Positions 1 through 64,000 of a DNA stretch of 64,000 nt are shown here, one piece after another. The stretch spans positions 155,941-219,940 of the forward strand of contig CAVRDC010000019.1 in NCBI GenBank assembly GCA_963719745.1. The letters run 5' to 3'. The stretch is from an uncultured Alphaproteobacteria bacterium. Its GTDB lineage: Bacteria; Pseudomonadota; Alphaproteobacteria; Rhizobiales; Xanthobacteraceae. A program made the position numbers and the translations under genes. The first letter of the stretch is position 1. The number at the start of each line of letters is the position of its first letter. The notes under the pieces were generated by a model, which worked only from the letters and a program-made list of their open reading frames with translations, was not told where the DNA came from and ran no database searches.

Positions 1-295
1 GCAGGTGCGCGGTAAGCCGTCCTGCTTGCGTTTGGCCTAAAATCGATGGGTCCTGGGATATTGCTTGCGGCACGGAATGGCTCATGGTTGTTAAGTTGGA
101 TCCGCGCAACTAATTGGAGGAATGGCGCGCTCTGCCTTCATTGTCCTGCGGGCGGCGGCAAAATAACGTGTGATTGAGAGTCACGCCAACACCACGCAGG
201 TTCGAAAGGGTCTCTGCGCCAAAGCCCGAGACATGCACATCACGCGTTCGAATAGCTGTCTTAAGCACATGCGAGCGTGCGGTTCAACCGACCGA

Positions 296-335
296 TTAAG
301 GTCCTTTACGGCTGGTTAAAGTCCTTTACAGCTGG
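296..335. repeat. Imperfect tandem duplication of a 20-nt unit (TTAAGGTCCTTTACGGCTGG / TTAAAGTCCTTTACAGCTGG)
   Basis: Read directly: two adjacent 20-mers, 18/20 identical, in the non-coding DNA 3' of the minus-strand ABC ATPase gene. Confidence 0.8.
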
Positions 336-418
336 CCCCGTGGGCATCGCCGGAGCTGTCAGGAAAACCCGGCAATCAGGAGCGAAGTCCGGGGGCCCAC
401 CAAAATAGCGAGGTCGTT

Positions 419-1180
419 CTAGGCTGAGGCAAGGGCCGGTAGACCCTGGCTGCGAGCGGTGAGCACACTCTCAATCTCGCCATAACCGGCGACGCTGCCG
501 TGGCTGAGCCAGAGTGCCTTGTTGCATACGCGGCGCAACGTGGCGTCCTGGTGCGTGGCCACCATCAGAATCCGCGATCGCTCCACGAGCTTGAGCAGGC
601 GGTTAAATGCCTTCTCAAAAAATCCGGCATCGCCCACCCCGATGACCTCGTCGATCAGCAGGATCTCAGGGTCGCGCACGGTGGCGATCGCGAAGGCCAG
701 CCGGAGCATCATGCCGGTAGAATAGGTACGAACCGGGACTTTAAGGAAGTCGCCGAGTTCGGTGAAATCGGCGATATCATCGACGCTGCGCTTGATCTGC
801 AAACTGGTCATGCCCCACAGCGTGCCGGCGATCCGGATGTTTTCCAGGCCCGTGGCGTCCATGCTCATACCGAGCGTGGTATCGAGCATCGGTGAGACGT
901 TGCCGACAATTGTAACTGTGCCACTCGTCGGAGGGTAGACTTTCGAGACCACACGCAGGAACGTGCTTTTGCCCGAGCCGTTGTCCCCGATGAGCGCGAT
1001 GCGGTCGCCGTCGTGCGCCTCGAAATTCACATTCTTCAGCGCGCTCACTGTCAGGTGCGAGCCGGAGCGGGCAAAGCGTCCGCCGACGGCCTTCTCGATC
1101 AACTTCAACTTCAACGACGCTCGGCCGACATCGAAAATCGGAATGTCGATGCCAACATTGCTCAGTATTATCGCGACCAA
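419..1180 (-). CDS. wzt: Polysaccharide/O-antigen ABC exporter, ATP-binding subunit (short Wzt/KpsT type, no C-terminal carbohydrate-binding extension)
   Basis: 253-aa uninterrupted ORF. Walker A GDNGSGKST, ABC signature YSTGMMLRLAFA, Walker B ILLIDE. TTG start preceded by AGGA. Sits directly downstream of an ABC-2 permease gene. Confidence 0.85.
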   Translation of the reverse strand: MVAIILSNVGIDIPIFDVGRASLKLKLIEKAVGGRFARSGSHLTVSALKNVNFEAHDGDRIALIGDNGSGKSTFLRVVSKVYPPTSGTVTIVGNVSPMLDTTLGMSMDATGLENIRIAGTLWGMTSLQIKRSVDDIADFTELGDFLKVPVRTYSTGMMLRLAFAIATVRDPEILLIDEVIGVGDAGFFEKAFNRLLKLVERSRILMVATHQDATLRRVCNKALWLSHGSVAGYGEIESVLTARSQGLPALASA

Positions 1181-1198
1181 TTTTCCTACCGGCCTTGG

Positions 1199-2121
1199 CT
1201 AGAGCCAAAATACGATACGTTTGCTCTTGCTGACCAGAAGCGCGGCGGCCCCGATCGAGCCGACAACGGCGAGGACTCCAGCCACCAGCCAAGACTGCCA
1301 TTCCGGCGCGGTGCCTGAATATTGGAGCGCGCACGATTTCGATCAAATGGTAAAGCGGATTGACCTCGGCGATCAACGTGCTGCGGCCGCTGAGAGAACT
1401 CAGCTGCCACATGATCGGCGTTGCGAACATCGCGATCTGAGTGCCGGTGCCGACGATCGGCAGGATGTCGCGAAAGCGTGTCGTCAAAATCGCCAGCACC
1501 AGCGCCACCCAGGTGACATTGACCAAAACCAGCAACAACGCCGGGATCACCAAAAATATTGCCAGCGTCGGCTCGACCTTGAAAATGATGGCGACAGGAA
1601 TGTAGATCACGATCGTGTGGAGAAATACGATGATGTTTCTCCATACGATGCGCAGAATGTGAATCGAATAATGGCAGCTTGATTTGTTTGATGATGCGCG
1701 CGCCTTCTTGAAAGGCCATGCAGCTCTCGTTGGTGATTTGCGATATGAATCCCCAAACAATGTAGCCGACCGAAAGGTACGGCATATACGTCGCGAGGTC
1801 GGTATGAAACAGGCGACTATAGATGATGCCGAGCAGCAGGATGAACATGCCCATGCTCAGCGTGATCCAGAATGGGCCAAGAACCGAACGACGATAGCGC
1901 TGGCGAATGTCGTCCCAACCGAGAATCATCCAAATTCGCCAGGCCGAAAACCCCGCCAGCAATTCCTCGGAGACGATCTCGCCAAAGCCCGCCGGCGCTG
2001 GCGCGAGCGGCGGCGCGGCATCCGCCGCCGACCGAGCGATCGCGAACCTGGGCACCGTTACTTGGCGCTTTATGGCGACGTCCTGAACATCCATTTCCGT
2101 CACTTCGGGATCACTTTGCAT
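1199..2121 (-). pseudogene. wzm: ABC-2 type polysaccharide exporter permease, split over three reading frames
   Basis: N-terminal part (RRSVLGPFWITLSMGMFILLLGIIYSRLF..YLSVGYIVWGFISQ) lies in ORF 1186..2121. Middle part (IVFLHTIVIYIPVAIIF..TTRFRDILPIVGTGTQIAMFATPIMW..EVNPLYHLIEIVRAPIF) lies in the frame of ORF 777..1760. C-terminus (GTAPEWQSWLVAGVLAVVGSIGAAALLVSKSKRIVFWL*) lies in the third frame and ends at TAG 1199..1201. That gives two frame changes, near 1690 and 1310. Confidence 0.75.
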
Positions 2122-3226
2122 GAGGTATGTTGATCAACTTCGGCCTGAAGCCGTGGTGGCCGGCGTCATACTGCGAAATTGCCGGAACCGGAAGCCCACG
2201 GCGACACGCGCGCGTCGCATTGCGAGCATGGTCCGCAGCAGAGACGTCAGCGCCGTCGGCCGCAGCCGATACCACAAGCCGCGCCAGGATGGCGAAATTG
2301 ACGATCTTTCGGCTGGGCAGCGACAAAATCCTCTCCAATTCGGCACGCTCCTTGGGGCAACGGGCGCCCATTGTCAGGATAAGATCGCGGTCGATGCGGC
2401 TCAGCTTGGAGCGCCAAGCGGCATGTAGCAAACCGCCAGCGATCGCGAAAGGTGTCTGCGTACCATTCCGGGAAGCTCGGATCGGCGGCAATGAGTGCCG
2501 GGACTACTTCAAGAGCTTCCTTGCGTCCGCTGCAGTTCAAGGGCCGTCCTGCGCGAGACGCTGTCGAGGTGACACTACCCAGGTCGCGACGATCCTCGGC
2601 TCGAAGAAAAAGCCAAACTTCAGCGCGGTCTTGCGGGCCAGGAGGCCGTCGGCGAATGAGCCCAGGCGCTCATCGAAACCACCGGCCCAAAGCACGCATT
2701 CGCGGCGGAACACCGCGCTCCCCGTCAAAATCCAATTATCGGTCGAACGCAGCAATTTTTGAACGCTCGGCGGCATCGATGCGGCCCGCACGCATGATTG
2801 GCCGCACGGCGGGCCGCACGGCAAACGGTCGATTGCTGCGACCGTCGACCAGAACCGCTTCCCCGCAGAAAAGCGCCAAGTCCGGATTTTCCGCAAGCCT
2901 GCGGAGCGCCAAACTGAAAAAGCCGGGCAAGACCCAATCGTCTGCGGCCGCGAAATAAATGTATTCTTCCGCGGGCCGCCTCCAAGCCGCGCTTTAAGCT
3001 CTGGAATCACGCCTTTGTTCTCGCGATTGACCAGCACCTTAATCGAAGGCACGCTGGCCGCGAACTGTTCGATCACGCCGAGGCTGCCGTCGGTCGATCC
3101 GTCATCGACGACGATGATTTCATCAGCGGGCCGCTCCTGGTCGATCAGCGCCGATAAGGCGCGGCCGACAAATTTGGCGTGGTTGTAGTTTGGCAGCACC
3201 ACTGAGAGCGTCACGGGCATCGTCAT
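2111..3226 (-). pseudogene. GT2-family glycosyltransferase, multiply frameshifted
   Basis: GT-A signature LSVVLPNYNHAKFVGRALSALIDQERPADEIIVVDDGSTDGS in ORF 2537..3298. Continuation EYIYFAAADDWVLPGFFSLALRRLAENPDLALFCGEAVLVDG is in the ORF 2736..2930 frame. Reading then returns to DNWILTGSAVFRRECVLWAGGFDERLG. The tail is spread over the frames of ORFs 2247..2540 and 2111..2491, and the last one overlaps the wzm start. Confidence 0.7.
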
Positions 3227-3276
3227 CAGTGAGCGCCTATGAATCGAGGCCGCTACCGGCCAGCTCGAAGGCAACA

Positions 3277-4003
3277 TTAGATTGTGCGGCGATGGCATGC
3301 CAGCCCAAGCAAATAATGCGCCATCGGATAAAAGCCCGTGTGGACCACTTCATCGTTCATCGAGAACACGAACACGCTGTGGAAGTGTTGCTCGAGTGTG
3401 CGCTTGAATGCTTCTCCCGACTTGCAATTGACATGCCCGGCTTTGCTTTGCGGGCGATGCATAGGGCTGCGATTCCAGCGAGGGCATGCCGAAGATGGCG
3501 ACGCCATCCGCCGTCAAAGAGCGCACGACGTTGCTGATGAACCGATGTTCGTCCTGTTCCGCAATGTGTTCAAGCACGTCGAGGGCGTAGGCCGCATCAA
3601 ATGGACCGGGCACCGGACCGGCCATCACGTCGTGAACGAATGCTTCGATCGGCCAATGCGGATTTATGCGCTCCTTGACGTCGGCGATGAAGATCGGATC
3701 GAAATCGATCGCGGTAACCTTGCCGACCGCCTGCTGGACAATCCGGGTGCCGAACGCGTCGGCGCAGCCCACCTCGAGCACATGGTTGCGGCCGCCAAGC
3801 ATCCTGGCGACGAATTTGTATCGCGCGAGCGTGAAGAGTGTGCGCTTGGGGTCCTGGTTCCAGGACTCGTTGACCATGAGCCCGAGCCGCGCAATGCCAT
3901 GCTTTTCCTTGACGTCGAAAAGGAGCGAGTACTGTGGTTCCTTGGTGGTCGCGCGGTCGTTCATGCCCATACCGGTGACGCAGCGGCGTTCGCCGCCGCT
4001 CAT
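3277..4003 (-). pseudogene. Class I SAM-dependent methyltransferase with a frameshift near the C-terminus
   Basis: LEVGCADAFGTRIV motif I and LDVLEHI in ORF 3350..4003. The conserved tail SKAGHVNCKSGEAFKRTLEQHFHSVFVFSMNDEVVHTGFYPMAHYLLGLA is in the frame of ORF 3277..3507 (shift near 3480). It is a paralog of the C-terminal domain of the 970-aa protein at 52267..55179 (KEKMGLARLGIV..EVGCGDAFATRVV..LSMSDEVLQAG). Confidence 0.7.
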
Positions 4004-4154
4004 CTCTTCCTTTTAGCAGTGCTTGACGGACGGTACAACCGATATGCCGTCAATTGACCCGAACGATACCGACCACGGCTCACATCACCGCTGTGTATCG
4101 AGCGACCGTTGGAAACGTTAAACAAGAATGTTGGACTTGCACTCCTCCGCGCGC

Positions 4155-5282
4155 TTACTCCAAGATGGTCCGGATGGCGTGAATGACTCTGTCCGGTTCG
4201 TCGGTCATGCCATACCAAAGCGGCAGACGGACAATGCGGCCCGCTACATCTTCGGTGCAGGCTAGAGTGCCAGACGTTCTCCCGAGGCGAACGCCCGCCG
4301 GTGAATCGTGGAGTGGTACGTAATGGAACGGCGCATGGATACCATTCGCCTTCAACTTTCTGACTAGAGCATCGCGCGCCGACCGGTCGGGCAGAAGCAA
4401 ATGATAAATATGTGCGTTATGTTCGCATGCGGCCGGCACAATGGGGCGACGAAATCGGCCCCGGCTTTCGAGTGCGGCGAAACCGTCGTGGTATCTGTTC
4501 CACAGCGCGCGACGCTCAATGAGCAAACGATCGGCGTTCTCCAATTGCGCGAGTAAGAATGCCGCGGTTAACTCGCTGGGTAGGTAGGACGAGCCGATAT
4601 CGACCCACGTATACTTGTCGACCTCGCCCTTGAGGAAGCTCGTGCGATTGGTGCCCTTTTCACGAATGATCTCGGCGCGGTGCCCAAATCGAGCATCATT
4701 CACAATCAGCGCGCCGCCTTCGCCCGAAATCACGTTTTTTGTTTCGTGAAAGCTGACCGCAGCGACATGGCCGATGCTGCCCAATGGCCGCCCCGAATAC
4801 CGCGACAACAAGCCTTGCGCGGCGTCCTCGGCGACCAACAATCCGCGGCGCTCTGCTATGTCCATAATCCGGTCCATCGCGCAGCCAACTCCCGCGTAGT
4901 GCACAACGAAGATCGCCTTGGTCCGCGGTGTGATTGCCTGCTCGATCAGCTGCTCATCGAGGTTAAGGGTGTCGGGGCGAATGTCGATGAAGACCGGTAC
5001 GGCTCCACGTAGCGCGACCGCATTCGCTGTCGACACGAAGGTGAACGACGGCATTATGATCTCGTCGCCGCGCTCAAGGTCGAAGAGCAGCGCCGCTATC
5101 TCCAAAGCGGCCGTGCAGGAATGCGTCAGCAAGGCTTTCGACACTTGCAGCCGCGCCTCAAGCCAGGCATGGCACCGCCGGGTGAAAATGCCGTCGCCGG
5201 CGGTGTGCGCATTGGCAATCGCCTCTCGAATATAGTCCAACTCCTTGCCTGCTGCCGTCGGACGATTGAAATCGATCTTCAT
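4155..5282 (-). CDS. wecE: dTDP-4-amino-4,6-dideoxyhexose (WecE/RffA-type, DegT/DnrJ/EryC1 family) PLP aminotransferase
   Basis: Uninterrupted ORF. It is collinear with E. coli WecE as I remember that sequence (GKELDYI..GDGIFTRRC..SCTAALE..MPSFTFVSTANA..HYAGVGC..FHETKN..REKGTNR..DKYTWVDIGSSY). Start taken at the MKIDFNRP methionine. Confidence 0.8.
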   Translation of the reverse strand: MKIDFNRPTAAGKELDYIREAIANAHTAGDGIFTRRCHAWLEARLQVSKALLTHSCTAALEIAALLFDLERGDEIIMPSFTFVSTANAVALRGAVPVFIDIRPDTLNLDEQLIEQAITPRTKAIFVVHYAGVGCAMDRIMDIAERRGLLVAEDAAQGLLSRYSGRPLGSIGHVAAVSFHETKNVISGEGGALIVNDARFGHRAEIIREKGTNRTSFLKGEVDKYTWVDIGSSYLPSELTAAFLLAQLENADRLLIERRALWNRYHDGFAALESRGRFRRPIVPAACEHNAHIYHLLLPDRSARDALVRKLKANGIHAPFHYVPLHDSPAGVRLGRTSGTLACTEDVAGRIVRLPLWYGMTDEPDRVIHAIRTILE

Positions 5283-5308
5283 TGATAGTGTGCTCTTGGC
5301 CAGAACCA

Positions 5309-5372
5309 CAGGCTCACGTTGAGCGCCGAACAGAAACAGATAAGAATCAGGTTCACGTTGGGTCGCGTCGAA
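5309..5372. promoter_or_regulatory. Imperfect direct repeat (CAGGyTCACGTTGrG..CGC..CGAA x2, 39 bp apart) in the divergent intergenic region
   Basis: Read directly at 5309..5330 and 5348..5372, inside the 113-bp spacer between divergently transcribed wecE-like (-) and GT2 (+) genes. The promoter/operator role is inferred from position only. Confidence 0.3.
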
Positions 5373-5422
5373 AGTGAAATGGCAAAGCGGTCGATTGCTC
5401 GACGACAGGCTTATAACTCGAC

Positions 5423-6544
5423 ATGCTTGACCAGGCTAGCTTAAGTTCTAAGATGACCGTGCCTTTACTTGGCGGTTGCCTCTCGCGACTCAGCTGCAGC
5501 TTCCCAATTCAAAGCGCCGAGGAACCTTTCATTGTGAACCCGCGTATTCCGGACATTTCGATCGTGGTTCCGGTGTACCGGAGCGAGGGCTGCCTTCCCG
5601 CTCTTGCCGCGGCTGTGGACACGGCCCTCAATAGGGTGAAGTTGAGCTACGAGTTACTGCTGGTCGATGACGGCTCGCCCGACAAATCGTGGTCAGTCAT
5701 CCAGCAACTGGCAACGCGGTATTCGACCATCGTGGGCTTCAATCATCGGCGGAACTTTGGCCAGGACAACGCCATTCTGACCGGCATCCGCAACGCGATG
5801 GGCGGCGCTATCGTCATCATGGATGATGATCTTCAACATTCGCCCGACGACATTCCAAAACTCTATGCGGAATTAAACCGCACGGGTGCCGATGTCGTCT
5901 ATGCGCATTTCGCGGGAAAAAAGCAGAAAACGTGGAAGAAGATTGGCAGCTGGGTCAACGGCAAGTTCGCCGAGTGGTTGATCGACAAACCTGCTAACAT
6001 TTACATGTCGCCGTTCAAAGTGGTCCGTCGCGAGGTTGCGGAACTCATTGCGGCGTTCGACGGGCCGTTTCCCTACGTCGACAGTCTGCTCTTTCAGGTG
6101 ACCGACCGATTCTCCTCAATCCAGACCGAACATTACCCGCGAATTGCCGGACGCAGCACCTATACGTTCGCAAAATCCTTAAATGTCTGGAGCCGTCTGG
6201 CATTTTCTTTCTCGGTAAAACCCCTGCGGATCGTGACCTGGGTTGGCGCCGCGGCCTTGATCGCCAGCATGGTTGGAGCGCTGATGATTGTCATTCTGCG
6301 ACTAGTCTATCCGGCGGATTTTGGCAACGGCGCCGCGGGCTGGGCATCGTTGATGTTTATGACCCTCATTATCGGCGGGCTGCAAATGTTGTTTCTCGGC
6401 ATTCTCGGCGAATACTCGGGTCGAACGCATATCAACATCAACCGGAAGCCTCAGTCCGTCGTCGCTGATACTACGCGGGGCGAACCGGGCCTGTTTGAGC
6501 GGCCGGCTTTGCAGCGCCGGCAGGACGATCGTTGCGCTTCATGA
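5423..6544 (+). CDS. GT2 polyprenyl-phosphate glycosyltransferase (GtrB/ArnC/CsbB type) with C-terminal membrane helices
   Basis: ISIVVPVYRSEG..LLLVDDGSPD..IVIMDDDLQHSPDDIP catalytic core, followed by two hydrophobic helices (WVGAAALIASMVGALMIVIL, LMFMTLIIGGLQMLFLGILGEY). Uninterrupted. The true start may be an internal Met or Val. Confidence 0.75.
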   Translation: MLDQASLSSKMTVPLLGGCLSRLSCSFPIQSAEEPFIVNPRIPDISIVVPVYRSEGCLPALAAAVDTALNRVKLSYELLLVDDGSPDKSWSVIQQLATRYSTIVGFNHRRNFGQDNAILTGIRNAMGGAIVIMDDDLQHSPDDIPKLYAELNRTGADVVYAHFAGKKQKTWKKIGSWVNGKFAEWLIDKPANIYMSPFKVVRREVAELIAAFDGPFPYVDSLLFQVTDRFSSIQTEHYPRIAGRSTYTFAKSLNVWSRLAFSFSVKPLRIVTWVGAAALIASMVGALMIVILRLVYPADFGNGAAGWASLMFMTLIIGGLQMLFLGILGEYSGRTHININRKPQSVVADTTRGEPGLFERPALQRRQDDRCAS

Positions 6545-7290
6545 ATCAATCGCCGTATCAGTTTCCGAAGGAATTCTTCGATTACATGGGTCCCGGCTCT
6601 GCGCGGTCGGCGGCGTCTATCGTTTCCCTCGTTGCGGAGAAACTGCGACCAAAGAGCGTGCTTGATGTGGGCTGCGGACGCGGTGTTTGGCTCAGCGAAT
6701 GGCAACGGGTGGGAGTAGGCGATTGCATAGGCGTGGATGGTCCCTATATTGATCGGGCGAGTCTCGCCATTCCCCCCGAACGTTTCATTGCGTGGGACCT
6801 TTCACGCCCCTTAAGTCTTCATCGCGGTTTCGACATCGTGCAATCGTTTGAGGTGGCGCAATGTATAGACAGTGCCTGCGCCGACGGGTTTATTGATAGT
6901 CTCTGCCGACATGGAGAATTAATCATTTTTTCCTCGGCGGTTCCTGGCCAGGGCGGTGAGAGGCACGTCAATGAACAACCATTGGAATATTGGCGCGAAA
7001 AATTCTTGTTGCGCGGCTATGTCGTATTTGATTGGATCCGCTGCCTTATATCCGGCATGAAGCAAATCGAACCATGGTATCGTTACAACATCCTTCTGTT
7101 CGTAACCGATGGCGCTGCCCGCAAACTGTCACGCGATATTCAGGCCACGAGGATATCAACAGGCTCCAACGTCCTAGAGATCGCGCCGATCGCTTGGCGT
7201 TTGCGAAATGCTGCATTGCGTCGTCTGCCGCGAGGCATCGTGCACGAGCTCGCTCTCGTCAAGCACAGGCTGCGCACCTTCGAACGATAG
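6541..7290 (+). CDS. Class I SAM-dependent methyltransferase
   Basis: VLDVGCGRGVW motif I. Its ATG overlaps the upstream stop (ATGA at 6541..6544), which suggests translational coupling. Uninterrupted. Confidence 0.7.
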   Translation: MNQSPYQFPKEFFDYMGPGSARSAASIVSLVAEKLRPKSVLDVGCGRGVWLSEWQRVGVGDCIGVDGPYIDRASLAIPPERFIAWDLSRPLSLHRGFDIVQSFEVAQCIDSACADGFIDSLCRHGELIIFSSAVPGQGGERHVNEQPLEYWREKFLLRGYVVFDWIRCLISGMKQIEPWYRYNILLFVTDGAARKLSRDIQATRISTGSNVLEIAPIAWRLRNAALRRLPRGIVHELALVKHRLRTFER

Positions 7291-7311
7291 AGCCAGCCCT
7301 CTGGTATTCGC

Positions 7312-8136
7312 TCACTCGCGCCGGGCGACGACTGCCCGGCTGCCGCCTACCGGAAAGCGGAATCCGAGATCGATCGCTCGCCGCTCAACGTCGAGCAGGC
7401 CTTCAAAGAGCCGATCCAGCTGCCGTGGTAGCGAGTACTCAACTTTCGGATAGTCGTCTTTACTGCAATTCGCCATTAGCTGCCGCACCATCATCGCCGG
7501 CAGCAAAAAGAACATGAAGGAGGTGTCGCACAATACCGAATAGCCAGCACTGTGCAGCCGGGCGGCAAGCTCCTCTCGGCGATAACGCCGCTTGTGGTGG
7601 TCGATCTCGTCAACCCGGCTCCAAAGCCAAGGATGCTGCGGAACAGTGAGCAGGAGCACGCCGCCCGGCCTTAGCACGCGTCGCATCTCGGCGAGTGCTT
7701 GCGCATCTGGATCGATATGTTCCAGGACATCGAAGGCGCCCACCGCGTCGAACTCGCTGTCATATGGGAGCGCCAAGCAATCGGCCTGAATGAACTCCGC
7801 CGGCGCCGTTACCCGCCGTGAGGCGTAGGGCAATCCATGGAGATAGAGCTCCGATGCGACAAACTTGGCCTCAGGTAGCACCGCGCGTAAGCCGGCAAGG
7901 ACGAAGCCGGGACCGCATCCTACCTCTAGAAATGATTTGGCGGAGGGACAGTAGCGCGCAACTAGTGATTGGATGATCCGTCGGCGCCCTCGGAACCAAA
8001 AGCTGCGCTCTTGAAGCGCGTCGAAGAAATGGTGCACTTCCTTCGGAGAACCCTCGTTGCTCTCGGCAAGCTGCGGCGCAAAACAGGCAAAACCGCGTTC
8101 GAAGGCAGGACGTGCGGCGCAATCGGACAAGTCCAC
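7312..8136 (-). CDS. Class I SAM-dependent methyltransferase (N-terminal zinc-ribbon segment is out of frame upstream)
   Basis: FLEVGCGPGFVLAGL, FDVLEHI and LRPGGVLLLTVP motifs. The upstream ORF 7962..8180 encodes MKLCLSCRTSFESAEWTCP, and the main frame continues DCAARPAFERGF, so a CxxC..CPDC ribbon is split by what looks like a 1-nt deletion near 8125. Confidence 0.7.
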   Translation of the reverse strand: MDLSDCAARPAFERGFACFAPQLAESNEGSPKEVHHFFDALQERSFWFRGRRRIIQSLVARYCPSAKSFLEVGCGPGFVLAGLRAVLPEAKFVASELYLHGLPYASRRVTAPAEFIQADCLALPYDSEFDAVGAFDVLEHIDPDAQALAEMRRVLRPGGVLLLTVPQHPWLWSRVDEIDHHKRRYRREELAARLHSAGYSVLCDTSFMFFLLPAMMVRQLMANCSKDDYPKVEYSLPRQLDRLFEGLLDVERRAIDLGFRFPVGGSRAVVARRE

Positions 8137-8557
8137 TCAGCACTTTCGAAGCTTGTCCGGCAGGAAAGGCATAACTTCATTGGAGCGAGACCGCGTACGA
8201 TATTAAGGATGCTCCCTTCGGCTCATGAGCGACGAAGCGAGCCCTTGAATTGGAGGCGCTAAAAGTCGCCAAGAATCGAATACGATCCGCGGTTTTTCCG
8301 CAAGAATTTGTGAACGCCGCTCTGTTTTTTTCAAGGCCAACATCAGATCACGTCGGACATTGCTTTTAAAGTTTGCAACAAAGCCGCCAGCTTCGCGCGC
8401 GAAATTAGCGCATTTGGCCCGGCGCAGAAACATTACAGAATTAAGCTTCGTAAACAACTTGGGAGGCAAAAGCCCAAACCACCGAAATATGTTTTCCGGT
8501 TGGCTGAGGATACTCGTCGGCTTTCATCTTGCTTCACGATTTACGTTCGTAGTCGGC

Positions 8558-9979
8558 CTACAGATCGGGATTCCTCACCGTCAGCACGCCGTCATTGGTT
8601 TCGAAACTGCCGAGCGCGGTCTGATATCTGGAATTGGGCTTGAAGCTGAATACAATTTTCCAGCCATTTTGAGCGAAAAGGTCGTGGAGCTCCGTGTGGA
8701 CATTCTCGCCATGGGTGCCGATGTGAATGCGGCGGACTTTTCGCCGCAGCAGGTCGATGAAGGGGGGAAGACCAAAATCTCGGACTGCTGGATGTCCGAT
8801 TTAAGAAGATCCACGGTCTCGAATGGACCCAACAGCTCATTCAATGTAATCGAGCTGACGAGCTTGATTTCGGCCGTGAACTCGTGACCGGGCACCAGGT
8901 CCTTCGTCAGCCCGGTAGTGTTGTGGACGAGCAAATTGCGCAGCGCCTCGGATGCCAAGCCGCTGGCGATGAAGTCCTCGGCATATTGTATTCGCGCCTG
9001 CTTCTCATTGGTGGAATATGCATTGTTTGAACCGACGCCAGGTCCGCCAACCGGAAATAATAGCGGCTCAATGGTATCGCTGATTGCCAAAGGCAGAATT
9101 GATTGCTGATCTGGATCGATTCCGTTATTAGCCATATGTTGCCTGATCCACTGCACGTTCGCAGGTACCGGCTCGACCGCGACGAGTTTGTACGGCATGG
9201 GATTCACCGCGGCAGTGCCCGGTAGGCGCCGACCGCCTGGGCACCGTAGTTGGCCCGGCCTGAACGTGATCATGACGTAGCGGTCGCTTGCCTCGCGGGC
9301 CGCAATCACCCAGTCCGCCGCCTCGAACCAGGCCTCCGCGTCAGCCGGCGTCTTGGCGTCGGCAAGGCGCGGAATGGCGGTTTCCCTCATAACCGCCGCC
9401 GACTACGGCGGGATTAAAGTTAGGATCGGCAAATAGCATGGGATGAAATTGAGATCGATCAACATCCCAAGGAAGTCGACGATGTATTGCGGAGGGACGT
9501 ACCCCTTCCAAGGCTGAATGCCTTTGAAAACGTCTCTATAGGCCTCCAGATCGATCGCTGCGGTTTGAATGTGCCGCTCAACTTGATGTTCGGAACTTTG
9601 CCCTGCCGGAGGATTGTAGCCCACGGCGGGGCCGCGGTTGGGCTGCCACGATATTCGCTTGCCGACCATCCGAAGCGGCGCGCTTCCCGTTGCGGCCGTC
9701 GGAAACATACTCGAGCGCGCTTACCACATCCGACAGCTTGCGATTGATCAACTGAGATTGGTTCTTGATGCTGTTGATAGTTCTCTCGATTTTTATGCTG
9801 AAAAGTTGCGACTGATTGTCAAGGCCGAGGATAATCTTCTCAAGTTTTTCATTAAGCAGCCGGGTCTGATTATCGATGCCAGCAATGACCTCGTCCAATT
9901 TGTTGTTCTGTTTTACCGAAAGATCTGCGTTTCTCGTCAGAGGTCGGAACACGCGTTGAGCGAAGTCCATCACGCTCAT
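8558..9979 (-). pseudogene. Coiled-coil / FkbM-type methyltransferase (module C of a paralog array), multiply frameshifted
   Basis: ORF 9578..9979 holds an 18-aa-periodic N-terminus. ORF 9403..9708 holds LEAYRDVFKGIQPWKGYVPPQYIVDFLGMLIDLNF. ORF 8581..9390 holds the FkbM-like core (PYKLVAVEPVPANVQWI..TVDLLKSDIQQSEILVFPP). The conserved tail FIDLLRRKVRRIHIGTHGENVHTELHDLFAQNGWKIVFSF..NDGVLTVRNPDL* is in the third frame, ending at 8558..8560. One shift sits at the G6 run 8762..8767. Confidence 0.7.
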
Positions 9980-10087
9980 ATGGCCACCGTGTAAGAGATT
10001 TTCGCCATGAAATTATAATCACGTTTGCGCCGTGGCGCTCCTAAATTATTAGCACACATACCGTCGTCCCCTGCCTTTTTCCGCCTG

Positions 10088-11988
10088 TTAGAGGCCGGGA
10101 TTTCTCACGGTCAAGACCCCGTCGTTCAGCTCAAAGCGGCCCAGTGCGCAATCATGCTGCGTGTTGGGCTCGAAGCTGAACACGATGTCCCATCCGTCGT
10201 CGGCGAACAGCTTGTGCAGAGAGCCGTGCACGTCCTTGCCGTGCGTGCCGATATGGACGCGCCGGACCTTCCTTCGCAGCGCGTCGATGAACGGCGGAAT
10301 GGCCACGATCTCGGATTGCTGAATATCGACTTCGAGGAAATCGACGCGGTCGAACGGACCGAGAAGATCCTCGATCGTGATGGCGCTGACGACTTTCACC
10401 TCCGTCATATAGGGCAATCCCGGATGTACCGGTTGCGTGAAGCCGGTCGTGTTGTCGACGAGGAGGCCCCGCAAGGCCGCATTCGGATCACCGTCGCGGA
10501 TGATGAGGTCGGCGTAGATGCGGCGCGAATTCGGGCGTGTTCGTAGCAACGCAATTGTTCGACCCGATGCCGGCGCCCCGACGGGAAACAGCACGGGCTC
10601 ATGGGAATCGCTGACCGCCATCGGCACCAGCCAATGGGCGCCCGGGTCGATGCCGTTATCGCGCATGTGCGTGGAGATCCAGGCGAAGTTCCCCGGCTCG
10701 GCCTCGACGGCAACGAGCGTGCAGGGCATCGGATTGACGAGCTGCAGCATGCGCTGGGCGCTGACGAGCTGCCCGCCGTAATGCGCGCCCAGGCTGATCA
10801 TCACGAAATGCCGGCGCGCCTCCCGCGCCGCAGCCATCCAGTTGACCGCTTCGAACCAGCCTTCGCCATTGCCGCCGCCACCGAGCTCCGGCAGCCTCGT
10901 CGCGACCTGACCCCCGCCTACCGAGGCACGGTCGAGGCCCGACATGGGCCGGAATTTTATGTCGATAAGCGTCCCCAAAAAATCCGCCAGATAGCCTTGC
11001 GGGACATGGCCGCGCCACGGCGTCAGTCCGTCGAAAGCTTTGCGATATTGGTCCAAATCGTTCATCGGAGCTCTTATTCCCGCTTTCACGTGCGGGCGGA
11101 AGCGGGCGAACGGCTTGGGCGTAAACACGCTCCAATAGCGCCGTTTTTGTTGTTCGGACAGCCCGACTAGCGCATTATCCGGAACGTCGATGGGAGGAAC
11201 GTATGAATTGTCGTAAGTCTTCTGCAGCACCAATTTTAGGCTGCCATCGGTGATGTCGAAATCGGGCAGTTTGGGATGGTGGTATGGGTTGGTCTCGCGG
11301 ATGGGACGCAAGATGCTATCTGGGAGATGGTATGGTTGCGGCGATTGTCGATAATCGGCCAACACGATTTTATAGCCGTTGCTCCGACTTAGCATGAAGA
11401 AGAAATTGAAATTGTAGCTGATAAAGTCCGTGGTTGACGTGGCCTTGGGTGGGCAGCTCATGCACCATCAAGCCGCCCCAGGCTGTCAACTCATGGATGA
11501 TCTTGAAGGCATTAAGCTGGTTGGCGACGTGCTCGGTGGTGCCGTAATTTGTCACCAATTGATATTTGCCGGCAGCACCGGGAGGTAAGCTGTCGAAGTT
11601 GAGATCGATGGGAATGCTGCCCGGGCTTCCATCGACGTCGATCGAGGCGTAATCGAAGCCAAGCCAAAGCCAAAAATTGCGCGAGGACGGCGCATGCGCG
11701 TCGAGATGCTCCAATTCGCCATGCGCGATATGGGTGTGCCTGGGCGTGGGGAGCGATAGAGGCACTTCGGTGCCGAACAATCAACCGACCTCCTCCAACT
11801 CTTCAGTTGCCTCGAGGAAATTGTTCGCCAATTGCTGGGCGCCGATCTCCATGATCGACGTGCCCCGCTCGAACGTACCCCTGACGACGCAAGAAAATTA
11901 GAAGGTTTATGAGGTCAAAACTGTAGGCCATTCCACTTCCCGACGAGAAAACATTCGATCTGCCAGCTAAGTTCTCGGACATGCTCAA
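10088..11988 (-). pseudogene. Two-domain protein: methyltransferase-like N-domain (EIGAQQ..TTEHV) plus FkbM-type C-domain (module A), with an in-frame stop and a frameshift
   Basis: ORF 10088..11461 holds the linker and FkbM-like domain (VAVEAEPGNFAWI..VDFLEVDIQQSEIVAIPPFIDALRRKVRRVHIGTHG..LTVRNPGL). ORF 11370..11780 holds the N-domain (GKYQLVTNYGTTEHVANQLNAFKIIHEL), joined by a frame change near 11440. TGA at 11781..11783 interrupts ..ATEELEEVG*LFGTEV... A further shift lies near 11850. Confidence 0.7.
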
Positions 11989-12820
11989 GTTGAATGCTTA
12001 GGAGGCTTACCATGCCAGAATCTCCACCCTCTCCGCTCGGAACTTGACGGCAATTTTAGCCGCTGATCGTGCGTTGTCCCCAATCGAGAGAAAGCGTCGG
12101 GCTCAAAGACAGTCCAATAACGCTTCCTAAGCGAGTTGATATCGGTTCGAGCGCCTGTTGGAACGTCAAGCGGCGGCACGAATGGTATGTCAAAGCATTT
12201 CTGCATCACAGCCAAAATCGCGGCATCGGCAACCACGAAGTCGCGCAACTATCCGGAGGAACCTCGTATGCGTCCAAGAATCGTAAAATATCCTGTGGTA
12301 GCTTCCGTGGCGGTAGTGCATAGGCGAAATCGGCAAAAATAAATTTGTATCCATTGCTTCGCCCAAGCATCCAGAAGAATTTGAAATCGTAGCTGATTAG
12401 CCCGTGGACGAAATTTCCTTGCGCAGGCAAGTGATGTATCATAATTCCCTGGTGAGCTGTCAGGTCATGGATCACTTTGAATGCATTAAGTTGATTGGCA
12501 ACGTGTTCCGTCGTTCCAAAATTTGTCACCAAGCCATATTTGCCTTTGGCGTCCGCCGGCACATCGTCGTAATTTAGATCGAGCGGAATGCTGCTCGCGC
12601 TGCCGTCAATATCGATCGCCGCATAATCGAGGCCGAGCCATTCCCAAAAAAGTCGCGCATACGGGGCCGTCGTCTCCAGAACGTTGTCCCTACTGTAATC
12701 GGCCTGCACGAGCAGCGGCAAATCAGGCTCGGGTAGAGTACCAAATAGACGCCCAAGATACTCTAGGCGATCTCTGGCGGAAAGAAAACTCGGCGCAAGC
12801 TGCTGCGCTCCGATCTCCAT
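11985..12820 (-). pseudogene. Module B: paralogous methyltransferase-like N-domain plus linker, frameshifted and lacking the FkbM domain
   Basis: ORF 12206..12820 (MEIGAQQLAPSF..GKYGLVTNFGTTEHVANQLNAFKVIHDL..FFWMLGRSNGYKFIFADF) continues in the ORF 11985..12248 frame (FVPPLDVPTGARTDINSLRKRYWTVFEPDAF), then stops. The open frame upstream of the ATG (WTWEIGSADLEIFIQLREAGL) has no start codon. Confidence 0.6.
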
Positions 12821-13008
12821 GACGGAAGCACGATCGGGTATCAGTCCGGCCTCACGCAGTTGTATGAAAATCTCTAAGTCTGCGCTCCCAATCTCCCACG
12901 TCCAAACTCCGAACTTTCCTCTGGCTGGAACAGAGTTGTTGACTTAGCCAACTTTAATCTCGTAGGGGAAAAGATCGAACCGATCAAGCAGAGTTCCTAG
13001 TGGCTTCG

Positions 13009-14357
13009 CTAAAGCTTATGTGCGATTGCCGACCTTGGGGTTCCTACCCGCAAGCCTCCATCGACCGTTTCGAATTTGCCAACCGAGCGGCAATCTAAAA
13101 CCCAGTGATCACAGACCGAATGCGGTGGGTCCGTCGATTTACGTACGGACCTCGGGGAAAAAATGCTTGTGTGGTTCAACTCGGCTGTCCTGCGAAGCGC
13201 GAGGCAATAACGTCCAAGATGCGTCGCAATTTCCACGGCGGCCGATAATCGTCGTCTTGCTGCTGCCCATTTGAACGCCCGACCTGATTTGCTCGCAGGA
13301 ATTCGTCCAAGCCGCTCCATACGCTGCAAGCTTGCCAGTTCGCGCTCCATGCGCTCCGTCCGTTCGGGCGTGAGCCATTCCAACTCTGACTGGGCGAAAT
13401 CGACCTCGATACCGTGCTTCATGCATTCGTGGCGAAGCACCGCCACGTAATAGGTAGTTTCTTCGGGCAAGCCAATGCCGGCGCGCAGGCCTCCCGGCCG
13501 CACGCGATCTTGAATTTGAAGTCGTAATAGACATGCTTGGCACCGGCTTCTGACGCTCGGCGAACGAAGTGCTCAGCCTCATGAATATTCTCGACACAGA
13601 AGATGAACTTCGCCCAGACTTTGTTGTTCGCGCCCGGCGGGATGGCTGCGCAATACTCAGCGACGACCTTCCAGACCTTTTCGTTGTAGTTCATCTTCTT
13701 GATAGCTTTATAGACCTCGACACTGGCAGCGTCGATTTCGAGTACCAACTCGACCTTGTCGCGCGCCAACGCTTCCATGATGGCATCGGAACGCTTGGTC
13801 GCATTGGTATAAATGATGCAACGCACCCCGTAGTCGGTCAGCAGACGAAGCAATGGTTCGAATTCCACCGAGAGGGTCGGCTCGCCGCCGCTGAATTGTA
13901 CCGTGGCATTAGGAGCCAGCAATTGTTGATCGATCAGGTCCTGGAACGCGGGAAGAATGCGCGGCGCTTTGGAGAGCGGCGCCGCCTGCTCGGGTTTCGT
14001 GACCGTGTAACAGTAATTGCAGCGAATATTACAACTGGAAAAATGAGCGATCGTGACTTCGTCGATGGCGTAAGCGCCGAAACGCTCAGGTTCCCATTCT
14101 GACTCTTCCAGAAGCGCGGGCAGCTGCGGCATTCCGGCACGATGTCGCCGCGCTTGTGTCGTTCGATAATCTTGGCCCGGCCTTCCAACAGAGAAGCCGC
14201 CGAAAGCCCGTCGTTGTAGGAAGCGATAGCGGGAGTTAGTCCGGTGGCGGGGTTTGCGCAACAGGCGATGCCCCTGCCAGGGGTAGAATGTGGCGCCCCG
14301 TTCGATGAAGCGGCAGCTCAGGTATCCCGTCGGCGCCGACGTGCTGACGATCGCCAA
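13009..14357 (-). pseudogene. Radical SAM enzyme, frameshifted at both ends
   Basis: CxxxCxxC cluster motif AHFSSCNIRCNYCYTV and GGEPTL in ORF 13419..14357. The C-terminal continuation (GLPEETTYYVAVLRHECMKHGIEVDF) is in the ORF 13009..13503 frame. An N-terminal segment (AKIIERHKRGDIVPECRSCP) is in the ORF 13934..14188 frame. Confidence 0.65.
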
Positions 14358-14495
14358 ATCTCCGGTGTCGGTACCGAGCTATCGCTTCTGCACGTTCCAT
14401 CCGGCCCTCCTGAGCTGCAATTAATACCGATCCTGCCCGGGTATCAAGCCCAATTACTATTCAGGCTCGTTGAGCGGAGGACCGTCGCGCCACGC

Positions 14496-15775
14496 GCTCT
14501 AGCAGTCTGCTGAAAAACCTCTCGCCATCGCGAGAGTGGCGTGATTTAGTTTTTTATCACGAATTGGTGGAGGCTGGGATGCGGGGCGCGTTTGTGGATC
14601 AGGGCGGGCTTGTTTTCGTACATCGTGCCCGAGGCGCGAGTGCCAGTGAACCACCCGCTGAAGGAAGATCCGGGAGCTGGTGCGCGATGTGCTGGGCGAG
14701 CTGAACCGTAGCCTTTCGAAGCTCTACGCGAGCGAAGGCCGTCCCGACATCGCTCCGGAGCAGTTACTGAGCGCTCTTGCTGCTGCAAGTGTTTTACGGC
14801 ATCCGGTCGGAACGCCAGTTGATGGAGCAGTTGGACTACAATCTGTTGTACCGCTGGTTCGTGGGGGCTCCCGCCCGGACGATCCGGTGAGCTGGTCTTA
14901 ACGATCTTCACGAATACGCGCGACTGGCTGCAGAACGGCGAGATATTTGCCGAGTTCATGACCAAGCTTCTGAACCATCCGGAGGTCAAGCCGCTGCTGT
15001 CGGACGATCATTTTTCGGTGGACGGTACGCTGATCTGAGGCGTGGGCTTCACAGAAGAGCTTCCGCCCCAAGGATGGCAGCGGCGACGAAGACGGCGGGG
15101 TCAACTTCCATGGCCAGCAACGCAAGAACGCTACGCATGCGAGCACAAGTGACCCCGACAGCCGACTTTACCGCAAGGCCCCCGGGCGGGAGGCGAAGCT
15201 CTGCGACATGGGCCACGCCACCATGGAGAACCGGCATGGGCTGGCGGTGGCCGGCATGGTCACGCTCGCCACCGGCACTCCCGAGCGTCGCGCTTCGGAG
15301 ATCATGCTCAAGGCCAAAGCCAAGGAGGCCAGCCGGCGCATCACGGTGGGCGAAGACAAGGCTTATGACACCGCCAATCATGTCGCCAATCTGCGCGCCA
15401 TCAACGTCTTACGGCATGTGACGCAGAACGACAACATCACCGCAACCGGCAAGCGCCGGCAGAGCGCCATCGACGGACGCACCACACGGCACGAAGGCTA
15501 CGCCATGTCGCAATCGTCCCGGGCGATGACCGAATGCATCTTCGGGCTGGGGCAAGCAGCACGGCACGATGCGCAAGACCAAACATCGTGGCATAGCCAG
15601 TGTCGCTACCGACTTCATTCTCAATCTGATCGCTTACAACCTGATCCGCATCCCCAAACTATTGGCGGCCTAAGTTGGCATCCGCTCCCAACACCCCCCG
15701 AGGCGCCAAAACTTCAATCAGGCAAAAAACAGGAAAATGCGCTACCTTCCAGGTTCTTCAGCAAACTGCTAGAGC
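14496..15775 (+). mobile_element. IS5-family (DUF772 + DDE type) insertion sequence, decayed
   Basis: Terminal inverted repeats read directly: GCTCTAGCAGTCTGCTGAAAAACCT (14496..14520) against the reverse complement of 15751..15775 (GCTCTAGCAGTTTGCTGAAGAACCT), 23/25 identical. They enclose a frameshifted transposase. Confidence 0.75.
14579..15673 (+). pseudogene. IS5-family transposase, several frameshifts
   Basis: MRGAFVDQGGLFSYIVPEARVPVNHPL.. then RDVLGELNRSLSKLYASEGRP.. then MGHATMENRHGLAVAGMVTLATGT..ITVGEDKAYDT..GRTTRHEGYAMSQS.. then ..NLIAYNLIRIPKLLAA*. These pieces are spread over all three plus frames. Confidence 0.75.
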
Positions 15776-16813
15776 AGATTCCGTCAATTTCACGCATAGC
15801 CCGCATGCCTAAAGTAGTTGCGGGCTTCGCGGGCGGTGAGATTACGCGCGAAGGTTCCGATTTGCGGCGCAGGCGTGGAATAGTTCGCTCCGCCGCGTTG
15901 CGCAGATACGCTTTGAGTTTGCTGAATGGCATCTCTATCGGATTCAGATCCGGTGAGTATGGTGGGAGATAGCGAAGTGTGGCGCCACGCACTTCAATCG
16001 CTTCGCGCACGCCCGCTGCCTTGTGTGCGGGGAGGTTGTCCATGACGACGGTGTCGTTTCGCTTCAGTGTTGGAGCCAAGCACTGCTCGACATAATCAAG
16101 GAACGTCTTTCCCTTCATAGCGCCGTCAACCACACATGGGGCTGTGATCCCGTTGCGGCGCAAAGCGCCCACGAAGGTGATCGTTTTCCAGTGGCCGTTC
16201 GGAACCCGACCGATCAAGCGCTTGCCCCGTGCGCAACGCCCGCTCAACCGAACCATTTTCGTATTGGCGGCGGTCTCGTCAATGAACACCAGGTGGGCGG
16301 CATCAAACATGCCCTGTTCTCGCATCCAGCGCCGGCGCGCCCGCGCCACGTCGGCACGTTCCTGCTCTGCCGCGCGCAGGCTTTTTTTTGAACGTGATGT
16401 CGTGGCGCTTGAAGAAGCGCCACACCGAAGTGCGGCTGCCCGCAATCTTGTTCTTGCGCATCGCGCAGACCATCTCATCCAGCGTCAAGTCCGGCTGATC
16501 CTCAATCAGCGCCAATAAAAAGTCCCCGTGCTCCTCCAGCGGAGACGTGCTCCCGCCCCGCGGCTTGGCCGCACAGCTTCCGGTCGCCCGATAGCAGGCG
16601 ACCCATTTGATCGCTGAACTCGGGCTGACCTCAAACTGCTCCGCCGCCTCGCGTCGCGACGACCCGCTCTCAACTCGTGCAATCACCCGACCCCGGATAT
16701 CAGCAGAGTAGGCTCCCGGCATTGTTCCGTCTCCCCAGGGCAAATCAATGTCGGACTCTCCCATCCAAAAGCACTTGGGAATCCCGCCGATTCGCTTGGA
16801 TCGAAACATGCTC
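15772..16813 (-). mobile_element. IS630-family insertion sequence inserted at or inside the right end of the IS5 copy
   Basis: Ends GAGCAGATTCCG.. (15772) and ..CGAAACATGCTC (16813) form imperfect inverted repeats (GAGCAnnTTnCG). They are flanked by TA on both sides (15770..15771 and 16814..16815), consistent with the TA duplication typical of IS630. The exact boundary is ambiguous because GAGC also completes the IS5 inverted repeat. Confidence 0.55.
15790..16722 (-). pseudogene. IS630-family transposase (two frames bridged at an A8 run, plus a late frameshift)
   Basis: The HTH part MPGAYSADIRGRVIARVESG..DITFKKK is in ORF 16303..16809. The DDE part [41 protein letters not shown] is in ORF 15714..16478, and the two meet at A8 (16382..16389). 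The conserved end [23 protein letters not shown] is in a third frame, entered at the T3/A3 run 15861..15863, with its stop at 15790..15792. Confidence 0.7.
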
Positions 16814-16842
16814 TAGATCTCCTGTCGCGGCCGAAAACGCCG

Positions 16843-17938
16843 TTAGGTCGCGGCACCATTGGCTGCTGCCGGACCGATGAGGTCGTGGACTGGTTCACCG
16901 GCAAGCATCAGCGGACTGGCGCGCCGATCAGGGCCTTCGTAGAGCGGAGGCCCTGGAACAGTAACCCAATATCGACGCGGCGGTTGTAGCTTGAGCGATC
17001 TAGGCGTCCGGAGCGGAACGTTCAAATGGATGGCCGCGCTTGTCTCTCCGGCTGGAATTGTAACGCTTCCGTTGGCACCGAGTTCCTCGATATCGCCTTC
17101 CCCTAAATGCAGGTTCCAGGGATAAATGCGCAGATAGATCTGGTAATGGAGCCGTCGCCCTGGCTGGGTTCCGCCAGTTCCAGACGAAATCCGCGCACCC
17201 CGTCGGCCTGACGATCTCCGGAGAAAAACTCAACCGGGCGGCCGCCGACCGAAATGCTCGAGGGCGCGACATAAATGCGATCAAGTGAGTCGAGGCGCAT
17301 CCGGTCTTCCCTCGATCCGAACGAGGGATGGGCGCGAAAGTCGACCGGCTGCCAGGCGGCGTTATCGGTTTCGAACGACCTGCACGCGCTGATAACGCCC
17401 GGCAAGTCGTAGTTGTCCATGATGATGATGCCTTCACCCCGAATACAGCGCGCCGCGGCGAGGAGATCGAACAGCGCGTACTCGTACTCATCGTTGCCAT
17501 CGACAAAAACGAGATCAGGGCGTTGCTGCCTGATGTTGAGATCGCTGGATGGCGTTCCATTGAGTTAATGGGGCGGTAGTCCACAAAACGGCGCAGGTCA
17601 CCCCGGCCAGGCATAGAGAAGTCGCAGGCACGCGATCGCCGCCGTATGGATCGACCGTCGTCAGCATGCCAAGTCCGTTGGCCATCAGCGCCGAGGCGAA
17701 CAGCTCGGACGTTCCCGCGTACATCGTCCCGATCTCAACGACCAACTGCGGCCGCAGCACGCAAATCAGCATGTAGCATAGTGCGCGAAACGCCGGGAAG
17801 GTCATGGACCTCGGCGGATAATCGCCGACGTGCTTGAGCACCTCCCGAAATTCCAGCATGCCGGGAATACTGGCGATCAGGTCTGCGACCTTGATGTCCT
17901 TTGGCAGCGCGGGAATTGGCAGATCTTGTAAGCGACAT
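16843..17938 (-). pseudogene. Class I methyltransferase (O-methyltransferase family-3-like), decayed paralog of 59835..60854
   Basis: PQLVVEIGTMYAGTSELFASAL..TTVDPYGGDRVP (ORF 17515..17859), then DLVFVDGNDEYEYALFDLLAAARCIRGEGIIIMDNYDLPGV (read across frames), then ISACRSFETDNAAWQPVDF (ORF 17103..17420), with tail pieces in further frames. It is collinear with the intact 339-aa protein at 59835..60854. Confidence 0.65.
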
Positions 17939-18054
17939 GGCTGATGTTCTGTTCCAACGAACTAAGTTCGCCAGGCAAACACGGTGACAGTGTTGCGCGC
18001 TGAGCTTAGGGACACGACAGAGTGACTAAGCTTCCAAAACCTGCTTCGCCCCGC

Positions 18055-20087
18055 TCAACCGTGGTCCGAGCGGTCATCTGTCCCGGCGCATTGATAGTTT
18101 ACGACAAAGTTCTTGCTACAACGTGGGGCGGGGTCGCCGAGCTTGTTCACATCGACGGTAAAGTCGCAATTTCTTTTCGTCGCGCAAGTCTCCGCCACCG
18201 CCTCGGTGGCGTTGCCGGCGCGAGCGCCACAATTTTCCCGGTAGGTGGCGGACAGCACGCGAAGTCCGTCGACAGACGTTGCGACCGCGCCGGAAGTCTG
18301 CGTATTCGTGGCCGTTGCAGCCGGCTTTGCCGCAGGAACGCGAGTTTTTGCACTTGCCGCCTCGAGCTAGCACGATAGCTGCAGTCGACTTCCCAATCCG
18401 GCCTCACCGGGTGACTCGAGGGTGGAATCGTTTTTCGACTGGGGCACATTGGTACTCAACGGCAAAATTCTTGGCGCACCCGGACGCTGGATCACCTAAA
18501 ACGGAGACGTCGACGACGTATGCGCAGCTATCCCGGCCGTTGCAGGCCTCGCTGCGATGCTCTCGTCGCGTTACCTCTTAGGGCGTGGCAATTCGCGCCA
18601 TAAGTCGCAACGACGACGCGAAGGCCGCTGGTCACGGATGCCGTCAAGTCGATAGGCGCGGCGAACAAGACCAGAATTGCGGCCAATCCTGGACTTGCGA
18701 ATAGCAAATACGCCAGGATACGCTTTTGCTGCGCAGGTCCCTCTCGCCACAAGCCGCGCAGCCATCGTCGTGCTGGGACTTCGATGTACGCATGAAGCCC
18801 GAGAGAGATCAGCACGATAAACAGAGAGCAGGAAACAAAAGTTTGACCATTACAAAAATGACATTCGGCGCCGTTGCCGGCAGTGCATTGCCGAGAAAAC
18901 TCCCGGCGAGAATGAAAATGAGGAAGTGAGTGAGGTAGATCGAATAGCTGGCCTCTCCAAGAGCAATCATTGGCCGGGTATTTAGAACGCGTGAAAAAAA
19001 GGTCTGGTAACGTGCGGCGCAGAAGAGAATGACAGCCACACTCGGAACGAGCGCGAAATTTAAGTTCAATTGTCGTACGAATGCCCATCTCCCCGCATAC
19101 ATGGAGTAGATCATGACGGGAACGCTCACGACACCGAGCGCAAGCAGCGCCGGACCGAGGCCCGCTCTCTCGTACTGGGGTATTTGTCTCGCAGCAGTAC
19201 ATAAAGTTGAGCCATCAAGCAGCCCAGTACGAATTCGCCGATCCGCAAATGAGGCAAAAAATACATGACCGCCTGAAGCCAAATCCTTAAATCCGTTTGC
19301 TGTTCCGGCAATGAAGCCGTGGCGCGCGCGTGCCAGGATATCTATGCGGGGAGCGTGATCTGAGAGCATGTGGGCGAACGCCATGCCAGACCACACACCA
19401 AGCCAACGCCGCGACGATAACGGTCATGGGCCGGCACACGCGGATGGCGAGCAGCGCTACCAAAGGATAGCAGAGATAAAAGAACCACTCGGTGCTGATC
19501 GACCACGTGAGCGCCGAATTAACGCCTGCTACATAAATCAGCGACGTATCTTCAAACGGTACGTACATCCAGCTTTGCGTGAAGGTGAAATAATAGGGAA
19601 GTGCTTTGAGCACATCTAGAAACTCGTCACCGCGTCCGCCCATGAAGTTAAATAACTGTCGCCCCAAAAGGATATCGAGCAACACGATAAAGCAATAGAG
19701 CGGATAAAGACGGGCGAAGCGCGCCCAAAGGAACCCGCTCATGCCGTCAAGCCCTTCCCGCGTGACAGCGACCCGATAATTGTAGTGAATGACAAAGCCG
19801 CTGAGCACGAAAAACAGGGTCATCCCGAGCCCGGCAAGCTTTATCAGCCAATCGGTGATGCCGAATGTGCCGATTTCCAGCCTAAAGATCGTATCGAAGC
19901 CGTGTGCGATCACCACGGAAAAGGCCGCAATGAAGCGCAATCCCGTCAGTGCAGGCACTTTGGCACGGGACCGCTCGGAGCTATTCACTGCCTGCGTGCG
20001 ATTATGCACCAGCGATATCCCGAAACTGCACGATTTGTGTTTTTGAGCGTTGGCCAACTCCGTAAAGTGAAATATTGGCATAATCAA
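18055..20087 (-). pseudogene. Acyltransferase family 3 (OafA/NolL-like) fused to C-terminal Cys-rich lectin-like repeats, multiply frameshifted
   Basis: LTGLRFIAAFSVVIAHG..LFFVLSGFVIHYNY..LTWSISTEWFFYLCYP (ORF 19287..20087). ALGEASYSIYLTHFLI (ORF 18809..19396). YIEVPARRWL (ORF 18528..19202). Then two ATYGxNC..GNAT..C..LGDPAxxCxKNFxVxYQC modules (about 18640..18420, and ORF 18055..18258). Confidence 0.65.
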
Positions 20088-20414
20088 GCGCCCCTTGCTA
20101 TCGGCGGCGAGTCGGCCTACGCGAACTTAACCCGCCCAACAATCAAGCGACGACTTTGAACGGCAGTGCATCGCGCTAACGGAGCGCCATAGCGACCGCA
20201 TGCGAACTTGCGACCCCACTTGGCAGCACTGACACCTGCGGTTAGACTTGTTTTAGGCCTTCGCAATTTGCAAAAGCTCGGGCTTGCTGCTGGACAGCGA
20301 TCGAGCTTGCCGCCGGCTGAAGGGGAAAGCTTGAATCTCAATTTGAACAAGGCGCCCCCCATCAGAGGGTCTTTGAATTTGCGACATTCGATCATCAGAC
20401 GCTCAACTGCCGTG

Positions 20415-21690
20415 ATGATCGCTTTTGTCGCCGGTCATGCGATCAACTATGCGCTCATGTGGACGGCCAATCACCTGCTCGGCAAGGGTGGGTTCGGCCT
20501 TTTCTACACCGCCGTTCTAGTAATCAACGTTTTGTTCGCGCCAATGATGGCGGTGCTGTTGGTCCTGACGCGCCGGCTGGCCGATGCGGGGGCAAGGCAA
20601 GGGCCGGCTCAGATAGTGGCAATGACGTGGCTCCTTCTCGGGGCATGTTTGCGTGCGCTGCCGGTGGTCGCCGTCGTTGCTGCGTTGTTCGCAGCGGCAG
20701 CAGGTTGGTTCGGCTTTGAAACCTGGCTCGCTTTCCTCATTCCTTTGACGGTATCTGCTTTGGTGGCTACAGAAATCCTACGCACTTCATTTCAGAGTAT
20801 GTTGCTGTTCGCCTGGCAGGAAGTCGGTATGGGTGACCAGCAATGCCGCGCAATTCGCCTGTGCGGTCGCCGCGTTGTGGTTCGTGCCGCGGGTATCGCC
20901 CGGTATTGCCGGCATTCTCGCCGGCGCCATTGTCACGTTTGCTGCTTTTATTTCCCCTGGTTTGTACGCGCCTCGCGCGCGGCGCCGGCGCAGTCAAGCG
21001 TGCGGTTGTACTCGATCTCGTCAATGAATGGCCAATGATAATCGGCTATTCACTGTTTATTCTGTCTCAACAACGTCGACATTCTGGTGAGCTATTGGCT
21101 GTTGCCGCGAGCGGGAACTCGACGTCTATGCGGCATCTTCGCTGTTACCGAAGGCGATCACGACAGCAACCTTCGCGGTAGCCCAAGTGATGCTCCCGGT
21201 GATTGTCGATCAGAAGGCGGATGGCCTCTCTTACCGGCAGTCGATCGAGTCAAAGCGATTGCCATGACACTGGGCCTCGGCACAGCGGCCACTGCTGTGC
21301 TGTCAATCCCCTGGTGGCTGGGTACAGTCCACGCCGCTGGCAATTCGCGACCTCGATTTCCCGATGATGATGACGCTCGCAGTCGCCGCCATTGCGCTCG
21401 GCGCCATCCGCGTCTTCGTCGTCGTCGAAGTTGCACTGCAGCGCTACGCGGCCGGGTTCACCCAGGCCGGCGCCATCGCACTGTTTGCCTTGATCTGCCT
21501 GCTATCCGCGGCGCCGGCGCTGCGGATAGCCGAGCTCTATGCGGTGGTGACTTTGAGCTTTATGGTCATCGTCGCAATCGCGTTGATCATGCCGCGCGCC
21601 CGGGGTTATCCACCTTCTTTCAATCGCAGGCGCGATGACATGGGGTTCGACATCGCCACGAACGAATTGAACGAACAGAACCCGCGCTGC
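20415..21690 (+). pseudogene. Polytopic membrane protein, possibly an oligosaccharide flippase (Wzx/MOP-like), frameshifted
   Basis: Runs of hydrophobic helices are spread over ORFs 20208..21038, 20833..21027, 21087..21638 and 21364..21798. No single frame spans the region. The family assignment is weak. Confidence 0.35.
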
Positions 21691-21694
21691 GCCG

Positions 21695-22487
21695 ATGTCA
21701 TCGCCGGCGAGGGTTCACCTTTCCGTGGTCGTTCCGGTCTACAACGAGCAGAAAATTCTCATGCAGATGGCGGAACAACTGGCACCACATCTGGATAGGA
21801 TCGCCGGCGAGAGCCGCTGGCAATTGGTGCCTTAGACAACGGGAGCCACGATGGTTGGCGCGAGATCTGCGACCAAATCATTGAGCGCTGGCCGCAGTCC
21901 ACCAAACTAGAACTGGAACGGCCCGATTACGGCGAGGCGCTTTACCAAGGCCTTACGCATGCGGCGGGGCCATGGGCATTTATCATCAACGTCGACTTCT
22001 GGGACGTACCTTTCATGCGCTGGTGTTTTCGTACAAGGGGCGCCTACGACATGGTGATGGGTTCGAAGCGTGCCGACGACGTCCTTAATCAGCAGGACAA
22101 TTATCGGCGCACGCTGAGCTGGGGCCTCAACACCATCCTGCAAACCGTTTTCAATTTTCCCGGAACCGACACGCACGGCCAGAAGTTCGTCTACCTGCCA
22201 GCGCTGCGGCCGATATTCGCGCAATGCGTGATGCGGCGCGGTCAGTTCGATACCGAATTCACGCTACGGGCCGCCCGCGCCAAGCTCTGGCTCGCGGAAG
22301 TTCCAGTTCCGATGGTCAGTTGCGGAAAGCGCGCAATCTCATGCTGCACAAGATCGGCCGCAACATCGTCGATATAATTCGGTTGCGGGAAGTGATGCGC
22401 AAGAACCGCACCCGGAGTGCCATGCGGTACCACCGTTCGTCTCGCGAGGATGTCGAGAAAATCTCAATTCGGCCCAAACTGCCTTGA
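21695..22487 (+). pseudogene. GT2 glycosyltransferase (DPM1/GtrB-like soluble core), frameshifted
   Basis: MSSPARVHLSVVVPVYNEQKILMQMAEQLAPHL..WQLVP, then a stop. The text resumes in another frame: DNGSHDGWREICDQI..AFIINVDFWD..MGSKRADDVLNQQDNYRRTLSWGLN..GTDTHGQKFV..QFDTEFTLRA. The tail QLRKARNLMLHKIGRNIVDIIRL is in the ORF 22224..22487 frame. Confidence 0.65.
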
Positions 22488-22602
22488 TCGTCGAAATGGG
22501 CCAGCTGCGCCGCGGCGACGGATTTGCCTTGGCGCCGGCTTCTGCCGACGGCGCAGCCTAGAAGAAGCGCACGGCGGCGGGCAGCGGATAGCTCATTCGC
22601 CT

Positions 22603-23311
22603 TCATGCGGATGTATCGAGGCGAACAGTACTCTCCATGGCGCCACTCGGCAGATAGGCGTACAGCCTCGGCGGCACCAGCCGCGCTAATCCGGGCATGG
22701 CGAACTTCGCCAACGCAAAGCGCACACTGTAACGCAGCAGCATCGGCCACGCCGGGACGACGCCTGAGCAGCCAGAAATCGTGCAGATTGGCGAGCTGCA
22801 TGGATGAGCTTTGCCACGCCCCCTTTCAGCGTCGGCATGCACAAATGCTCGCCAGGCAGAAAATAGGGCCAGTATCCACCCATCAAGCGTCGAGCAGAAC
22901 TTGCCGATCATCCAGGCGGACTCAAGATAGGCGATGCCGCGAGGTTTGAGGAGCGACAGCATGTTGCTGCGCAAAGATATCCGGACGACGAACATGTTCC
23001 CAAACACCAATGGCGAAGACCAAGTCTGCCCTGATCGCCAAGTCGGCGGCGAACAGAATACCTGAGCAATGTCGATCCGCCGCCATTCCAATTCTCAGAG
23101 CCATCCGACAGCGCGGGTGGACGATATAGTCAAAATCAATAACCAACCGGCTTGATGCCGGAAAATGCTCTGCCAATTTCTGTGCGATCTCTCCGCCTCC
23201 GGCACCGACGTCAATCCAGCTGAACGTACCCGCGTACAAGCGGGCGCTCAGTTCGATGAGGCACCACGCAAACGTCTCGTGCCAAACCGCGCTTGGGTTC
23301 TCTGATAGCAA
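22603..23311 (-). pseudogene. Class I SAM methyltransferase, frameshifted
   Basis: SWIDVGAGGGEIAQKLAEHFP..LVIDFD..DLVFAIGVWEHV (ORF 22922..23311) continues as SNMLSLLKPRGIAYLESAWM (ORF 22603..23091 frame). Further pieces are in ORF 22686..22886. The 3' limit is uncertain. Confidence 0.5.
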
Positions 23312-23529
23312 CCCACGCGTAAATTTTAGAGGCCAAACTCAAACGACCCGTAAAGTTCAGCCAGTACCGCCGGAGAAGGCGGCGGCAGGGTCAATCCTGA
23401 ACCGCATTCGCTACACACATAAAAATCGAATGGCCCGTGATCTTTCTTGCGCTGGTAAAATTCTCTAACATAGGCTAGGCGCACATCGCGGCTCCCGCAG
23501 TAAAAACCAAAATATTCACTTTCTGTTCA

Positions 23530-24482
23530 TTATACCCTGGAGGATGTATCAGAGAGTTCCTTCGTCGCTCCGCTGAAGGACATGAGCCTAAGGCTGCGCC
23601 GGTGGACAATGTCGGCCACCCCGGGATCGACCAAAGCATCGTGCTCGATCTGGCGAAATGGTGAAGTCGCAAATCGGCCGGGGGTTGCAGCGTTTTCGGC
23701 TGTACTCGCGTTGCGGACGGTGGGAAACCCGGGTGAATGCAAATCTCGTTCGAGCCGTTTGGTGAAAGTCCCTGCAACAGTTTCGCCAGCACCCGCTTCG
23801 AAATCGTTCCTGAATGAACAACGCCGAAGAACGCGTCCGTAGTGGACAGCCGTGGCGAGATTTGCCGAGCCAGAAAACGCAGCAGAAGCCACTTGACGTG
23901 GTTCGTCCGCCGCATCGCCTGGCCCAGCCCGGCCAGCATGAACAGCGGCCATCCGGTTTCGCCAGTCCATCTTCTGCGGATGCCGTACCTGGGAGCAAGC
24001 TCCTCGACGATGGCAAAGATATCTCTGTTCATGTGGATATGCTGATGAAAGTCAACGTGCGTGAGATCAATACCGTGATCTTTGGCGAGAGCAAGCTGGG
24101 CGTTAAATTCCTGGCGGATTTGTCGAAGCAGCTTGCCACGATCGTCCGCTCGCCTTCCCATTAGCAGAAGGTGGAGAGCGCTATGGTGGAAATAGCCCGC
24201 GTCGTTCATGAGGTCAGGTACATTATTCAGGGGAGCGACGGCGCGGCTTTGCGTGAGACACAAATGCAGACCGGCTGGGATACCTGACACTTTGAGATCC
24301 CCGCATGTTTCGTCTAAAAGCGGCATGGTCATCATCAATGACACCGAACTGACGATGCCGTTCCTATGGGCCGACATGATTCCCGCGTTGATCGCCGGAT
24401 GCACGCCGAAATCGTCGGCGTTGACAATCAATCCCGGTTTCAATTCATCAAAGCCCACTGCGTTTTCCTTTGCCTCTTGCAA
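23530..24482 (-). pseudogene. YdjC/ChbG/HpnK-family carbohydrate deacetylase with a C-terminal frameshift
   Basis: Hallmark NADDFGVHPAINAGI..GLHLCLT..HVDFHQHIHM in ORF 23475..24482. The family-like tail FRQIEHDALVDPGVADIVHRRSLRLMSFS is in the ORF 23530..23970 frame. Confidence 0.65.
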
Positions 24483-24530
24483 ATCGATCCAAGGACCTGC
24501 AACCCGTGCGGCGTTCTTGGCAATACACGA

Positions 24531-25567
24531 TCAAACGAACGGTAGTTGTTTGCGGATCAGCGGGACCCAGCCGATTGGTGACGAATAGCGGTAGCGTCGA
24601 CCAGCATTTTTGCAACACGCTCTTGTCTCAGCTTTTGCCGGCTAAAGCCCAGGTTTCCGCGACCGGGCGCCGGATCGCAAGTAGAAGTGATAGGGGACTT
24701 CGATGTCGGTGCCGCGCCATTTTTGCTTGAAGACGTGGACGTTACTGCCCGGCGTGCTTCGCCCCAGGTCGAAGCGCTCAACGCCGCAACTGCGCAGCGT
24801 CGCAGATAACGCGCCAGTGGAGGAGGTGATTGGCGAAATTCGTGTCTGGTGATGGCTGGACGGCGGTATAATAATCGGTCCACCGATGGCCGATGACGAT
24901 GCACAACATGCCGCCGATCAGGCGCCCGGCGTGCTTGACGAGATAAAGGCGCAACCGCTCGCCGCCCAAATGGGTGACCATAGCCTCGAACAGATCGGCA
25001 CCGAAAACCGGAGTGCCAAGGTCGCGCATATGCGCCGCGTAAGCGGCATAGAAGCTGTTCATCTCCAGCAACGAAGCATCGTGCTCGATGCTTAAGTCCT
25101 GCTGTTCCGGCTTGCCGCACCGCCCAGCGTGTTTTCTTCTGAACAGCGGCCCATATGCTTAATTGATGGCGCTGTCGCGATGAGGGTGCGCACAGTCGAC
25201 TGGATGATGTCGGCGGGCCGATCGACGCGCCGCCGCGTATTTGAAGATAGCGCGAACCGGTCCGGTCGCGGAGCGAGCGGGCTTCGGTCAATAGTGCGTT
25301 CGCCGCCTCAGTCGTAGCTGCAAGCACGCCGTCCTCGAACGAAGAGATATGACGTCCGGTCAGGGGGCTGCTGCTGAAATATGTCGGTAATATGCCCTCA
25401 ATGGCGCCTTGCTCGTTGATCGCCATCAGGAAGTAAGGCGTCACCCAACAAGCGTCGCGCAGCACGCCGTACCAGCCGGCATGGTGCATGCAACCGGCTT
25501 CGCGGTTGCGGTCAACGAAATCCTGCCATGCCGGCAGGTCCGCTTCAGAGACCAATTGCGCGTGCAT
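24531..25567 (-). pseudogene. FemAB-like / GNAT-fold acyl(aminoacyl)transferase, frameshifted
   Basis: MHAQLVSEADLPAWQDFV..AGWYGVLRDA..YLQIRGG (ORF 24557..25732 frame). FYAAYAAHMRDLGTPVF..LYLVKHAGRLIGGMLC..YYTAV (ORF 24778..25071). ERFDLGRSTPGSNVHVFKQKWRG, and the final WVPLIRKQLPFV* in the third frame (stop 24531..24533). Confidence 0.55.
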
Positions 25568-25653
25568 CGCTCTGCCTCGGTTTTCCCTCTGGGCAGCGGT
25601 GTATGCCGACGTTAAGACTGGCGGCACCGATGAGCCTCCACGGGCGATTTTGA

Positions 25654-26388
25654 ATGACCGAGCGATCTGATCGCGGCAACTTCTGGCGACGCTGCCGGAA
25701 AAGCTTCGGCTGTTCCGCAAATTTCGTCGCATCGCTGCGCAAGCGGGGTCTCTGGCGCACGCTCAAAATGTCCATGTTCGAATTGTACCACGAGTATAGG
25801 TTGGGAGCTGATACGTCATACGTTATTCCTCGCCAGCAACTTGATGGAGAGATCGAAGCGCTAAGTCATGCGATCGACTATTTCCCGTCCAGCTATCTTA
25901 TCCTGCATGAGGCCTTCTCCTCGGTTGGTGCTGATTGTCGTGACGGGGTTCTGGTCGATTACGGGTGCGGTATGGGTCGGGCGCTTCTGTTTGCCTCCTC
26001 TCGGCCGATCAAACGAATGATTGGGGTTGAGCTCTCGCCGTCGCTATGCGCCGCCGCGAGCGAAAACCTGACACGCCTTTATCGCAAGACGAGGGCGGTC
26101 GATCCGAACTGGGCCATCGTCAATGGAGACGCGAGGGCATTTGCCGTCCCGGACGACGCCAACCTATTCTATTTATTCAATCCCTTCGACGCGGTCATAC
26201 TCGGGCAGGTGATCGACAACATCGTGAAGTCTGTTCGCAGCGTGCCGCGGAAATGCACCGTGATCTATGCCAACCCGGTGCACGAGAGCGAATTCATCTC
26301 GCGAGGGTTTCGCAAAATGCCGGAGCCCGGGCGGGATTTTGTTGTGTTTGTTTTCACCGCAGCGCATCGTCTTGCGTCGGTGTCGTGA
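25654..26388 (+). CDS. Class I SAM-dependent methyltransferase
   Basis: VLVDYGCGMGRALLFAS motif I, IGVELSP, LFYLFNPF. Uninterrupted 244-aa ORF. The start codon is uncertain. Confidence 0.65.
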   Translation: MTERSDRGNFWRRCRKSFGCSANFVASLRKRGLWRTLKMSMFELYHEYRLGADTSYVIPRQQLDGEIEALSHAIDYFPSSYLILHEAFSSVGADCRDGVLVDYGCGMGRALLFASSRPIKRMIGVELSPSLCAAASENLTRLYRKTRAVDPNWAIVNGDARAFAVPDDANLFYLFNPFDAVILGQVIDNIVKSVRSVPRKCTVIYANPVHESEFISRGFRKMPEPGRDFVVFVFTAAHRLASVS

Positions 26389-27573
26389 CAGAGTAGCAAT
26401 GCACTGAATGCGCGATTGCCTACTCCAACCAGATCGAAGGTAAGCTAAAAAAGGTAGCGCTTGAAGGTCGACGCGCACGTCGATACGTGTCCGCGGCTGT
26501 ATCATTGATGGAAGGCAATACGCCCTGCATCGTTGAATTCCAAATACTCTTTTTGTGGCCCGAAGGCCGAGCGGCAAAACCGTTAAGCCGGGCGCAGTCC
26601 TGCCGTAAGGCGCGCGGCGTCCAAAAGTTCACGCCAAATATCGGTATAGAAATACTGAGCATCTCCGTGTAATTCCAGCGGCTGATCAAAGAAGGCTTGT
26701 GCTTCGCCGGCAGTCATGCGGCGCGAACTCGCCCGCCTGATTTAACGCTCTGATTTCGGAAAAGCGCGATTGGTGAGGTCCCAAAGCCCCGTTACTGCGA
26801 ATAATATCAAAGAATGACAAACCGGTACACGAGATGAAGGTCGGATCGGGGGACAAAGCCTCCGTTTGATGTCTTCGCGAATGCGCGGATCGTCGGATGC
26901 GAGCTGCTCATCGTAAAGTATCGAGTAATTGCGGGTCGGCCGCTCCTCTAAGCATAACCGCCCCGCGTCCCAACATTAAGTTCCGGAATGCTCTCGGCTG
27001 TAAGGCCCCACACGGATAATCGGGGAACGAAGGGGCATCGGTATAAGCGGCCGGACCGGCGTCATTCACCACTAATATAACTCCCATGCAGTCGTATTCC
27101 CGATGAGGCAGGCACTAATATAAGACTGTCGGAGCGCCTTTTCGGGCTATCGTACTAGCGCAGCAATTCGGAAAGCAACAGGGACTAACATAACGGGTTG
27201 CGATACATCCGCAGGTCGCCACGCGATCGATGCGATTGAATATGCATAAGTTCGCTGGATCGCTTGCCTTACGCCCTAAGGACCGCGCGGCTCGGCTGTA
27301 AATTGCCAAACGCCAACCTACGTTGGCAAGTCCATCGGCGTCGCGAACGGACCTGCTTCCGTTTTTTGCAATGTCGCCTGAATAAAAATATCGCGAATTG
27401 TCACCTCGGGGAGAGGACATGGTGCGCCCAGCTCTCTGTTCGATTCTACTACGTTTCGCTCGATCGATGATTTAGGCAGATGAGCAGCTTGAAGGTGATC
27501 GGCTCATAGCGATTTTCCCGACAAAGGTGCCAAAAAGAATCGCATTGTGTAAGTGACTAATATAAACCATGTG

Positions 27574-27900
27574 TCATGATTCCCGAACTCGGAACGAAGT
27601 GAACATCAGATCGCCTGGCTTCGTTAGGTCATGGATGATGTGGGAGGCATGGTCATGATTGGCGACGTGCTCTGTGCTGCCCCAATTAACCACAAGGTCA
27701 CGAGAGCCGAGCGGTGAGGTTTCCTTGCCCGGTGGCCTGTCTGAGGTCAATTGGCGCTGCGCAGAACAAGCGATAGATCTTATTCCGCTTGCCTGCAGAA
27801 ACTGATCGGTGAGTTGTTGGGCCCCAATCTCAGCCATGGTCAGCGCATCGCCGAATTGGCCTTGCCGTTTGAGGCCTATCAGTTCCCGCATCAGTTCCAA
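27574..27900 (-). pseudogene. Truncated remnant of the EIGAQQ..TEHV methyltransferase-like family (third paralog of modules A/B)
   Basis: MELMRELIGLKRQGQFGDALTMAEIGAQQL..VVNWGSTEHVANHDHASHIIHDLTKPGDLM. It is collinear with 12206..12820 but lacks about 60 internal residues and the whole C-terminal half. Confidence 0.55.
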
Positions 27901-28002
27901 TGTTAGCCCGATTGTCGCTCACCGATATAATGAACTTGGGATTGCACGGAGCTCGTGACAGGTATCGAAGCTGGCCCTTTATTTCTCGGGGACTACAGCA
28001 AT

Positions 28003-29682
28003 TTACGCGTGTGTAGAGAGGTGTTGTTTCATTGCTGTTTCCTGACGGCGCCAAACAGTCCATAGGAACAGGACAGGCAAGTAGGTGATCATGAAAAGGC
28101 TGAGCATCGTGTAAAAAAGAACGGTGTCGACAATCAGCGTAGTGGGTCCCCCAACAAGCGTGGTCGCCGACGAAAAGATCGCCACAACGACTATGATGCC
28201 GAAACCGCGCGTCACACAAGTCCGCTCCCAGTGCGCGGCGCCCGCGGCCAAGGTCAATAAAGCCGCCGCCAGTGCGGCAAGAAAGGCGATCTTATATCCG
28301 GATGATAGATAGGGATAAATGGCCTCCCTGAATATCTCTATTTGATCGCGAGGCTTGCCATAAATAAACGACTTAACAGTCAACCAAGGGTGGGCGACGG
28401 CGATGTCGAAAAAGATTTGCCGCGTGAGTTGCTCGTACACCACTTCGTCCAGGAAAGGATCCATGTAAATGACGCCGTCCACAACGAATGCAATTTTCGA
28501 TTTAGTGTCACGGCGCTCGCGCAGATATTGCGTCACCGCATCAAACGACATGAGATCGCCGTAGGGAGCTTCGTTGTTTCCATATAATCTATACAGTTCA
28601 GGGTCCGCGCTGATGGTCCCGGTCAAAACCCCGTCCCAGAACGTATGCGTTATCGTTTCGCTGCGATACGCCGGGTCGAGGGAAAGGTGAGAATAGAGCA
28701 TGAAGGCGAGAAACCCGACAGCGGCGATGAGTGCGGGCCAGGTGCTGGCGGCCAGCTGCCTCAACGCCAGGCCGCTTCCGCCCCTCCATCGCAAGGCCTG
28801 ACAGATCGCTACATAATCGGATCGTTGCAGCACAAGGATCGGGCTTACGATCACGGCGCCAGCTTGCCAAATTGCCTGGTAGCGGATGAAAACCAAAAAA
28901 TAGAGCAAGGCCGCCTGACCGATTGCGGTGGCGATCCTGTCGGGTGTGGGCGGATCGCGCCGGAACACCAGCAACAACAGATGCATGGCAGGCAGCATCG
29001 CGAAGACAGGAAAGAACCTGCTGTTGTGAACGGTCTGGAAGTACGGCGCGCTGGCAAAGCCGATCATGAGATAATGGCCGATGAGATACAGGGCCAAGAG
29101 ATACATGCAGAACGGCGAGTTGCGGAACGTCGCAAAGAACATAAGCGCCGAAGCCGTCAGCAACAGATAATAGAACAAGACCAGCGCGTTAATATTCAAC
29201 CCGAACAGCTCAAACGCCAAATAATAATAATCGGCCAATCCTTTTTCGTTGCCATGCAGGACGACCGGCGGCAGGCTTTGGTCGATCGGTGCCCGGCTGG
29301 CGTCACGCATCAGCTGTTCCATGCGTGGCCCGTTGTGGGTAAGCGCTGAAATTTGCTCGGCCGTGGGTAGAGGGTCGGCCTCGCCGTCAAAGATGCCGAG
29401 GCCGTGTTGATTGAGATAGTTGCTGATTGAGCGGTAGGCGATGTACCCATGCAGGGGCTCCGGCTGCATCCGCGACAGGGCGATCGCCAGCGATTCGCGC
29501 CACCGGTACACCGGATTATCATACATCGACAGGTTCTGGCCGAGCGAATAGGTGCGGGCTACGCTCAGCGCGAGCAGAGTAAGAATTATAATGGGTATTC
29601 CGAGAGAGGCGATCCAATACCGGAGCCGAGCGTTGTCACGCCATGGCGCGCACGTAAGCCACCGTAATTGCCTACTGGCCAC
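28003..29682 (-). CDS. Large polytopic membrane protein of unrecognised family (559 aa)
   Basis: Uninterrupted GTG-start ORF with about 10 or more hydrophobic segments and a hydrophilic loop (SETITHTFWDGVLTG..YGDLMSFDAVTQYLRERRD..AVAHPWLTVKSFIYGKPRDQ). I recognise no catalytic motif. Confidence 0.6.
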   Translation of the reverse strand: MASRQLRWLTCAPWRDNARLRYWIASLGIPIIILTLLALSVARTYSLGQNLSMYDNPVYRWRESLAIALSRMQPEPLHGYIAYRSISNYLNQHGLGIFDGEADPLPTAEQISALTHNGPRMEQLMRDASRAPIDQSLPPVVLHGNEKGLADYYYLAFELFGLNINALVLFYYLLLTASALMFFATFRNSPFCMYLLALYLIGHYLMIGFASAPYFQTVHNSRFFPVFAMLPAMHLLLLVFRRDPPTPDRIATAIGQAALLYFLVFIRYQAIWQAGAVIVSPILVLQRSDYVAICQALRWRGGSGLALRQLAASTWPALIAAVGFLAFMLYSHLSLDPAYRSETITHTFWDGVLTGTISADPELYRLYGNNEAPYGDLMSFDAVTQYLRERRDTKSKIAFVVDGVIYMDPFLDEVVYEQLTRQIFFDIAVAHPWLTVKSFIYGKPRDQIEIFREAIYPYLSSGYKIAFLAALAAALLTLAAGAAHWERTCVTRGFGIIVVVAIFSSATTLVGGPTTLIVDTVLFYTMLSLFMITYLPVLFLWTVWRRQETAMKQHLSTHA

Positions 29683-31398
29683 GGTTGGGTCCTATAAGCG
29701 GTTTGCTCGCGGTGCCGCGTAGTTTTTGTGCGACGATAGAGCAGAGAGCTGAGCCGGCTACGACAGGCAAATAAGCAGCAACAAACAAGCTGAGCATGGC
29801 GTAAAAGAGCAGGGTATCAAAGATCAACGCGGTGGGTGTCACAAGTACCGTAGCTGACGAGAAGACCGCGAGGAATACTATGACAGCGCAAGCGCGTCTG
29901 ACGTAGAAGGGCGACCATCGGGTGTCGTCGGCGGCGAGAGTTCAGAATTGAAACGGCGACGGCGAGGACAAACGCGGTCGCGTATCCCGCCGAAAAATCA
30001 AACTGGACTTTCTCTATCGACAGTGTCTCGTCCGGGATTTTCCGTAACATCCATATTTGATCGTGAGGCCTGTCGTAAAAGAAAGATTTAAGAGTGAGCC
30101 AGGGATGGGCGACGGCTATCTTGAAAAATAATCGCCGCGCCAGTTGCTCGTAGACTGCCATATCCTTCCACGGATTTATATAGATGAGGCCATCTTTGAC
30201 AAAGACGATGTCCGGCCTCGTATCGTGCCGCGCCCGCAGATCCTTCATCAAGGCATCGGGTACGATTTGATCAACGTAAGGGAGGTTCCCGTTTCCGTAG
30301 AGGCGTTGCAGCTGCGGACTGGCGCTGATCGACCCGGCCAAAAGCGGATCCCAGAACGTATGCGTCGTTGTTTCGCCTCGATAGGCAGGGTCGATCGCAA
30401 AGTGAGAATAGGCTACAAAGCCGACAAGGCCGACTGTGGTCAGAACCGCCGGCCATGTGCCCGTGATCAGCCGTCTCACCGATGGGCCGGCCTCTCGCGG
30501 TCGTCGCATCGCTCCCAACAGTGCGGCATAATCTGTAAACTGGAGTACGATGATGGGACTGGCGATGATTGCCGCCGCCTGCCAGATCGCCTGGTAACGG
30601 CAGAAAATGAGAAAAAACAGAAGAGCAGCTTGCCCAGCCGCCGCGGCGACACTCCCGAGTGTTGGCGGCGCGCGCAGCAGCACCAGTAGAAGTAAGTGCA
30701 TGGTCGGCAGTATCGCGAGTACTGGGAAGAATCTGGCTGTTGTGGATAGCCTGAAGGTGCGGAATGATCGTGTAACCAAGCATGTAATAATGGCCGATGA
30801 GATACAAAGACAAGAGAAGCATGCAGAAGGAGGATTTGCGAAAAGTGGCAAAGAACATAGCCAGCGAAGCGGCTAGCAGCATGTAGTAGAACAAAACCAA
30901 CGCATTGATATTCAACCCGAACAGCTCAAATGCAAAATAATAGTAATCCGCCAATCCTTTTTCGTTTCCGTGAAGGATGACCGGGGGCAGGCCTTCATCG
31001 ATCCGCACCCGGCTAGCAGCTTGGATCAGTTGTTCCATACGCGATCGGTCATGGGTAAGATCCGAGAGTTCCTTTTCCGTCGGGAAGACATCGGCCTCAC
31101 CGTTAAACATGGCGAGCCCGTGCTTATTGAGGTAGTCGCTGATCGAGCGGTACGCGACATAGCCATGCAGCGGCTTCGCCTGCATCCGCGACAGCGCGAT
31201 CGCCAGCGACTCGCGCCAGCGGTAGATCGGATTGTCGTACATGGAAAAATTCTGCGGCGTCGAATAGGTGCGGAAGACGCTCAGCGCCAACAGGATAAGG
31301 ATAGCAATGGGCAGGCCGATCGACGCGCCCTGGCCTTGAATGCGCGAGCCGTCGCGCCAAGCCGCTCGCGCAGCCCACGGGAGTTCTTGACTGACCAT
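29672..31398 (-). pseudogene. Tandem paralog of 28003..29682, frameshifted
   Basis: The N-terminal half is in ORF 30271..31398 and near-identical in pattern (YDNPIYRWRESLAIALSRMQ..VILHGNEKGLADYYYFAFELFGLNINALVLFYY). The middle is in ORF 29817..30851 (RFFPVLAILPTMHLLLLV..GETTTHTFWDPLLAG..AVAHPWLTLKSFFYDRPHDQ). The C-terminus (LIFDTLLFYAMLSLFVAAYLPV..) is in the third frame, with its stop at 29672..29674 overlapping the downstream start. Confidence 0.7.
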
Positions 31399-31454
31399 GG
31401 CTTCGTCCTAAGAGCGGCGGTCGGCCCTCCGATTGCCGCCGAACGATGGATCGC

Positions 31455-32458
31455 TCAACTGCCGCGAGCTTCGAGAAACCACCTTATCGTTCGCTCAAGT
31501 CCCTGTTCAAGCGAAACCGTCGAGTGCCAACCGAGACGCGTGTGTGCCTTGGTCGTGTCCGAATAGTTCCGCTTGACATCGCCGATCCGTGAACTGCGCA
31601 TAGCGGATCACCGGTGGGACGATGCCGCAGGCCGTTAGCTCCTTCGCGAGCTTGGTCGCCAGCTCGAGCACTGTTGTTTCGCCGTTGCTGGCGATCTGAA
31701 ATACCTCGCCGCCGACCGCGTCGGCTGTGGCCGCCAGGATAATCGCCTCGGCAATATCCTCGACAAAGATAAAATCTCGCGTCTGATTGCCATCGCCGTA
31801 GATTTCCCAGCTTGCTCCCGCCAGCGCTTCGCGGATGAATTTCGCCACGACGCTGCTTTTGTGTTTCGACAGCGGGCCATAGCAATTGCCAAAACGCAGG
31901 GCAACGGTTTCGATGCCAAAGCTCCGCGCGTAGGCGGAACAATAGGCTTCGCCTGCGAGTTTACTGGCGCCGTATGGCGATACCGGATGCGCCGGTAGCT
32001 CCTCGGTGAATCGGCGGAGGACACTCGCCGATCGGAGCGCCGCTGGAAGCGAAACACGAAGCACTTTACGCCATTGTGCCGGCATGCCTCGAGGTAGTTC
32101 AACGTCCCAAGGACGTTGGTGGTGCAGTCCCGCATCGGATCTTCGACCGAGGGGGCCAACGCCGGTGTTGGCGGCGAGATGAACCACAACATCAGCTCCC
32201 ACCGCGACGCGCCTCGCAACTTCGGCGTCTCGGATGTCGGCTTTAACGAATTCCACCGGCGAGCGCCGCCAATCGGCCCATCGCACACTCGTGTCATCCA
32301 CCTTGACCTCGGAAAAGCCGGTTACGGCGTGCAGACTCATCGCGCGTTCCCGTCGAGACGTCGTCGATGATCCGAAAAACAGTGTTTGGCTCGCGCGACG
32401 CACGGCGCAGCAGATTGCGGCCGATGAAACCGCAGCCCCCGGTGATCAGCCAGCGCAT
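31455..32458 (-). pseudogene. NAD-dependent sugar epimerase/dehydratase (SDR), multiply frameshifted
   Basis: MRWLITGGCGFIGRNL (in the tail of the ORF 32294..33646 frame). VVHLAANTGVGP, PVSPYGASKLAGEAY and FGNCYGP (ORF 31507..32403). MRDCTTNVLGTLNYLEACRHNGVKCFVF (ORF 31635..32297). The end GDVKRNYSDTTKAHTRLGWHSTVSLEQGLERTIRWFLEARGS* is in the third frame (stop 31455..31457). Confidence 0.7.
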
Positions 32459-32460
32459 GC

Positions 32461-33610
32461 TTAACGCCAACGCACGCGCGGCAGGATGCGATCCGCAACG
32501 ATGCGATCGCGGTACGCGCTCACTCGATCGAGCATTTCGGCGATGATCTCGTCGGTCATCAAATGCGGCTGCAACCCGAGCTCGCGCAGGCCGTGATGAG
32601 CCGGGTTGTAATAGTGCTTTTCCTGCTCCTTGCGCGGATTGTCGAGGTGCTGGATCTCGACCGGCAATCCCATGCCGGCGCCGACGCGCTTGATCCGTTC
32701 GGCCAGATCGTTGACTGAGAACGTCTCGGTGAATTGATTCAGGATTCGCAGTTCGCCCTTGCGCGGCGGATTGGCCGCGGCAAGCGCAATGCACTGTAGC
32801 GTGTCGCGAAGATTGAGATAGCCGCGAACCTGACCGCCTTTGCCATAGACCGTCAGCGGAACGCCCGCAACCGCCTGCACCAAGAAACGGTTCACGACGG
32901 TGCCGAAGATGTCGTCGTAGTGAAAGTTCGGCGTCAGCTGCGGATGAATGTCTGCCTCGTCGGTCGACAAGCCGTAGACCGGCCCCTGCATGAGATCGGT
33001 GACGCTCAGGCCGTAAATGCGCACATAGAACCACAGAAGGTCGGTGTCCAGCACCTTGGTGGTGTGATACAGGCTGCCCGCCTGCCGTGGATACAGGAAG
33101 CGGTCGCGGCGGCCCTTGTGCTCGATGTCGATCCAGCCCTCCTCGATGTCGATGTTGGGCGTGCCGTATTCGCCCATGGTGCCAAGCTTGATGATGTGAC
33201 AATCGGGGGCGTGTCGCAGCACTGCCCAGATAACGTTGAGCGTCGCTATGATTATTGGACAGGGTGGCGCGCGCCTCTTCATAGCCGATCATCGAATACG
33301 GCGCGGATGGCTGCTCGGCATAGTGTACAACGGCATCCGGCGCGAAGCGCCGGAACTGCTCGCAAAGAAAATCAAAATCGCAGCAGTCGCCCTCGACAGC
33401 GGCGATCGAATGGATTCCGGTCATCTGGCGGAAGATGGCGGCTCGTTCCGGCAATTTCGGGTTCGGAAACAAGGCGTCGGACTGCGTCTGCGCGGCCATG
33501 TGCCGCCGCAAATAATTGTCGATGGCCAGAACCTCATGGCCAACGCGCCGGAAAGCCATAGCGGTCGGCCAGCCAAGGTAACCGTCGCCGCCGAGAATCA
33601 TGATGCGCAT
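32461..33610 (-). pseudogene. sqdB: UDP-sulfoquinovose synthase (SQD1/SqdB)-like SDR with one frameshift
   Basis: MRIMILGGDGYLGWPTAM..VHYAEQPSAPYSM (ORF 32294..33646 frame), then KLGTMGEYGTPNIDIEEGWIDI..YHTTKV..LTVYGKGGQVRGYLNLRDTLQC..NQFTETFSVNDLA..NPRKEQEKHYYN (ORF 32461..33282). It is collinear with plant SQD1 as I remember that sequence. The frame change is near 33270. Confidence 0.7.
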
Positions 33611-33677
33611 GAAAAACTCACGGTAAGGCGTGGCGGCGTCCCGCAAAGCGGGTGCGCGAACGGGGGCCTGCAGCCCA

Positions 33678-34728
33678 TCAACCTGCCCGCAGCAGCGTCG
33701 GGTGACTGCGGAGGTATTCTCTCAGCTCATCCTTGGACATGGAATTGGCAGTCTTGCTGTTGTAGGGCCGGCACGGGGGCCCCGCCAAATGCATTTCCGG
33801 ATATACGTAGTCGATATTGCGGAAGCTTGGCAATATTGCCGGCCGAATCACAAAGTATTTCGGTAGTTCGATGGCGCGCTGAATCTCTTCCTCGCTCATC
33901 AGCTCTTCGTACATTTTCTCGCCCGGTCTCGGCCCAATGGTCTCGATAGCAATGTCGCTCGGCCGATAACCATATTCGGCTGCTAGCTCCTCGATCATGA
34001 TCTCGGCGAGGTCGATAATCCGCAACACCGGCATCTTGGTGACGAAAATCTCGCCGCCCCAGGCGAGGAACAGCGAATCCATGACGAGACCGACGGCTTC
34101 GTCCAGCGTCATGATGAAACGGGTCATTTCGGCGCTTGTCAGCGTGACCGGGCCGCCCATGCTGATCTGGCGGATGAACAGCGGAATGACCGAGCCGCGC
34201 GAGCCCAGCACATTGCCGAAACGGGTGGCGGCAAAAACCTGCTTGCCGAGCCGGGATGCGCGCGTTGGCGGCGCTGACCAGGCGTTCCGCCATCAGCTTC
34301 GAGGTCCCCATCACGTTGGTCGGGTTCACGGCCTTGTCCGAAGAGGTCAGCAACAGCCGCTCCACTCCCGTGCTCACCGCCGCATCGATGATGTTCTGGG
34401 TGCCCAGGATGTTGGCGTGAATAGCGGCAAAAGGGGACTCTTCGCACAAAAAGACATGCTTCACCGCCGCCGCATGCAGCACGATCTCGCAGCCGGCGAT
34501 CCGGAATTCCACCTCTCGTTCGTCGCGCAGATCGGCGGTGTACAATTTGACAACCGAATTCTTTCGATACTCGTCGTACAGGAAGAACAGCTCGCTCTCG
34601 TTGTTGTCGAGCCCAATCACCTGCTTGGGCGCGAGTTTGACCACGCGCTCCAGGAGCTTGCGTCCAATCGTTCCGCACACGCCGCTAATGAACCACGAGC
34701 GACCAAACATGCTGGACGCTTGCGCCAT
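33678..34728 (-). pseudogene. CapD/PseB/FlaA1-type polysaccharide biosynthesis protein (short-form NDP-sugar 4,6-dehydratase/epimerase) with one frameshift
   Basis: ISGVCGTIGRKL..VLHAAAVKHV..NILGTQNIIDAA..LLLTSSDKAVNPTNVMGTSKLMAE (ORF 33727..34782), continuing as GSRGSVIPLFIRQI..GGPVTLTSAEMTRFIMTLDEAV..GEIFVTKMP (ORF 33678..34211). The shift is near 34230. Confidence 0.7.
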
Positions 34729-35111
34729 CGCGGCGCTTTCCGGCTTGACGTTGGTTCGCTGATTCATCAACTTCGTACACACGAGTTGGCATGATAGCGC
34801 ATTCTGGGTTCCTTATCTGCAATCCATCGCCCGGATAATTCGGCTACGCAAGCCGGCACGCCCAAAGCGGGCCGGTCCTCTGCCAATGTGGAATTTTTGA
34901 TGCCCGCGGTGATTGTGCATTCGCCGAGTGACGCATCAGAGTGCCTCAACCAACTTTACATTATTCCATGACAGGGGTCAGCTGAAAATTCTGCCAATCG
35001 CTCGCTCCTTGCACGGCCAGCGACCCTTTGCTAGCATGAAAGCCGCCGTTGCGACGGTGCAAATTGCTATTCACATCGTGCGGCACCTTCCAAGTCCCCC
35101 TCCGGCGCTGA

Positions 35112-37448
35112 ATGATAGATTCATCAAATTCGAGCTCGTCTCCTAAGACTTTGGGCCCAGTGAGGTTCGCCGACAAATCAGGTTTGGGTATTTTTTCGCT
35201 TCTAATCTCTGCGGCGGTCCTGGGAGTGCTGTCGTCTGGCATCATTCGGACCGACGGCATCCCTAACGGTGATGGCGTGCGGTTCTTCAGGTTCGTCGAA
35301 TTCATTCGCGGCGCTGCTCATGGCTTTGCTTTCTGGAATCCGTTTCGAAATGGGGGATATCCGTTATTTGCCGAGCCGGAGCAACCCTGGCATCTGGTAT
35401 TATTGGTCAACCCGGCGAGTCCTAATGCCTACCTTGAATTCAACCTCGCTCTCTTTGCCGCAGTCCTGGTCTGCGTTGCAGTGCCGGTTTGGTTGATTGG
35501 TCGCAAGCTCAACTTCTCGCCGTTTTGGACGATCGTCCTGGTGATAACAGTTGGCTACAACGAATGGATGATCTGGACGGAACTGTCGGGGCGTTCCGAT
35601 GCTGTGATAAGCTATTGGGCGCTAATCATGATCGTGTGGGTGTTTCTTTTCGAGCGCTTTCGCCCCTGGCACTATGCGGTTCTGGTCGTCTGCGTTGCGG
35701 TGGCGATAGGAGAGCTTGTACAGAAGGCGATACTGCATTGCCTCGTCATTTATGCGGGCTTGCTGTTACTGGAGGGTCCCCCATGGCCGGCTTGGCGCCG
35801 CCTCTTGCATGCAACAGGTTCCGCGATAGCGATTTCATTGGCGGGGCTTTGCCTGTCCGCTGTTTTGTCCCTTCCGTTGATTGTATGGTTCTCCACTTCG
35901 CATACCCCAGCTTCCGCTTTGACATACGATCCGATGACGCCTGACAGCATCCTGGAGTATGGGCGCATTGTGGTGCCATTTGTTCCGTCCGACGGCGAGT
36001 TTGTTACGTTCACCTCCTTAATCCTCATTCCGGCCTTGGTCCTGCTCGGACTTGGAAGCCCTGCGGAGTTGATCAGACGACTCGTCTTGATAGGGTGTCC
36101 CATCTACCTGTGGACTGCTTTTTATGTTGCCATGTCGCTGCCTGTCATCGGCGGGCGCTTGGCCAGCCTTTACAGCAAATTCCCGCTGATTGCCGCAATT
36201 CGATGGTTTCCTCCGTTAGAGGTACTATCGATGTTGTTGTTGGCGATTGGTGCAATGGGTGTTCTCCAGAGCTGCGAAAATCGTCGTATCGGCGAGGTCG
36301 GTTGGAAATCTCGCGCGCTGCTAGGCGGGTACTTCGCGCTTTGCGCAGCGTTCGCGGTCTGGCACGGCGTGAAGTGCAGCGAAGCGCTGGCCAGTCTTGC
36401 AGGCGTGCTGCTCGCAGCGCTCGCGCTCTACTGCTTGGCGAGCGCGAGCGGCCATTTGGCGGTCGGGCGGGTGGAGGCGTTGAAAATCAGATCGTTCGTT
36501 GTCGTGCTTGTGGCGATTACGGTCATAGCCGCGCGCGGTGCGGGTTACCATTGGGGACAGGAGTGGCCTTTCGCCCAGACCGGGCCGCAACTGCCGAAAT
36601 TGGACAATATCGTGAATAGTGACCCGGCGCCGTACCTTAAATACTTGCAGGTTCACGCCAACAATTTGTGGCTCGAACAGCGCAAGCGTGCAGTGCACAC
36701 AATAACCGCCTACTTTCCGAAAGCACTAACCTACTCGCTGATCTACTTAAATCCGCAGCAAGACATCAGCATGCCGCGTCCCCACTGGCTCAGGAGGAGC
36801 GACTGCGACGCGTTCGATCCCGTGGCGCTCGACCTTCTCGGTGTCAAATACGTCATTTGTGCGCGTGCACCGTTGACGTCTTCAAATTGGCAGGTTGTAG
36901 CCGCGCAAGGTGGGCAGACACTGTACCGCCGCGTCAATTACGATGGCGGCATTCGGCTTTACTGCCGCTGGCGTGAGGTGAGCGCAGAATCCCCTTTGCG
37001 TGCTCGCGATACCGTGTTGCAGGCGTTCAGGGACGGTGTTGCGCTGGTGTCGGCCGAAGATGCTGACGGCATGCCGACCCCCGATCCCGATTGTCAGAGT
37101 GCGGCCCAGCCAATTAGCGCAGTCGATTTGCTTGAGGATCGCCCCGGGCGGATGGTGCTCAGTGTCACCGCCGAGCGGGCCGGCATCCTGGTCATTCCCG
37201 ACAATTATGCTCCCGGCTGGCGCGCATGGATCAACGGCAAGGAAGCAAGAACTCTGAAAGTTTACCACGCCTATCTTGGTGTGGGCGTCGAGCCGGGTCG
37301 GAACACGATCCAGTTTGTCTTTCGCGACAACTACTTTTGCCTCGGGCTGGCAATCTCGGTCATCACAGCGATCGGGCTCGCGCTCTATCTGGCAATTTGT
37401 GGCCGTTGTGTGGAATCGGGCGAACCGGGTCCTGTCCGGGTTTCTTGA
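35112..37448 (+). CDS. YfhO-like polytopic membrane glycosyltransferase (GT-C type) with a C-terminal extracytoplasmic domain
   Basis: 778-aa uninterrupted ORF with many helices. The C-terminal block GILVIPDNYAPGWRAWINGKEARTLKVYHAYLGVGVEPGRNTIQFVFRDNYF and a final helix match the YfhO-family pattern as I remember it. Confidence 0.5.
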   Translation: MIDSSNSSSSPKTLGPVRFADKSGLGIFSLLISAAVLGVLSSGIIRTDGIPNGDGVRFFRFVEFIRGAAHGFAFWNPFRNGGYPLFAEPEQPWHLVLLVNPASPNAYLEFNLALFAAVLVCVAVPVWLIGRKLNFSPFWTIVLVITVGYNEWMIWTELSGRSDAVISYWALIMIVWVFLFERFRPWHYAVLVVCVAVAIGELVQKAILHCLVIYAGLLLLEGPPWPAWRRLLHATGSAIAISLAGLCLSAVLSLPLIVWFSTSHTPASALTYDPMTPDSILEYGRIVVPFVPSDGEFVTFTSLILIPALVLLGLGSPAELIRRLVLIGCPIYLWTAFYVAMSLPVIGGRLASLYSKFPLIAAIRWFPPLEVLSMLLLAIGAMGVLQSCENRRIGEVGWKSRALLGGYFALCAAFAVWHGVKCSEALASLAGVLLAALALYCLASASGHLAVGRVEALKIRSFVVVLVAITVIAARGAGYHWGQEWPFAQTGPQLPKLDNIVNSDPAPYLKYLQVHANNLWLEQRKRAVHTITAYFPKALTYSLIYLNPQQDISMPRPHWLRRSDCDAFDPVALDLLGVKYVICARAPLTSSNWQVVAAQGGQTLYRRVNYDGGIRLYCRWREVSAESPLRARDTVLQAFRDGVALVSAEDADGMPTPDPDCQSAAQPISAVDLLEDRPGRMVLSVTAERAGILVIPDNYAPGWRAWINGKEARTLKVYHAYLGVGVEPGRNTIQFVFRDNYFCLGLAISVITAIGLALYLAICGRCVESGEPGPVRVS

Positions 37449-37679
37449 GGAGACAAAAAATTCGCCTAACATTAGACGCTGGTCGTGGTGAGTGCACGTG
37501 ACAGGCTTCGTCTTGTCCGCGCTTGCATGTGGGGCTTCACCACAAGGCCTGCGCGTCTTGAATCAGCAGGCAAGTCTTGATCGTGCTCGGCAATTGCGAA
37601 TGATCACGCAGTAATCTATCGTTCTACATTGCAATTTCAATTATTCTGGCCCGCGACGTATCGCGCGGATGGATGCGAA

Positions 37680-38333
37680 ATGTCGTTCAAGGATATTCTC
37701 GTAGTTCCGCAAGTGTACCAGATGCTCCAGGAGCTGGGCGGTTTTTATGCTGGGCAATTAAAGGCCATCGAGAAGTATTTGAAGCCCAAGACCGGAGACC
37801 GCGTCATTGATATTGGTTGCGGGCCCGGTTATTTGGCGCGCGATCTGCCGAATGGCGTCGACTACTTAGGTTTCGATCCAGATAGGCGTTACATCGCGTT
37901 TGCAAGTCGGAGATTTGCCGGGCGCGGTCAATTCTTCTGCCGCCAGTTCGACCACGCGGCGGCGCGGACGTTCGGACCGGTCGACATCGTGACGATGAAC
38001 GGGGTCTTGCATCATCTTTCGGGTGAGGAAGCTGCGGCAACTCTTTCCGCTATATATGACGTTCTACGGCCCGGCGGGACGCTCTTTACGCTCGATGGGG
38101 CTTACATTCCGGGCCAGCCATGGTTTTCACGCTTCATGCTGGACCATGACCGAGGCCGTTATGTTCGAACGCCCGGGCAGTATATCGAGCTCCTTGGAGG
38201 TGCATTCGAGAGTATCGAGTTCCACGTCCACGAGGACCTTTCATGGGCTCCATATACATTCTTTATCGCGGTGTCGCGGAAGGCGGACCTGCAACCTACT
38301 GAAAGCTCACAGCTAGCTGTGAGCCTTCAGTAG
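37680..38333 (+). CDS. Class I SAM-dependent methyltransferase; the last codons are supplied by the IS481 left end
   Basis: VIDIGCGPGYLARDL, MNGVLHHL and LRPGGTLFTLDG motifs. The stop TAG 38331..38333 lies inside the IS481 inverted repeat. Confidence 0.65.
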   Translation: MSFKDILVVPQVYQMLQELGGFYAGQLKAIEKYLKPKTGDRVIDIGCGPGYLARDLPNGVDYLGFDPDRRYIAFASRRFAGRGQFFCRQFDHAAARTFGPVDIVTMNGVLHHLSGEEAAATLSAIYDVLRPGGTLFTLDGAYIPGQPWFSRFMLDHDRGRYVRTPGQYIELLGGAFESIEFHVHEDLSWAPYTFFIAVSRKADLQPTESSQLAVSLQ

Positions 38334-39356
38334 GTTGTCCATCCGGTTCTGGCCGAGGAAGCTGAGGTTGCTGAAGCTTCAAATTCCAAGGGAGAACCGG
38401 ATGAACATGCATAAGAATGCCCGGCTGACGCCGCGCGGTCGAGAGCGGATTGTACGGCGGGTCGAGAGCGGGCAGACGGCGGAGGCCGTGTCCGAAGCCG
38501 CAGGCGTCGGCCCGCGGACGGTTCGCAAATGGGTTGATCGATATCGCCGCGAGGGATTGGCGGGATTGCAGGATCGCTCATCCCGGCCGCATCGGCTGCA
38601 TCGGGCGACGCCTCAGGCGGTTGTGGCGGAGATCGAACGGCTTCGCCGCCAGCGCTGGATAGGCAACCAGATCGCCGCGGAAGTAGGTGTCTCGCCAGCC
38701 ACCGTCAGCCGTGTTCTGCGTCGGTTGGGGTTGAATAAGTTGAGTGCTCTGGAACCGGCCGAACCGGTCCGGCGTTATGAGCGCGAAAACCCAGGCGAGC
38801 TCATCCACATCGATATCAAGAAGCTCGGCCGGATCGGCTCCGTGGGGCACCGCATCACAGGGCGATATCCCGGCGCGGTCAATCGTCACCACGGCATCGA
38901 TTGGGAGTTCGTCCACGTCTGCATCAATGATGCCTCGCGCGTCGCCTTCGTGGAGGTCTTGGCCAATCAGCGCAAAGAAAGCTCTGTCGCCTTCCTGGAG
39001 GCCGCCGTTACCTATTACGCCAAGCTCGGAATCCGCATCGAGCGCGTGATGACGGACAATGGCTCCTGCTACCGGTCAAAGACTTTCCGAGCAGCCTGCA
39101 AACGCCTCGGCCTTCGCCAAATCTTCACAAAGCCGTATACGCCGAAGACCAACGGCAAGGCCGAGCGCTTCATCCAAACCGCGCTGCGCGAATGGGCCTA
39201 TGCACGCGCCTATCAGAACTCCGACCAACGATCCGCCGAACTGCTCGAGTGGCTCCGTCGCTACAATTGGCATCGACCACATGGTAGCTTGAAAGCCAAC
39301 ACGCCCATCAGTTGCCTCGGCCTATCCGAGGACAACCTGTTGAGGCTCCACAGCTG
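38318..39356 (+). mobile_element. IS481-family insertion sequence with a 6-bp GCTAGC target duplication
   Basis: IRL TGTGAGCCTTCAGTAGGTTGTCC (38318..38340) against the reverse complement of 39330..39352, TGTGGAGCCTCAACAGGTTGTCC. GCTAGC occurs at 38312..38317 and 39357..39362, matching the NCTAGN-type duplications known for IS481. The right boundary is uncertain by 4 nt. Confidence 0.7.
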
Positions 39357-39852
39357 GCTAGCTGCGGGACCGCCAGAGGTTTTGTCTTTGGCTAAGGCCA
39401 GAGGGGGTTGTAGCAAGTTGCTTCGACTACGGCTCGTGACGAGCATTCCCAGCGCCGCGTCGCACATTGAGAGTACGGCGCGGTTCCCTTTCGGTGCCGC
39501 GGGCGTTGTCGGTCGGTTAGGGCCCGTTGGAAACGGTGCTCTTTGCCAGCACAGTCGTTTGATACACGGTTTACATGCATCGATTGGGGCGACTTATATT
39601 AGGGGGCTGTCTGATGTGGGCGATCGATTTCCCGACGCTGAAACTTATCCTTACCGCTGGATTGCTCCTCGGCCTGCAGGGTATTTCGGCTGGGAAGTTG
39701 GCGCGATCCCCGGACCCTATACGAAGCTTGCGCACGCCATCGTGGGTGCAAGCGCGCTGTGGCAGCTTGCCCGGCAACGGTTCCCGGTTTCGTTCGCCGT
39801 CTCCCTATTGATTGCTGGATTGATTGTAGTCAGGGAAATACCCGTGCGGTAG
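38401..39852 (+). CDS. IS481-family DDE transposase (integrase core); the ORF has no stop inside the element and reads on into flanking DNA
   Basis: MNMHKNARLTPRGRERIVRRV..GELIHIDIKKLG..HVCINDASRVAF..VMTDNGSCYRS..KPYTPKTNGKAERF..YNWHRPHGSL..DNLLRLHS. Family similarity ends near 39354. The remaining ~165 codons are flank-encoded. Confidence 0.8.
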   Translation: MNMHKNARLTPRGRERIVRRVESGQTAEAVSEAAGVGPRTVRKWVDRYRREGLAGLQDRSSRPHRLHRATPQAVVAEIERLRRQRWIGNQIAAEVGVSPATVSRVLRRLGLNKLSALEPAEPVRRYERENPGELIHIDIKKLGRIGSVGHRITGRYPGAVNRHHGIDWEFVHVCINDASRVAFVEVLANQRKESSVAFLEAAVTYYAKLGIRIERVMTDNGSCYRSKTFRAACKRLGLRQIFTKPYTPKTNGKAERFIQTALREWAYARAYQNSDQRSAELLEWLRRYNWHRPHGSLKANTPISCLGLSEDNLLRLHSWLAAGPPEVLSLAKARGGCSKLLRLRLVTSIPSAASHIESTARFPFGAAGVVGRLGPVGNGALCQHSRLIHGLHASIGATYIRGLSDVGDRFPDAETYPYRWIAPRPAGYFGWEVGAIPGPYTKLAHAIVGASALWQLARQRFPVSFAVSLLIAGLIVVREIPVR

Positions 39853-39928
39853 CGAGCTCGTCGCCGCGCCGATGCCCGACCCGAAACGCGGCTCTTTCAT
39901 GCTCGTCCGCGGACCGATCAAAAATATC

Positions 39929-40711
39929 TCACCGGCGCCGGTAAACTCGATTGGCGAGTCGGCGAAAGATCAGGTCGACAATGGTGTGCGCGACGGAGAG
40001 CTGATTTCGGGACGTCAGCGCGTTCGAGCGGCTCGTTCGCCGCTCTACGGTCTTCACCGGGACTTCCTTGTAGCTGAAGCCCTGATCGAGCAGCATGCAA
40101 ATGATGTCGGCCTGGAAGCCGAAGCCGCGCGTGTTGGGATGCCAGCGCATCACGTTGTAGCGCAGATGCACCGCAAGGCCGTTGTAGTAATGGAGGCGAA
40201 ACCCGCTGATCAAATTGACCAGGCCGGCATAGGCAATGGAGAGAACGCGGCGGTACAGGCTCTTGCCTTCGCTGGAAACGTAGTAGGGGATCACCATGTC
40301 GGCCTGACCGATTTGCCGGAATACGGCGACCATGGTCTCTTTCGGCTCGGCGTTGTCGCCGCAGATCAGACGATAGTATTTGCCTTTGCCGATGAAGGCG
40401 GCATCCAGATAATTCTGCGCCAGCCCTCGATTTTTTTTGTTAGTGCGCAGCAGAATGCGCTCCTCGGGATGTGTTGAGATATATTCGTTGACTGCGTCGG
40501 TCGAGCGGTCGCGCGAGCAGTCGTCGACGACGATGATCTCGTAGCTGATGTTGCCGATTTCGTTCAGGGCGTCACGCACCGTCTCGATGGTGGCGATGAT
40601 GTACTCCTCTTCGTTGTAGCAGGAGACGAAGACGGTGAGGTCGAGCGGCTCCTGCCGGCCGGGCATGACGGCATCCGCCGCGCGGTGCAGTAACGCGGCC
40701 GCTGGCGTCAT
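39929..40711 (-). CDS. GT2 glycosyltransferase (polyprenyl-phosphate sugar synthase-like)
   Basis: LTVFVSCYNEEEYIIATIETV..EIIVVDDCSRDRS..RGLAQNY..YRLICGDNAE. Start taken at MTPAAALL (40711), 35 bp downstream of the upstream gene's stop. The longer 400-aa ORF overlaps the upstream gene and is Arg-rich nonsense. Confidence 0.7.
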   Translation of the reverse strand: MTPAAALLHRAADAVMPGRQEPLDLTVFVSCYNEEEYIIATIETVRDALNEIGNISYEIIVVDDCSRDRSTDAVNEYISTHPEERILLRTNKKNRGLAQNYLDAAFIGKGKYYRLICGDNAEPKETMVAVFRQIGQADMVIPYYVSSEGKSLYRRVLSIAYAGLVNLISGFRLHYYNGLAVHLRYNVMRWHPNTRGFGFQADIICMLLDQGFSYKEVPVKTVERRTSRSNALTSRNQLSVAHTIVDLIFRRLANRVYRRR

Positions 40712-40746
40712 GACCACGTCCGCAGGGAAGAGCCCCGTCGCCACGG

Positions 40747-41463
40747 TCAGCTCCCGCCACCGATCGAATCGATTCGCACCGCGACCTGCTGGCGGGCAAA
40801 ACCGAGATAGGTGTATTTGACGGCGGACGCGGCCACGAACTCCTGGAAGGCTTTGAATTCGTGCTGCTCCCAGTTCGGATAGTTGAAATATTCGTCGAAC
40901 AGAATCACGCTGCCGCCGATCAGCCGCGGTGCGATCAGGTTGAGAACGGTCTTGGTCGAACTGTAGAGATCGCAATCGACGTGAACGAATGCGATCGGGC
41001 CGGGATGGCCCGCGAGCCAGGTCGGCAGGCTGGCATCGAAGTAGCCGCGGTGAAGCTCGACGTTGGCGGGAACGCGCGGCAAGCGCCCGCCCACATCGAA
41101 AGCCCTGCCGCCGAGATTGAAGCCGGACCATGCCTCCGGCAGTCCCTCGAAGCTGTCGAATCCGTGGATGGTCCGTCGGCCGATATGGCGGGCGATGAAC
41201 CTGATCGTGCCGCCGGTAAAGACCCCGAATTCAAGATAATGACCCTCCACGGCGGTCGCGTGCAACGAAAATTCGATCAGCTCGCGCTGGCTGTCGAAGC
41301 CGAGCGCGTCCGGCAGTGCGCTCTCGATGTAATCGACGCTGCGCTGCAATGCGCGCAGGGAGCGCTCGCGCGCCGGATGAATGCGGCCGACGTCGGTGGC
41401 CTGATAGAATCCGCAGATGATTTTGTAGAGCAGGTATTTCAGCCGGAAATTGGTGATCAGCAT
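40747..41463 (-). CDS. TylF/MycF-family (macrocin O-methyltransferase-like) class I methyltransferase
   Basis: GHYLEFGVFTGGTIRFIA..IHGFDSFEGLP..FVHVDCDLYSSTKTVLNLIAPRLIGGSVILFDEYFNYPNWEQHEFKAFQEF. Uninterrupted. Confidence 0.7.
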   Translation of the reverse strand: MLITNFRLKYLLYKIICGFYQATDVGRIHPARERSLRALQRSVDYIESALPDALGFDSQRELIEFSLHATAVEGHYLEFGVFTGGTIRFIARHIGRRTIHGFDSFEGLPEAWSGFNLGGRAFDVGGRLPRVPANVELHRGYFDASLPTWLAGHPGPIAFVHVDCDLYSSTKTVLNLIAPRLIGGSVILFDEYFNYPNWEQHEFKAFQEFVAASAVKYTYLGFARQQVAVRIDSIGGGS

Positions 41464-41560
41464 GGCAGTTTTGAGGGCTCGGGCGTCGGCAAGCCGCTAT
41501 CGCCGACCACGTGTATCATGTCGGGCCATCGCGGACAGCACCGCAGCAGTATTCCCCCTT

Positions 41561-42553
41561 TTATTTCGAAGGCGCGGCGGCGCCCCCTCGCTCCTTCAGC
41601 GTGAGCCAGACTACGCCGCCCGGAAGGCTCAACAGCGTGGTGATGAGACCGACCTCCACCGACAATAGCACTGCCGCTTCCCGGTCGACGCCAAGGAGGC
41701 CGAGAAGCGCCACCATGGACACTTCGCGCACACCCCACCCGGCAAGCGAAATCGGCAACGCCGCGACAAAGATCACGATCGACATGACCGCAGTCATCGC
41801 CATCAGGCCGACATCGATGCCCAAGCTGCGCGCAATACAATAGGCGGCGAGCACGCCGCAAGCGGCCGATGCCACGGCCCAGGCCAGTCCAAGCAGGCCA
41901 CCGCGCCCGGCAAGATGGCGCACATCCTCGGTCGTGCGTAGGACAAAGTTAATGAGGCTTCGGTTGCGCCAGGGTCCGAGCAAGCGCTCGATGGGCTGAA
42001 GAAGAAGAAATCCTGCCGCCGCGCACACAAGAACCGCCACGCCGCCGAACCAAATGCTCGCCGCCAGCGGATGCGCGATGCTCGGCAAGGTGATCACGGC
42101 GAGCACGATCAAAGCGCCGACGACTAATATGCGGTCGAGCAGCACCGATATGACGAGCTGCCTGACGGAAAGCGGGAACCGCCGCGCCAACAAGACTCGG
42201 GCAACGTCGCCAACGATCGTACCGAGCGGCAGGTAGTTGAAGAATATGCTGGCGTAGAATACCGGCTGCACGCGCAGCAGCGGCGGAGGCCGGCCGTGCA
42301 TCAACGCGGCAAGGATCGTGCGCCAGCGCTCGGCGCCGAAGCCGATCTGCAATAGAACGAGGGCGCCGGCGGCAAGGAGCAAGCTTCGGTCCTGCTCCGA
42401 CAGCAACCGGACGAGAACACGGCGGTCAATTCCTCGGAAAACAAAGTAGAGTGTGACCGCGGTGAGTGCGATGGAGAGGCCGAGCACCAGCCAGCGGCGG
42501 TAGAATTGGCTGCGCGTGGTCGAGTTTTCGGTCGACAAAACGGCTACAATCAC
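41561..42553 (-). CDS. UPF0104 / LPG-synthase-TM 'flippase-like' integral membrane protein
   Basis: 330 aa, about 8 helices. Family-like N-terminal pattern (LVLGLSIALTAVTLYFVF..GFGAERWRTIL). Typical pairing with a GT2 gene immediately downstream. Confidence 0.6.
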   Translation of the reverse strand: MIVAVLSTENSTTRSQFYRRWLVLGLSIALTAVTLYFVFRGIDRRVLVRLLSEQDRSLLLAAGALVLLQIGFGAERWRTILAALMHGRPPPLLRVQPVFYASIFFNYLPLGTIVGDVARVLLARRFPLSVRQLVISVLLDRILVVGALIVLAVITLPSIAHPLAASIWFGGVAVLVCAAAGFLLLQPIERLLGPWRNRSLINFVLRTTEDVRHLAGRGGLLGLAWAVASAACGVLAAYCIARSLGIDVGLMAMTAVMSIVIFVAALPISLAGWGVREVSMVALLGLLGVDREAAVLLSVEVGLITTLLSLPGGVVWLTLKERGGAAAPSK

Positions 42554-42974
42554 CTCGTTGCACCCCAGCGAACCATAGACCCCTTTTGGCAGCTTTCCGC
42601 GCGGGCCTCAAGGCTACCGAAGAGCATGCGGGCAAGAGGGGCCGGGCAGGCTGCTGGCCAATCCGCGCGCTGCATAGGGCGGCGGTTCCAAGGGGATTGT
42701 CAGCGGACAAAGCTCGAAGCGCGAGAAATGGGCGAGGCCAGTAATCGCGTTCGAACGCCCAAACAGGTTGCCGAATTCGCAACATACCTTTAAAGACATC
42801 GCGCGGGAACGGATGGCCTTCAGTGCGTGTTGGCGTTGCACTTGGGGGCGCCAGTTCACTTAGGTCGGCTAATCTTCCCCCGCCGTCGTTTTCGGATTTG
42901 CTGCCTGCAAAGTAACTTAGGGTCCTTTCCCGATCAAAGAGCACGTTTCGAATGTTGGTCGCCGCCGTATCGCC

Positions 42975-45290
42975 GTGAAACGCTCGAATGCCATATCGCG
43001 GGCTTTCGAGTCCCCTGCAAGCTTCGCTGCATTTACGGCCTTTGTGGGAGTCTATCTCGCGCTTTTGGCGTGGTTCAAGCTTATCGACGTCTATCACACG
43101 GAGTTCTCAACCGCCGGCGTCGTGGTATTTGCGTACAACTTGTTTCGCACGCTCTTTATCTTTTATTTGTTTTGGATGCTCTACTGTGCAGGGGATTTCC
43201 TGCTGCACGCTATTTTACGCCGCGGTGTCGCAGAGCTGGGATTGATTGATGACATTGGTCTGAAATTCTTTGCTGGTGCCGGTGTTTGGCACATCGCGCT
43301 TTTGGTGCTCGGCTATCTTCGACTTTACACTGTATCAATCGCGATCGGCATCACATTGCCTTTCGTAGTGATCTCGTTCTTTGATTTTTGGGCCGTCGTC
43401 CAGCGGGCTTTGAGGTCCTGGCGTCACCGACAGCGGGGCGGCTCGTCGCTGAACAATGTGGCCGCGTGGGCATTGCTGGGCCTTGCGGTTGCGGCCGCGC
43501 TGGCGCTGTTTGTCGCGAAGGGACTTTATCCTGGCGGTGGCCACGATTATTTCCTGCACTATTTTGCCTACTATCGATCGGTGATCGACGAGGGCGGCTT
43601 ATGGCCCAATCAGGTCTGGTACCAATATTATTACTCCAAAGGCGCGGGACTGTATTTCCTCGGGTTCTTGCTGACAGATCCGTTGGCACCGCAGCTCGTG
43701 TCGTATGGCTTCATTTTGGTTGCCGGACTCATTGTCTACCGGTTCATCGAGCACTTTTCGGCCGGTCCAATGTGGCCGTTGGTAGGTGTCGTTCTCTTCT
43801 TTGGTGTCTTCATTTACACGCCCGGACGCGGGGAGTTCATGCTGAACGGTGGATGGGGTGACTTCGAGAAGCTGCACGAGCTGAACGCGGCTTTGGTTAT
43901 TGCAATTCTCTGGATGAGTGCCGGTGCGCTTGATCGGAACTCTCGGTCGACCGCAGCCTGGCTCATCGGCGCCGCATCTGCGATCACCGCGGCCGTGATC
44001 ATCAACACGCCGATCTCAATCTATCTCGGTGGAGTGTTTTGTCTTTTGGCTGCATGGTTCTTAATTCGTGGTGCCGGCTCGCGCGGACTTATCTGCTTTG
44101 CGCTCGCCGGTGTGAGCGGGGCGATGCTTTGCGTCGTGCTGGCGTTGAATTATTTCACGAGCGGTCTGATCGACGACCAGGGAATCCTATATTTCTGGCC
44201 CTTGGCCGACGTCGAGCGGCTCTATCGTTGGGGCTCACTTGCGCTGGTCATCATGCTCTACAAAGGCCGGGCCGCCATGGCCGGCCATAGTGTACCTCTG
44301 TCGTTCCAATTCATATGGCTGTTCTTGCACTTTCTGCGGCTCTACCTGCTCTATCCGCTGTTTATTGGCGGATTTCTTGTCCTGCTCATCGCCGCTATCA
44401 GGCGATCGCCGTTGCGAAGACAGTTCATCGAGATCGGAGATGACGGGCACGGGGCCGTGCTAGCGGGCGGGCTCGTAATATTCGCGATAATCGCCTACGC
44501 GAGCCGCGATCAGCCCATTTCTTTCTTTCGCTTTTCGAGCTTTATCGTGCCGATTTTGGTCGTTGTCGGGGTAACGCTTTGGTCAGTCTCGCTCGAAAAC
44601 CTTATGCCAGGTACGCCGCGATCAGCGTGGTGCGCCGCAGCGCCGCTGCTGGTCGTGGCTGCCGTCGCGGCGGCGACGATCAAGAGCTTTGGTAACAATA
44701 ATGTTCGCGCGCATCTAGCTAACGCATGGCGGTTCGCCGTCGGCGGGTTCAGCATCGACCGGGCCTACACTACGCAAATTGAGGCGGGCCGTTACCCGTG
44801 GGGCGGCATCTATCCTGGCGCGCGCGGCGCGTATCGCGTGTTGGGGCCGCGTGCGCCGATTTGGTCGTTTCACATTTCGGCCTACTGCATGCTGCCGGAT
44901 TGCAACATGCTCACATATCCGCCTTTCACCATGGGCCCCGATTGGGATCGGGTGATGTTTGGCACGGCCGAGGAGGCGAAGCAGGCGTTGCAAAAAGCCG
45001 GCATCGATTATTTCCTGTTTTCAAAAGAGCTGGGGGTTTTGGATCCTTTGGTGAAGAGCCCGCTCTTTGCCCCCGATCAAATCGGCCGAAATCTCGGCAT
45101 CCTGTGGACTGACGGCACCACGGTGCTCCTGACCTGGTCGGGATTAGACACGCGGCCGTTGGACAACTCGTGGATCGAGCCCTATCGCAAAGCCGCCGAA
45201 GGCGCGCAGTCAGTCGGCGACCTCAAGGATATCTTTGAACGTCTCCGCGCGACGCCCCACCCTTGGCACTCGTTCAAGCTGCCGTGGTAG
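42975..45290 (+). CDS. 771-aa polytopic membrane protein with a ~200-aa soluble C-terminal domain (GT-C/ArnT-like architecture, family not recognised)
   Basis: Uninterrupted ORF with more than 12 hydrophobic segments, then a hydrophilic tail (IDRAYTTQIEAGRYPWGGIYPGARGAYRVLG..AGIDYFLFSKELGVLDPLV..). The function is inferred from architecture and neighbours only. Confidence 0.45.
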   Translation: MKRSNAISRAFESPASFAAFTAFVGVYLALLAWFKLIDVYHTEFSTAGVVVFAYNLFRTLFIFYLFWMLYCAGDFLLHAILRRGVAELGLIDDIGLKFFAGAGVWHIALLVLGYLRLYTVSIAIGITLPFVVISFFDFWAVVQRALRSWRHRQRGGSSLNNVAAWALLGLAVAAALALFVAKGLYPGGGHDYFLHYFAYYRSVIDEGGLWPNQVWYQYYYSKGAGLYFLGFLLTDPLAPQLVSYGFILVAGLIVYRFIEHFSAGPMWPLVGVVLFFGVFIYTPGRGEFMLNGGWGDFEKLHELNAALVIAILWMSAGALDRNSRSTAAWLIGAASAITAAVIINTPISIYLGGVFCLLAAWFLIRGAGSRGLICFALAGVSGAMLCVVLALNYFTSGLIDDQGILYFWPLADVERLYRWGSLALVIMLYKGRAAMAGHSVPLSFQFIWLFLHFLRLYLLYPLFIGGFLVLLIAAIRRSPLRRQFIEIGDDGHGAVLAGGLVIFAIIAYASRDQPISFFRFSSFIVPILVVVGVTLWSVSLENLMPGTPRSAWCAAAPLLVVAAVAAATIKSFGNNNVRAHLANAWRFAVGGFSIDRAYTTQIEAGRYPWGGIYPGARGAYRVLGPRAPIWSFHISAYCMLPDCNMLTYPPFTMGPDWDRVMFGTAEEAKQALQKAGIDYFLFSKELGVLDPLVKSPLFAPDQIGRNLGILWTDGTTVLLTWSGLDTRPLDNSWIEPYRKAAEGAQSVGDLKDIFERLRATPHPWHSFKLPW

Positions 45291-45673
45291 GCAGCGGCGT
45301 CAAACCGTCCTGCCGTTGCCTTCATCCGTAAGCTTTGGCAGAGCGGACGGCTCTCGCTTCATCTTCCTCGCAGCGCCCGGTCGCAGTGAAGTGAAGGCAA
45401 TGCTTTTTGTGATTTTCTACTTGACTTCCTGCTTCGCAGTACTGGGTTATATTGGGCGTAGGCCAACCCTGCACACCGCTCATGGGCCTGCGGCAGTTCA
45501 TTGCGAAAGGAGAAACTCAGGTCGGGCCGGCAGCATGGCGTGAATCGAGCGCGCGGAGAGGCTCGGGCCTGAGGCTTCCAGGAACGGGCCGGACTGATAT
45601 CAGACGCGTTTTTAGATTGCGGCTGCCGCCAGACGGCGCTAGCTATTGCGGGCGCCGTTCGATACAGGCTTGG

Positions 45674-47011
45674 GTGAAAGTGCTCGATCTGGTGGAAAAA
45701 GTCGAGGTTGAGCCTTCGGTTCGATACGGCTGGGGACAAAGCGAGATATTACCCCTTACGGGATTAAGGTTCTTTGCTGCGATTTTCGTTGTTTTGGGCC
45801 ATTCGGTCAATTCGCTTCTGACATTCAATCCGCCGGCCGAGAGATTGACGATGGTATTCTATACCCTCGTACCGCTTGGCATGACGCTATTTTTCGTACT
45901 GTCAGGATTTGTTATTCATTACAATTATTATGTATCGGTGCGAAAAGGAAAACAGGGCTCAGCAAAATTTTTTGTTGCCCGATTCGCGAGGCTTGTTCCA
46001 CTCTACGCGCTTCTCCTGTTCGCTGAACTCGGGATTTCATGGGCCCCCAGCGAGTTCCCATCGGCCTATTACTATTTCGGATTGGCTCAAAGCTGGGTCT
46101 ACATTCAGCTAGACGGCAAATCCCTGCTTAGTCACATGATCTATGCGCCTGTAACGTGGTCGATCAGCACCGAGTGGTTCTTCTATTGCCTTTATCCATT
46201 AGTTGCCACTTTAGTGTTTCGTAAGGGGGTCGTTACGCTCGCCGCCATTACGCTGTGCTACATGGGCGTTCTCTCGCTCGGGTATCTGTATCCAAATGCA
46301 ATCGACGATTTCGGCTTCCGCATGTGGGGGCCGACTGCCGTGGACCATAGCGACGGGAACACGCTCTTTTACGCGTGGGTTTTGAACTTTTCGCCCATAG
46401 GAAGGCTGCATGAGTTTTTCACCGGTGTTATTGCCGCGCATGTGTTTGTGAAACTCTCCAATCGCGACGCAACAACGCAATCCGAGTCGATCATCGGCGC
46501 TGCACTCCTCATCGGAGCGCTCGCGGCGCTGCTCGCGGTGCAGATCGCGCTACGTAGTCCGGCACACATCCCCTATCAATACATTGCAGCGGCGAGCACG
46601 TTCCTCGTGCCGCTTTCGATTGGAACGACGATCTTCAGTCTCGGCAGATACCCTTCAATACCCGCCAAACTTCTTTCAGTGGCCCCGCTGGTGGCCGCCG
46701 GTGACGCAAGCTACTCAATCTACCTGTTTCACCTACCGGCTCTTCAGATCGTCAGCTTCAAACAAACCATTCCATTGAATCGATTGTTTGAAGAAATCGC
46801 GGCATCGCGATACATCGTGTTTCTGACGCTGCTGATTTTGTTCTGCATCGGCATGTACCGGGTCTATGAAACCGACATGAGGTCATTCATCCGCATGCAT
46901 GTGGACGTAACAAAACCCGCAGTGGCGTATCTCGTGATTGTATTTTGCGTGGGAGTTCCGACCGCCACTGCGATTTACGGCTGGTGCGCGAGCTTTGGCC
47001 TGCTGAGATAA
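45674..47011 (+). CDS. Acyltransferase family 3 (O-acyltransferase, OafA/NolL-like), intact
   Basis: LTGLRFFAAIFVVLGH..LFFVLSGFVIHYNY..VTWSISTEWFFYCLYP..GDASYSIYLFHLP. The GTG start at 45674 is chosen because the upstream part of the 519-aa ORF is non-family Arg/Gly-rich text. Confidence 0.75.
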   Translation: MKVLDLVEKVEVEPSVRYGWGQSEILPLTGLRFFAAIFVVLGHSVNSLLTFNPPAERLTMVFYTLVPLGMTLFFVLSGFVIHYNYYVSVRKGKQGSAKFFVARFARLVPLYALLLFAELGISWAPSEFPSAYYYFGLAQSWVYIQLDGKSLLSHMIYAPVTWSISTEWFFYCLYPLVATLVFRKGVVTLAAITLCYMGVLSLGYLYPNAIDDFGFRMWGPTAVDHSDGNTLFYAWVLNFSPIGRLHEFFTGVIAAHVFVKLSNRDATTQSESIIGAALLIGALAALLAVQIALRSPAHIPYQYIAAASTFLVPLSIGTTIFSLGRYPSIPAKLLSVAPLVAAGDASYSIYLFHLPALQIVSFKQTIPLNRLFEEIAASRYIVFLTLLILFCIGMYRVYETDMRSFIRMHVDVTKPAVAYLVIVFCVGVPTATAIYGWCASFGLLR

Positions 47012-47019
47012 CGAAACGA

Positions 47020-47525
47020 CGGCTGTTCTGCCTTCCTTCGCGAGACGCTCTCGGATGGTCCTGTGTTCCTCCGCGGTCGGCGCGGGCCCCAATTTCCTCC
47101 AATAACGAGCGCGACCGCGTCGTGGTTTCTTGGCTGGGTTTGACGACGCCTCGCGGGAATTCGTAGTGCCATGATCGCGTGCCATAGCCGAGCATTACGA
47201 CGACGTCAGCCCCGAGATGCGGCAGGACCACTACACCGGCCGGCTCGATTAATCGGTTGTAGGGACCAAAAAGCGTCCGTCGCGCACCTTGACCGCCTCG
47301 CGCAGCCGACAACGTAGGGATCGCCGCCGAGGACGCCGACCCGCAAATCCTCATCGCCATGACGTGCTTGGCCCGCAGCGCGCCCGCATCAGACTTGGCG
47401 CGCTCCATCATCGGTTCATCGGATAGGATGCGAAACGCGCCTAGCCCGGAGCTGGAGAACAATTCGGAACGTGTCGATTCGAGTCGGCGGTATCGCAGCA
47501 GACAGTCGTGGTCATTCCACAGCAT
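47020..47525 (-). pseudogene. Possible NUDIX hydrolase remnant
   Basis: GVVVLPHLGADVVVMLGYGTRSWHYEFPRGVVKPSQETTTRSRSLLEEIGA resembles a Nudix fold and box (Gx5Ex7..LLEEIG). Downstream text degenerates across frames, and the ORF overlaps the convergent acyltransferase end. Confidence 0.3.
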
Positions 47526-48019
47526 CGTTATCGGTCCTACTTCTGTAAGCCAATCCCATTGTAGGCGGTGATCTTTTCACGGAAACCATCGCGGCAATCG
47601 GGTTCGGACGAGCCTCGGTCACGCTTCCAGTCTTGGCAGGAAACTCCCGCTGGAGGCCGATCAGCAAGCCCCGTGAATCAGCCGAGAGGCTGAACGATTA
47701 CAACCGCCGCCGGTTGCATCGATCGCAGCAGGTGTGCTAGAGGTAAGCGTTGCGGCGCACAAGGATTCTTGTGGCATGACGCTGGCGATTGCGGCGTCAC
47801 GGATGGGAAGGCTAAGGCCAATTCGCGGCCGAAGACTGGGTGTGTGGCCGCTCACGGCACACGGCAAAACAGTCGGATGCTCGTCTAGCTGGGCGGGTTC
47901 CTACGGTTCCGCAGCGGCAAAAACGCGACTCCGAAGCGGAACTTTTATTGCGGCTTGAATTCGGCCGGTTACGCTCGCATAAAGACTTCGCAGTGAGCGG
48001 ACCTGGAGGGGGCTAACAC

Positions 48020-49072
48020 GTGGCAGCGCCTGTGGGAATTGACCTGGTGACGGGCGGTGCTGGCTTTATCGGAAGCCATCTCGTGGACCGTTTGCTGGCG
48101 CAGGGGCGGTCGGTGCGCGCATTTGACAGCTTTGTGGTCGGCCGCCGCGCCAACCTCAAACAACACAGCGGCAACCCGCTCCTGGAAATCGTGGAAGGCG
48201 ACGTAGCCGACAGCGCCGCAGTGATGGCGGCGGCCGCGGGAGCGGAGCGGATTTTTCACCTCGCCGCCCGCGCCGACATCGTGCCATCGATCCAGCAACC
48301 CGAGGCCTATTTCCGCTCCAACGTGGATGGAACGTTTTGCGTGCTCGAGGCGGCGCGCCACCACGGCGTCAAACGGCTGGTCTATGTCGCTTCCTCGTCG
48401 TGTTACGGCATTCCCTCAAACTATCCAACTCCCGAAACCGCGCCCGCCGATACGCGGTACCCATACGCGCTCACCAAATATCTCGGCGAGCAGTTGGTGA
48501 TGCATTGGGCCCAGGTCTATCGTCTGCCGGCCGTCTCGGTGCGCTTCTTTAACGTCTATGGGCCGCGCGCGCGTACCAGCGGCACCTATGGCGCCGTGTT
48601 TGGGGTTTTTCTCGCCCAACTCCTGGCCGGCGAGCCGCTGACCATCGTCGGCGACGGCGAGCAGACCAGAGATTTCACCTTTGTGAGCGACGTGGTCGAC
48701 GCATTGATCGCGGTCGCCGAGAGTGACAAGATCGGCGAGACATACAACGTGGGAAGCGGGCATCCGGTCAGCGTCAACGAATTGGTGCGCCTTCTGGGAT
48801 CGCCGCCATCGGTGCAAATTCCGAAGCGTCCCGGAGAGCCGGATTGCACTTGGGCCGATATTTCCAAGATCCGCCGTAACATCGGATGGCAGCCGAAGGT
48901 AAGCTTTGCCGATGGTGTCAAGGTGATGCGGCAGAACATCGAGTATTGGCGCGACGCACCGGTCTGGACGGCGTCGCGCATCGCTGAAGCGACCAGTGAT
49001 TGGTTTCGGTTTCTTGAAACGGATCGTGGTGGTGTGAGGGCGCGGGGATGGACTCAGGCGTCGCAAAACTGA
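48020..49072 (+). CDS. NAD-dependent NDP-sugar epimerase/dehydratase (extended SDR)
   Basis: VTGGAGFIGSHLVDRL, ASSSCYG, YALTKYLGE (YxxxK), FFNVYGPR, GDGEQTRDFTFVSD. First gene of a co-directional, tightly packed operon. Confidence 0.8.
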   Translation: MAAPVGIDLVTGGAGFIGSHLVDRLLAQGRSVRAFDSFVVGRRANLKQHSGNPLLEIVEGDVADSAAVMAAAAGAERIFHLAARADIVPSIQQPEAYFRSNVDGTFCVLEAARHHGVKRLVYVASSSCYGIPSNYPTPETAPADTRYPYALTKYLGEQLVMHWAQVYRLPAVSVRFFNVYGPRARTSGTYGAVFGVFLAQLLAGEPLTIVGDGEQTRDFTFVSDVVDALIAVAESDKIGETYNVGSGHPVSVNELVRLLGSPPSVQIPKRPGEPDCTWADISKIRRNIGWQPKVSFADGVKVMRQNIEYWRDAPVWTASRIAEATSDWFRFLETDRGGVRARGWTQASQN

Positions 49073-50628
49073 TCCGTCAGCCGCAGGTCGGCCGACCGAG
49101 CAGTCCGCGTGATAAGGTCAGAACCCTGGCCGAGGTGGCGGCTGCATGCGAGCAGGCGAGGCGCGCTGGCCAGACCGTCGTTCAGGCGCATGGCACGTTC
49201 GATCTTCTGCATCTCGGGCATGTCCGCCACCTCGAGGCGGCCCGCAAGGTTGGCGATGTGCTGATCGTCACGGTCACGGCCGATCGCTTCGTCAACAAGG
49301 GGCCGGGCCGGCCGGTGTTCAACGCCGAGCTGCGCGCCGAGATGCTGGCGACGCTCGAATATGTCGATTGGGTGGCCATCAACGACGCCGCCGACGCGGT
49401 CAGCGCGATCGAGCGCATCCGGCCGTCGATCTACATCAAAGGGCAGGACTATCAGAATCCGCAGGGTGACATCACCGGCAAGATCTCGCTTGAGCGCGAC
49501 GCGGTCGAGGCTCATGGCGGACGGATTCATTTCACCGACGAGGTAACGTTCAGCTCCACCGAATTGATCAACCGCCACCTCAACGTCTTCGAGCCGCACA
49601 TCCGCGAGCATCTCGACACGGTGCGTCAGAATGGCGGATTGGACGAATTGTGTGGCCTGATCGATTCCGTCGCGGACTACCGCGTGCTCATCGTCGGCGA
49701 CGCCATTATCGACGAGTACCAGTATGTGCTGCCAATGCACAAGACGCCGAAGGAGAACATGATCGCGACGCGCTATCAGGATCGCGAACTGTTTGCCGGC
49801 GGCGTGTTCGCGGCGGCCAATCACGTGGCGTCGTTCTGCAAACAGGTCGACATTATTACCTGCCTCGGTGACTCCGACAGCCACGACGACCTGATCCGCC
49901 AGAGCCTCAAACCGAATGTGGGGCTCAAATCGTTCACGCGCTCCGGCGCCCCGACCACGCTCAAGCGCCGCTTCGTCGACCCCTCGTACATGCGCAAGCT
50001 GTTCGAGGTGTATTTCATGAACGACGAATCGCTGACGCCTGATGTTCAGGGCGCCGTTGACCGGGCGATCGCCGATGTGGCGGCGGACTATGATGTCGTC
50101 ATTGCTGCCGATTTCGGTCACGGCCTGATCGCTGCGTCATCGATTGACGCGCTGACTTCAAATTCGCGGTTCCTAGCCGTGAATACCCAAAGCAACAGCG
50201 CCAATCTCGGCTACAATCTCATCACCAAGTATGGCCGCGCCGATTACATCTGCATCGACGCTCCCGAAGCCCGTCTCGCAGTGAGCGATCGTATCTCCAA
50301 TGTGGGCGACATCGCGCGTCGGCTGGCCGAGGATCACATCGATTGTTCGAAGATTATCGTCACTCAGGGAAAGCACGGCTGCGTTACCTTTGAGAGCGGC
50401 GGCATCGTGCATACCATCCCGGCTTTCGCCAAGAATGTGGTGGACACGGTTGGCGCGGGCGACGCCTTCCTCGCGGTGAGCGCGCCGCTCGTGGCGGCTG
50501 GCGCCCCGATGAGCCACGTTGGGTTCATTGGCAATGTCGTAGGGGCGCTTAAGGTCGAAATCGTCGGTCATCGGCGTTCGATCGAGAAGGCGGCATTGAT
50601 CAAGGGCATCACCGGTCTTCTCAAATAG
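49048..50628 (+). CDS. Bifunctional cytidylyl/adenylyltransferase-like domain (N-terminal) + PfkB-family sugar kinase (C-terminal); HldE-like with inverted domain order
   Basis: HGTFDLLHLGHVRHLEAARKVGDVLIVTVTAD..VNKGPGRPV (HxGH nucleotidyltransferase), then a ribokinase-fold region ending DTVGAGDAF. 526 aa, uninterrupted. Confidence 0.75.
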   Translation: MDSGVAKLIRQPQVGRPSSPRDKVRTLAEVAAACEQARRAGQTVVQAHGTFDLLHLGHVRHLEAARKVGDVLIVTVTADRFVNKGPGRPVFNAELRAEMLATLEYVDWVAINDAADAVSAIERIRPSIYIKGQDYQNPQGDITGKISLERDAVEAHGGRIHFTDEVTFSSTELINRHLNVFEPHIREHLDTVRQNGGLDELCGLIDSVADYRVLIVGDAIIDEYQYVLPMHKTPKENMIATRYQDRELFAGGVFAAANHVASFCKQVDIITCLGDSDSHDDLIRQSLKPNVGLKSFTRSGAPTTLKRRFVDPSYMRKLFEVYFMNDESLTPDVQGAVDRAIADVAADYDVVIAADFGHGLIAASSIDALTSNSRFLAVNTQSNSANLGYNLITKYGRADYICIDAPEARLAVSDRISNVGDIARRLAEDHIDCSKIIVTQGKHGCVTFESGGIVHTIPAFAKNVVDTVGAGDAFLAVSAPLVAAGAPMSHVGFIGNVVGALKVEIVGHRRSIEKAALIKGITGLLK

Positions 50629-50651
50629 GCAGACTACAGGAGGCGAGACAC

Positions 50652-51245
50652 GTGCGCGAACAGTTGAATCGGTACTTTAGAACGTTGGCTGAGCTTCTGC
50701 ACGGTGCCGAGGTGACCGATCGCGCATCGAACGCGCTGCCGCTCGACGAAGGCTGCGAATGGGTGCGCAAGGCGGCCCACGAAACGCACGATTCCGGCAA
50801 CAAGATCATGTTCGTCGGCAACGGCGGCAGCGCCGGTATCTCGAGCCACCTCGCCATCGACTTTTCGAAGAATGGCGGTCTGCGCGCGCTCGCGTTCAAC
50901 GATCCGTCGGCGCTCACCTGCCTCGGTAACGACCTCGGGTACGATAATGTGTTCGCCAAGCAACTCGACTTCCACGCCCATCCTGGCGATCTTTTGATCG
51001 CGATTTCGAGCTCCGGCCGATCGCCGAACATCCTCGCCGCGGTCAGGACCGCGAGGACCCGCGACTGCAAAGTCGTAACGTTTTCCGGGTTCACAGCGGA
51101 GAATGAATTGCGGCGCACCGGTGATGTCAATTTTTTCATCCGCTCCCGTGAATACGGCTTTGTCGAAGTCGCGCACTTAGCGCTCTGCCACGCCGTTTTG
51201 GATATCGATATGGGCTGGGGACGGCAGGCCGCGGCCGCCGAGTAG
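50652..51245 (+). CDS. gmhA: SIS-domain sedoheptulose-7-phosphate isomerase-like protein (GmhA-like)
   Basis: KIMFVGNGGSAGISSHLAIDF..DLLIAISSSGRSPNIL..VVTFSG. Size (197 aa) and context fit. GTG start. Confidence 0.65.
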   Translation: MREQLNRYFRTLAELLHGAEVTDRASNALPLDEGCEWVRKAAHETHDSGNKIMFVGNGGSAGISSHLAIDFSKNGGLRALAFNDPSALTCLGNDLGYDNVFAKQLDFHAHPGDLLIAISSSGRSPNILAAVRTARTRDCKVVTFSGFTAENELRRTGDVNFFIRSREYGFVEVAHLALCHAVLDIDMGWGRQAAAAE

Positions 51246-51271
51246 AGCAGAAGAACGGATTGGAAGGAACG

Positions 51272-52270
51272 ATGGGCAAGCGATTTGAACGCGTCTTGGT
51301 CACCGGTGGCGCCGGCTATGTTGGTTCAAACTTGGTACCCAAGCTGCTCGACGCCGGCTACGAAGTCTCCGTCCTTGATCTTTACATTTATGGCGACGTT
51401 TTCGCCGACCTCAACGCCAAGGATAAACTCCGACAGATCAAAGGCGACCTGCGCAACCCCGATGATGTAAGCCGCGCTTTGTCCGGCTGCGATGCCGTCA
51501 TCCATCTTGCGTGCATTTCCAACGATCCGTCGTTCGACCTTAATCCCGATCTCGGCAGGTCGATCAATTTCGATTGCTTCCGGCCACTCGTCCGCGCGTC
51601 CAAGGACGCCGGCGTCAAACGCTTCATCTACGCCTCGTCATCGTCGGTGTACGGCATTAAGGACGAGATGGACGTCACAGAGGATCTGCCACTGGTTCCG
51701 CTTACCGACTATTCAAAATACAAGGCGATGTGCGAGGAAGTGCTGGAAGAAGAGCGCGAACCCGACTTTGTCGCCGTGACGGTGCGGCCGGCGACCGTTT
51801 GCGGCTACGCGCCGCGGCTGCGCCTTGACCTGACGGTGAACATTCTCACCAATCATGCCATTAACAACGGCCGCATCACCGTCTTTGGCGGCGATCAGTT
51901 GCGTCCAAACATTCACGTCGAGGACATGACCGATCTCTACTTGATGTTGCTCGATCAGCCGGACGAGGCGATCAATGGCAAGACTTGGAATGCCGGCTAT
52001 CACAATCTCAAAGTCCGTGCCATCGCTGATATGGTCCGCGATGAGGTTGGGCCCAAGGTCAACATCGTCGTGACCCCGACCGACGATCACCGGTCCTATC
52101 ACGTCTCGTCCGAGAAGATCCGGCGCGACATCGGATTTGTCGCCGAGCGCACGGTGAAGGATGCGATCGTCGATTTAAAAACCGCTTTTTTGGTCGGTAA
52201 AGTTCCGAATGCGATGACTGATGATCGTTATTACAATATCAAGCGGATGCAGGCGCTCAAACTGAGATGA
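51272..52270 (+). CDS. NAD-dependent epimerase/dehydratase (SDR)
   Basis: VLVTGGAGYVGSNLVPKLL, ASSSSVYG, YSKYKAMCE (YxxxK). ATG preceded by GGAAGGA. Confidence 0.75.
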   Translation: MGKRFERVLVTGGAGYVGSNLVPKLLDAGYEVSVLDLYIYGDVFADLNAKDKLRQIKGDLRNPDDVSRALSGCDAVIHLACISNDPSFDLNPDLGRSINFDCFRPLVRASKDAGVKRFIYASSSSVYGIKDEMDVTEDLPLVPLTDYSKYKAMCEEVLEEEREPDFVAVTVRPATVCGYAPRLRLDLTVNILTNHAINNGRITVFGGDQLRPNIHVEDMTDLYLMLLDQPDEAINGKTWNAGYHNLKVRAIADMVRDEVGPKVNIVVTPTDDHRSYHVSSEKIRRDIGFVAERTVKDAIVDLKTAFLVGKVPNAMTDDRYYNIKRMQALKLR

Positions 52271-55179
52271 ACAAGGTCGAAAGGCTGGCGCAAGAGGATG
52301 CGGTGCGGCCGATCTCATCCACGACCGCGCCCCGTCGACAGCCGCCGAAGCGGGTGACGCTACTATTGCCGGTTTGGGGTTACGGTTACCTCCGCCAATT
52401 CCTCACATACGGTCTACCGACGCTGCTAGCGCCGGGTAATGTGCCCGCGCTGGCAGCAGCGCTGCCGACCGAGTTCATCATCCTGGCTAGCGTCCAGGAT
52501 CAGGAGTACATCCGAGAACACTCAAATTTCCAACAGCTTGCCGCCGTTTGCAAGACCGAGATCCGGTCGATCGACCATCTGATCACCGACGGCAACTATT
52601 CCACCACGATCACGCTTGCCTATACCGAGGCAGTGCGCGCCGCCGGCGAGGCAATGGTCGATACCTGCTTCTTCTTCCTGGTGTCCGATTACATCATGGC
52701 AGACGGCTCTCTCGCCAACGCGCTCAAGCGGATGCAGCGGGGGGTAAGCGCAATTACCGTCGGCAATTTTCAGGTTGCAGAAGAAGATGCGCTGCCGTGG
52801 TTGGAAGCTAAGCTGGCAAATAGCAAATCCGGCCTCGCCATAGCGCCACGTGAAATGATGCGCTGGGCGCTCAACCATCTGCACCCGGCTACGCTTGCGA
52901 ATGTGGTCAATATTCCTTTCAGCCACAACACGCACACCAATCGCCTGTTCTGGCGCGTCGATGCCAGCACCATTCTCGGGCGCTTCTATCTCATGCACAT
53001 GCTGTGCGTGCGGCCCGAGACGACGGAATTCATCGTTGGCGCATCCTGCGATTATTCTTTCATTCCGGAAATGTGTCCGTCGGGAAACGTCGAAGCGATC
53101 CCCGACTCTGATGAATACCTAGTCATTGAATTGCAGCCGCTCAAACACGAGTTGGCGTTCCTGCGTCCAGGGCCCCTTACCCTCCGCCCTCTCGCGAAGA
53201 GCTTGAGCGAATGGACCACGCACACGCAACGCCAGAATGTCAAGCATTCGGTGGTGTTTCACGCCGGCGAGCTTCCAGCGCAATTGAGTAGCAAGGTCGC
53301 CGAGGCCGATGATTTCGTTGATCGCGTCTCGCTTCTCCTGAAGCGCAAGCCATTGCCCTATAGGGGTCATCCCTACTGGCGCGGCGCCATGGCTACGTTT
53401 TATGACGCTACCGGACGTAAGCTGAACGAAGACGAATGGCGTTACGCGCTGGGCCTGCCGGCCAGCGAGGATCGCGTCACGCAGTGGCTGCTGTGGCAAG
53501 CCAAATTTTATATCCTGGGCCGGCCTCCGCACGTGCTGCCTTGGCATCCCGCGTGGCCCGACTTCAAAGTCATGCTTGGCCAGCTAGAACGTTTCTTTAC
53601 GGATCCCAAAGTGCGTCTATTGCTGTTGTCGAATGAGACAACTGCCTTCAGTGTAGCACTCGCCGACAGCGGCGAGCGGGTGCAGCGGCTGCGCTGTGCA
53701 ACGTTCTTGCAAAGTCCCGCCGAGCGCTACGCGCCTCTGCACGGGAAATTCGACCTTTGCCTGCTCGAGCTTCACGAGCCCGACCTGCGGAATGGAAAGG
53801 AGCTCATGGACCGAATTGTGCCGCTGATGAAGAATGGCGGGCAGGTTATTGTTTCCGTACCGAACAGCCGCGTGATCGACAGAGCAGGCGAGTTTGGCTT
53901 CAGCATGGCATTCCTAAGTCCGCGGTTTGTGCGGTCTGGCGCCATTCCGACTGAGACTCACTATGTGCCGGCGAATATGGCGCGCAGAATAGCGCGCCGC
54001 GGAATGTTCAATTTACGGCGCCTCATGAGACGGACTCCTTGGATGAGCGCGCCCCTTGTGGTGATCGGGGGTGGAGTGCTGCTGGCGCTTTCGTTCGTAG
54101 GCAACGTGGATGCGTTTCGGGCGACGCGGGTGACGCGGCACACAAGTATGCGTGGTCATAAATCGAGTTTCATCCTGCGCTTAACGGTTGATGCGCCGGA
54201 GAGCAGTGACGCCTTAACCCTGATCAACCAAAGTGCGCAGCAAGAGAGGAGGCGGCGGGAGCTGTACGCCCTCGCGGATGAAAGGCCGCCGCTGGGAAAG
54301 GCTCCGGATGAAGCGCCCAAGCTCCCATATGACCGTTGTTTCGAACTGAAGGAGAAAATGGGCCTCGCGCGTCTCGGTATCGTAACCAATGCGCTATGGT
54401 TTAACGACCCGCGCCGCCTCGCAGCCGTGCTTGCTCGATACGGCTTCGTCGCCAACATGCTGAATGGCTGTCGGGATATCGGCGAGGTCGGTTGCGGCGA
54501 TGCCTTCGCGACGCGCGTAGTGTTGCAGGATGCGGCGCGCGTCACCGTCTATGAGTCTGATTTGAGGTTGGTCGATGACATCCGCCAACGCCGGGATGAG
54601 CGCTGGCCGCTTGAGGCGGAAGTCCACGATATCCTATTGGCGCCGCTGCCTCGTAAGCATCAAGGAGTGTTCAGCCTCGATCTGATTGAGCACGTTGCGC
54701 CCGAAGACGAACACGCATTCCTAACCAATCTGTGCGGATCGCTTGCCGACAAGGGTGTTCTCCTGCTGGGGATGCAGGCCCTGGACTCCAAGAAATCTTC
54801 GACGGCGGTATCGGGTTCCGGCAATCGCAGAAGCGGCAACGAGCTCAAGGCGCTCCTTGGAAATTATTTTGAAAACGTGTTCTTACTTTCCATGAGCGAC
54901 GAGGTTCTTCAGGCCGGCGAAGCGCCAACGGCCGACTATCTATTTGCCCTCTGCACAGCTCCAAAGTGGGAAATGGGGTCGATCCGACGCAGAGGGCGAG
55001 AGGCTCCTCGATTCCAGATTTGCGAGCTTACCGACGGCACTGGATTTTATGTGCAGGCGACGTATCCCAACAGCGAACCGCAAAGGGTTGGTGGCTTCAC
55101 GACTGTCGGCGATGCCGCACGCTGGATCGCCAGCGAGACGCTGGATTGGATTCGCACCGATCGCCCCACATCGCATTGA
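52267..55179 (+). CDS. 970-aa multidomain protein: unassigned N-terminal ~330-aa domain, degenerate methyltransferase-like middle region, one hydrophobic helix, C-terminal class I SAM methyltransferase, small C-terminal tail domain
   Basis: Uninterrupted, with start overlapping the upstream stop. N-terminus VTLLLPVWGYGYLRQFLTYGLPTLLAPGNVPA... Helix MSAPLVVIGGGVLLALSFVGNV. C-terminal methyltransferase IGEVGCGDAFATRVV..LDLIEHV, paralogous to 3277..4003. Tail FQICELTDGTGFYVQATYPNSEPQRVGGFTTVGDAARWI. Confidence 0.6.
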   Translation: MNKVERLAQEDAVRPISSTTAPRRQPPKRVTLLLPVWGYGYLRQFLTYGLPTLLAPGNVPALAAALPTEFIILASVQDQEYIREHSNFQQLAAVCKTEIRSIDHLITDGNYSTTITLAYTEAVRAAGEAMVDTCFFFLVSDYIMADGSLANALKRMQRGVSAITVGNFQVAEEDALPWLEAKLANSKSGLAIAPREMMRWALNHLHPATLANVVNIPFSHNTHTNRLFWRVDASTILGRFYLMHMLCVRPETTEFIVGASCDYSFIPEMCPSGNVEAIPDSDEYLVIELQPLKHELAFLRPGPLTLRPLAKSLSEWTTHTQRQNVKHSVVFHAGELPAQLSSKVAEADDFVDRVSLLLKRKPLPYRGHPYWRGAMATFYDATGRKLNEDEWRYALGLPASEDRVTQWLLWQAKFYILGRPPHVLPWHPAWPDFKVMLGQLERFFTDPKVRLLLLSNETTAFSVALADSGERVQRLRCATFLQSPAERYAPLHGKFDLCLLELHEPDLRNGKELMDRIVPLMKNGGQVIVSVPNSRVIDRAGEFGFSMAFLSPRFVRSGAIPTETHYVPANMARRIARRGMFNLRRLMRRTPWMSAPLVVIGGGVLLALSFVGNVDAFRATRVTRHTSMRGHKSSFILRLTVDAPESSDALTLINQSAQQERRRRELYALADERPPLGKAPDEAPKLPYDRCFELKEKMGLARLGIVTNALWFNDPRRLAAVLARYGFVANMLNGCRDIGEVGCGDAFATRVVLQDAARVTVYESDLRLVDDIRQRRDERWPLEAEVHDILLAPLPRKHQGVFSLDLIEHVAPEDEHAFLTNLCGSLADKGVLLLGMQALDSKKSSTAVSGSGNRRSGNELKALLGNYFENVFLLSMSDEVLQAGEAPTADYLFALCTAPKWEMGSIRRRGREAPRFQICELTDGTGFYVQATYPNSEPQRVGGFTTVGDAARWIASETLDWIRTDRPTSH

Positions 55180-55181
55180 CC

Positions 55182-55808
55182 ATGGCATTAGAACTGCGCA
55201 TCGGCATCGACTTCGACAACACCATTATCACCTACGACGAGGTGTTCTGCGCGGCGGCCAAGCGCGGCGGAATGATCGACGATGGGTTTGTCGGGCGGAA
55301 GCAAGCAGTACGCGACGCCATTCGTCTACAACCGGGTGGCGAGCTTGCGTGGCAGCGATTGCAGGGTCAGGTCTACAGCAAGGGAATTACCGGAGCTGGC
55401 ATGGTGCCAGGTGTCGAAGCTTTCTTGAGGCGCTGTCGGGTCGAGGGATGCATGGTTGCGATCGTCAGTCACAAGACGGAATTCGGCCATGACGATCCGG
55501 ATCGGGTAAATTTGCGCAAAGCGGCGCTCGACTGGATGACGAGCAAGGGCTTGTTCGACATCCATGCCGTGGCGCCGGAAAACGTCTACTTTGAAAGCAC
55601 GCGTGAGGAGAAAATCGGACGCATCGCGATGCTCGCCTTGACCCACTTCATCGACGACTTGGAGGAGGTGCTGACCGACCCCGGCTTCCCGGCGAATATC
55701 AAGCGCATTCTATTCGCTGGCGGAGAGCCTATGCCAGCGGCGCCTTATGTCGTCTGCCGAACCTGGCAAGATATCGAGCACCAGGTCTTTGGCGGAGCGA
55801 GCCATTGA
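55182..55808 (+). CDS. HAD-superfamily phosphatase
   Basis: IGIDFDNTI (DxDxT motif I), VAIVSHKT (motif II-like), FIDD (motif IV-like). ATG 3 nt after the upstream stop. Confidence 0.6.
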   Translation: MALELRIGIDFDNTIITYDEVFCAAAKRGGMIDDGFVGRKQAVRDAIRLQPGGELAWQRLQGQVYSKGITGAGMVPGVEAFLRRCRVEGCMVAIVSHKTEFGHDDPDRVNLRKAALDWMTSKGLFDIHAVAPENVYFESTREEKIGRIAMLALTHFIDDLEEVLTDPGFPANIKRILFAGGEPMPAAPYVVCRTWQDIEHQVFGGASH

Positions 55809-56830
55809 GCGCGCTCGACCAAGGCTTGATGCAGGCGACCGAAGTGGCGCGCGGACTCGTCGATGGCCCAGTTGAAGTGAGCCGTTTTGCAGGTGGCGGA
55901 CGCAATAGCCGCATTTGGCTAGTCCGAAGCGGCGAGCACGCGTTCGCGCTCAAGCAGTACCCGCCGCGCCGGAACGACCCGCGCGACCGGCTTTCGACAG
56001 AGGTCGCTGCGCTTCGGCTGATGGAACGTCATCGCGTCGAAAACGTTCCGCGCGTCATCGGCGTTGACGGCGAACGCGGCTATGCGCTTTTGAGCTGGCT
56101 TGATGGCCGCGACGTCGTCGAGGTGAGAGACGCCGACATTGACGCCGCGGTCGTATTTCTTGCCTCCATCCATCAGCTGCGAACGGCGCCTTGGGCGATC
56201 GAGCAGCCGCTCGCGGCCGAGGCCTGCTTGTGCGGCGATGAGATTGAACGCCAGATCAGGCAGCGTTTGACCGGGTTAATGGGCCTCGCTCGCGGAGAGG
56301 GAGAACTCTTTGATTTCCTTGAGGGTTCCTTTTCCGTCCATCTCGCCGAGGCCGGTCCGCGGGCACGTAAAAAGGCGGCGATGACCGGCCTTGATTTTGC
56401 TGCTGAACTCCCGCAGGAATGGCGGAGCTTGGTGCCATCCGACTTCGGCTTTCACAACAGCTTGCGCCGAAGCGATGGTTCGCTGGCGTTCGTCGACTTC
56501 GAATATTTTGGCTGGGACGATCCCGTGAAGCTGACCGCCGATATCCTGCTACATCCGGGCAGAACGCTTTTGCCGGCCCAGCGCACCGCATTCCGGAAGG
56601 CGGCATCCCGCCTTTACAGGGACGATTTTGGCTTTGCCTCCCGGTTGTCGGCCTATCTGCCGTTATTTGGTCTGCGCTGGGTCCTCATCCTGCTCAACGA
56701 GTTTATCCCCGAGCGCTGGCAGCGGCGTGTGCTTGCCGGTGACGGCGGGAGTTGGAGCGACGCCAAAACGCAGCAACTCGCTCGGGCACGCGAGTTCCTG
56801 GCGTCGTTGGCTGAGAAGGTGGAGGATTAG
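55805..56830 (+). CDS. Aminoglycoside/choline-kinase-like (APH family) phosphotransferase
   Basis: Brenner/APH motif region PSDFGFHNSLRRSDGSLAFVDFEYFGWDDP. TTG start overlaps the upstream stop. Confidence 0.6.
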   Translation: MSALDQGLMQATEVARGLVDGPVEVSRFAGGGRNSRIWLVRSGEHAFALKQYPPRRNDPRDRLSTEVAALRLMERHRVENVPRVIGVDGERGYALLSWLDGRDVVEVRDADIDAAVVFLASIHQLRTAPWAIEQPLAAEACLCGDEIERQIRQRLTGLMGLARGEGELFDFLEGSFSVHLAEAGPRARKKAAMTGLDFAAELPQEWRSLVPSDFGFHNSLRRSDGSLAFVDFEYFGWDDPVKLTADILLHPGRTLLPAQRTAFRKAASRLYRDDFGFASRLSAYLPLFGLRWVLILLNEFIPERWQRRVLAGDGGSWSDAKTQQLARAREFLASLAEKVED

Positions 56831-56833
56831 CGT

Positions 56834-57679
56834 ATGGCGTTGGTCTCGGCAGCGCAAGCGCTCGACCTGGTAACGCCGCCGCTTGATGAGCGCTCGAAAT
56901 ATTTGCGCCGGCTTGTGGTGCGCACGCTGCAGGGCGGCGAGCGCGGTCACGTCGGGTCCTCAATGTCGCTCATCGAGATCATGCGCGTCCTGTATGACGA
57001 CGTGTTGCGCTTCCGTCCACAGGAGCCGAAATGGTCGGGGCGCGACCGCATGATCCTGAGCAAGGGGCATGGCTGCATAGCACAATATGTCATGCTCGCC
57101 GAAAAGGGCTTCATTCCCTACGAGACGCTCGACACCTTCTGCCGGCGCGATTCCATTCTCGGCGGTCACCCGGAGGCTTCGAAGATTCCCGGCGTCGAGG
57201 CTTCGACCGGGGCGCTCGGGCACGGCCTTTCCTATGGCGTTGGGATGGCGTTGGCGGCGCGCATCGAGAGGCGCGATACCCGCATCATCGTGGTGATGGG
57301 TGACGGTGAAATCAATGAAGGCTCGGTGTGGGAAGCAGCGCTCTGCGCCGGCAAGCACAGGCTTGCGAACCTCACCGCGGTCATTGACTACAACAAGATC
57401 CAGTCCGCCGGCCCGACTCGGGAAATCCAGGACTTGGAGCCGCTGGTCGACAAGTGGCGTGCGTTCAACCTCGCCACCGTCGAAGTCGACGGTCACAACG
57501 TCGAGGCGCTTCGCGAGGCCTTCCGGAGTCTGCCGCTCGCTAGCGATCGGCCCAGCGCCATCATCTGTCACACCGTCAAGGGCAAAGGCATCGCATTCGC
57601 GGAGAATGACGCTAACTGGCACCACAAATCGAAGATCGCCAACGACGTGGTGACCAAGCTCTATGCCGCCCTGGAGTAA
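56834..57679 (+). CDS. Transketolase, N-terminal (TPP-binding) subunit
   Basis: GHVGSSMSLIEIM..ILSKGHG..GGHPE..GVEASTGALGHGLSYGVGMA..VVMGDGEINEGSVWEA..VIDYNKIQ. Confidence 0.9.
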   Translation: MALVSAAQALDLVTPPLDERSKYLRRLVVRTLQGGERGHVGSSMSLIEIMRVLYDDVLRFRPQEPKWSGRDRMILSKGHGCIAQYVMLAEKGFIPYETLDTFCRRDSILGGHPEASKIPGVEASTGALGHGLSYGVGMALAARIERRDTRIIVVMGDGEINEGSVWEAALCAGKHRLANLTAVIDYNKIQSAGPTREIQDLEPLVDKWRAFNLATVEVDGHNVEALREAFRSLPLASDRPSAIICHTVKGKGIAFAENDANWHHKSKIANDVVTKLYAALE

Positions 57680-57682
57680 AGC

Positions 57683-58633
57683 ATGCGCGCTACTTGCCTC
57701 AATATGGTCCATGATCTCGCCAAGCGGGACAAACGCGTATTGTTCATTGGCTCCGATCTGAGCCCTGGCTTGCTTGCCGAGATGCGCAAGGAAATGCCTG
57801 AGCGCTGGTACATGGAGGGCATTACCGAAGCGAACGTTATTGGCATGGCCGCCGGCTTCGCGATGGAGGGATATGTTCCGTACGTCAATACGATCGCGAC
57901 ATTCATCACCCGCCGTTGTTACGAGCAGGTCGCCGTCGATCTCTGTCTGCACGAATTGCCGGTGCGGCTGATCGGCAATGGCGGCGGTCTGGTCTATGCG
58001 CCGCTCGGCCCGACCCATCTCGCCATCGAGGATATCGCCATCATGCGAGCCCTGCCGAACATGGCGGTGACGGCAGTATGCGATGCCAAGGAAATGGTGC
58101 GGCTGATGAACGGCACCCTCGATTGGCCGCATCCGATCTACATCCGCCTTGCCAAGGGCGGCGATCCGATTGTCAGCCGCGAGGAGAACGGCTTCACCTT
58201 CGGCAAGGCGATCCCGATGCGGCGTGCCCGCTCACGGCGCTCGATCGTGTTGATGGCGACCGGCGTGATGACCACCAATAGTTTGGCGGCGGCCGACTTG
58301 CTGGCGAAAGAGGGCCATGATGTTTCTGTGGTGCACTTCCACACCATCAAGCCGCTTGACGAAGAGGCCGTACTGGAATTTTCGCGCGACGCCGAGCTGG
58401 TCGTGACGGTGGAGGAGGGGACGCGGATTGGAGGGTTTGGTAGCGCGGTCACGGATGTCCTTGTCGAGAATCTCGGCACCGCATTGCCGCCCATAATGCG
58501 CATCGGTCTTCCCGACGCCTTCCCGCACAAGTATGGGTTGCAGGAAGAGCTTTTCGAGGTCTACGGGCTAGCGCCCGTTCAGATCGCGGGACGAGTGGGC
58601 AAATCATTGGCGGCAAAGGAAAAAGTGGCCTAA
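57683..58633 (+). CDS. Transketolase, C-terminal (pyrimidine-binding) subunit
   Basis: ERWYMEGITEANVIGMAAGFAMEGYVPYVNTIATF..GGLVYAPLGPTHLAIEDIAIMRALPNM..IRLAKG..VVHFHTIKPLD. Confidence 0.9.
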   Translation: MRATCLNMVHDLAKRDKRVLFIGSDLSPGLLAEMRKEMPERWYMEGITEANVIGMAAGFAMEGYVPYVNTIATFITRRCYEQVAVDLCLHELPVRLIGNGGGLVYAPLGPTHLAIEDIAIMRALPNMAVTAVCDAKEMVRLMNGTLDWPHPIYIRLAKGGDPIVSREENGFTFGKAIPMRRARSRRSIVLMATGVMTTNSLAAADLLAKEGHDVSVVHFHTIKPLDEEAVLEFSRDAELVVTVEEGTRIGGFGSAVTDVLVENLGTALPPIMRIGLPDAFPHKYGLQEELFEVYGLAPVQIAGRVGKSLAAKEKVA

Positions 58634-58788
58634 TCGCGGATTATTCAAGGGGCCGCAGAAGCCGCTGGTCCCCGCAGTCCGCCCACCCTCGCGCACGGGG
58701 CCGGCTGGATGCCATCGAAGCGCTAACCGCGATGGCGGCAAGCGAGCCCCGATACGTGACGCCGCATGTGATTCCCGTGTTCGCGGGA

Positions 58789-59715
58789 ATGAGCCGTGGA
58801 TATTTGTTCGAACGCGGCGCGGCGAAGAGGTGGTTGGTGTTCCTGATCATCGGTGGTGACTTTGAAATCGGCGGTGCCACGTATCGCGCGATAAAAGCGA
58901 GAGGCGGTGAGGTTGTGGCAACGACTTGCCGTCCGGAGCACACTGGATCCGATCGGCCACTCCTCGACCTCGCCGTGCCGTTTGAATCCTGGGAGCTGCC
59001 GCAGGGAACGACCGCCGTGTGTATATGCGCCGCTATCGCCCGTCTTGCGGCTTGCGCAGTAGACCCTGAGGGTACCTCGCGCATCAATGTCACTCAGACG
59101 CTGGCGCTGATCGATAAACTGCTGGCACGCGGCATCTATGTGCTGTTTCTTTCGTCCAACCAGGTGTTCGACGGACGCGCACCGGACGTGCCGGCTGATG
59201 CGCCGTATTCGCCGGTGAGCGAATACGGCCGGCAGAAGGCGCGCACGGAAGCGGTGCTGCGTGAACGCATAACGCGCGGAGCGCCCGCTGGCATTCTGCG
59301 TCTCGCCAAAGTCATCCCCGAGAAAATGCCGCTGATCGACGGCTGGATCGCGGATTTATCGAACGGCAAGGCGATCAGCGCCTTTCACGACATGACGCTC
59401 GCGCCCACTCCGACCGACCTGGTCTCTGGTGCGATCGGCTCACTGCTCAACGATCGCGCCAGCGGTGTCTTTCAGCTCACCGGGCCGCGCGATGTCGCCT
59501 ATGCGGACGTTGCGCGTTTTGTGGCCTCTTACCTCGGCGCGGAGCATTCATTGGTGTCAGAGACGAGCGCACGCGATGCCGGCTTGCCCGAAGGCGCAAC
59601 GCCGCTCAATACGACGCTCGATTCAGCCTTGTTGGCCGATCGTTACGGGTCTCGCGTGCCCGATGTCTGGGAGGTCATCGAGAAGGTCATTTCGGCTAGC
59701 GGCCGGCAAAAATAA
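58789..59715 (+). CDS. RmlD-like NDP-4-keto-sugar reductase / sugar nucleotide-binding SDR
   Basis: LIIGGDFEIGGA Rossmann-like N-terminus, PVSEYGRQKARTE (YxxxK), LRLAKV. Last gene of the plus-strand operon. Start uncertain (58732 or 58789). Confidence 0.55.
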   Translation: MSRGYLFERGAAKRWLVFLIIGGDFEIGGATYRAIKARGGEVVATTCRPEHTGSDRPLLDLAVPFESWELPQGTTAVCICAAIARLAACAVDPEGTSRINVTQTLALIDKLLARGIYVLFLSSNQVFDGRAPDVPADAPYSPVSEYGRQKARTEAVLRERITRGAPAGILRLAKVIPEKMPLIDGWIADLSNGKAISAFHDMTLAPTPTDLVSGAIGSLLNDRASGVFQLTGPRDVAYADVARFVASYLGAEHSLVSETSARDAGLPEGATPLNTTLDSALLADRYGSRVPDVWEVIEKVISASGRQK

Positions 59716-59731
59716 CGGCGTTCGCTCCAAG

Positions 59732-59759
59732 CTTCCGCGGGGTAGGGAAGGCGCGGAAG
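59732..59759. terminator. Possible bidirectional stem-loop between convergent genes
   Basis: CTTCCGCG (59732..59739) and CGCGGAAG (59752..59759) are perfect 8-bp inverted repeats around a 12-nt loop. There is no clear U-tract. Confidence 0.3.
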
Positions 59760-59834
59760 ATGTCAAGCCAGCGAACCTCGCGGGCGAGCTATCTCCGCAA
59801 GTTCATATCCAGAAGCGCGAGCTCCTGAATCACT

Positions 59835-60854
59835 TCAATACGGCTCCGGCGGTTGCAGGAGCTGCAGCGGCTCTTCGCCGCGCCAGATTAGCCATGGTTC
59901 GATCTCGAAGACCACAAACTGACCGTTCAATCGCGCCGGCTCGGGAAAAGAGATGGAGAGCTGATCCATATCGGGCGTAACCTGCACGGTTGTCTCCGCC
60001 AATGCTTCGGCAAGCTTGGCGCCGAAGCCGCGCAAGACAACCTGAACACCAAGCACGCCCGGCCGGCTAGGCGGCACGAATTTGAGGCGCACGCCGTCGA
60101 CACGGCTCATTTGGCAGCGGGTGGTGCCGAAATTGCTGGGGCGCTCATCCACCAGACGGTTAGCTGGTGCTTGCAACACCATGAAATCAGTATTGACGAT
60201 CGTGGTGCGGTTCCGGTCAAAGGCTTTGTCCGGATTATAGTCGCGGACGGAGGAGCCGAGTTCGCGCCAGCCCGGATTGGCGGCAAGGAAATCGCGTGCC
60301 GCGAAGAAGGGACCGGCCTGGGCTATATTGTCGACGACAATAAAGCCGCCCGGTGTGATCGCACGCGCGCCGCATCCGATGTCGAACAGCGCGAATTCAT
60401 AGTCGTGATTGCCGTCGACGAATACGAGGCTTGGCCGGATGCCCTTATTCCGTTGCTCCATGAAGAAGGACATGGAATCCATTTCATAAAGTCGCGCGCG
60501 TCCCCGGAGCGCCGGCGGCCAGCGCTTAAACACTAGCTTGATATTCTCGCCGCAGAACGGATCGACGGCATGCACTTTGCCGTGGCCGTTGGCATGCAAC
60601 GCGCGACAAATCGCTTCGGTCGTGCCGGCTCTGAATGCGCCGATCTCAAACACATGCTCGGGGCGAAGGTTGCGGATGAGGCAATAGAGCAAGGCCTGCG
60701 ATTGCGGCGAGACCAGCGAACGCGTCGTCACCGGATTGTCGGCGAAGAATGCCGTCGCGGCGTCGAACTCCGGCGACGTTATGATAGCGGCGATCGTGTC
60801 GGCGGCATCAATATCGATTTGCGGGGTCGCAACTGGGCCGATCGGCTTGACCAA
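59835..60854 (-). CDS. Class I methyltransferase (O-methyltransferase family-3-like) with an extra C-terminal domain; intact paralog of 16843..17938
   Basis: HVFEIGAFRAGTTEAICRAL..VHAVDPF..LVFVDGNHDYEFALFD..GGFIVVDN. 339 aa, uninterrupted. Confidence 0.7.
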   Translation of the reverse strand: MVKPIGPVATPQIDIDAADTIAAIITSPEFDAATAFFADNPVTTRSLVSPQSQALLYCLIRNLRPEHVFEIGAFRAGTTEAICRALHANGHGKVHAVDPFCGENIKLVFKRWPPALRGRARLYEMDSMSFFMEQRNKGIRPSLVFVDGNHDYEFALFDIGCGARAITPGGFIVVDNIAQAGPFFAARDFLAANPGWRELGSSVRDYNPDKAFDRNRTTIVNTDFMVLQAPANRLVDERPSNFGTTRCQMSRVDGVRLKFVPPSRPGVLGVQVVLRGFGAKLAEALAETTVQVTPDMDQLSISFPEPARLNGQFVVFEIEPWLIWRGEEPLQLLQPPEPY

Positions 60855-61056
60855 GATGGGAATTTGTTTGGCTTCGAGACTGGCGTCGAGCTTCCTTGCT
60901 GCCCGTCGTGCGGCCTCTTCACCGAAGACCCAGCACCAAGGTCCCGAGGCGCTCGCGGAGAATGCGTAAGCCAGAGCGCAGCAAGCGCACGACCAGGGTT
61001 CGGGGCCGATCGGCTATGGCGTTCATTCCCATCTCATCGCAACGCCAATGTCTCGC

Positions 61057-62106
61057 TCACGCTGTTCCGACCTTCAACAGCACCCGGCCCGCCGCGCCGC
61101 TGCGGACCAAATCGAGGGCGGCGTTGATTTCGCCGAGCGGAAACTCATGCGTGATGATGCCGTCGAACGACAGCCGGCCAGCTCGGTTGAGCCGGATGAG
61201 CCGAGGAATATCGATCTGCGGAACCGCGTCGCCGCCGTGCGATCCGGTCAGCACCTTGTTGAAATGAATTGGCAACGTGTAGATCGTTACCTTCTCGCTG
61301 GGCACACCTACCAGTACGCAGGTACCATCGGGGTGTGTGAGGTTGTAGGCGAGCTCGATCACCGACTTCACCCCGGTGGTTTCGATGACTTTGTCCGGTC
61401 CTTTGGCACCGACGATGTTGCGGATTTCGGCATCCATATCCGCAACCGCCTCGGGATTAAGGCAGTGCGTAGCGCCGCGGGCGCGGGCCATATCGAGCTT
61501 GCTGCCGACTAGGTCGATGGCGACTATGGGATAGGCGCCGGCGAGGTCCGCAAACTGCACGACGTTCAATCCGACGCCGCCGACGCCGAACACCACGATG
61601 GACTCGCCGATCTTGACCTTGGCGTCGTTGTTGATCACACCCGCCGCCGTCGTTACCGCGCAACCCAGTAAGGGCGCATTGCGCAGATCGTAGTCGGGCG
61701 CGATGACCGTCATGCGGTTTTCCGAGATCACGGCGTGGTCGTTGAACGTCGTCACCCAGCCAGCGTTGAGCTTTTTATTCTGCCATTTGTAATCCGGCGG
61801 CTGGCACTGGATGCCTTGGCTCGGCCGCCAGTGTAGCACGACGGTATCGCCGGGTTTCACTGTCGTTACGCCGGGACCGATCTCGATCACCCGTGCCGAG
61901 GCTTCGTGGCCGAGCAGATGGGGCAGGAATTTATCCGGTCCCTTGGCCGCGGCTATTTCATTGAGCTGGGCGCCGCAGATTGTACTGTACAGCACTTTGA
62001 CAAGAACCTGGCCGACCCCAAGTGCGTCAGGAAGGGTGATTTCGTCGACGATAAGCGGCTGGCGAGATTGCGCCAGGATCGCCGCTTTCGCTGTCTGAAC
62101 CTGCAT
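61057..62106 (-). CDS. Zinc-dependent medium-chain alcohol/sugar dehydrogenase
   Basis: GHEASARVIEIGPGV..PGDTVV, nucleotide-binding fold VVFGVGGVGLNVVQFA. 349 aa. Confidence 0.8.
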   Translation of the reverse strand: MQVQTAKAAILAQSRQPLIVDEITLPDALGVGQVLVKVLYSTICGAQLNEIAAAKGPDKFLPHLLGHEASARVIEIGPGVTTVKPGDTVVLHWRPSQGIQCQPPDYKWQNKKLNAGWVTTFNDHAVISENRMTVIAPDYDLRNAPLLGCAVTTAAGVINNDAKVKIGESIVVFGVGGVGLNVVQFADLAGAYPIVAIDLVGSKLDMARARGATHCLNPEAVADMDAEIRNIVGAKGPDKVIETTGVKSVIELAYNLTHPDGTCVLVGVPSEKVTIYTLPIHFNKVLTGSHGGDAVPQIDIPRLIRLNRAGRLSFDGIITHEFPLGEINAALDLVRSGAAGRVLLKVGTA

Positions 62107-62115
62107 GCGTGCTGC

Positions 62116-62781
62116 CTATTCGAAGTAGATGAACTCGTAATCGCCGGTATAGCCGAAGTGGTTATACAGCCAGATCCATTCCGAGGTATGCAGGATGGTT
62201 TCGGCGGTCAGAGCCCAACACTCGAGATTGAATTGTTCCAGTTCGTTACGGTAGCCTTCGACCATGATGTATTTGTTCTTGCCGACCCGTTCGATCTCTC
62301 GCACCGCAGTCTCGAGCTCGAACAGGCGCAGATTGTGCAAGCAGCCGAGCGAGATGACGAGGTCGAATGCACCGTCGCCGTAAGGGTAGCGATCCTGTGC
62401 GCGATAGCGGAACAGGTACGGCTTGATATTGTCGCGGGCGTCGGCGAGGCCGTGTTCTGAAACGTCGAACCCCGCGATTTTGAGGTCCGGCAAGAGCTTC
62501 TTCATCTCGTAGAGCAGAAACGCCTTGCCACAGCCGACATCGAGCACGCTCGACCCGTTCTTGAGCCCGTAGATGTCGATCAGAGCCTTCGCCACCGGCT
62601 GCCAACGGCCCTCAATGAAGTTGTATCCGCCATAGCCGTAACGCCGGTCGCCGTCCCAGTAATCGAATTCATATTCCTTCGCCTTGACCATGCAATGAAC
62701 TTTGTCGTCGTTCATGCGCGCGAGGTACTCGCGCTTTGTGGCTTTGTGCAGAGGTGTGACAACTTCCAGAAGTCGCCCCAT
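62116..62781 (-). CDS. Class I SAM-dependent methyltransferase
   Basis: VLDVGCGKAFLLYEMKKLLPDLKIAGFDVSEHGL..FDLVISLGCLHNL. 9 nt upstream of the dehydrogenase gene. Confidence 0.75.
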   Translation of the reverse strand: MGRLLEVVTPLHKATKREYLARMNDDKVHCMVKAKEYEFDYWDGDRRYGYGGYNFIEGRWQPVAKALIDIYGLKNGSSVLDVGCGKAFLLYEMKKLLPDLKIAGFDVSEHGLADARDNIKPYLFRYRAQDRYPYGDGAFDLVISLGCLHNLRLFELETAVREIERVGKNKYIMVEGYRNELEQFNLECWALTAETILHTSEWIWLYNHFGYTGDYEFIYFE

Positions 62782-63025
62782 ATTTTAAGTCCTCATTGCA
62801 ATGACTGGCGGCGCGATAACCGACAGTGCTTCATAACCGTCAGCGATAGGCTGGAGAAAGCATCGATCGGGGACCGAAGCCGCGCTCGTTCTATCCAGCC
62901 CGTGCGGGTTTGACAAGCCGCGCAGGAATCCAGCCGTAAGCCGCGGTCAGCGCAAAGAAAGGCAGTGTGTTCAACCAGGCCGAAGCTATCTATCCTCCGC
63001 GCCGGCACCAGCGCGGTGAATGAGG

Positions 63026-63958
63026 TTATCGATATTCGGGATGCAGCCGCCGGATTTCGGTCAATGGGTCCAAAGCCCGGTAATTGGTGTCCATGAACAG
63101 ATGGCCGCCTTTGACATCGAAGAAGACGATGTCACCCCCACTGTGGCAGAGATGCGGTCGTTGCGAAGCCTTCATGCGCTGAAGGTTCGCCCGGTATTGC
63201 GCCCATTGCTCCTGCGAACGGTAGTGCTGCTGCGCCGGGTTGACGCGAGATGTGGAGGCTTCGCCCTTCTCCGCCATGACGATGGTGCTCATCTCGTATG
63301 GACTGGCGAAAGACGTCACGGCGCGAGCGGGATCCAGGAGCGCATCGAAATCGATCGTGAAGGTATTGTACGGCGTGGAGCCGATCTGGATATAGACCTT
63401 GCAGTCGGCAAAGCCGTTGACGACAAAATAGTCAAGAAACCACAGCGGCGGAAGCATCGCATACGGTTCGTAGTGATTGCTGAACATGTTGGCGGTCAGC
63501 AAGCGGCCACCGGGCCGCAGCAACTCGGCAAAATTGCGCATGACCATGGCCGGATCGAACACATTGTCCAGCGTGCTGCCGTCATAGATAAGATCGGCGA
63601 TACCGCGCAGTTCTGGCGGAATTGGCGCGCTCAGGTCATGGATGATTTCCGCGCCTTCATAATCGCTGTGGTCGAGGGCCACGACATCAGAGGCGCCAAG
63701 CAGCCGGAATAGCGCCCGGTCGGTGATCAGTTCGGTATCGTCAGGCGTATCGACGCGGTTGCGCGTGCTGCGGTCGATTTCAATGTCGCGTTCGGTGATG
63801 CCAGGCAAATCGACGCCATGCTGGCGCAGCAGGGCCAGGATCTGGGCGGGGGTGAAATAGACCGTCTGCCGGCCGATCAAGACAACATTGCCAGTCAGCG
63901 GGCGATAAACCCGCTCGCGGATCAAGGCATCAAGATGCAGGGGATTACGCAGACCCAT
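63026..63958 (-). CDS. Methyltransferase-fold protein of uncertain specificity
   Basis: VVALDHSDYEGAEIIHDL..ADLIYDGSTLDNVFDP..LLRPGGRLL resembles a class I methyltransferase lacking a canonical GxGxG. 310 aa, uninterrupted. Confidence 0.45.
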   Translation of the reverse strand: MGLRNPLHLDALIRERVYRPLTGNVVLIGRQTVYFTPAQILALLRQHGVDLPGITERDIEIDRSTRNRVDTPDDTELITDRALFRLLGASDVVALDHSDYEGAEIIHDLSAPIPPELRGIADLIYDGSTLDNVFDPAMVMRNFAELLRPGGRLLTANMFSNHYEPYAMLPPLWFLDYFVVNGFADCKVYIQIGSTPYNTFTIDFDALLDPARAVTSFASPYEMSTIVMAEKGEASTSRVNPAQQHYRSQEQWAQYRANLQRMKASQRPHLCHSGGDIVFFDVKGGHLFMDTNYRALDPLTEIRRLHPEYR

Positions 63959-64000
63959 TGACGGCTATCTAGCAGCGCGAGGGCGGCAAGCCAAGTCCGC

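Follow-up and report, generated by a model that had tools for sequence, protein, structure and literature searches.

A cassette shared by several phyla, with an atypical split transketolase, that may build an unusual nucleotide-activated sugar for a surface glycan

The stretch of DNA analysed here (64,000 nucleotides, hereafter the window) carries an intact cassette of 12-13 genes that recurs across phyla and most likely builds a sugar. We suggest, with a probability of about 0.4, that this cassette makes an unusual nucleotide-activated sugar for a surface glycan (O-antigen or EPS), with its split transketolase (TK) providing an integral step in the building of the carbon skeleton rather than merely assisting a heptose pathway. 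The product would be expected to be a methylated heptose-like or higher-carbon sugar. We know of no earlier description of the sugar or of its chemistry.

Ten co-directional genes, g1 to g10, occupy positions 48020-59715, all on the plus strand; checking of the open reading frames confirmed that they are real and intact, with the coordinates listed below. From g1 to g9, neighbouring genes overlap by up to 25 nt or are separated by at most 23 nt, in keeping with the original prediction of overlapping or near-abutting genes, the exception being the 98 nt ahead of g10. Domains were assigned by profile searches with Pfam and NCBIfam, which agreed with the earlier domain calls, the HAD phosphatase being supported by an 18-sequence motif alignment. 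Every family match scores under its NCBIfam equivalog cutoff. The genes are intact within the interval first proposed, but the conserved unit is larger, as a conserved methyltransferase and a Zn-dependent alcohol dehydrogenase (Zn-ADH), both on the minus strand, fall outside it. The features are as follows.

48020..49072, plus strand: g1, SDR (Pfam Epimerase, 206 bits)
49048..50628, plus strand: g2, nucleotidyltransferase-PfkB kinase fusion (Pfam PF01467 and PF00294)
50652..51245, plus strand: g3, GmhA-like SIS isomerase (SIS_2; TIGR00441 gmhA best)
51260..52270, plus strand: g4, SDR (Pfam Epimerase, 147 bits)
52267..55179, plus strand: g5, 970-aa multidomain protein (Methyltransf_25/11 matches only)
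55182..55808, plus strand: g6, HAD phosphatase, 208 aa (HAD motifs in alignment)
55805..56830, plus strand: g7, APH-fold kinase (Pfam APH, 50 bits)
56834..57679, plus strand: g8, split transketolase N subunit, PP domain (Transketolase_N, 167 bits)
57683..58633, plus strand: g9, split transketolase C subunit, Pyr and C domains (Transket_pyr and Transketolase_C)
58732..59715, plus strand: g10, RmlD-like reductase (RmlD_sub_bind, 70 bits)
59835..60854, minus strand: variable accessory methyltransferase, Methyltransf_24/TylF-like class (Pfam PF13578, 51 bits)
61057..62106, minus strand: Zn-dependent alcohol dehydrogenase, MDR (ADH_N and ADH_zinc_N)
62116..62781, minus strand: 221-aa class I SAM methyltransferase (Methyltransf_31/25/11)

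This arrangement is not a product of chance, since at least 25 of 38 species-level genome loci, and most of the 31 longer metagenome loci, show the same gene order with full-length coverage. GT2, DegT, Polysacc_synt_2, AT3, YfhO-like and LPG_synthase_TM proteins are encoded across the whole window, giving it the context of a glycan locus.

The transketolase had been singled out as the unusual part of the locus, and the loss of three canonical substrate-binding residues supports this. In the N subunit, g8 (248 bits against the split transketolase 6yak_A), the motifs GH(38), KGH(79), GGHPE(110), GDG...N (156-187, Mg/ThDP) and WHH(263) are conserved among 21 orthologues, and the residues that bind the cofactor (ThDP/Mg) and the donor are canonical. 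In the canonical enzymes of E. coli and yeast, His461, Asp469 and Arg520 bind the substrate phosphate and the 2-OH of the acceptor. In the C subunit, g9 (168 bits against 6yaj), iGNGGGLVYAPLGPTHL replaces the canonical aTHaGltvGEDGasHQ and RLAKGG replaces RLgRsg; relative to E. coli TktA, His461 becomes Gly, Asp469 Leu and Arg520 Lys. This triple substitution is invariant in 24 of 26 orthologues and most of the nearest 150 representatives of 50% clusters show the pattern as well, with the equivalents of Arg358 and Glu411 kept. The substrate pocket of g9 is therefore predicted to be non-canonical, and the combination of intact donor, ThDP and Mg residues with invariant replacement at these three positions suggests a specialised enzyme. 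Transketolase identity is ~60% across phyla, and within this large family no protein was found that has been solved or characterised.

The predicted set of isomerase, kinase, HAD phosphatase and nucleotidyltransferase is present, and GmhA, HldA and HldC appear to be the nearest characterised relatives of this activation module. In g2 a CTP_transf_like domain (PF01467, residues 48-174) precedes a PfkB domain (PF00294, residues 213-513), reversing the order in HldE, and this architecture is identical in all related loci. Its matches in NCBIfam (HldE 162 bits, cutoff 521; rfaE_dom_II 111, cutoff 181; rfaE_dom_I 99, cutoff 345) and in the PDB (HldC 5x9q, 65 bits; HldA 4e84, 53 bits) point to an N-terminal cytidylyltransferase-type nucleotidyltransferase and a C-terminal PfkB sugar kinase. 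The isomerase g3 (90 bits against TIGR00441 gmhA, cutoff 209; ~37% identity to B. pseudomallei GmhA) keeps the SxSGxSxN phosphate loop and the equivalents of His64 and His183, with Asp in place of Glu68 and a hydrophobic residue in place of Gln175. Leptospira, Bryobacteraceae and Solidesulfovibrio share both substitutions in their cassette SIS proteins, the Glu to Asp change, at a catalytic or metal site, being common to cassette SIS proteins of four phyla. Thus g3 probably represents a divergent GmhA-like subfamily of ketose-phosphate/aldose-phosphate isomerases; its gene is missing or moved elsewhere in some loci. No Pfam, NCBIfam or PDB match was found for g6 (208 aa), whose mechanical ORF begins at 54966, the conserved ATG start lying at 55182. 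Each of the four HAD motifs (DFDNT, SHKT, K144 and DD158-159) is present and invariant in the 18-sequence orthologue alignment, indicating a putative HAD-superfamily phosphatase of an undescribed subfamily. In Leptospira weilii a g6-type HAD is fused N-terminally to the APH kinase, and in Bryobacteraceae a GmhB-type HAD occurs alongside the g6-type one.

A sequence search of the PDB gave no match for g7. Its motifs SDFGFHN and VDFEYFGWDDP, together with a low-confidence model whose fold matches (TM ~0.4) are YtaA, fructosamine-3-kinase, MTR kinase, ethanolamine kinase, LicA and NahK, suggest a small-molecule (sugar or alcohol) kinase of the APH/choline-kinase fold. This second kinase had been regarded as not needed for the canonical route, but its orthologues (36-38% identical) adjoin the transketolase in other phyla and, with the HAD fusion in Leptospira, mark it as a conserved core member of the cassette.

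The structures nearest to g1 are UDP-hexose 4-epimerases (best match 7ys8, UDP-glucose 4-epimerase, 207 bits). It carries ASSSCYG and YALTK motifs, without Asp/Glu, and is predicted to be an extended SDR of NDP-sugar 4-epimerase-like type; its orthologues are 57-61% identical in Leptospira, Acidobacteria, Chloroflexi and marine Rhodospirillaceae. A second extended SDR, g4 (ASSSSVYG and YSKYK; orthologues 55-65% identical across phyla), likewise appears epimerase-like. For g1 assignment as a 4,6-dehydratase is rejected; both proteins have the epimerase-type ASSS(C/SV)YG and YxxxK motifs and lack the RmlB Asp-Glu or GMD Ser-Glu of dehydratases, and the possibly 6-deoxy sugar of the original prediction is left without support. 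A GMD-like enzyme was seen only in a distant TK-less locus, L029. The remaining reductase, g10 (TIGR01214, 66 bits, cutoff 224; motifs SSNQVFDG and YGRQK), is probably an RmlD-like NDP-ketosugar reductase; most of the alphaproteobacterial loci have it (50-71% identity), and it is 37% identical in Chloroflexi. As its first ~35 codons are non-conserved, the true start may lie at ~58789 rather than 58732.

The least conserved member is g5 (35-67% identity), which is shortened in many loci and missing at its operon position in L020, L023, L032, L034 and L049. It combines an N-terminal domain without an assigned family (residues ~1-340) with a C-terminal class I methyltransferase domain (Methyltransf_25, residues 740-830); three paralogues of the N-terminal domain adjoin a glycosyltransferase gene in pDCAR1, and g5 is probably an accessory protein for glycan handling or sugar transfer. 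The methyltransferase at 59835..60854 occurs near the cluster in only some loci (39-65% identity). The Zn-ADH, which is closest to classical class I-III and NDMA-dependent ADHs, adjoins the cluster in many loci at 75-89% identity. It follows the transketolase and methyltransferase directly in L098, L099 and L102, and also does so, at 54-62% identity, in Acidobacteria, Chloroflexi and Aminicenantes; it is a conserved partner. Judged by its conservation, the closest partner of all is the 221-aa methyltransferase, which is 65-73% identical in Leptospira, Acidobacteria, Chloroflexi, Aminicenantes and Solidesulfovibrio and 46% identical in the marine Rhodospirillaceae locus L121. It runs in the same direction as the transketolase genes in all of these loci, and lies directly 3' of them in Acidobacteria, Chloroflexi, Aminicenantes and Solidesulfovibrio.

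The cassette was found in ~50 soil alphaproteobacterial loci and in Methylocapsa, Leptospira weilii, marine Rhodospirillaceae, Acidobacteria, Chloroflexi, Aminicenantes and a Solidesulfovibrio plasmid. Without exception these are glycan loci, related loci carrying ABC-2 transporters, glycosyltransferases and C-methyltransferases, and among the homologous operons none was found that is tied to a known sugar. The order HAD-APH-TKN-TKC, with the methyltransferase, usually the ADH, and g1, g2 and g4, is shared by Alphaproteobacteria, Leptospira, Acidobacteria, Chloroflexi and marine Rhodospirillaceae. The Solidesulfovibrio plasmid has a reduced form (g2, g3, g6, g7, transketolase and methyltransferase) inside a pseudaminic-acid locus, where a second transketolase pair adjoins an ATP-grasp ligase. 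The heptose-type cluster L029 has neither transketolase nor APH kinase.

From family membership and gene association we infer the following route. The Zn-ADH (another oxidoreductase in other lineages) and the 221-aa methyltransferase would prepare or tailor a non-phosphorylated and/or 2-substituted aldehyde acceptor, the order of these two steps being a guess. The split transketolase would take a C2 glycolaldehyde unit off a ketol donor and pass it to this aldehyde, giving a non-standard ketose, which g7 would phosphorylate and g3 (or a housekeeping GmhA) would convert from ketose phosphate to aldose phosphate. The PfkB domain of g2 would then phosphorylate C1, g6 would take off the distal phosphate and the cytidylyltransferase-type domain of g2 would form the NDP-sugar; g1, g4 and g10 would set stereochemistry and redox state, and g5 and neighbouring transferases would consume the product. 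We prefer this route because it gives each conserved enzyme a single task and accounts for the second kinase. It is supported by the glycan context of the window and related loci, the GmhA/HldA/HldC-related module with its shared Glu to Asp change, and the intact HAD motifs, g2 being paired with a g6-type HAD even in L029. Further support comes from the specialised character of the transketolase, from the co-inheritance of HAD, APH kinase, transketolase and methyltransferase, with HAD and kinase fused in Leptospira, and from the position of the transketolase among sugar-phosphate-level enzymes, a transaldolase gene (TAL_FSA) coming first in the marine operon L121. C2 transfer leading to a higher-carbon or branched sugar had been offered as one option, and it is the direction to which the evidence points. 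Some features fit less well. The APH kinase is missing from L099 and L102, and no SIS gene lies within 10 kb at L121 and L124, suggesting that ketose phosphorylation and isomerisation occur in some loci only or are provided in trans. The transketolase substrate may still be phosphorylated, as the Arg358 equivalent is kept and Lys stands at Arg520, and g6 may not be the distal phosphatase, given the additional GmhB-type HAD in Bryobacteraceae.

The main rival to this route, which we regard as rather unlikely, is branching of an NDP-keto sugar: g3, g2 and g6 would make an ordinary NDP-heptose from sedoheptulose-7-P, and the transketolase would add a hydroxyacetyl (C2) unit to the carbonyl of a nucleotide sugar, giving a C-branched or chain-extended C9 sugar. 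The carbonyl would be a keto intermediate released by g1 or g4, or a terminal aldehyde made by the ADH; the RmlD-like reductase or the ADH would reduce the new ketone and the methyltransferase would methylate. Without the residues that bind phosphate and the 2-OH, the pocket would have space for a bulky NDP-sugar, the TKN-TKC-MT-ADH-(RmlD-like) order in several phyla suggests that the later enzymes tailor the transketolase product, and the transketolase is kept without the APH kinase in L099 and L102. The presence of an RmlD-like reductase points to an NDP-keto sugar as intermediate. The favoured route does not itself generate one, and the reductase fits branching better; with two epimerase-type SDRs and no dehydratase, the keto sugar would need another origin. 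Split-gene transketolases have been proposed for the same job in miharamycin/amipurimycin biosynthesis (PMC12247030), and bradyrhizose and the R. palustris sugar are examples of C4-branched or cyclised higher sugars produced by relatives of the host (PMC9912281, PMC4743980). However, activity on a ketone or a nucleotide sugar is not known to have been demonstrated for any transketolase, the Streptomyces case being a proposal (PMC12247030), and this favours transfer to an aldehyde. Branching also leaves no role for the conserved APH kinase or its HAD fusion, and the Solidesulfovibrio cassette keeps the transketolase without g1, g4 or ADH orthologues.

Plain supply of sedoheptulose-7-P, also raised in the original prediction, now seems improbable. 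An ordinary pentose-phosphate transketolase would boost this precursor, which GmhA-, HldE- and HAD-type enzymes need, for a conventional, possibly methylated, heptose. In its favour, residues for cofactor and donor are preserved, a catalytically active split transketolase gives the best PDB match, and the Arg358 equivalent and the Lys at Arg520 might still bind phosphate. Against this, the His461 and Asp469 equivalents are invariantly gone along with Arg520, and ~60% cross-phylum identity with strict linkage to the APH kinase, HAD and methyltransferase would not be expected of a dispensable booster. The second kinase would again lack a role, and the absence of both enzymes from L029 suggests that transketolase and kinase are coupled. 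Least probable, in our judgement, is that HAD, APH kinase, transketolase, methyltransferase and oxidoreductase make a C2-C4 hydroxy-acid, polyol or phospho-alcohol substituent rather than a sugar backbone, for example a methylated glyceryl- or glycolyl-type unit carried as a CDP-alcohol through the cytidylyltransferase-type domain or otherwise attached to a glycan sugar. The choline/ethanolamine-kinase-like motifs of g7, the resemblance of the ADH to primary-alcohol dehydrogenases and the setting of the Solidesulfovibrio module are consistent with this, and the nucleotidyltransferase domain scores ethanolamine-phosphate and glycerol-3-phosphate cytidylyltransferases equal to HldC. Yet two enzymes of sugar phosphates, the PfkB kinase and the SIS isomerase, are linked to the module in most lineages, the NDP-sugar SDRs g1 and g4 are co-conserved with it, and no CDP-alcohol phosphotransferase was seen.

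Several known systems resemble the cassette in part. The 6-deoxyheptose pathways (DmhA/DmhB, WcbK/WcbJ) also tailor an NDP-heptose with SDRs and an RmlD-like reductase, but g1 and g4 lack GMD- or RmlB-type 4,6-dehydratase residues. The ADP-D-glycero-beta-D-manno-heptose pathway (GmhA, HldE or HldA and HldC, GmhB) has four enzyme types in common with it: SIS isomerase, PfkB anomeric kinase, HAD phosphatase and cytidylyltransferase-fold nucleotidyltransferase. The cassette differs in the reversed domain order of its fusion, scores far under the equivalog cutoffs, Asp/hydrophobic residues at GmhA Glu68/Gln175 and a HAD that is not GmhB-type, and adds the transketolase, second kinase, methyltransferase and ADH. 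In lincomycin biosynthesis, the transaldolase LmbR, GmhA-like isomerase LmbN, kinase LmbP, phosphatase LmbK and nucleotidyltransferase LmbO lead to GDP-octose. By enzyme types the proposed route mirrors this one: a C-C transferase from central sugar-phosphate metabolism, dedicated to the pathway, is joined to heptose-type isomerase, kinase, phosphatase and nucleotidyltransferase steps towards a higher-carbon NDP-sugar. L121 also carries a TAL_FSA gene. The cassette, however, has a transketolase (C2) in place of a transaldolase (C3), PfkB/APH-type rather than GHMP kinases, a cytidylyltransferase-fold rather than a GDP-type NTP_transferase enzyme, and a cell-surface glycan rather than antibiotic setting. 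The closest solved structure, the split transketolase of Carboxydothermus hydrogenoformans (6yak, 6yaj), shares the two-gene architecture and cofactor motifs but keeps the canonical THaG...GEDG..HQ and RLgR where g9 has GNGGG...APLGPTH and RLAK. Finally, the miharamycin/amipurimycin clusters, of which 13 are predicted, all in Streptomycetes, with split-gene transketolases proposed for hydroxyacetyl branching (PMC12247030), are similar by description in having a split transketolase in a sugar-tailoring cluster with suspected C2 transfer onto a sugar carbonyl. Those are Streptomyces secondary-metabolite clusters, whereas the present cassette lies in glycan loci of Gram-negative bacteria and other phyla and has kinase, HAD, methyltransferase and ADH as fixed partners.

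The ORF list bears out ten co-directional genes on the plus strand at 48020-59715, with junctions from g1 to g10 of -25, +23, +14, -4, +2, -4, +3, +3 and +98 nt. The mechanical ORF start of g6 lies at 54966, and the start common to 17 aligned orthologues is an ATG at 55182; the g10 start may lie ~57 nt downstream, as the first ~35 codons of this gene lack conservation. Pfam and NCBIfam searches recovered all of the domains named in the original prediction, with g6 recognised by its HAD motifs instead, and all family matches of the operon proteins fall well under the NCBIfam equivalog cutoffs. The products, in operon order and grouped by kind, are:

g1 and g4: two extended SDRs
g2: an N-terminal cytidylyltransferase-like domain and a C-terminal PfkB kinase, the domains of HldE in reversed order
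g3: an SIS_2/GmhA-like protein
g5: 970 aa, a methyltransferase being the sole recognisable domain
g6: a 208-aa HAD protein
g7: an APH-family kinase
g8 and g9: transketolase (TK) N and Pyr+C subunits
g10: an RmlD-like SDR

The ten genes stand as a unit, but its extent had been drawn too narrowly, the conserved unit being larger and including an alcohol dehydrogenase (ADH) and a methyltransferase (MT) convergent to the operon:

59835-60854, minus strand: 339-aa Methyltransf_24 protein (TylF-like class), between the operon and the ADH/MT pair
61057-62106, minus strand: Zn alcohol dehydrogenase (ADH)
62116-62781, minus strand: 221-aa class I methyltransferase (MT)

The Methyltransf_24 gene (39-65% identity) is restricted to some of the related loci, and therefore probably encodes a lineage-specific tailoring step. 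A promoter and terminator scan gave counts at or below shuffle expectation and was thus uninformative. The ~1 kb upstream of g1 (47012-48019) contains only a low-complexity minus-strand ORF and no convincing gene, and promoter-like sites above chance were not found there.

The window is a glycan island. Pfam matches in the region upstream of the operon (1-47011) are to surface-glycan genes, among which lies a transposase gene:

4155-5309, minus strand: DegT aminotransferase
5423-6544, plus strand: GT2
13419-14357, minus strand: radical SAM
23475-24482, minus strand: YdjC
33727-34782, minus strand: Polysacc_synt_2 dehydratase-like
35112-37448, plus strand: YfhO-like
38335-39852, plus strand: IS481-family transposase (rve/LZ_Tnp_IS481), between the YfhO-like and GT2 genes
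39929-41131, minus strand: GT2
41561-42553, minus strand: LPG_synthase_TM
45452-47011, plus strand: AT3 acyltransferase

The presence of the IS481 transposase inside the island suggests that the island is mosaic or mobile. Several long upstream ORFs have no Pfam match; one of them, 42975-45290 (771 aa), has a 64% identical counterpart beside the cluster in the related locus L034.

The cassette, that is the ten-gene module with MT and ADH, is widespread. Hundreds of relatives of g2 at 80-93% identity occur in soil metagenomes, one of them labelled Bradyrhizobium sp.; an exact-sequence look-up found no record of g2 itself, and megablast of the 11.7-kb operon against plasmids gave no match. Scanning a single genome for each species yielded 38 related loci, mostly from uncultured soil Xanthobacteraceae, Pseudolabrys and Hyphomicrobiaceae and including the cultured Methylocapsa sp. 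S129. Gene order is kept in at least 25 of these 38 species-level loci (tblastn with all window proteins), and also in most of 31 metagenome loci of more than 8 kb (TK signature plus tblastn), found by a narrow TK alignment whose matches were mostly close relatives. Within related loci conservation is lowest for g5, which is at times absent, and g3 is at times missing or relocated. ADH and MT, 75-93% identical to the window proteins, lie beside the cluster in many loci (tblastn), and in three (L098, L099 and L102) they directly follow the TK genes on the same strand.

A TK C-subunit profile built from diverse sequences detected 51-66% identical proteins in other phyla, and gene context with reciprocal BLAST placed the same module in five further loci:

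L119, Leptospira weilii: SDR, SIS_2, SDR, NTP_transferase, NT/PfkB, SDR, HAD-APH fusion, TKN, TKC, 221-aa MT
L121, marine Rhodospirillaceae/Magnetovibrio contig: TAL_FSA transaldolase/aldolase gene at the operon head, 1647-2372
L123, Bryobacteraceae MAG: GmhB-type HAD and g6-type HAD, then APH, TKN, TKC, MT, ADH, RmlD-like SDR
L124, Dehalococcoidales: same module
L125, Aminicenantes: same module

Identities to the window proteins across the L119-L125 loci are 57-61% for g1, 55-65% for g4, ~60% for the TK subunits, up to 73% for MT, 54-62% for ADH, 42-47% for the g6 HAD and 36-38% for the g7 APH kinase. In Leptospira weilii (L119, 7563-9179) the g6-type HAD and g7-type APH kinase form one 538-aa fusion protein; the same cassette additionally encodes an RmlA/HddC-type NTP_transferase, a DAO oxidoreductase and a NUDIX protein. 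In the Bryobacteraceae locus (L123, 6853-8141) a canonical GmhB-type HAD (PF13242) directly follows NT/PfkB and a g6-type HAD precedes the APH kinase, and this separate placement suggests that the two HADs may differ in job. The marine locus L121 has a GFO/IDH/MocA oxidoreductase in place of the Zn-ADH, adjoining a 220-aa methyltransferase.

On plasmid pDCAR1 of Solidesulfovibrio carbinolicus (NZ_CP026539.1; L126/L127) a HAD-APH-TKN-TKC-MT module, with NT/PfkB and SIS nearby, lies inside a pseudaminic-acid-type glycan locus (pseB, pseC, pseF, NeuB-like). Its TK N-subunit (L126, 15100-15891) is absent from the plasmid gene table, and the plasmid also carries a second, more distant TK pair, with FabG, MT and ATP-grasp ligase genes beside it. 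The N-terminal domain of g5 has three paralogues on this plasmid. In the distant locus L029, g2, a g6-type HAD, MT and ADH are accompanied by an ABC-2 exporter and a GMD-like dehydratase, and TK, APH and SIS are absent. A small DUF6016 protein recurs beside sugar C-methyltransferases (Methyltransf_14) in the related loci L027 (11019-11549), L119 (16823-17356) and L125 (6215-6760).

Among PDB structures the active split TK from Carboxydothermus hydrogenoformans comes nearest to g8/g9, and g8 and g9 score 260.5 and 174.7 bits against NCBIfam NF004559, the sum of 435 falling below the cutoff of 488. In E. coli TktA numbering, Glu411 activates the cofactor and His26, His66, His100 and His261 bind the donor. 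All cofactor- and donor-binding residues are kept in g8, and the GDG-X(25-30)-N ThDP/Mg motif and the equivalents of Glu411 and the four histidines are conserved in 21-26 orthologues. The changes lie in g9, where the canonical 'THaG..vGEDG.sHQ' has become 'GNGGGLVYAPLGPTH' and 'RLgR' has become 'RLAK'; the equivalents of Arg358 and Glu411 are retained. Alignment to 6yaj and canonical representatives places Gly, Leu and Lys at the positions of TktA His461, Asp469 and Arg520, which in canonical TKs are binding residues for the substrate phosphate and the 2-hydroxyl of the acceptor. Of 26 g9 orthologues, 24 carry all three changes. Among the 150 nearest cluster representatives at 50% identity, most share the non-canonical pattern and only a handful are canonical, which suggests that g9 belongs to a large TK-like family with no solved member; we know of no characterised member either.

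The reversed order of g2 (CTP_transf_like 48-174, PfkB 213-513; HldE has the kinase N-terminal and the nucleotidyltransferase C-terminal) is kept in all related loci, and its scores against HldE NF008454 (161.9 bits, cutoff 521), TIGR02198 (98.7, cutoff 345) and TIGR02199 (111.5, cutoff 181.5) are all below threshold. The structure nearest to its kinase domain is HldA (4e84, 53.1 bits), and that nearest to its NT domain is HldC (5x9q, 64.6 bits), with ethanolamine-P cytidylyltransferase about equal (63.4 bits). HldE itself acts on D-glycero-beta-D-manno-heptose 7-P and 1-P, with ATP as its nucleotide. The SIS protein g3 is ~37% identical to GmhA and scores 90.4 bits against TIGR00441 (equivalog cutoff 209.45). 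It keeps the SxSGxSxN phosphate loop and the equivalents of His64 and His183 (B. pseudomallei GmhA numbering), with Asp at the Glu68 position and Val at that of Gln175. In the cassette SIS proteins of Leptospira, Bryobacteraceae and Solidesulfovibrio, Glu68 is likewise Asp and Gln175 is a hydrophobic residue; the Asp recurs in cassette SIS proteins of four phyla. HAD motifs I-IV of g6 (DFDNT, SHKT, K144 and DD158-159) are all invariant; sequence and profile searches of Pfam, NCBIfam and the PDB gave no match, the GmhB-type models (PF13242 and the TIGR GmhB models) included.

In a 4,6-dehydratase the active-site Thr/Ser is followed by a catalytic acid/base pair (TDE in RmlB, S/T-x-E in GMD). 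The strings in g1 (ASSSCYG) and g4 (ASSSSVYG) are epimerase-type and lack these residues, and the best PDB matches of g1 are UDP-hexose 4-epimerases; the proposal of a 6-deoxy(heptose) product is therefore without support, and we reject the 6-deoxyheptose reading on the active-site motifs of g1 and g4. The reductase g10 scores 69.6 bits for RmlD_sub_bind (cutoff 27) in Pfam and 66.2 bits for TIGR01214, under its cutoff of 224. The kinase g7 (Pfam APH 50.4 bits, cutoff 23.2) has the APH-family Brenner motif S-D213-FGFH-N218 and metal-binding V-D231-FEY, both invariant in 25 homologues; its DFEY motif is choline-kinase-like. Sequence and profile searches of the PDB found nothing significant for g7, and its AlphaFold model, from a shallow alignment, has a pLDDT of 61 (catalytic loop <50), so that the fold search confirms only a general small-molecule-kinase fold. 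ADH is closer to classical primary-alcohol dehydrogenases than to polyol-phosphate dehydrogenases.

We place the cassette among nucleotide-sugar pathways, its TK module being non-canonical, and infer its reactions from gene content, conservation, linkage and active-site composition. That the TK simply supplies sedoheptulose-7-P, one of the options first raised for it, is unlikely given the pocket changes, the strong cross-phylum conservation and the coupling of TK to the APH, HAD and MT genes. The route that we favour would build the skeleton at the level of the sugar or sugar phosphate: an aldehyde acceptor would be prepared or tailored by the oxidoreductase and MT, and TK would add a C2 unit to it to give a ketose. 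The ketose would be phosphorylated by g7, and the ketose phosphate isomerised to an aldose phosphate by g3. The PfkB domain of g2 would then phosphorylate C1, g6 would remove the distal phosphate, and the NT domain of g2 would form an NDP-sugar to be tailored by g1, g4 and g10. This favoured route employs each conserved enzyme once and accounts for both the second kinase and the HAD-APH fusion; the transaldolase gene of L121 also fits it. Its weak points are the TK loci that lack APH (L099 and L102) or a nearby SIS gene (L121 and L124), and the RmlD-like reductase, which implies an NDP-keto sugar.

In the main rival explanation, which we regard as rather improbable, the non-canonical split TK would carry out C-C bond formation directly at the carbonyl of an NDP-keto or NDP-aldehyde sugar, giving a C2-branched or chain-extended higher-carbon sugar. 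C2 branching has been proposed for the split TKs of miharamycin and amipurimycin biosynthesis, but has never been demonstrated (PMC12247030). A third possibility is that HAD, APH, TK, MT and the oxidoreductase together produce a small substituent instead of the sugar backbone; it is suggested by the Solidesulfovibrio context and by the resemblances to choline kinase and ECT.

We found no paper or annotation that assigns the cassette a product; the annotations at source are no more specific than 'rfaE bifunctional protein', 'transketolase' or 'hypothetical protein'. Searches for literature linking transketolase to gmhA/heptose or O-antigen clusters or to Leptospira rfb, or split TK to polysaccharide, returned nothing relevant. 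Relatives of the host make unusual higher sugars, such as bradyrhizose (PMC4743980) and a C4-branched sugar of R. palustris (PMC9912281). The bradyrhizose lead in photosynthetic Bradyrhizobium is an 11-gene operon whose first gene is annotated 'dTDP-glucose 4,6-dehydratase' (PMC4743980), and blr2167-2170 of USDA110 is described as a 'transketolase cluster' (PMC8125078); there are no named Bradyrhizobium species among the 38 genome matches.

If the TK builds or branches the sugar skeleton, the cassette would represent an undescribed rare-sugar route in abundant soil Alphaproteobacteria, Leptospira, Acidobacteria and Chloroflexi, would give a function to a large family annotated as 'transketolase family protein' in which the canonical substrate residues are missing, and would offer a new type of ThDP carboligase for biocatalysis. 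Action on a nucleotide-sugar carbonyl, if true, would make it the first demonstrated transketolase of this kind, serving cell-surface glycans, and would define a cross-phylum family with a member in a Leptospira O-antigen locus. The product would be a testable surface-antigen component, including in the Leptospira LPS-type locus, about whose sugars little is known. Should the conservative reading hold and a reversed-HldE route yield a methylated heptose, hundreds of metagenomic loci would still gain an annotation. The breadth of the cassette, and a key chemistry open to direct test, add to the interest of the finding.

Set beside known systems, g8/g9 resemble a canonical transketolase on the donor side but differ from it in the substrate pocket. 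The activation half of the cassette would work similarly to the GmhA/HldE/GmhB route, but departs from it in scores, domain order, a catalytic residue and HAD subfamily. The favoured route as a whole would parallel the lincomycin octose pathway.
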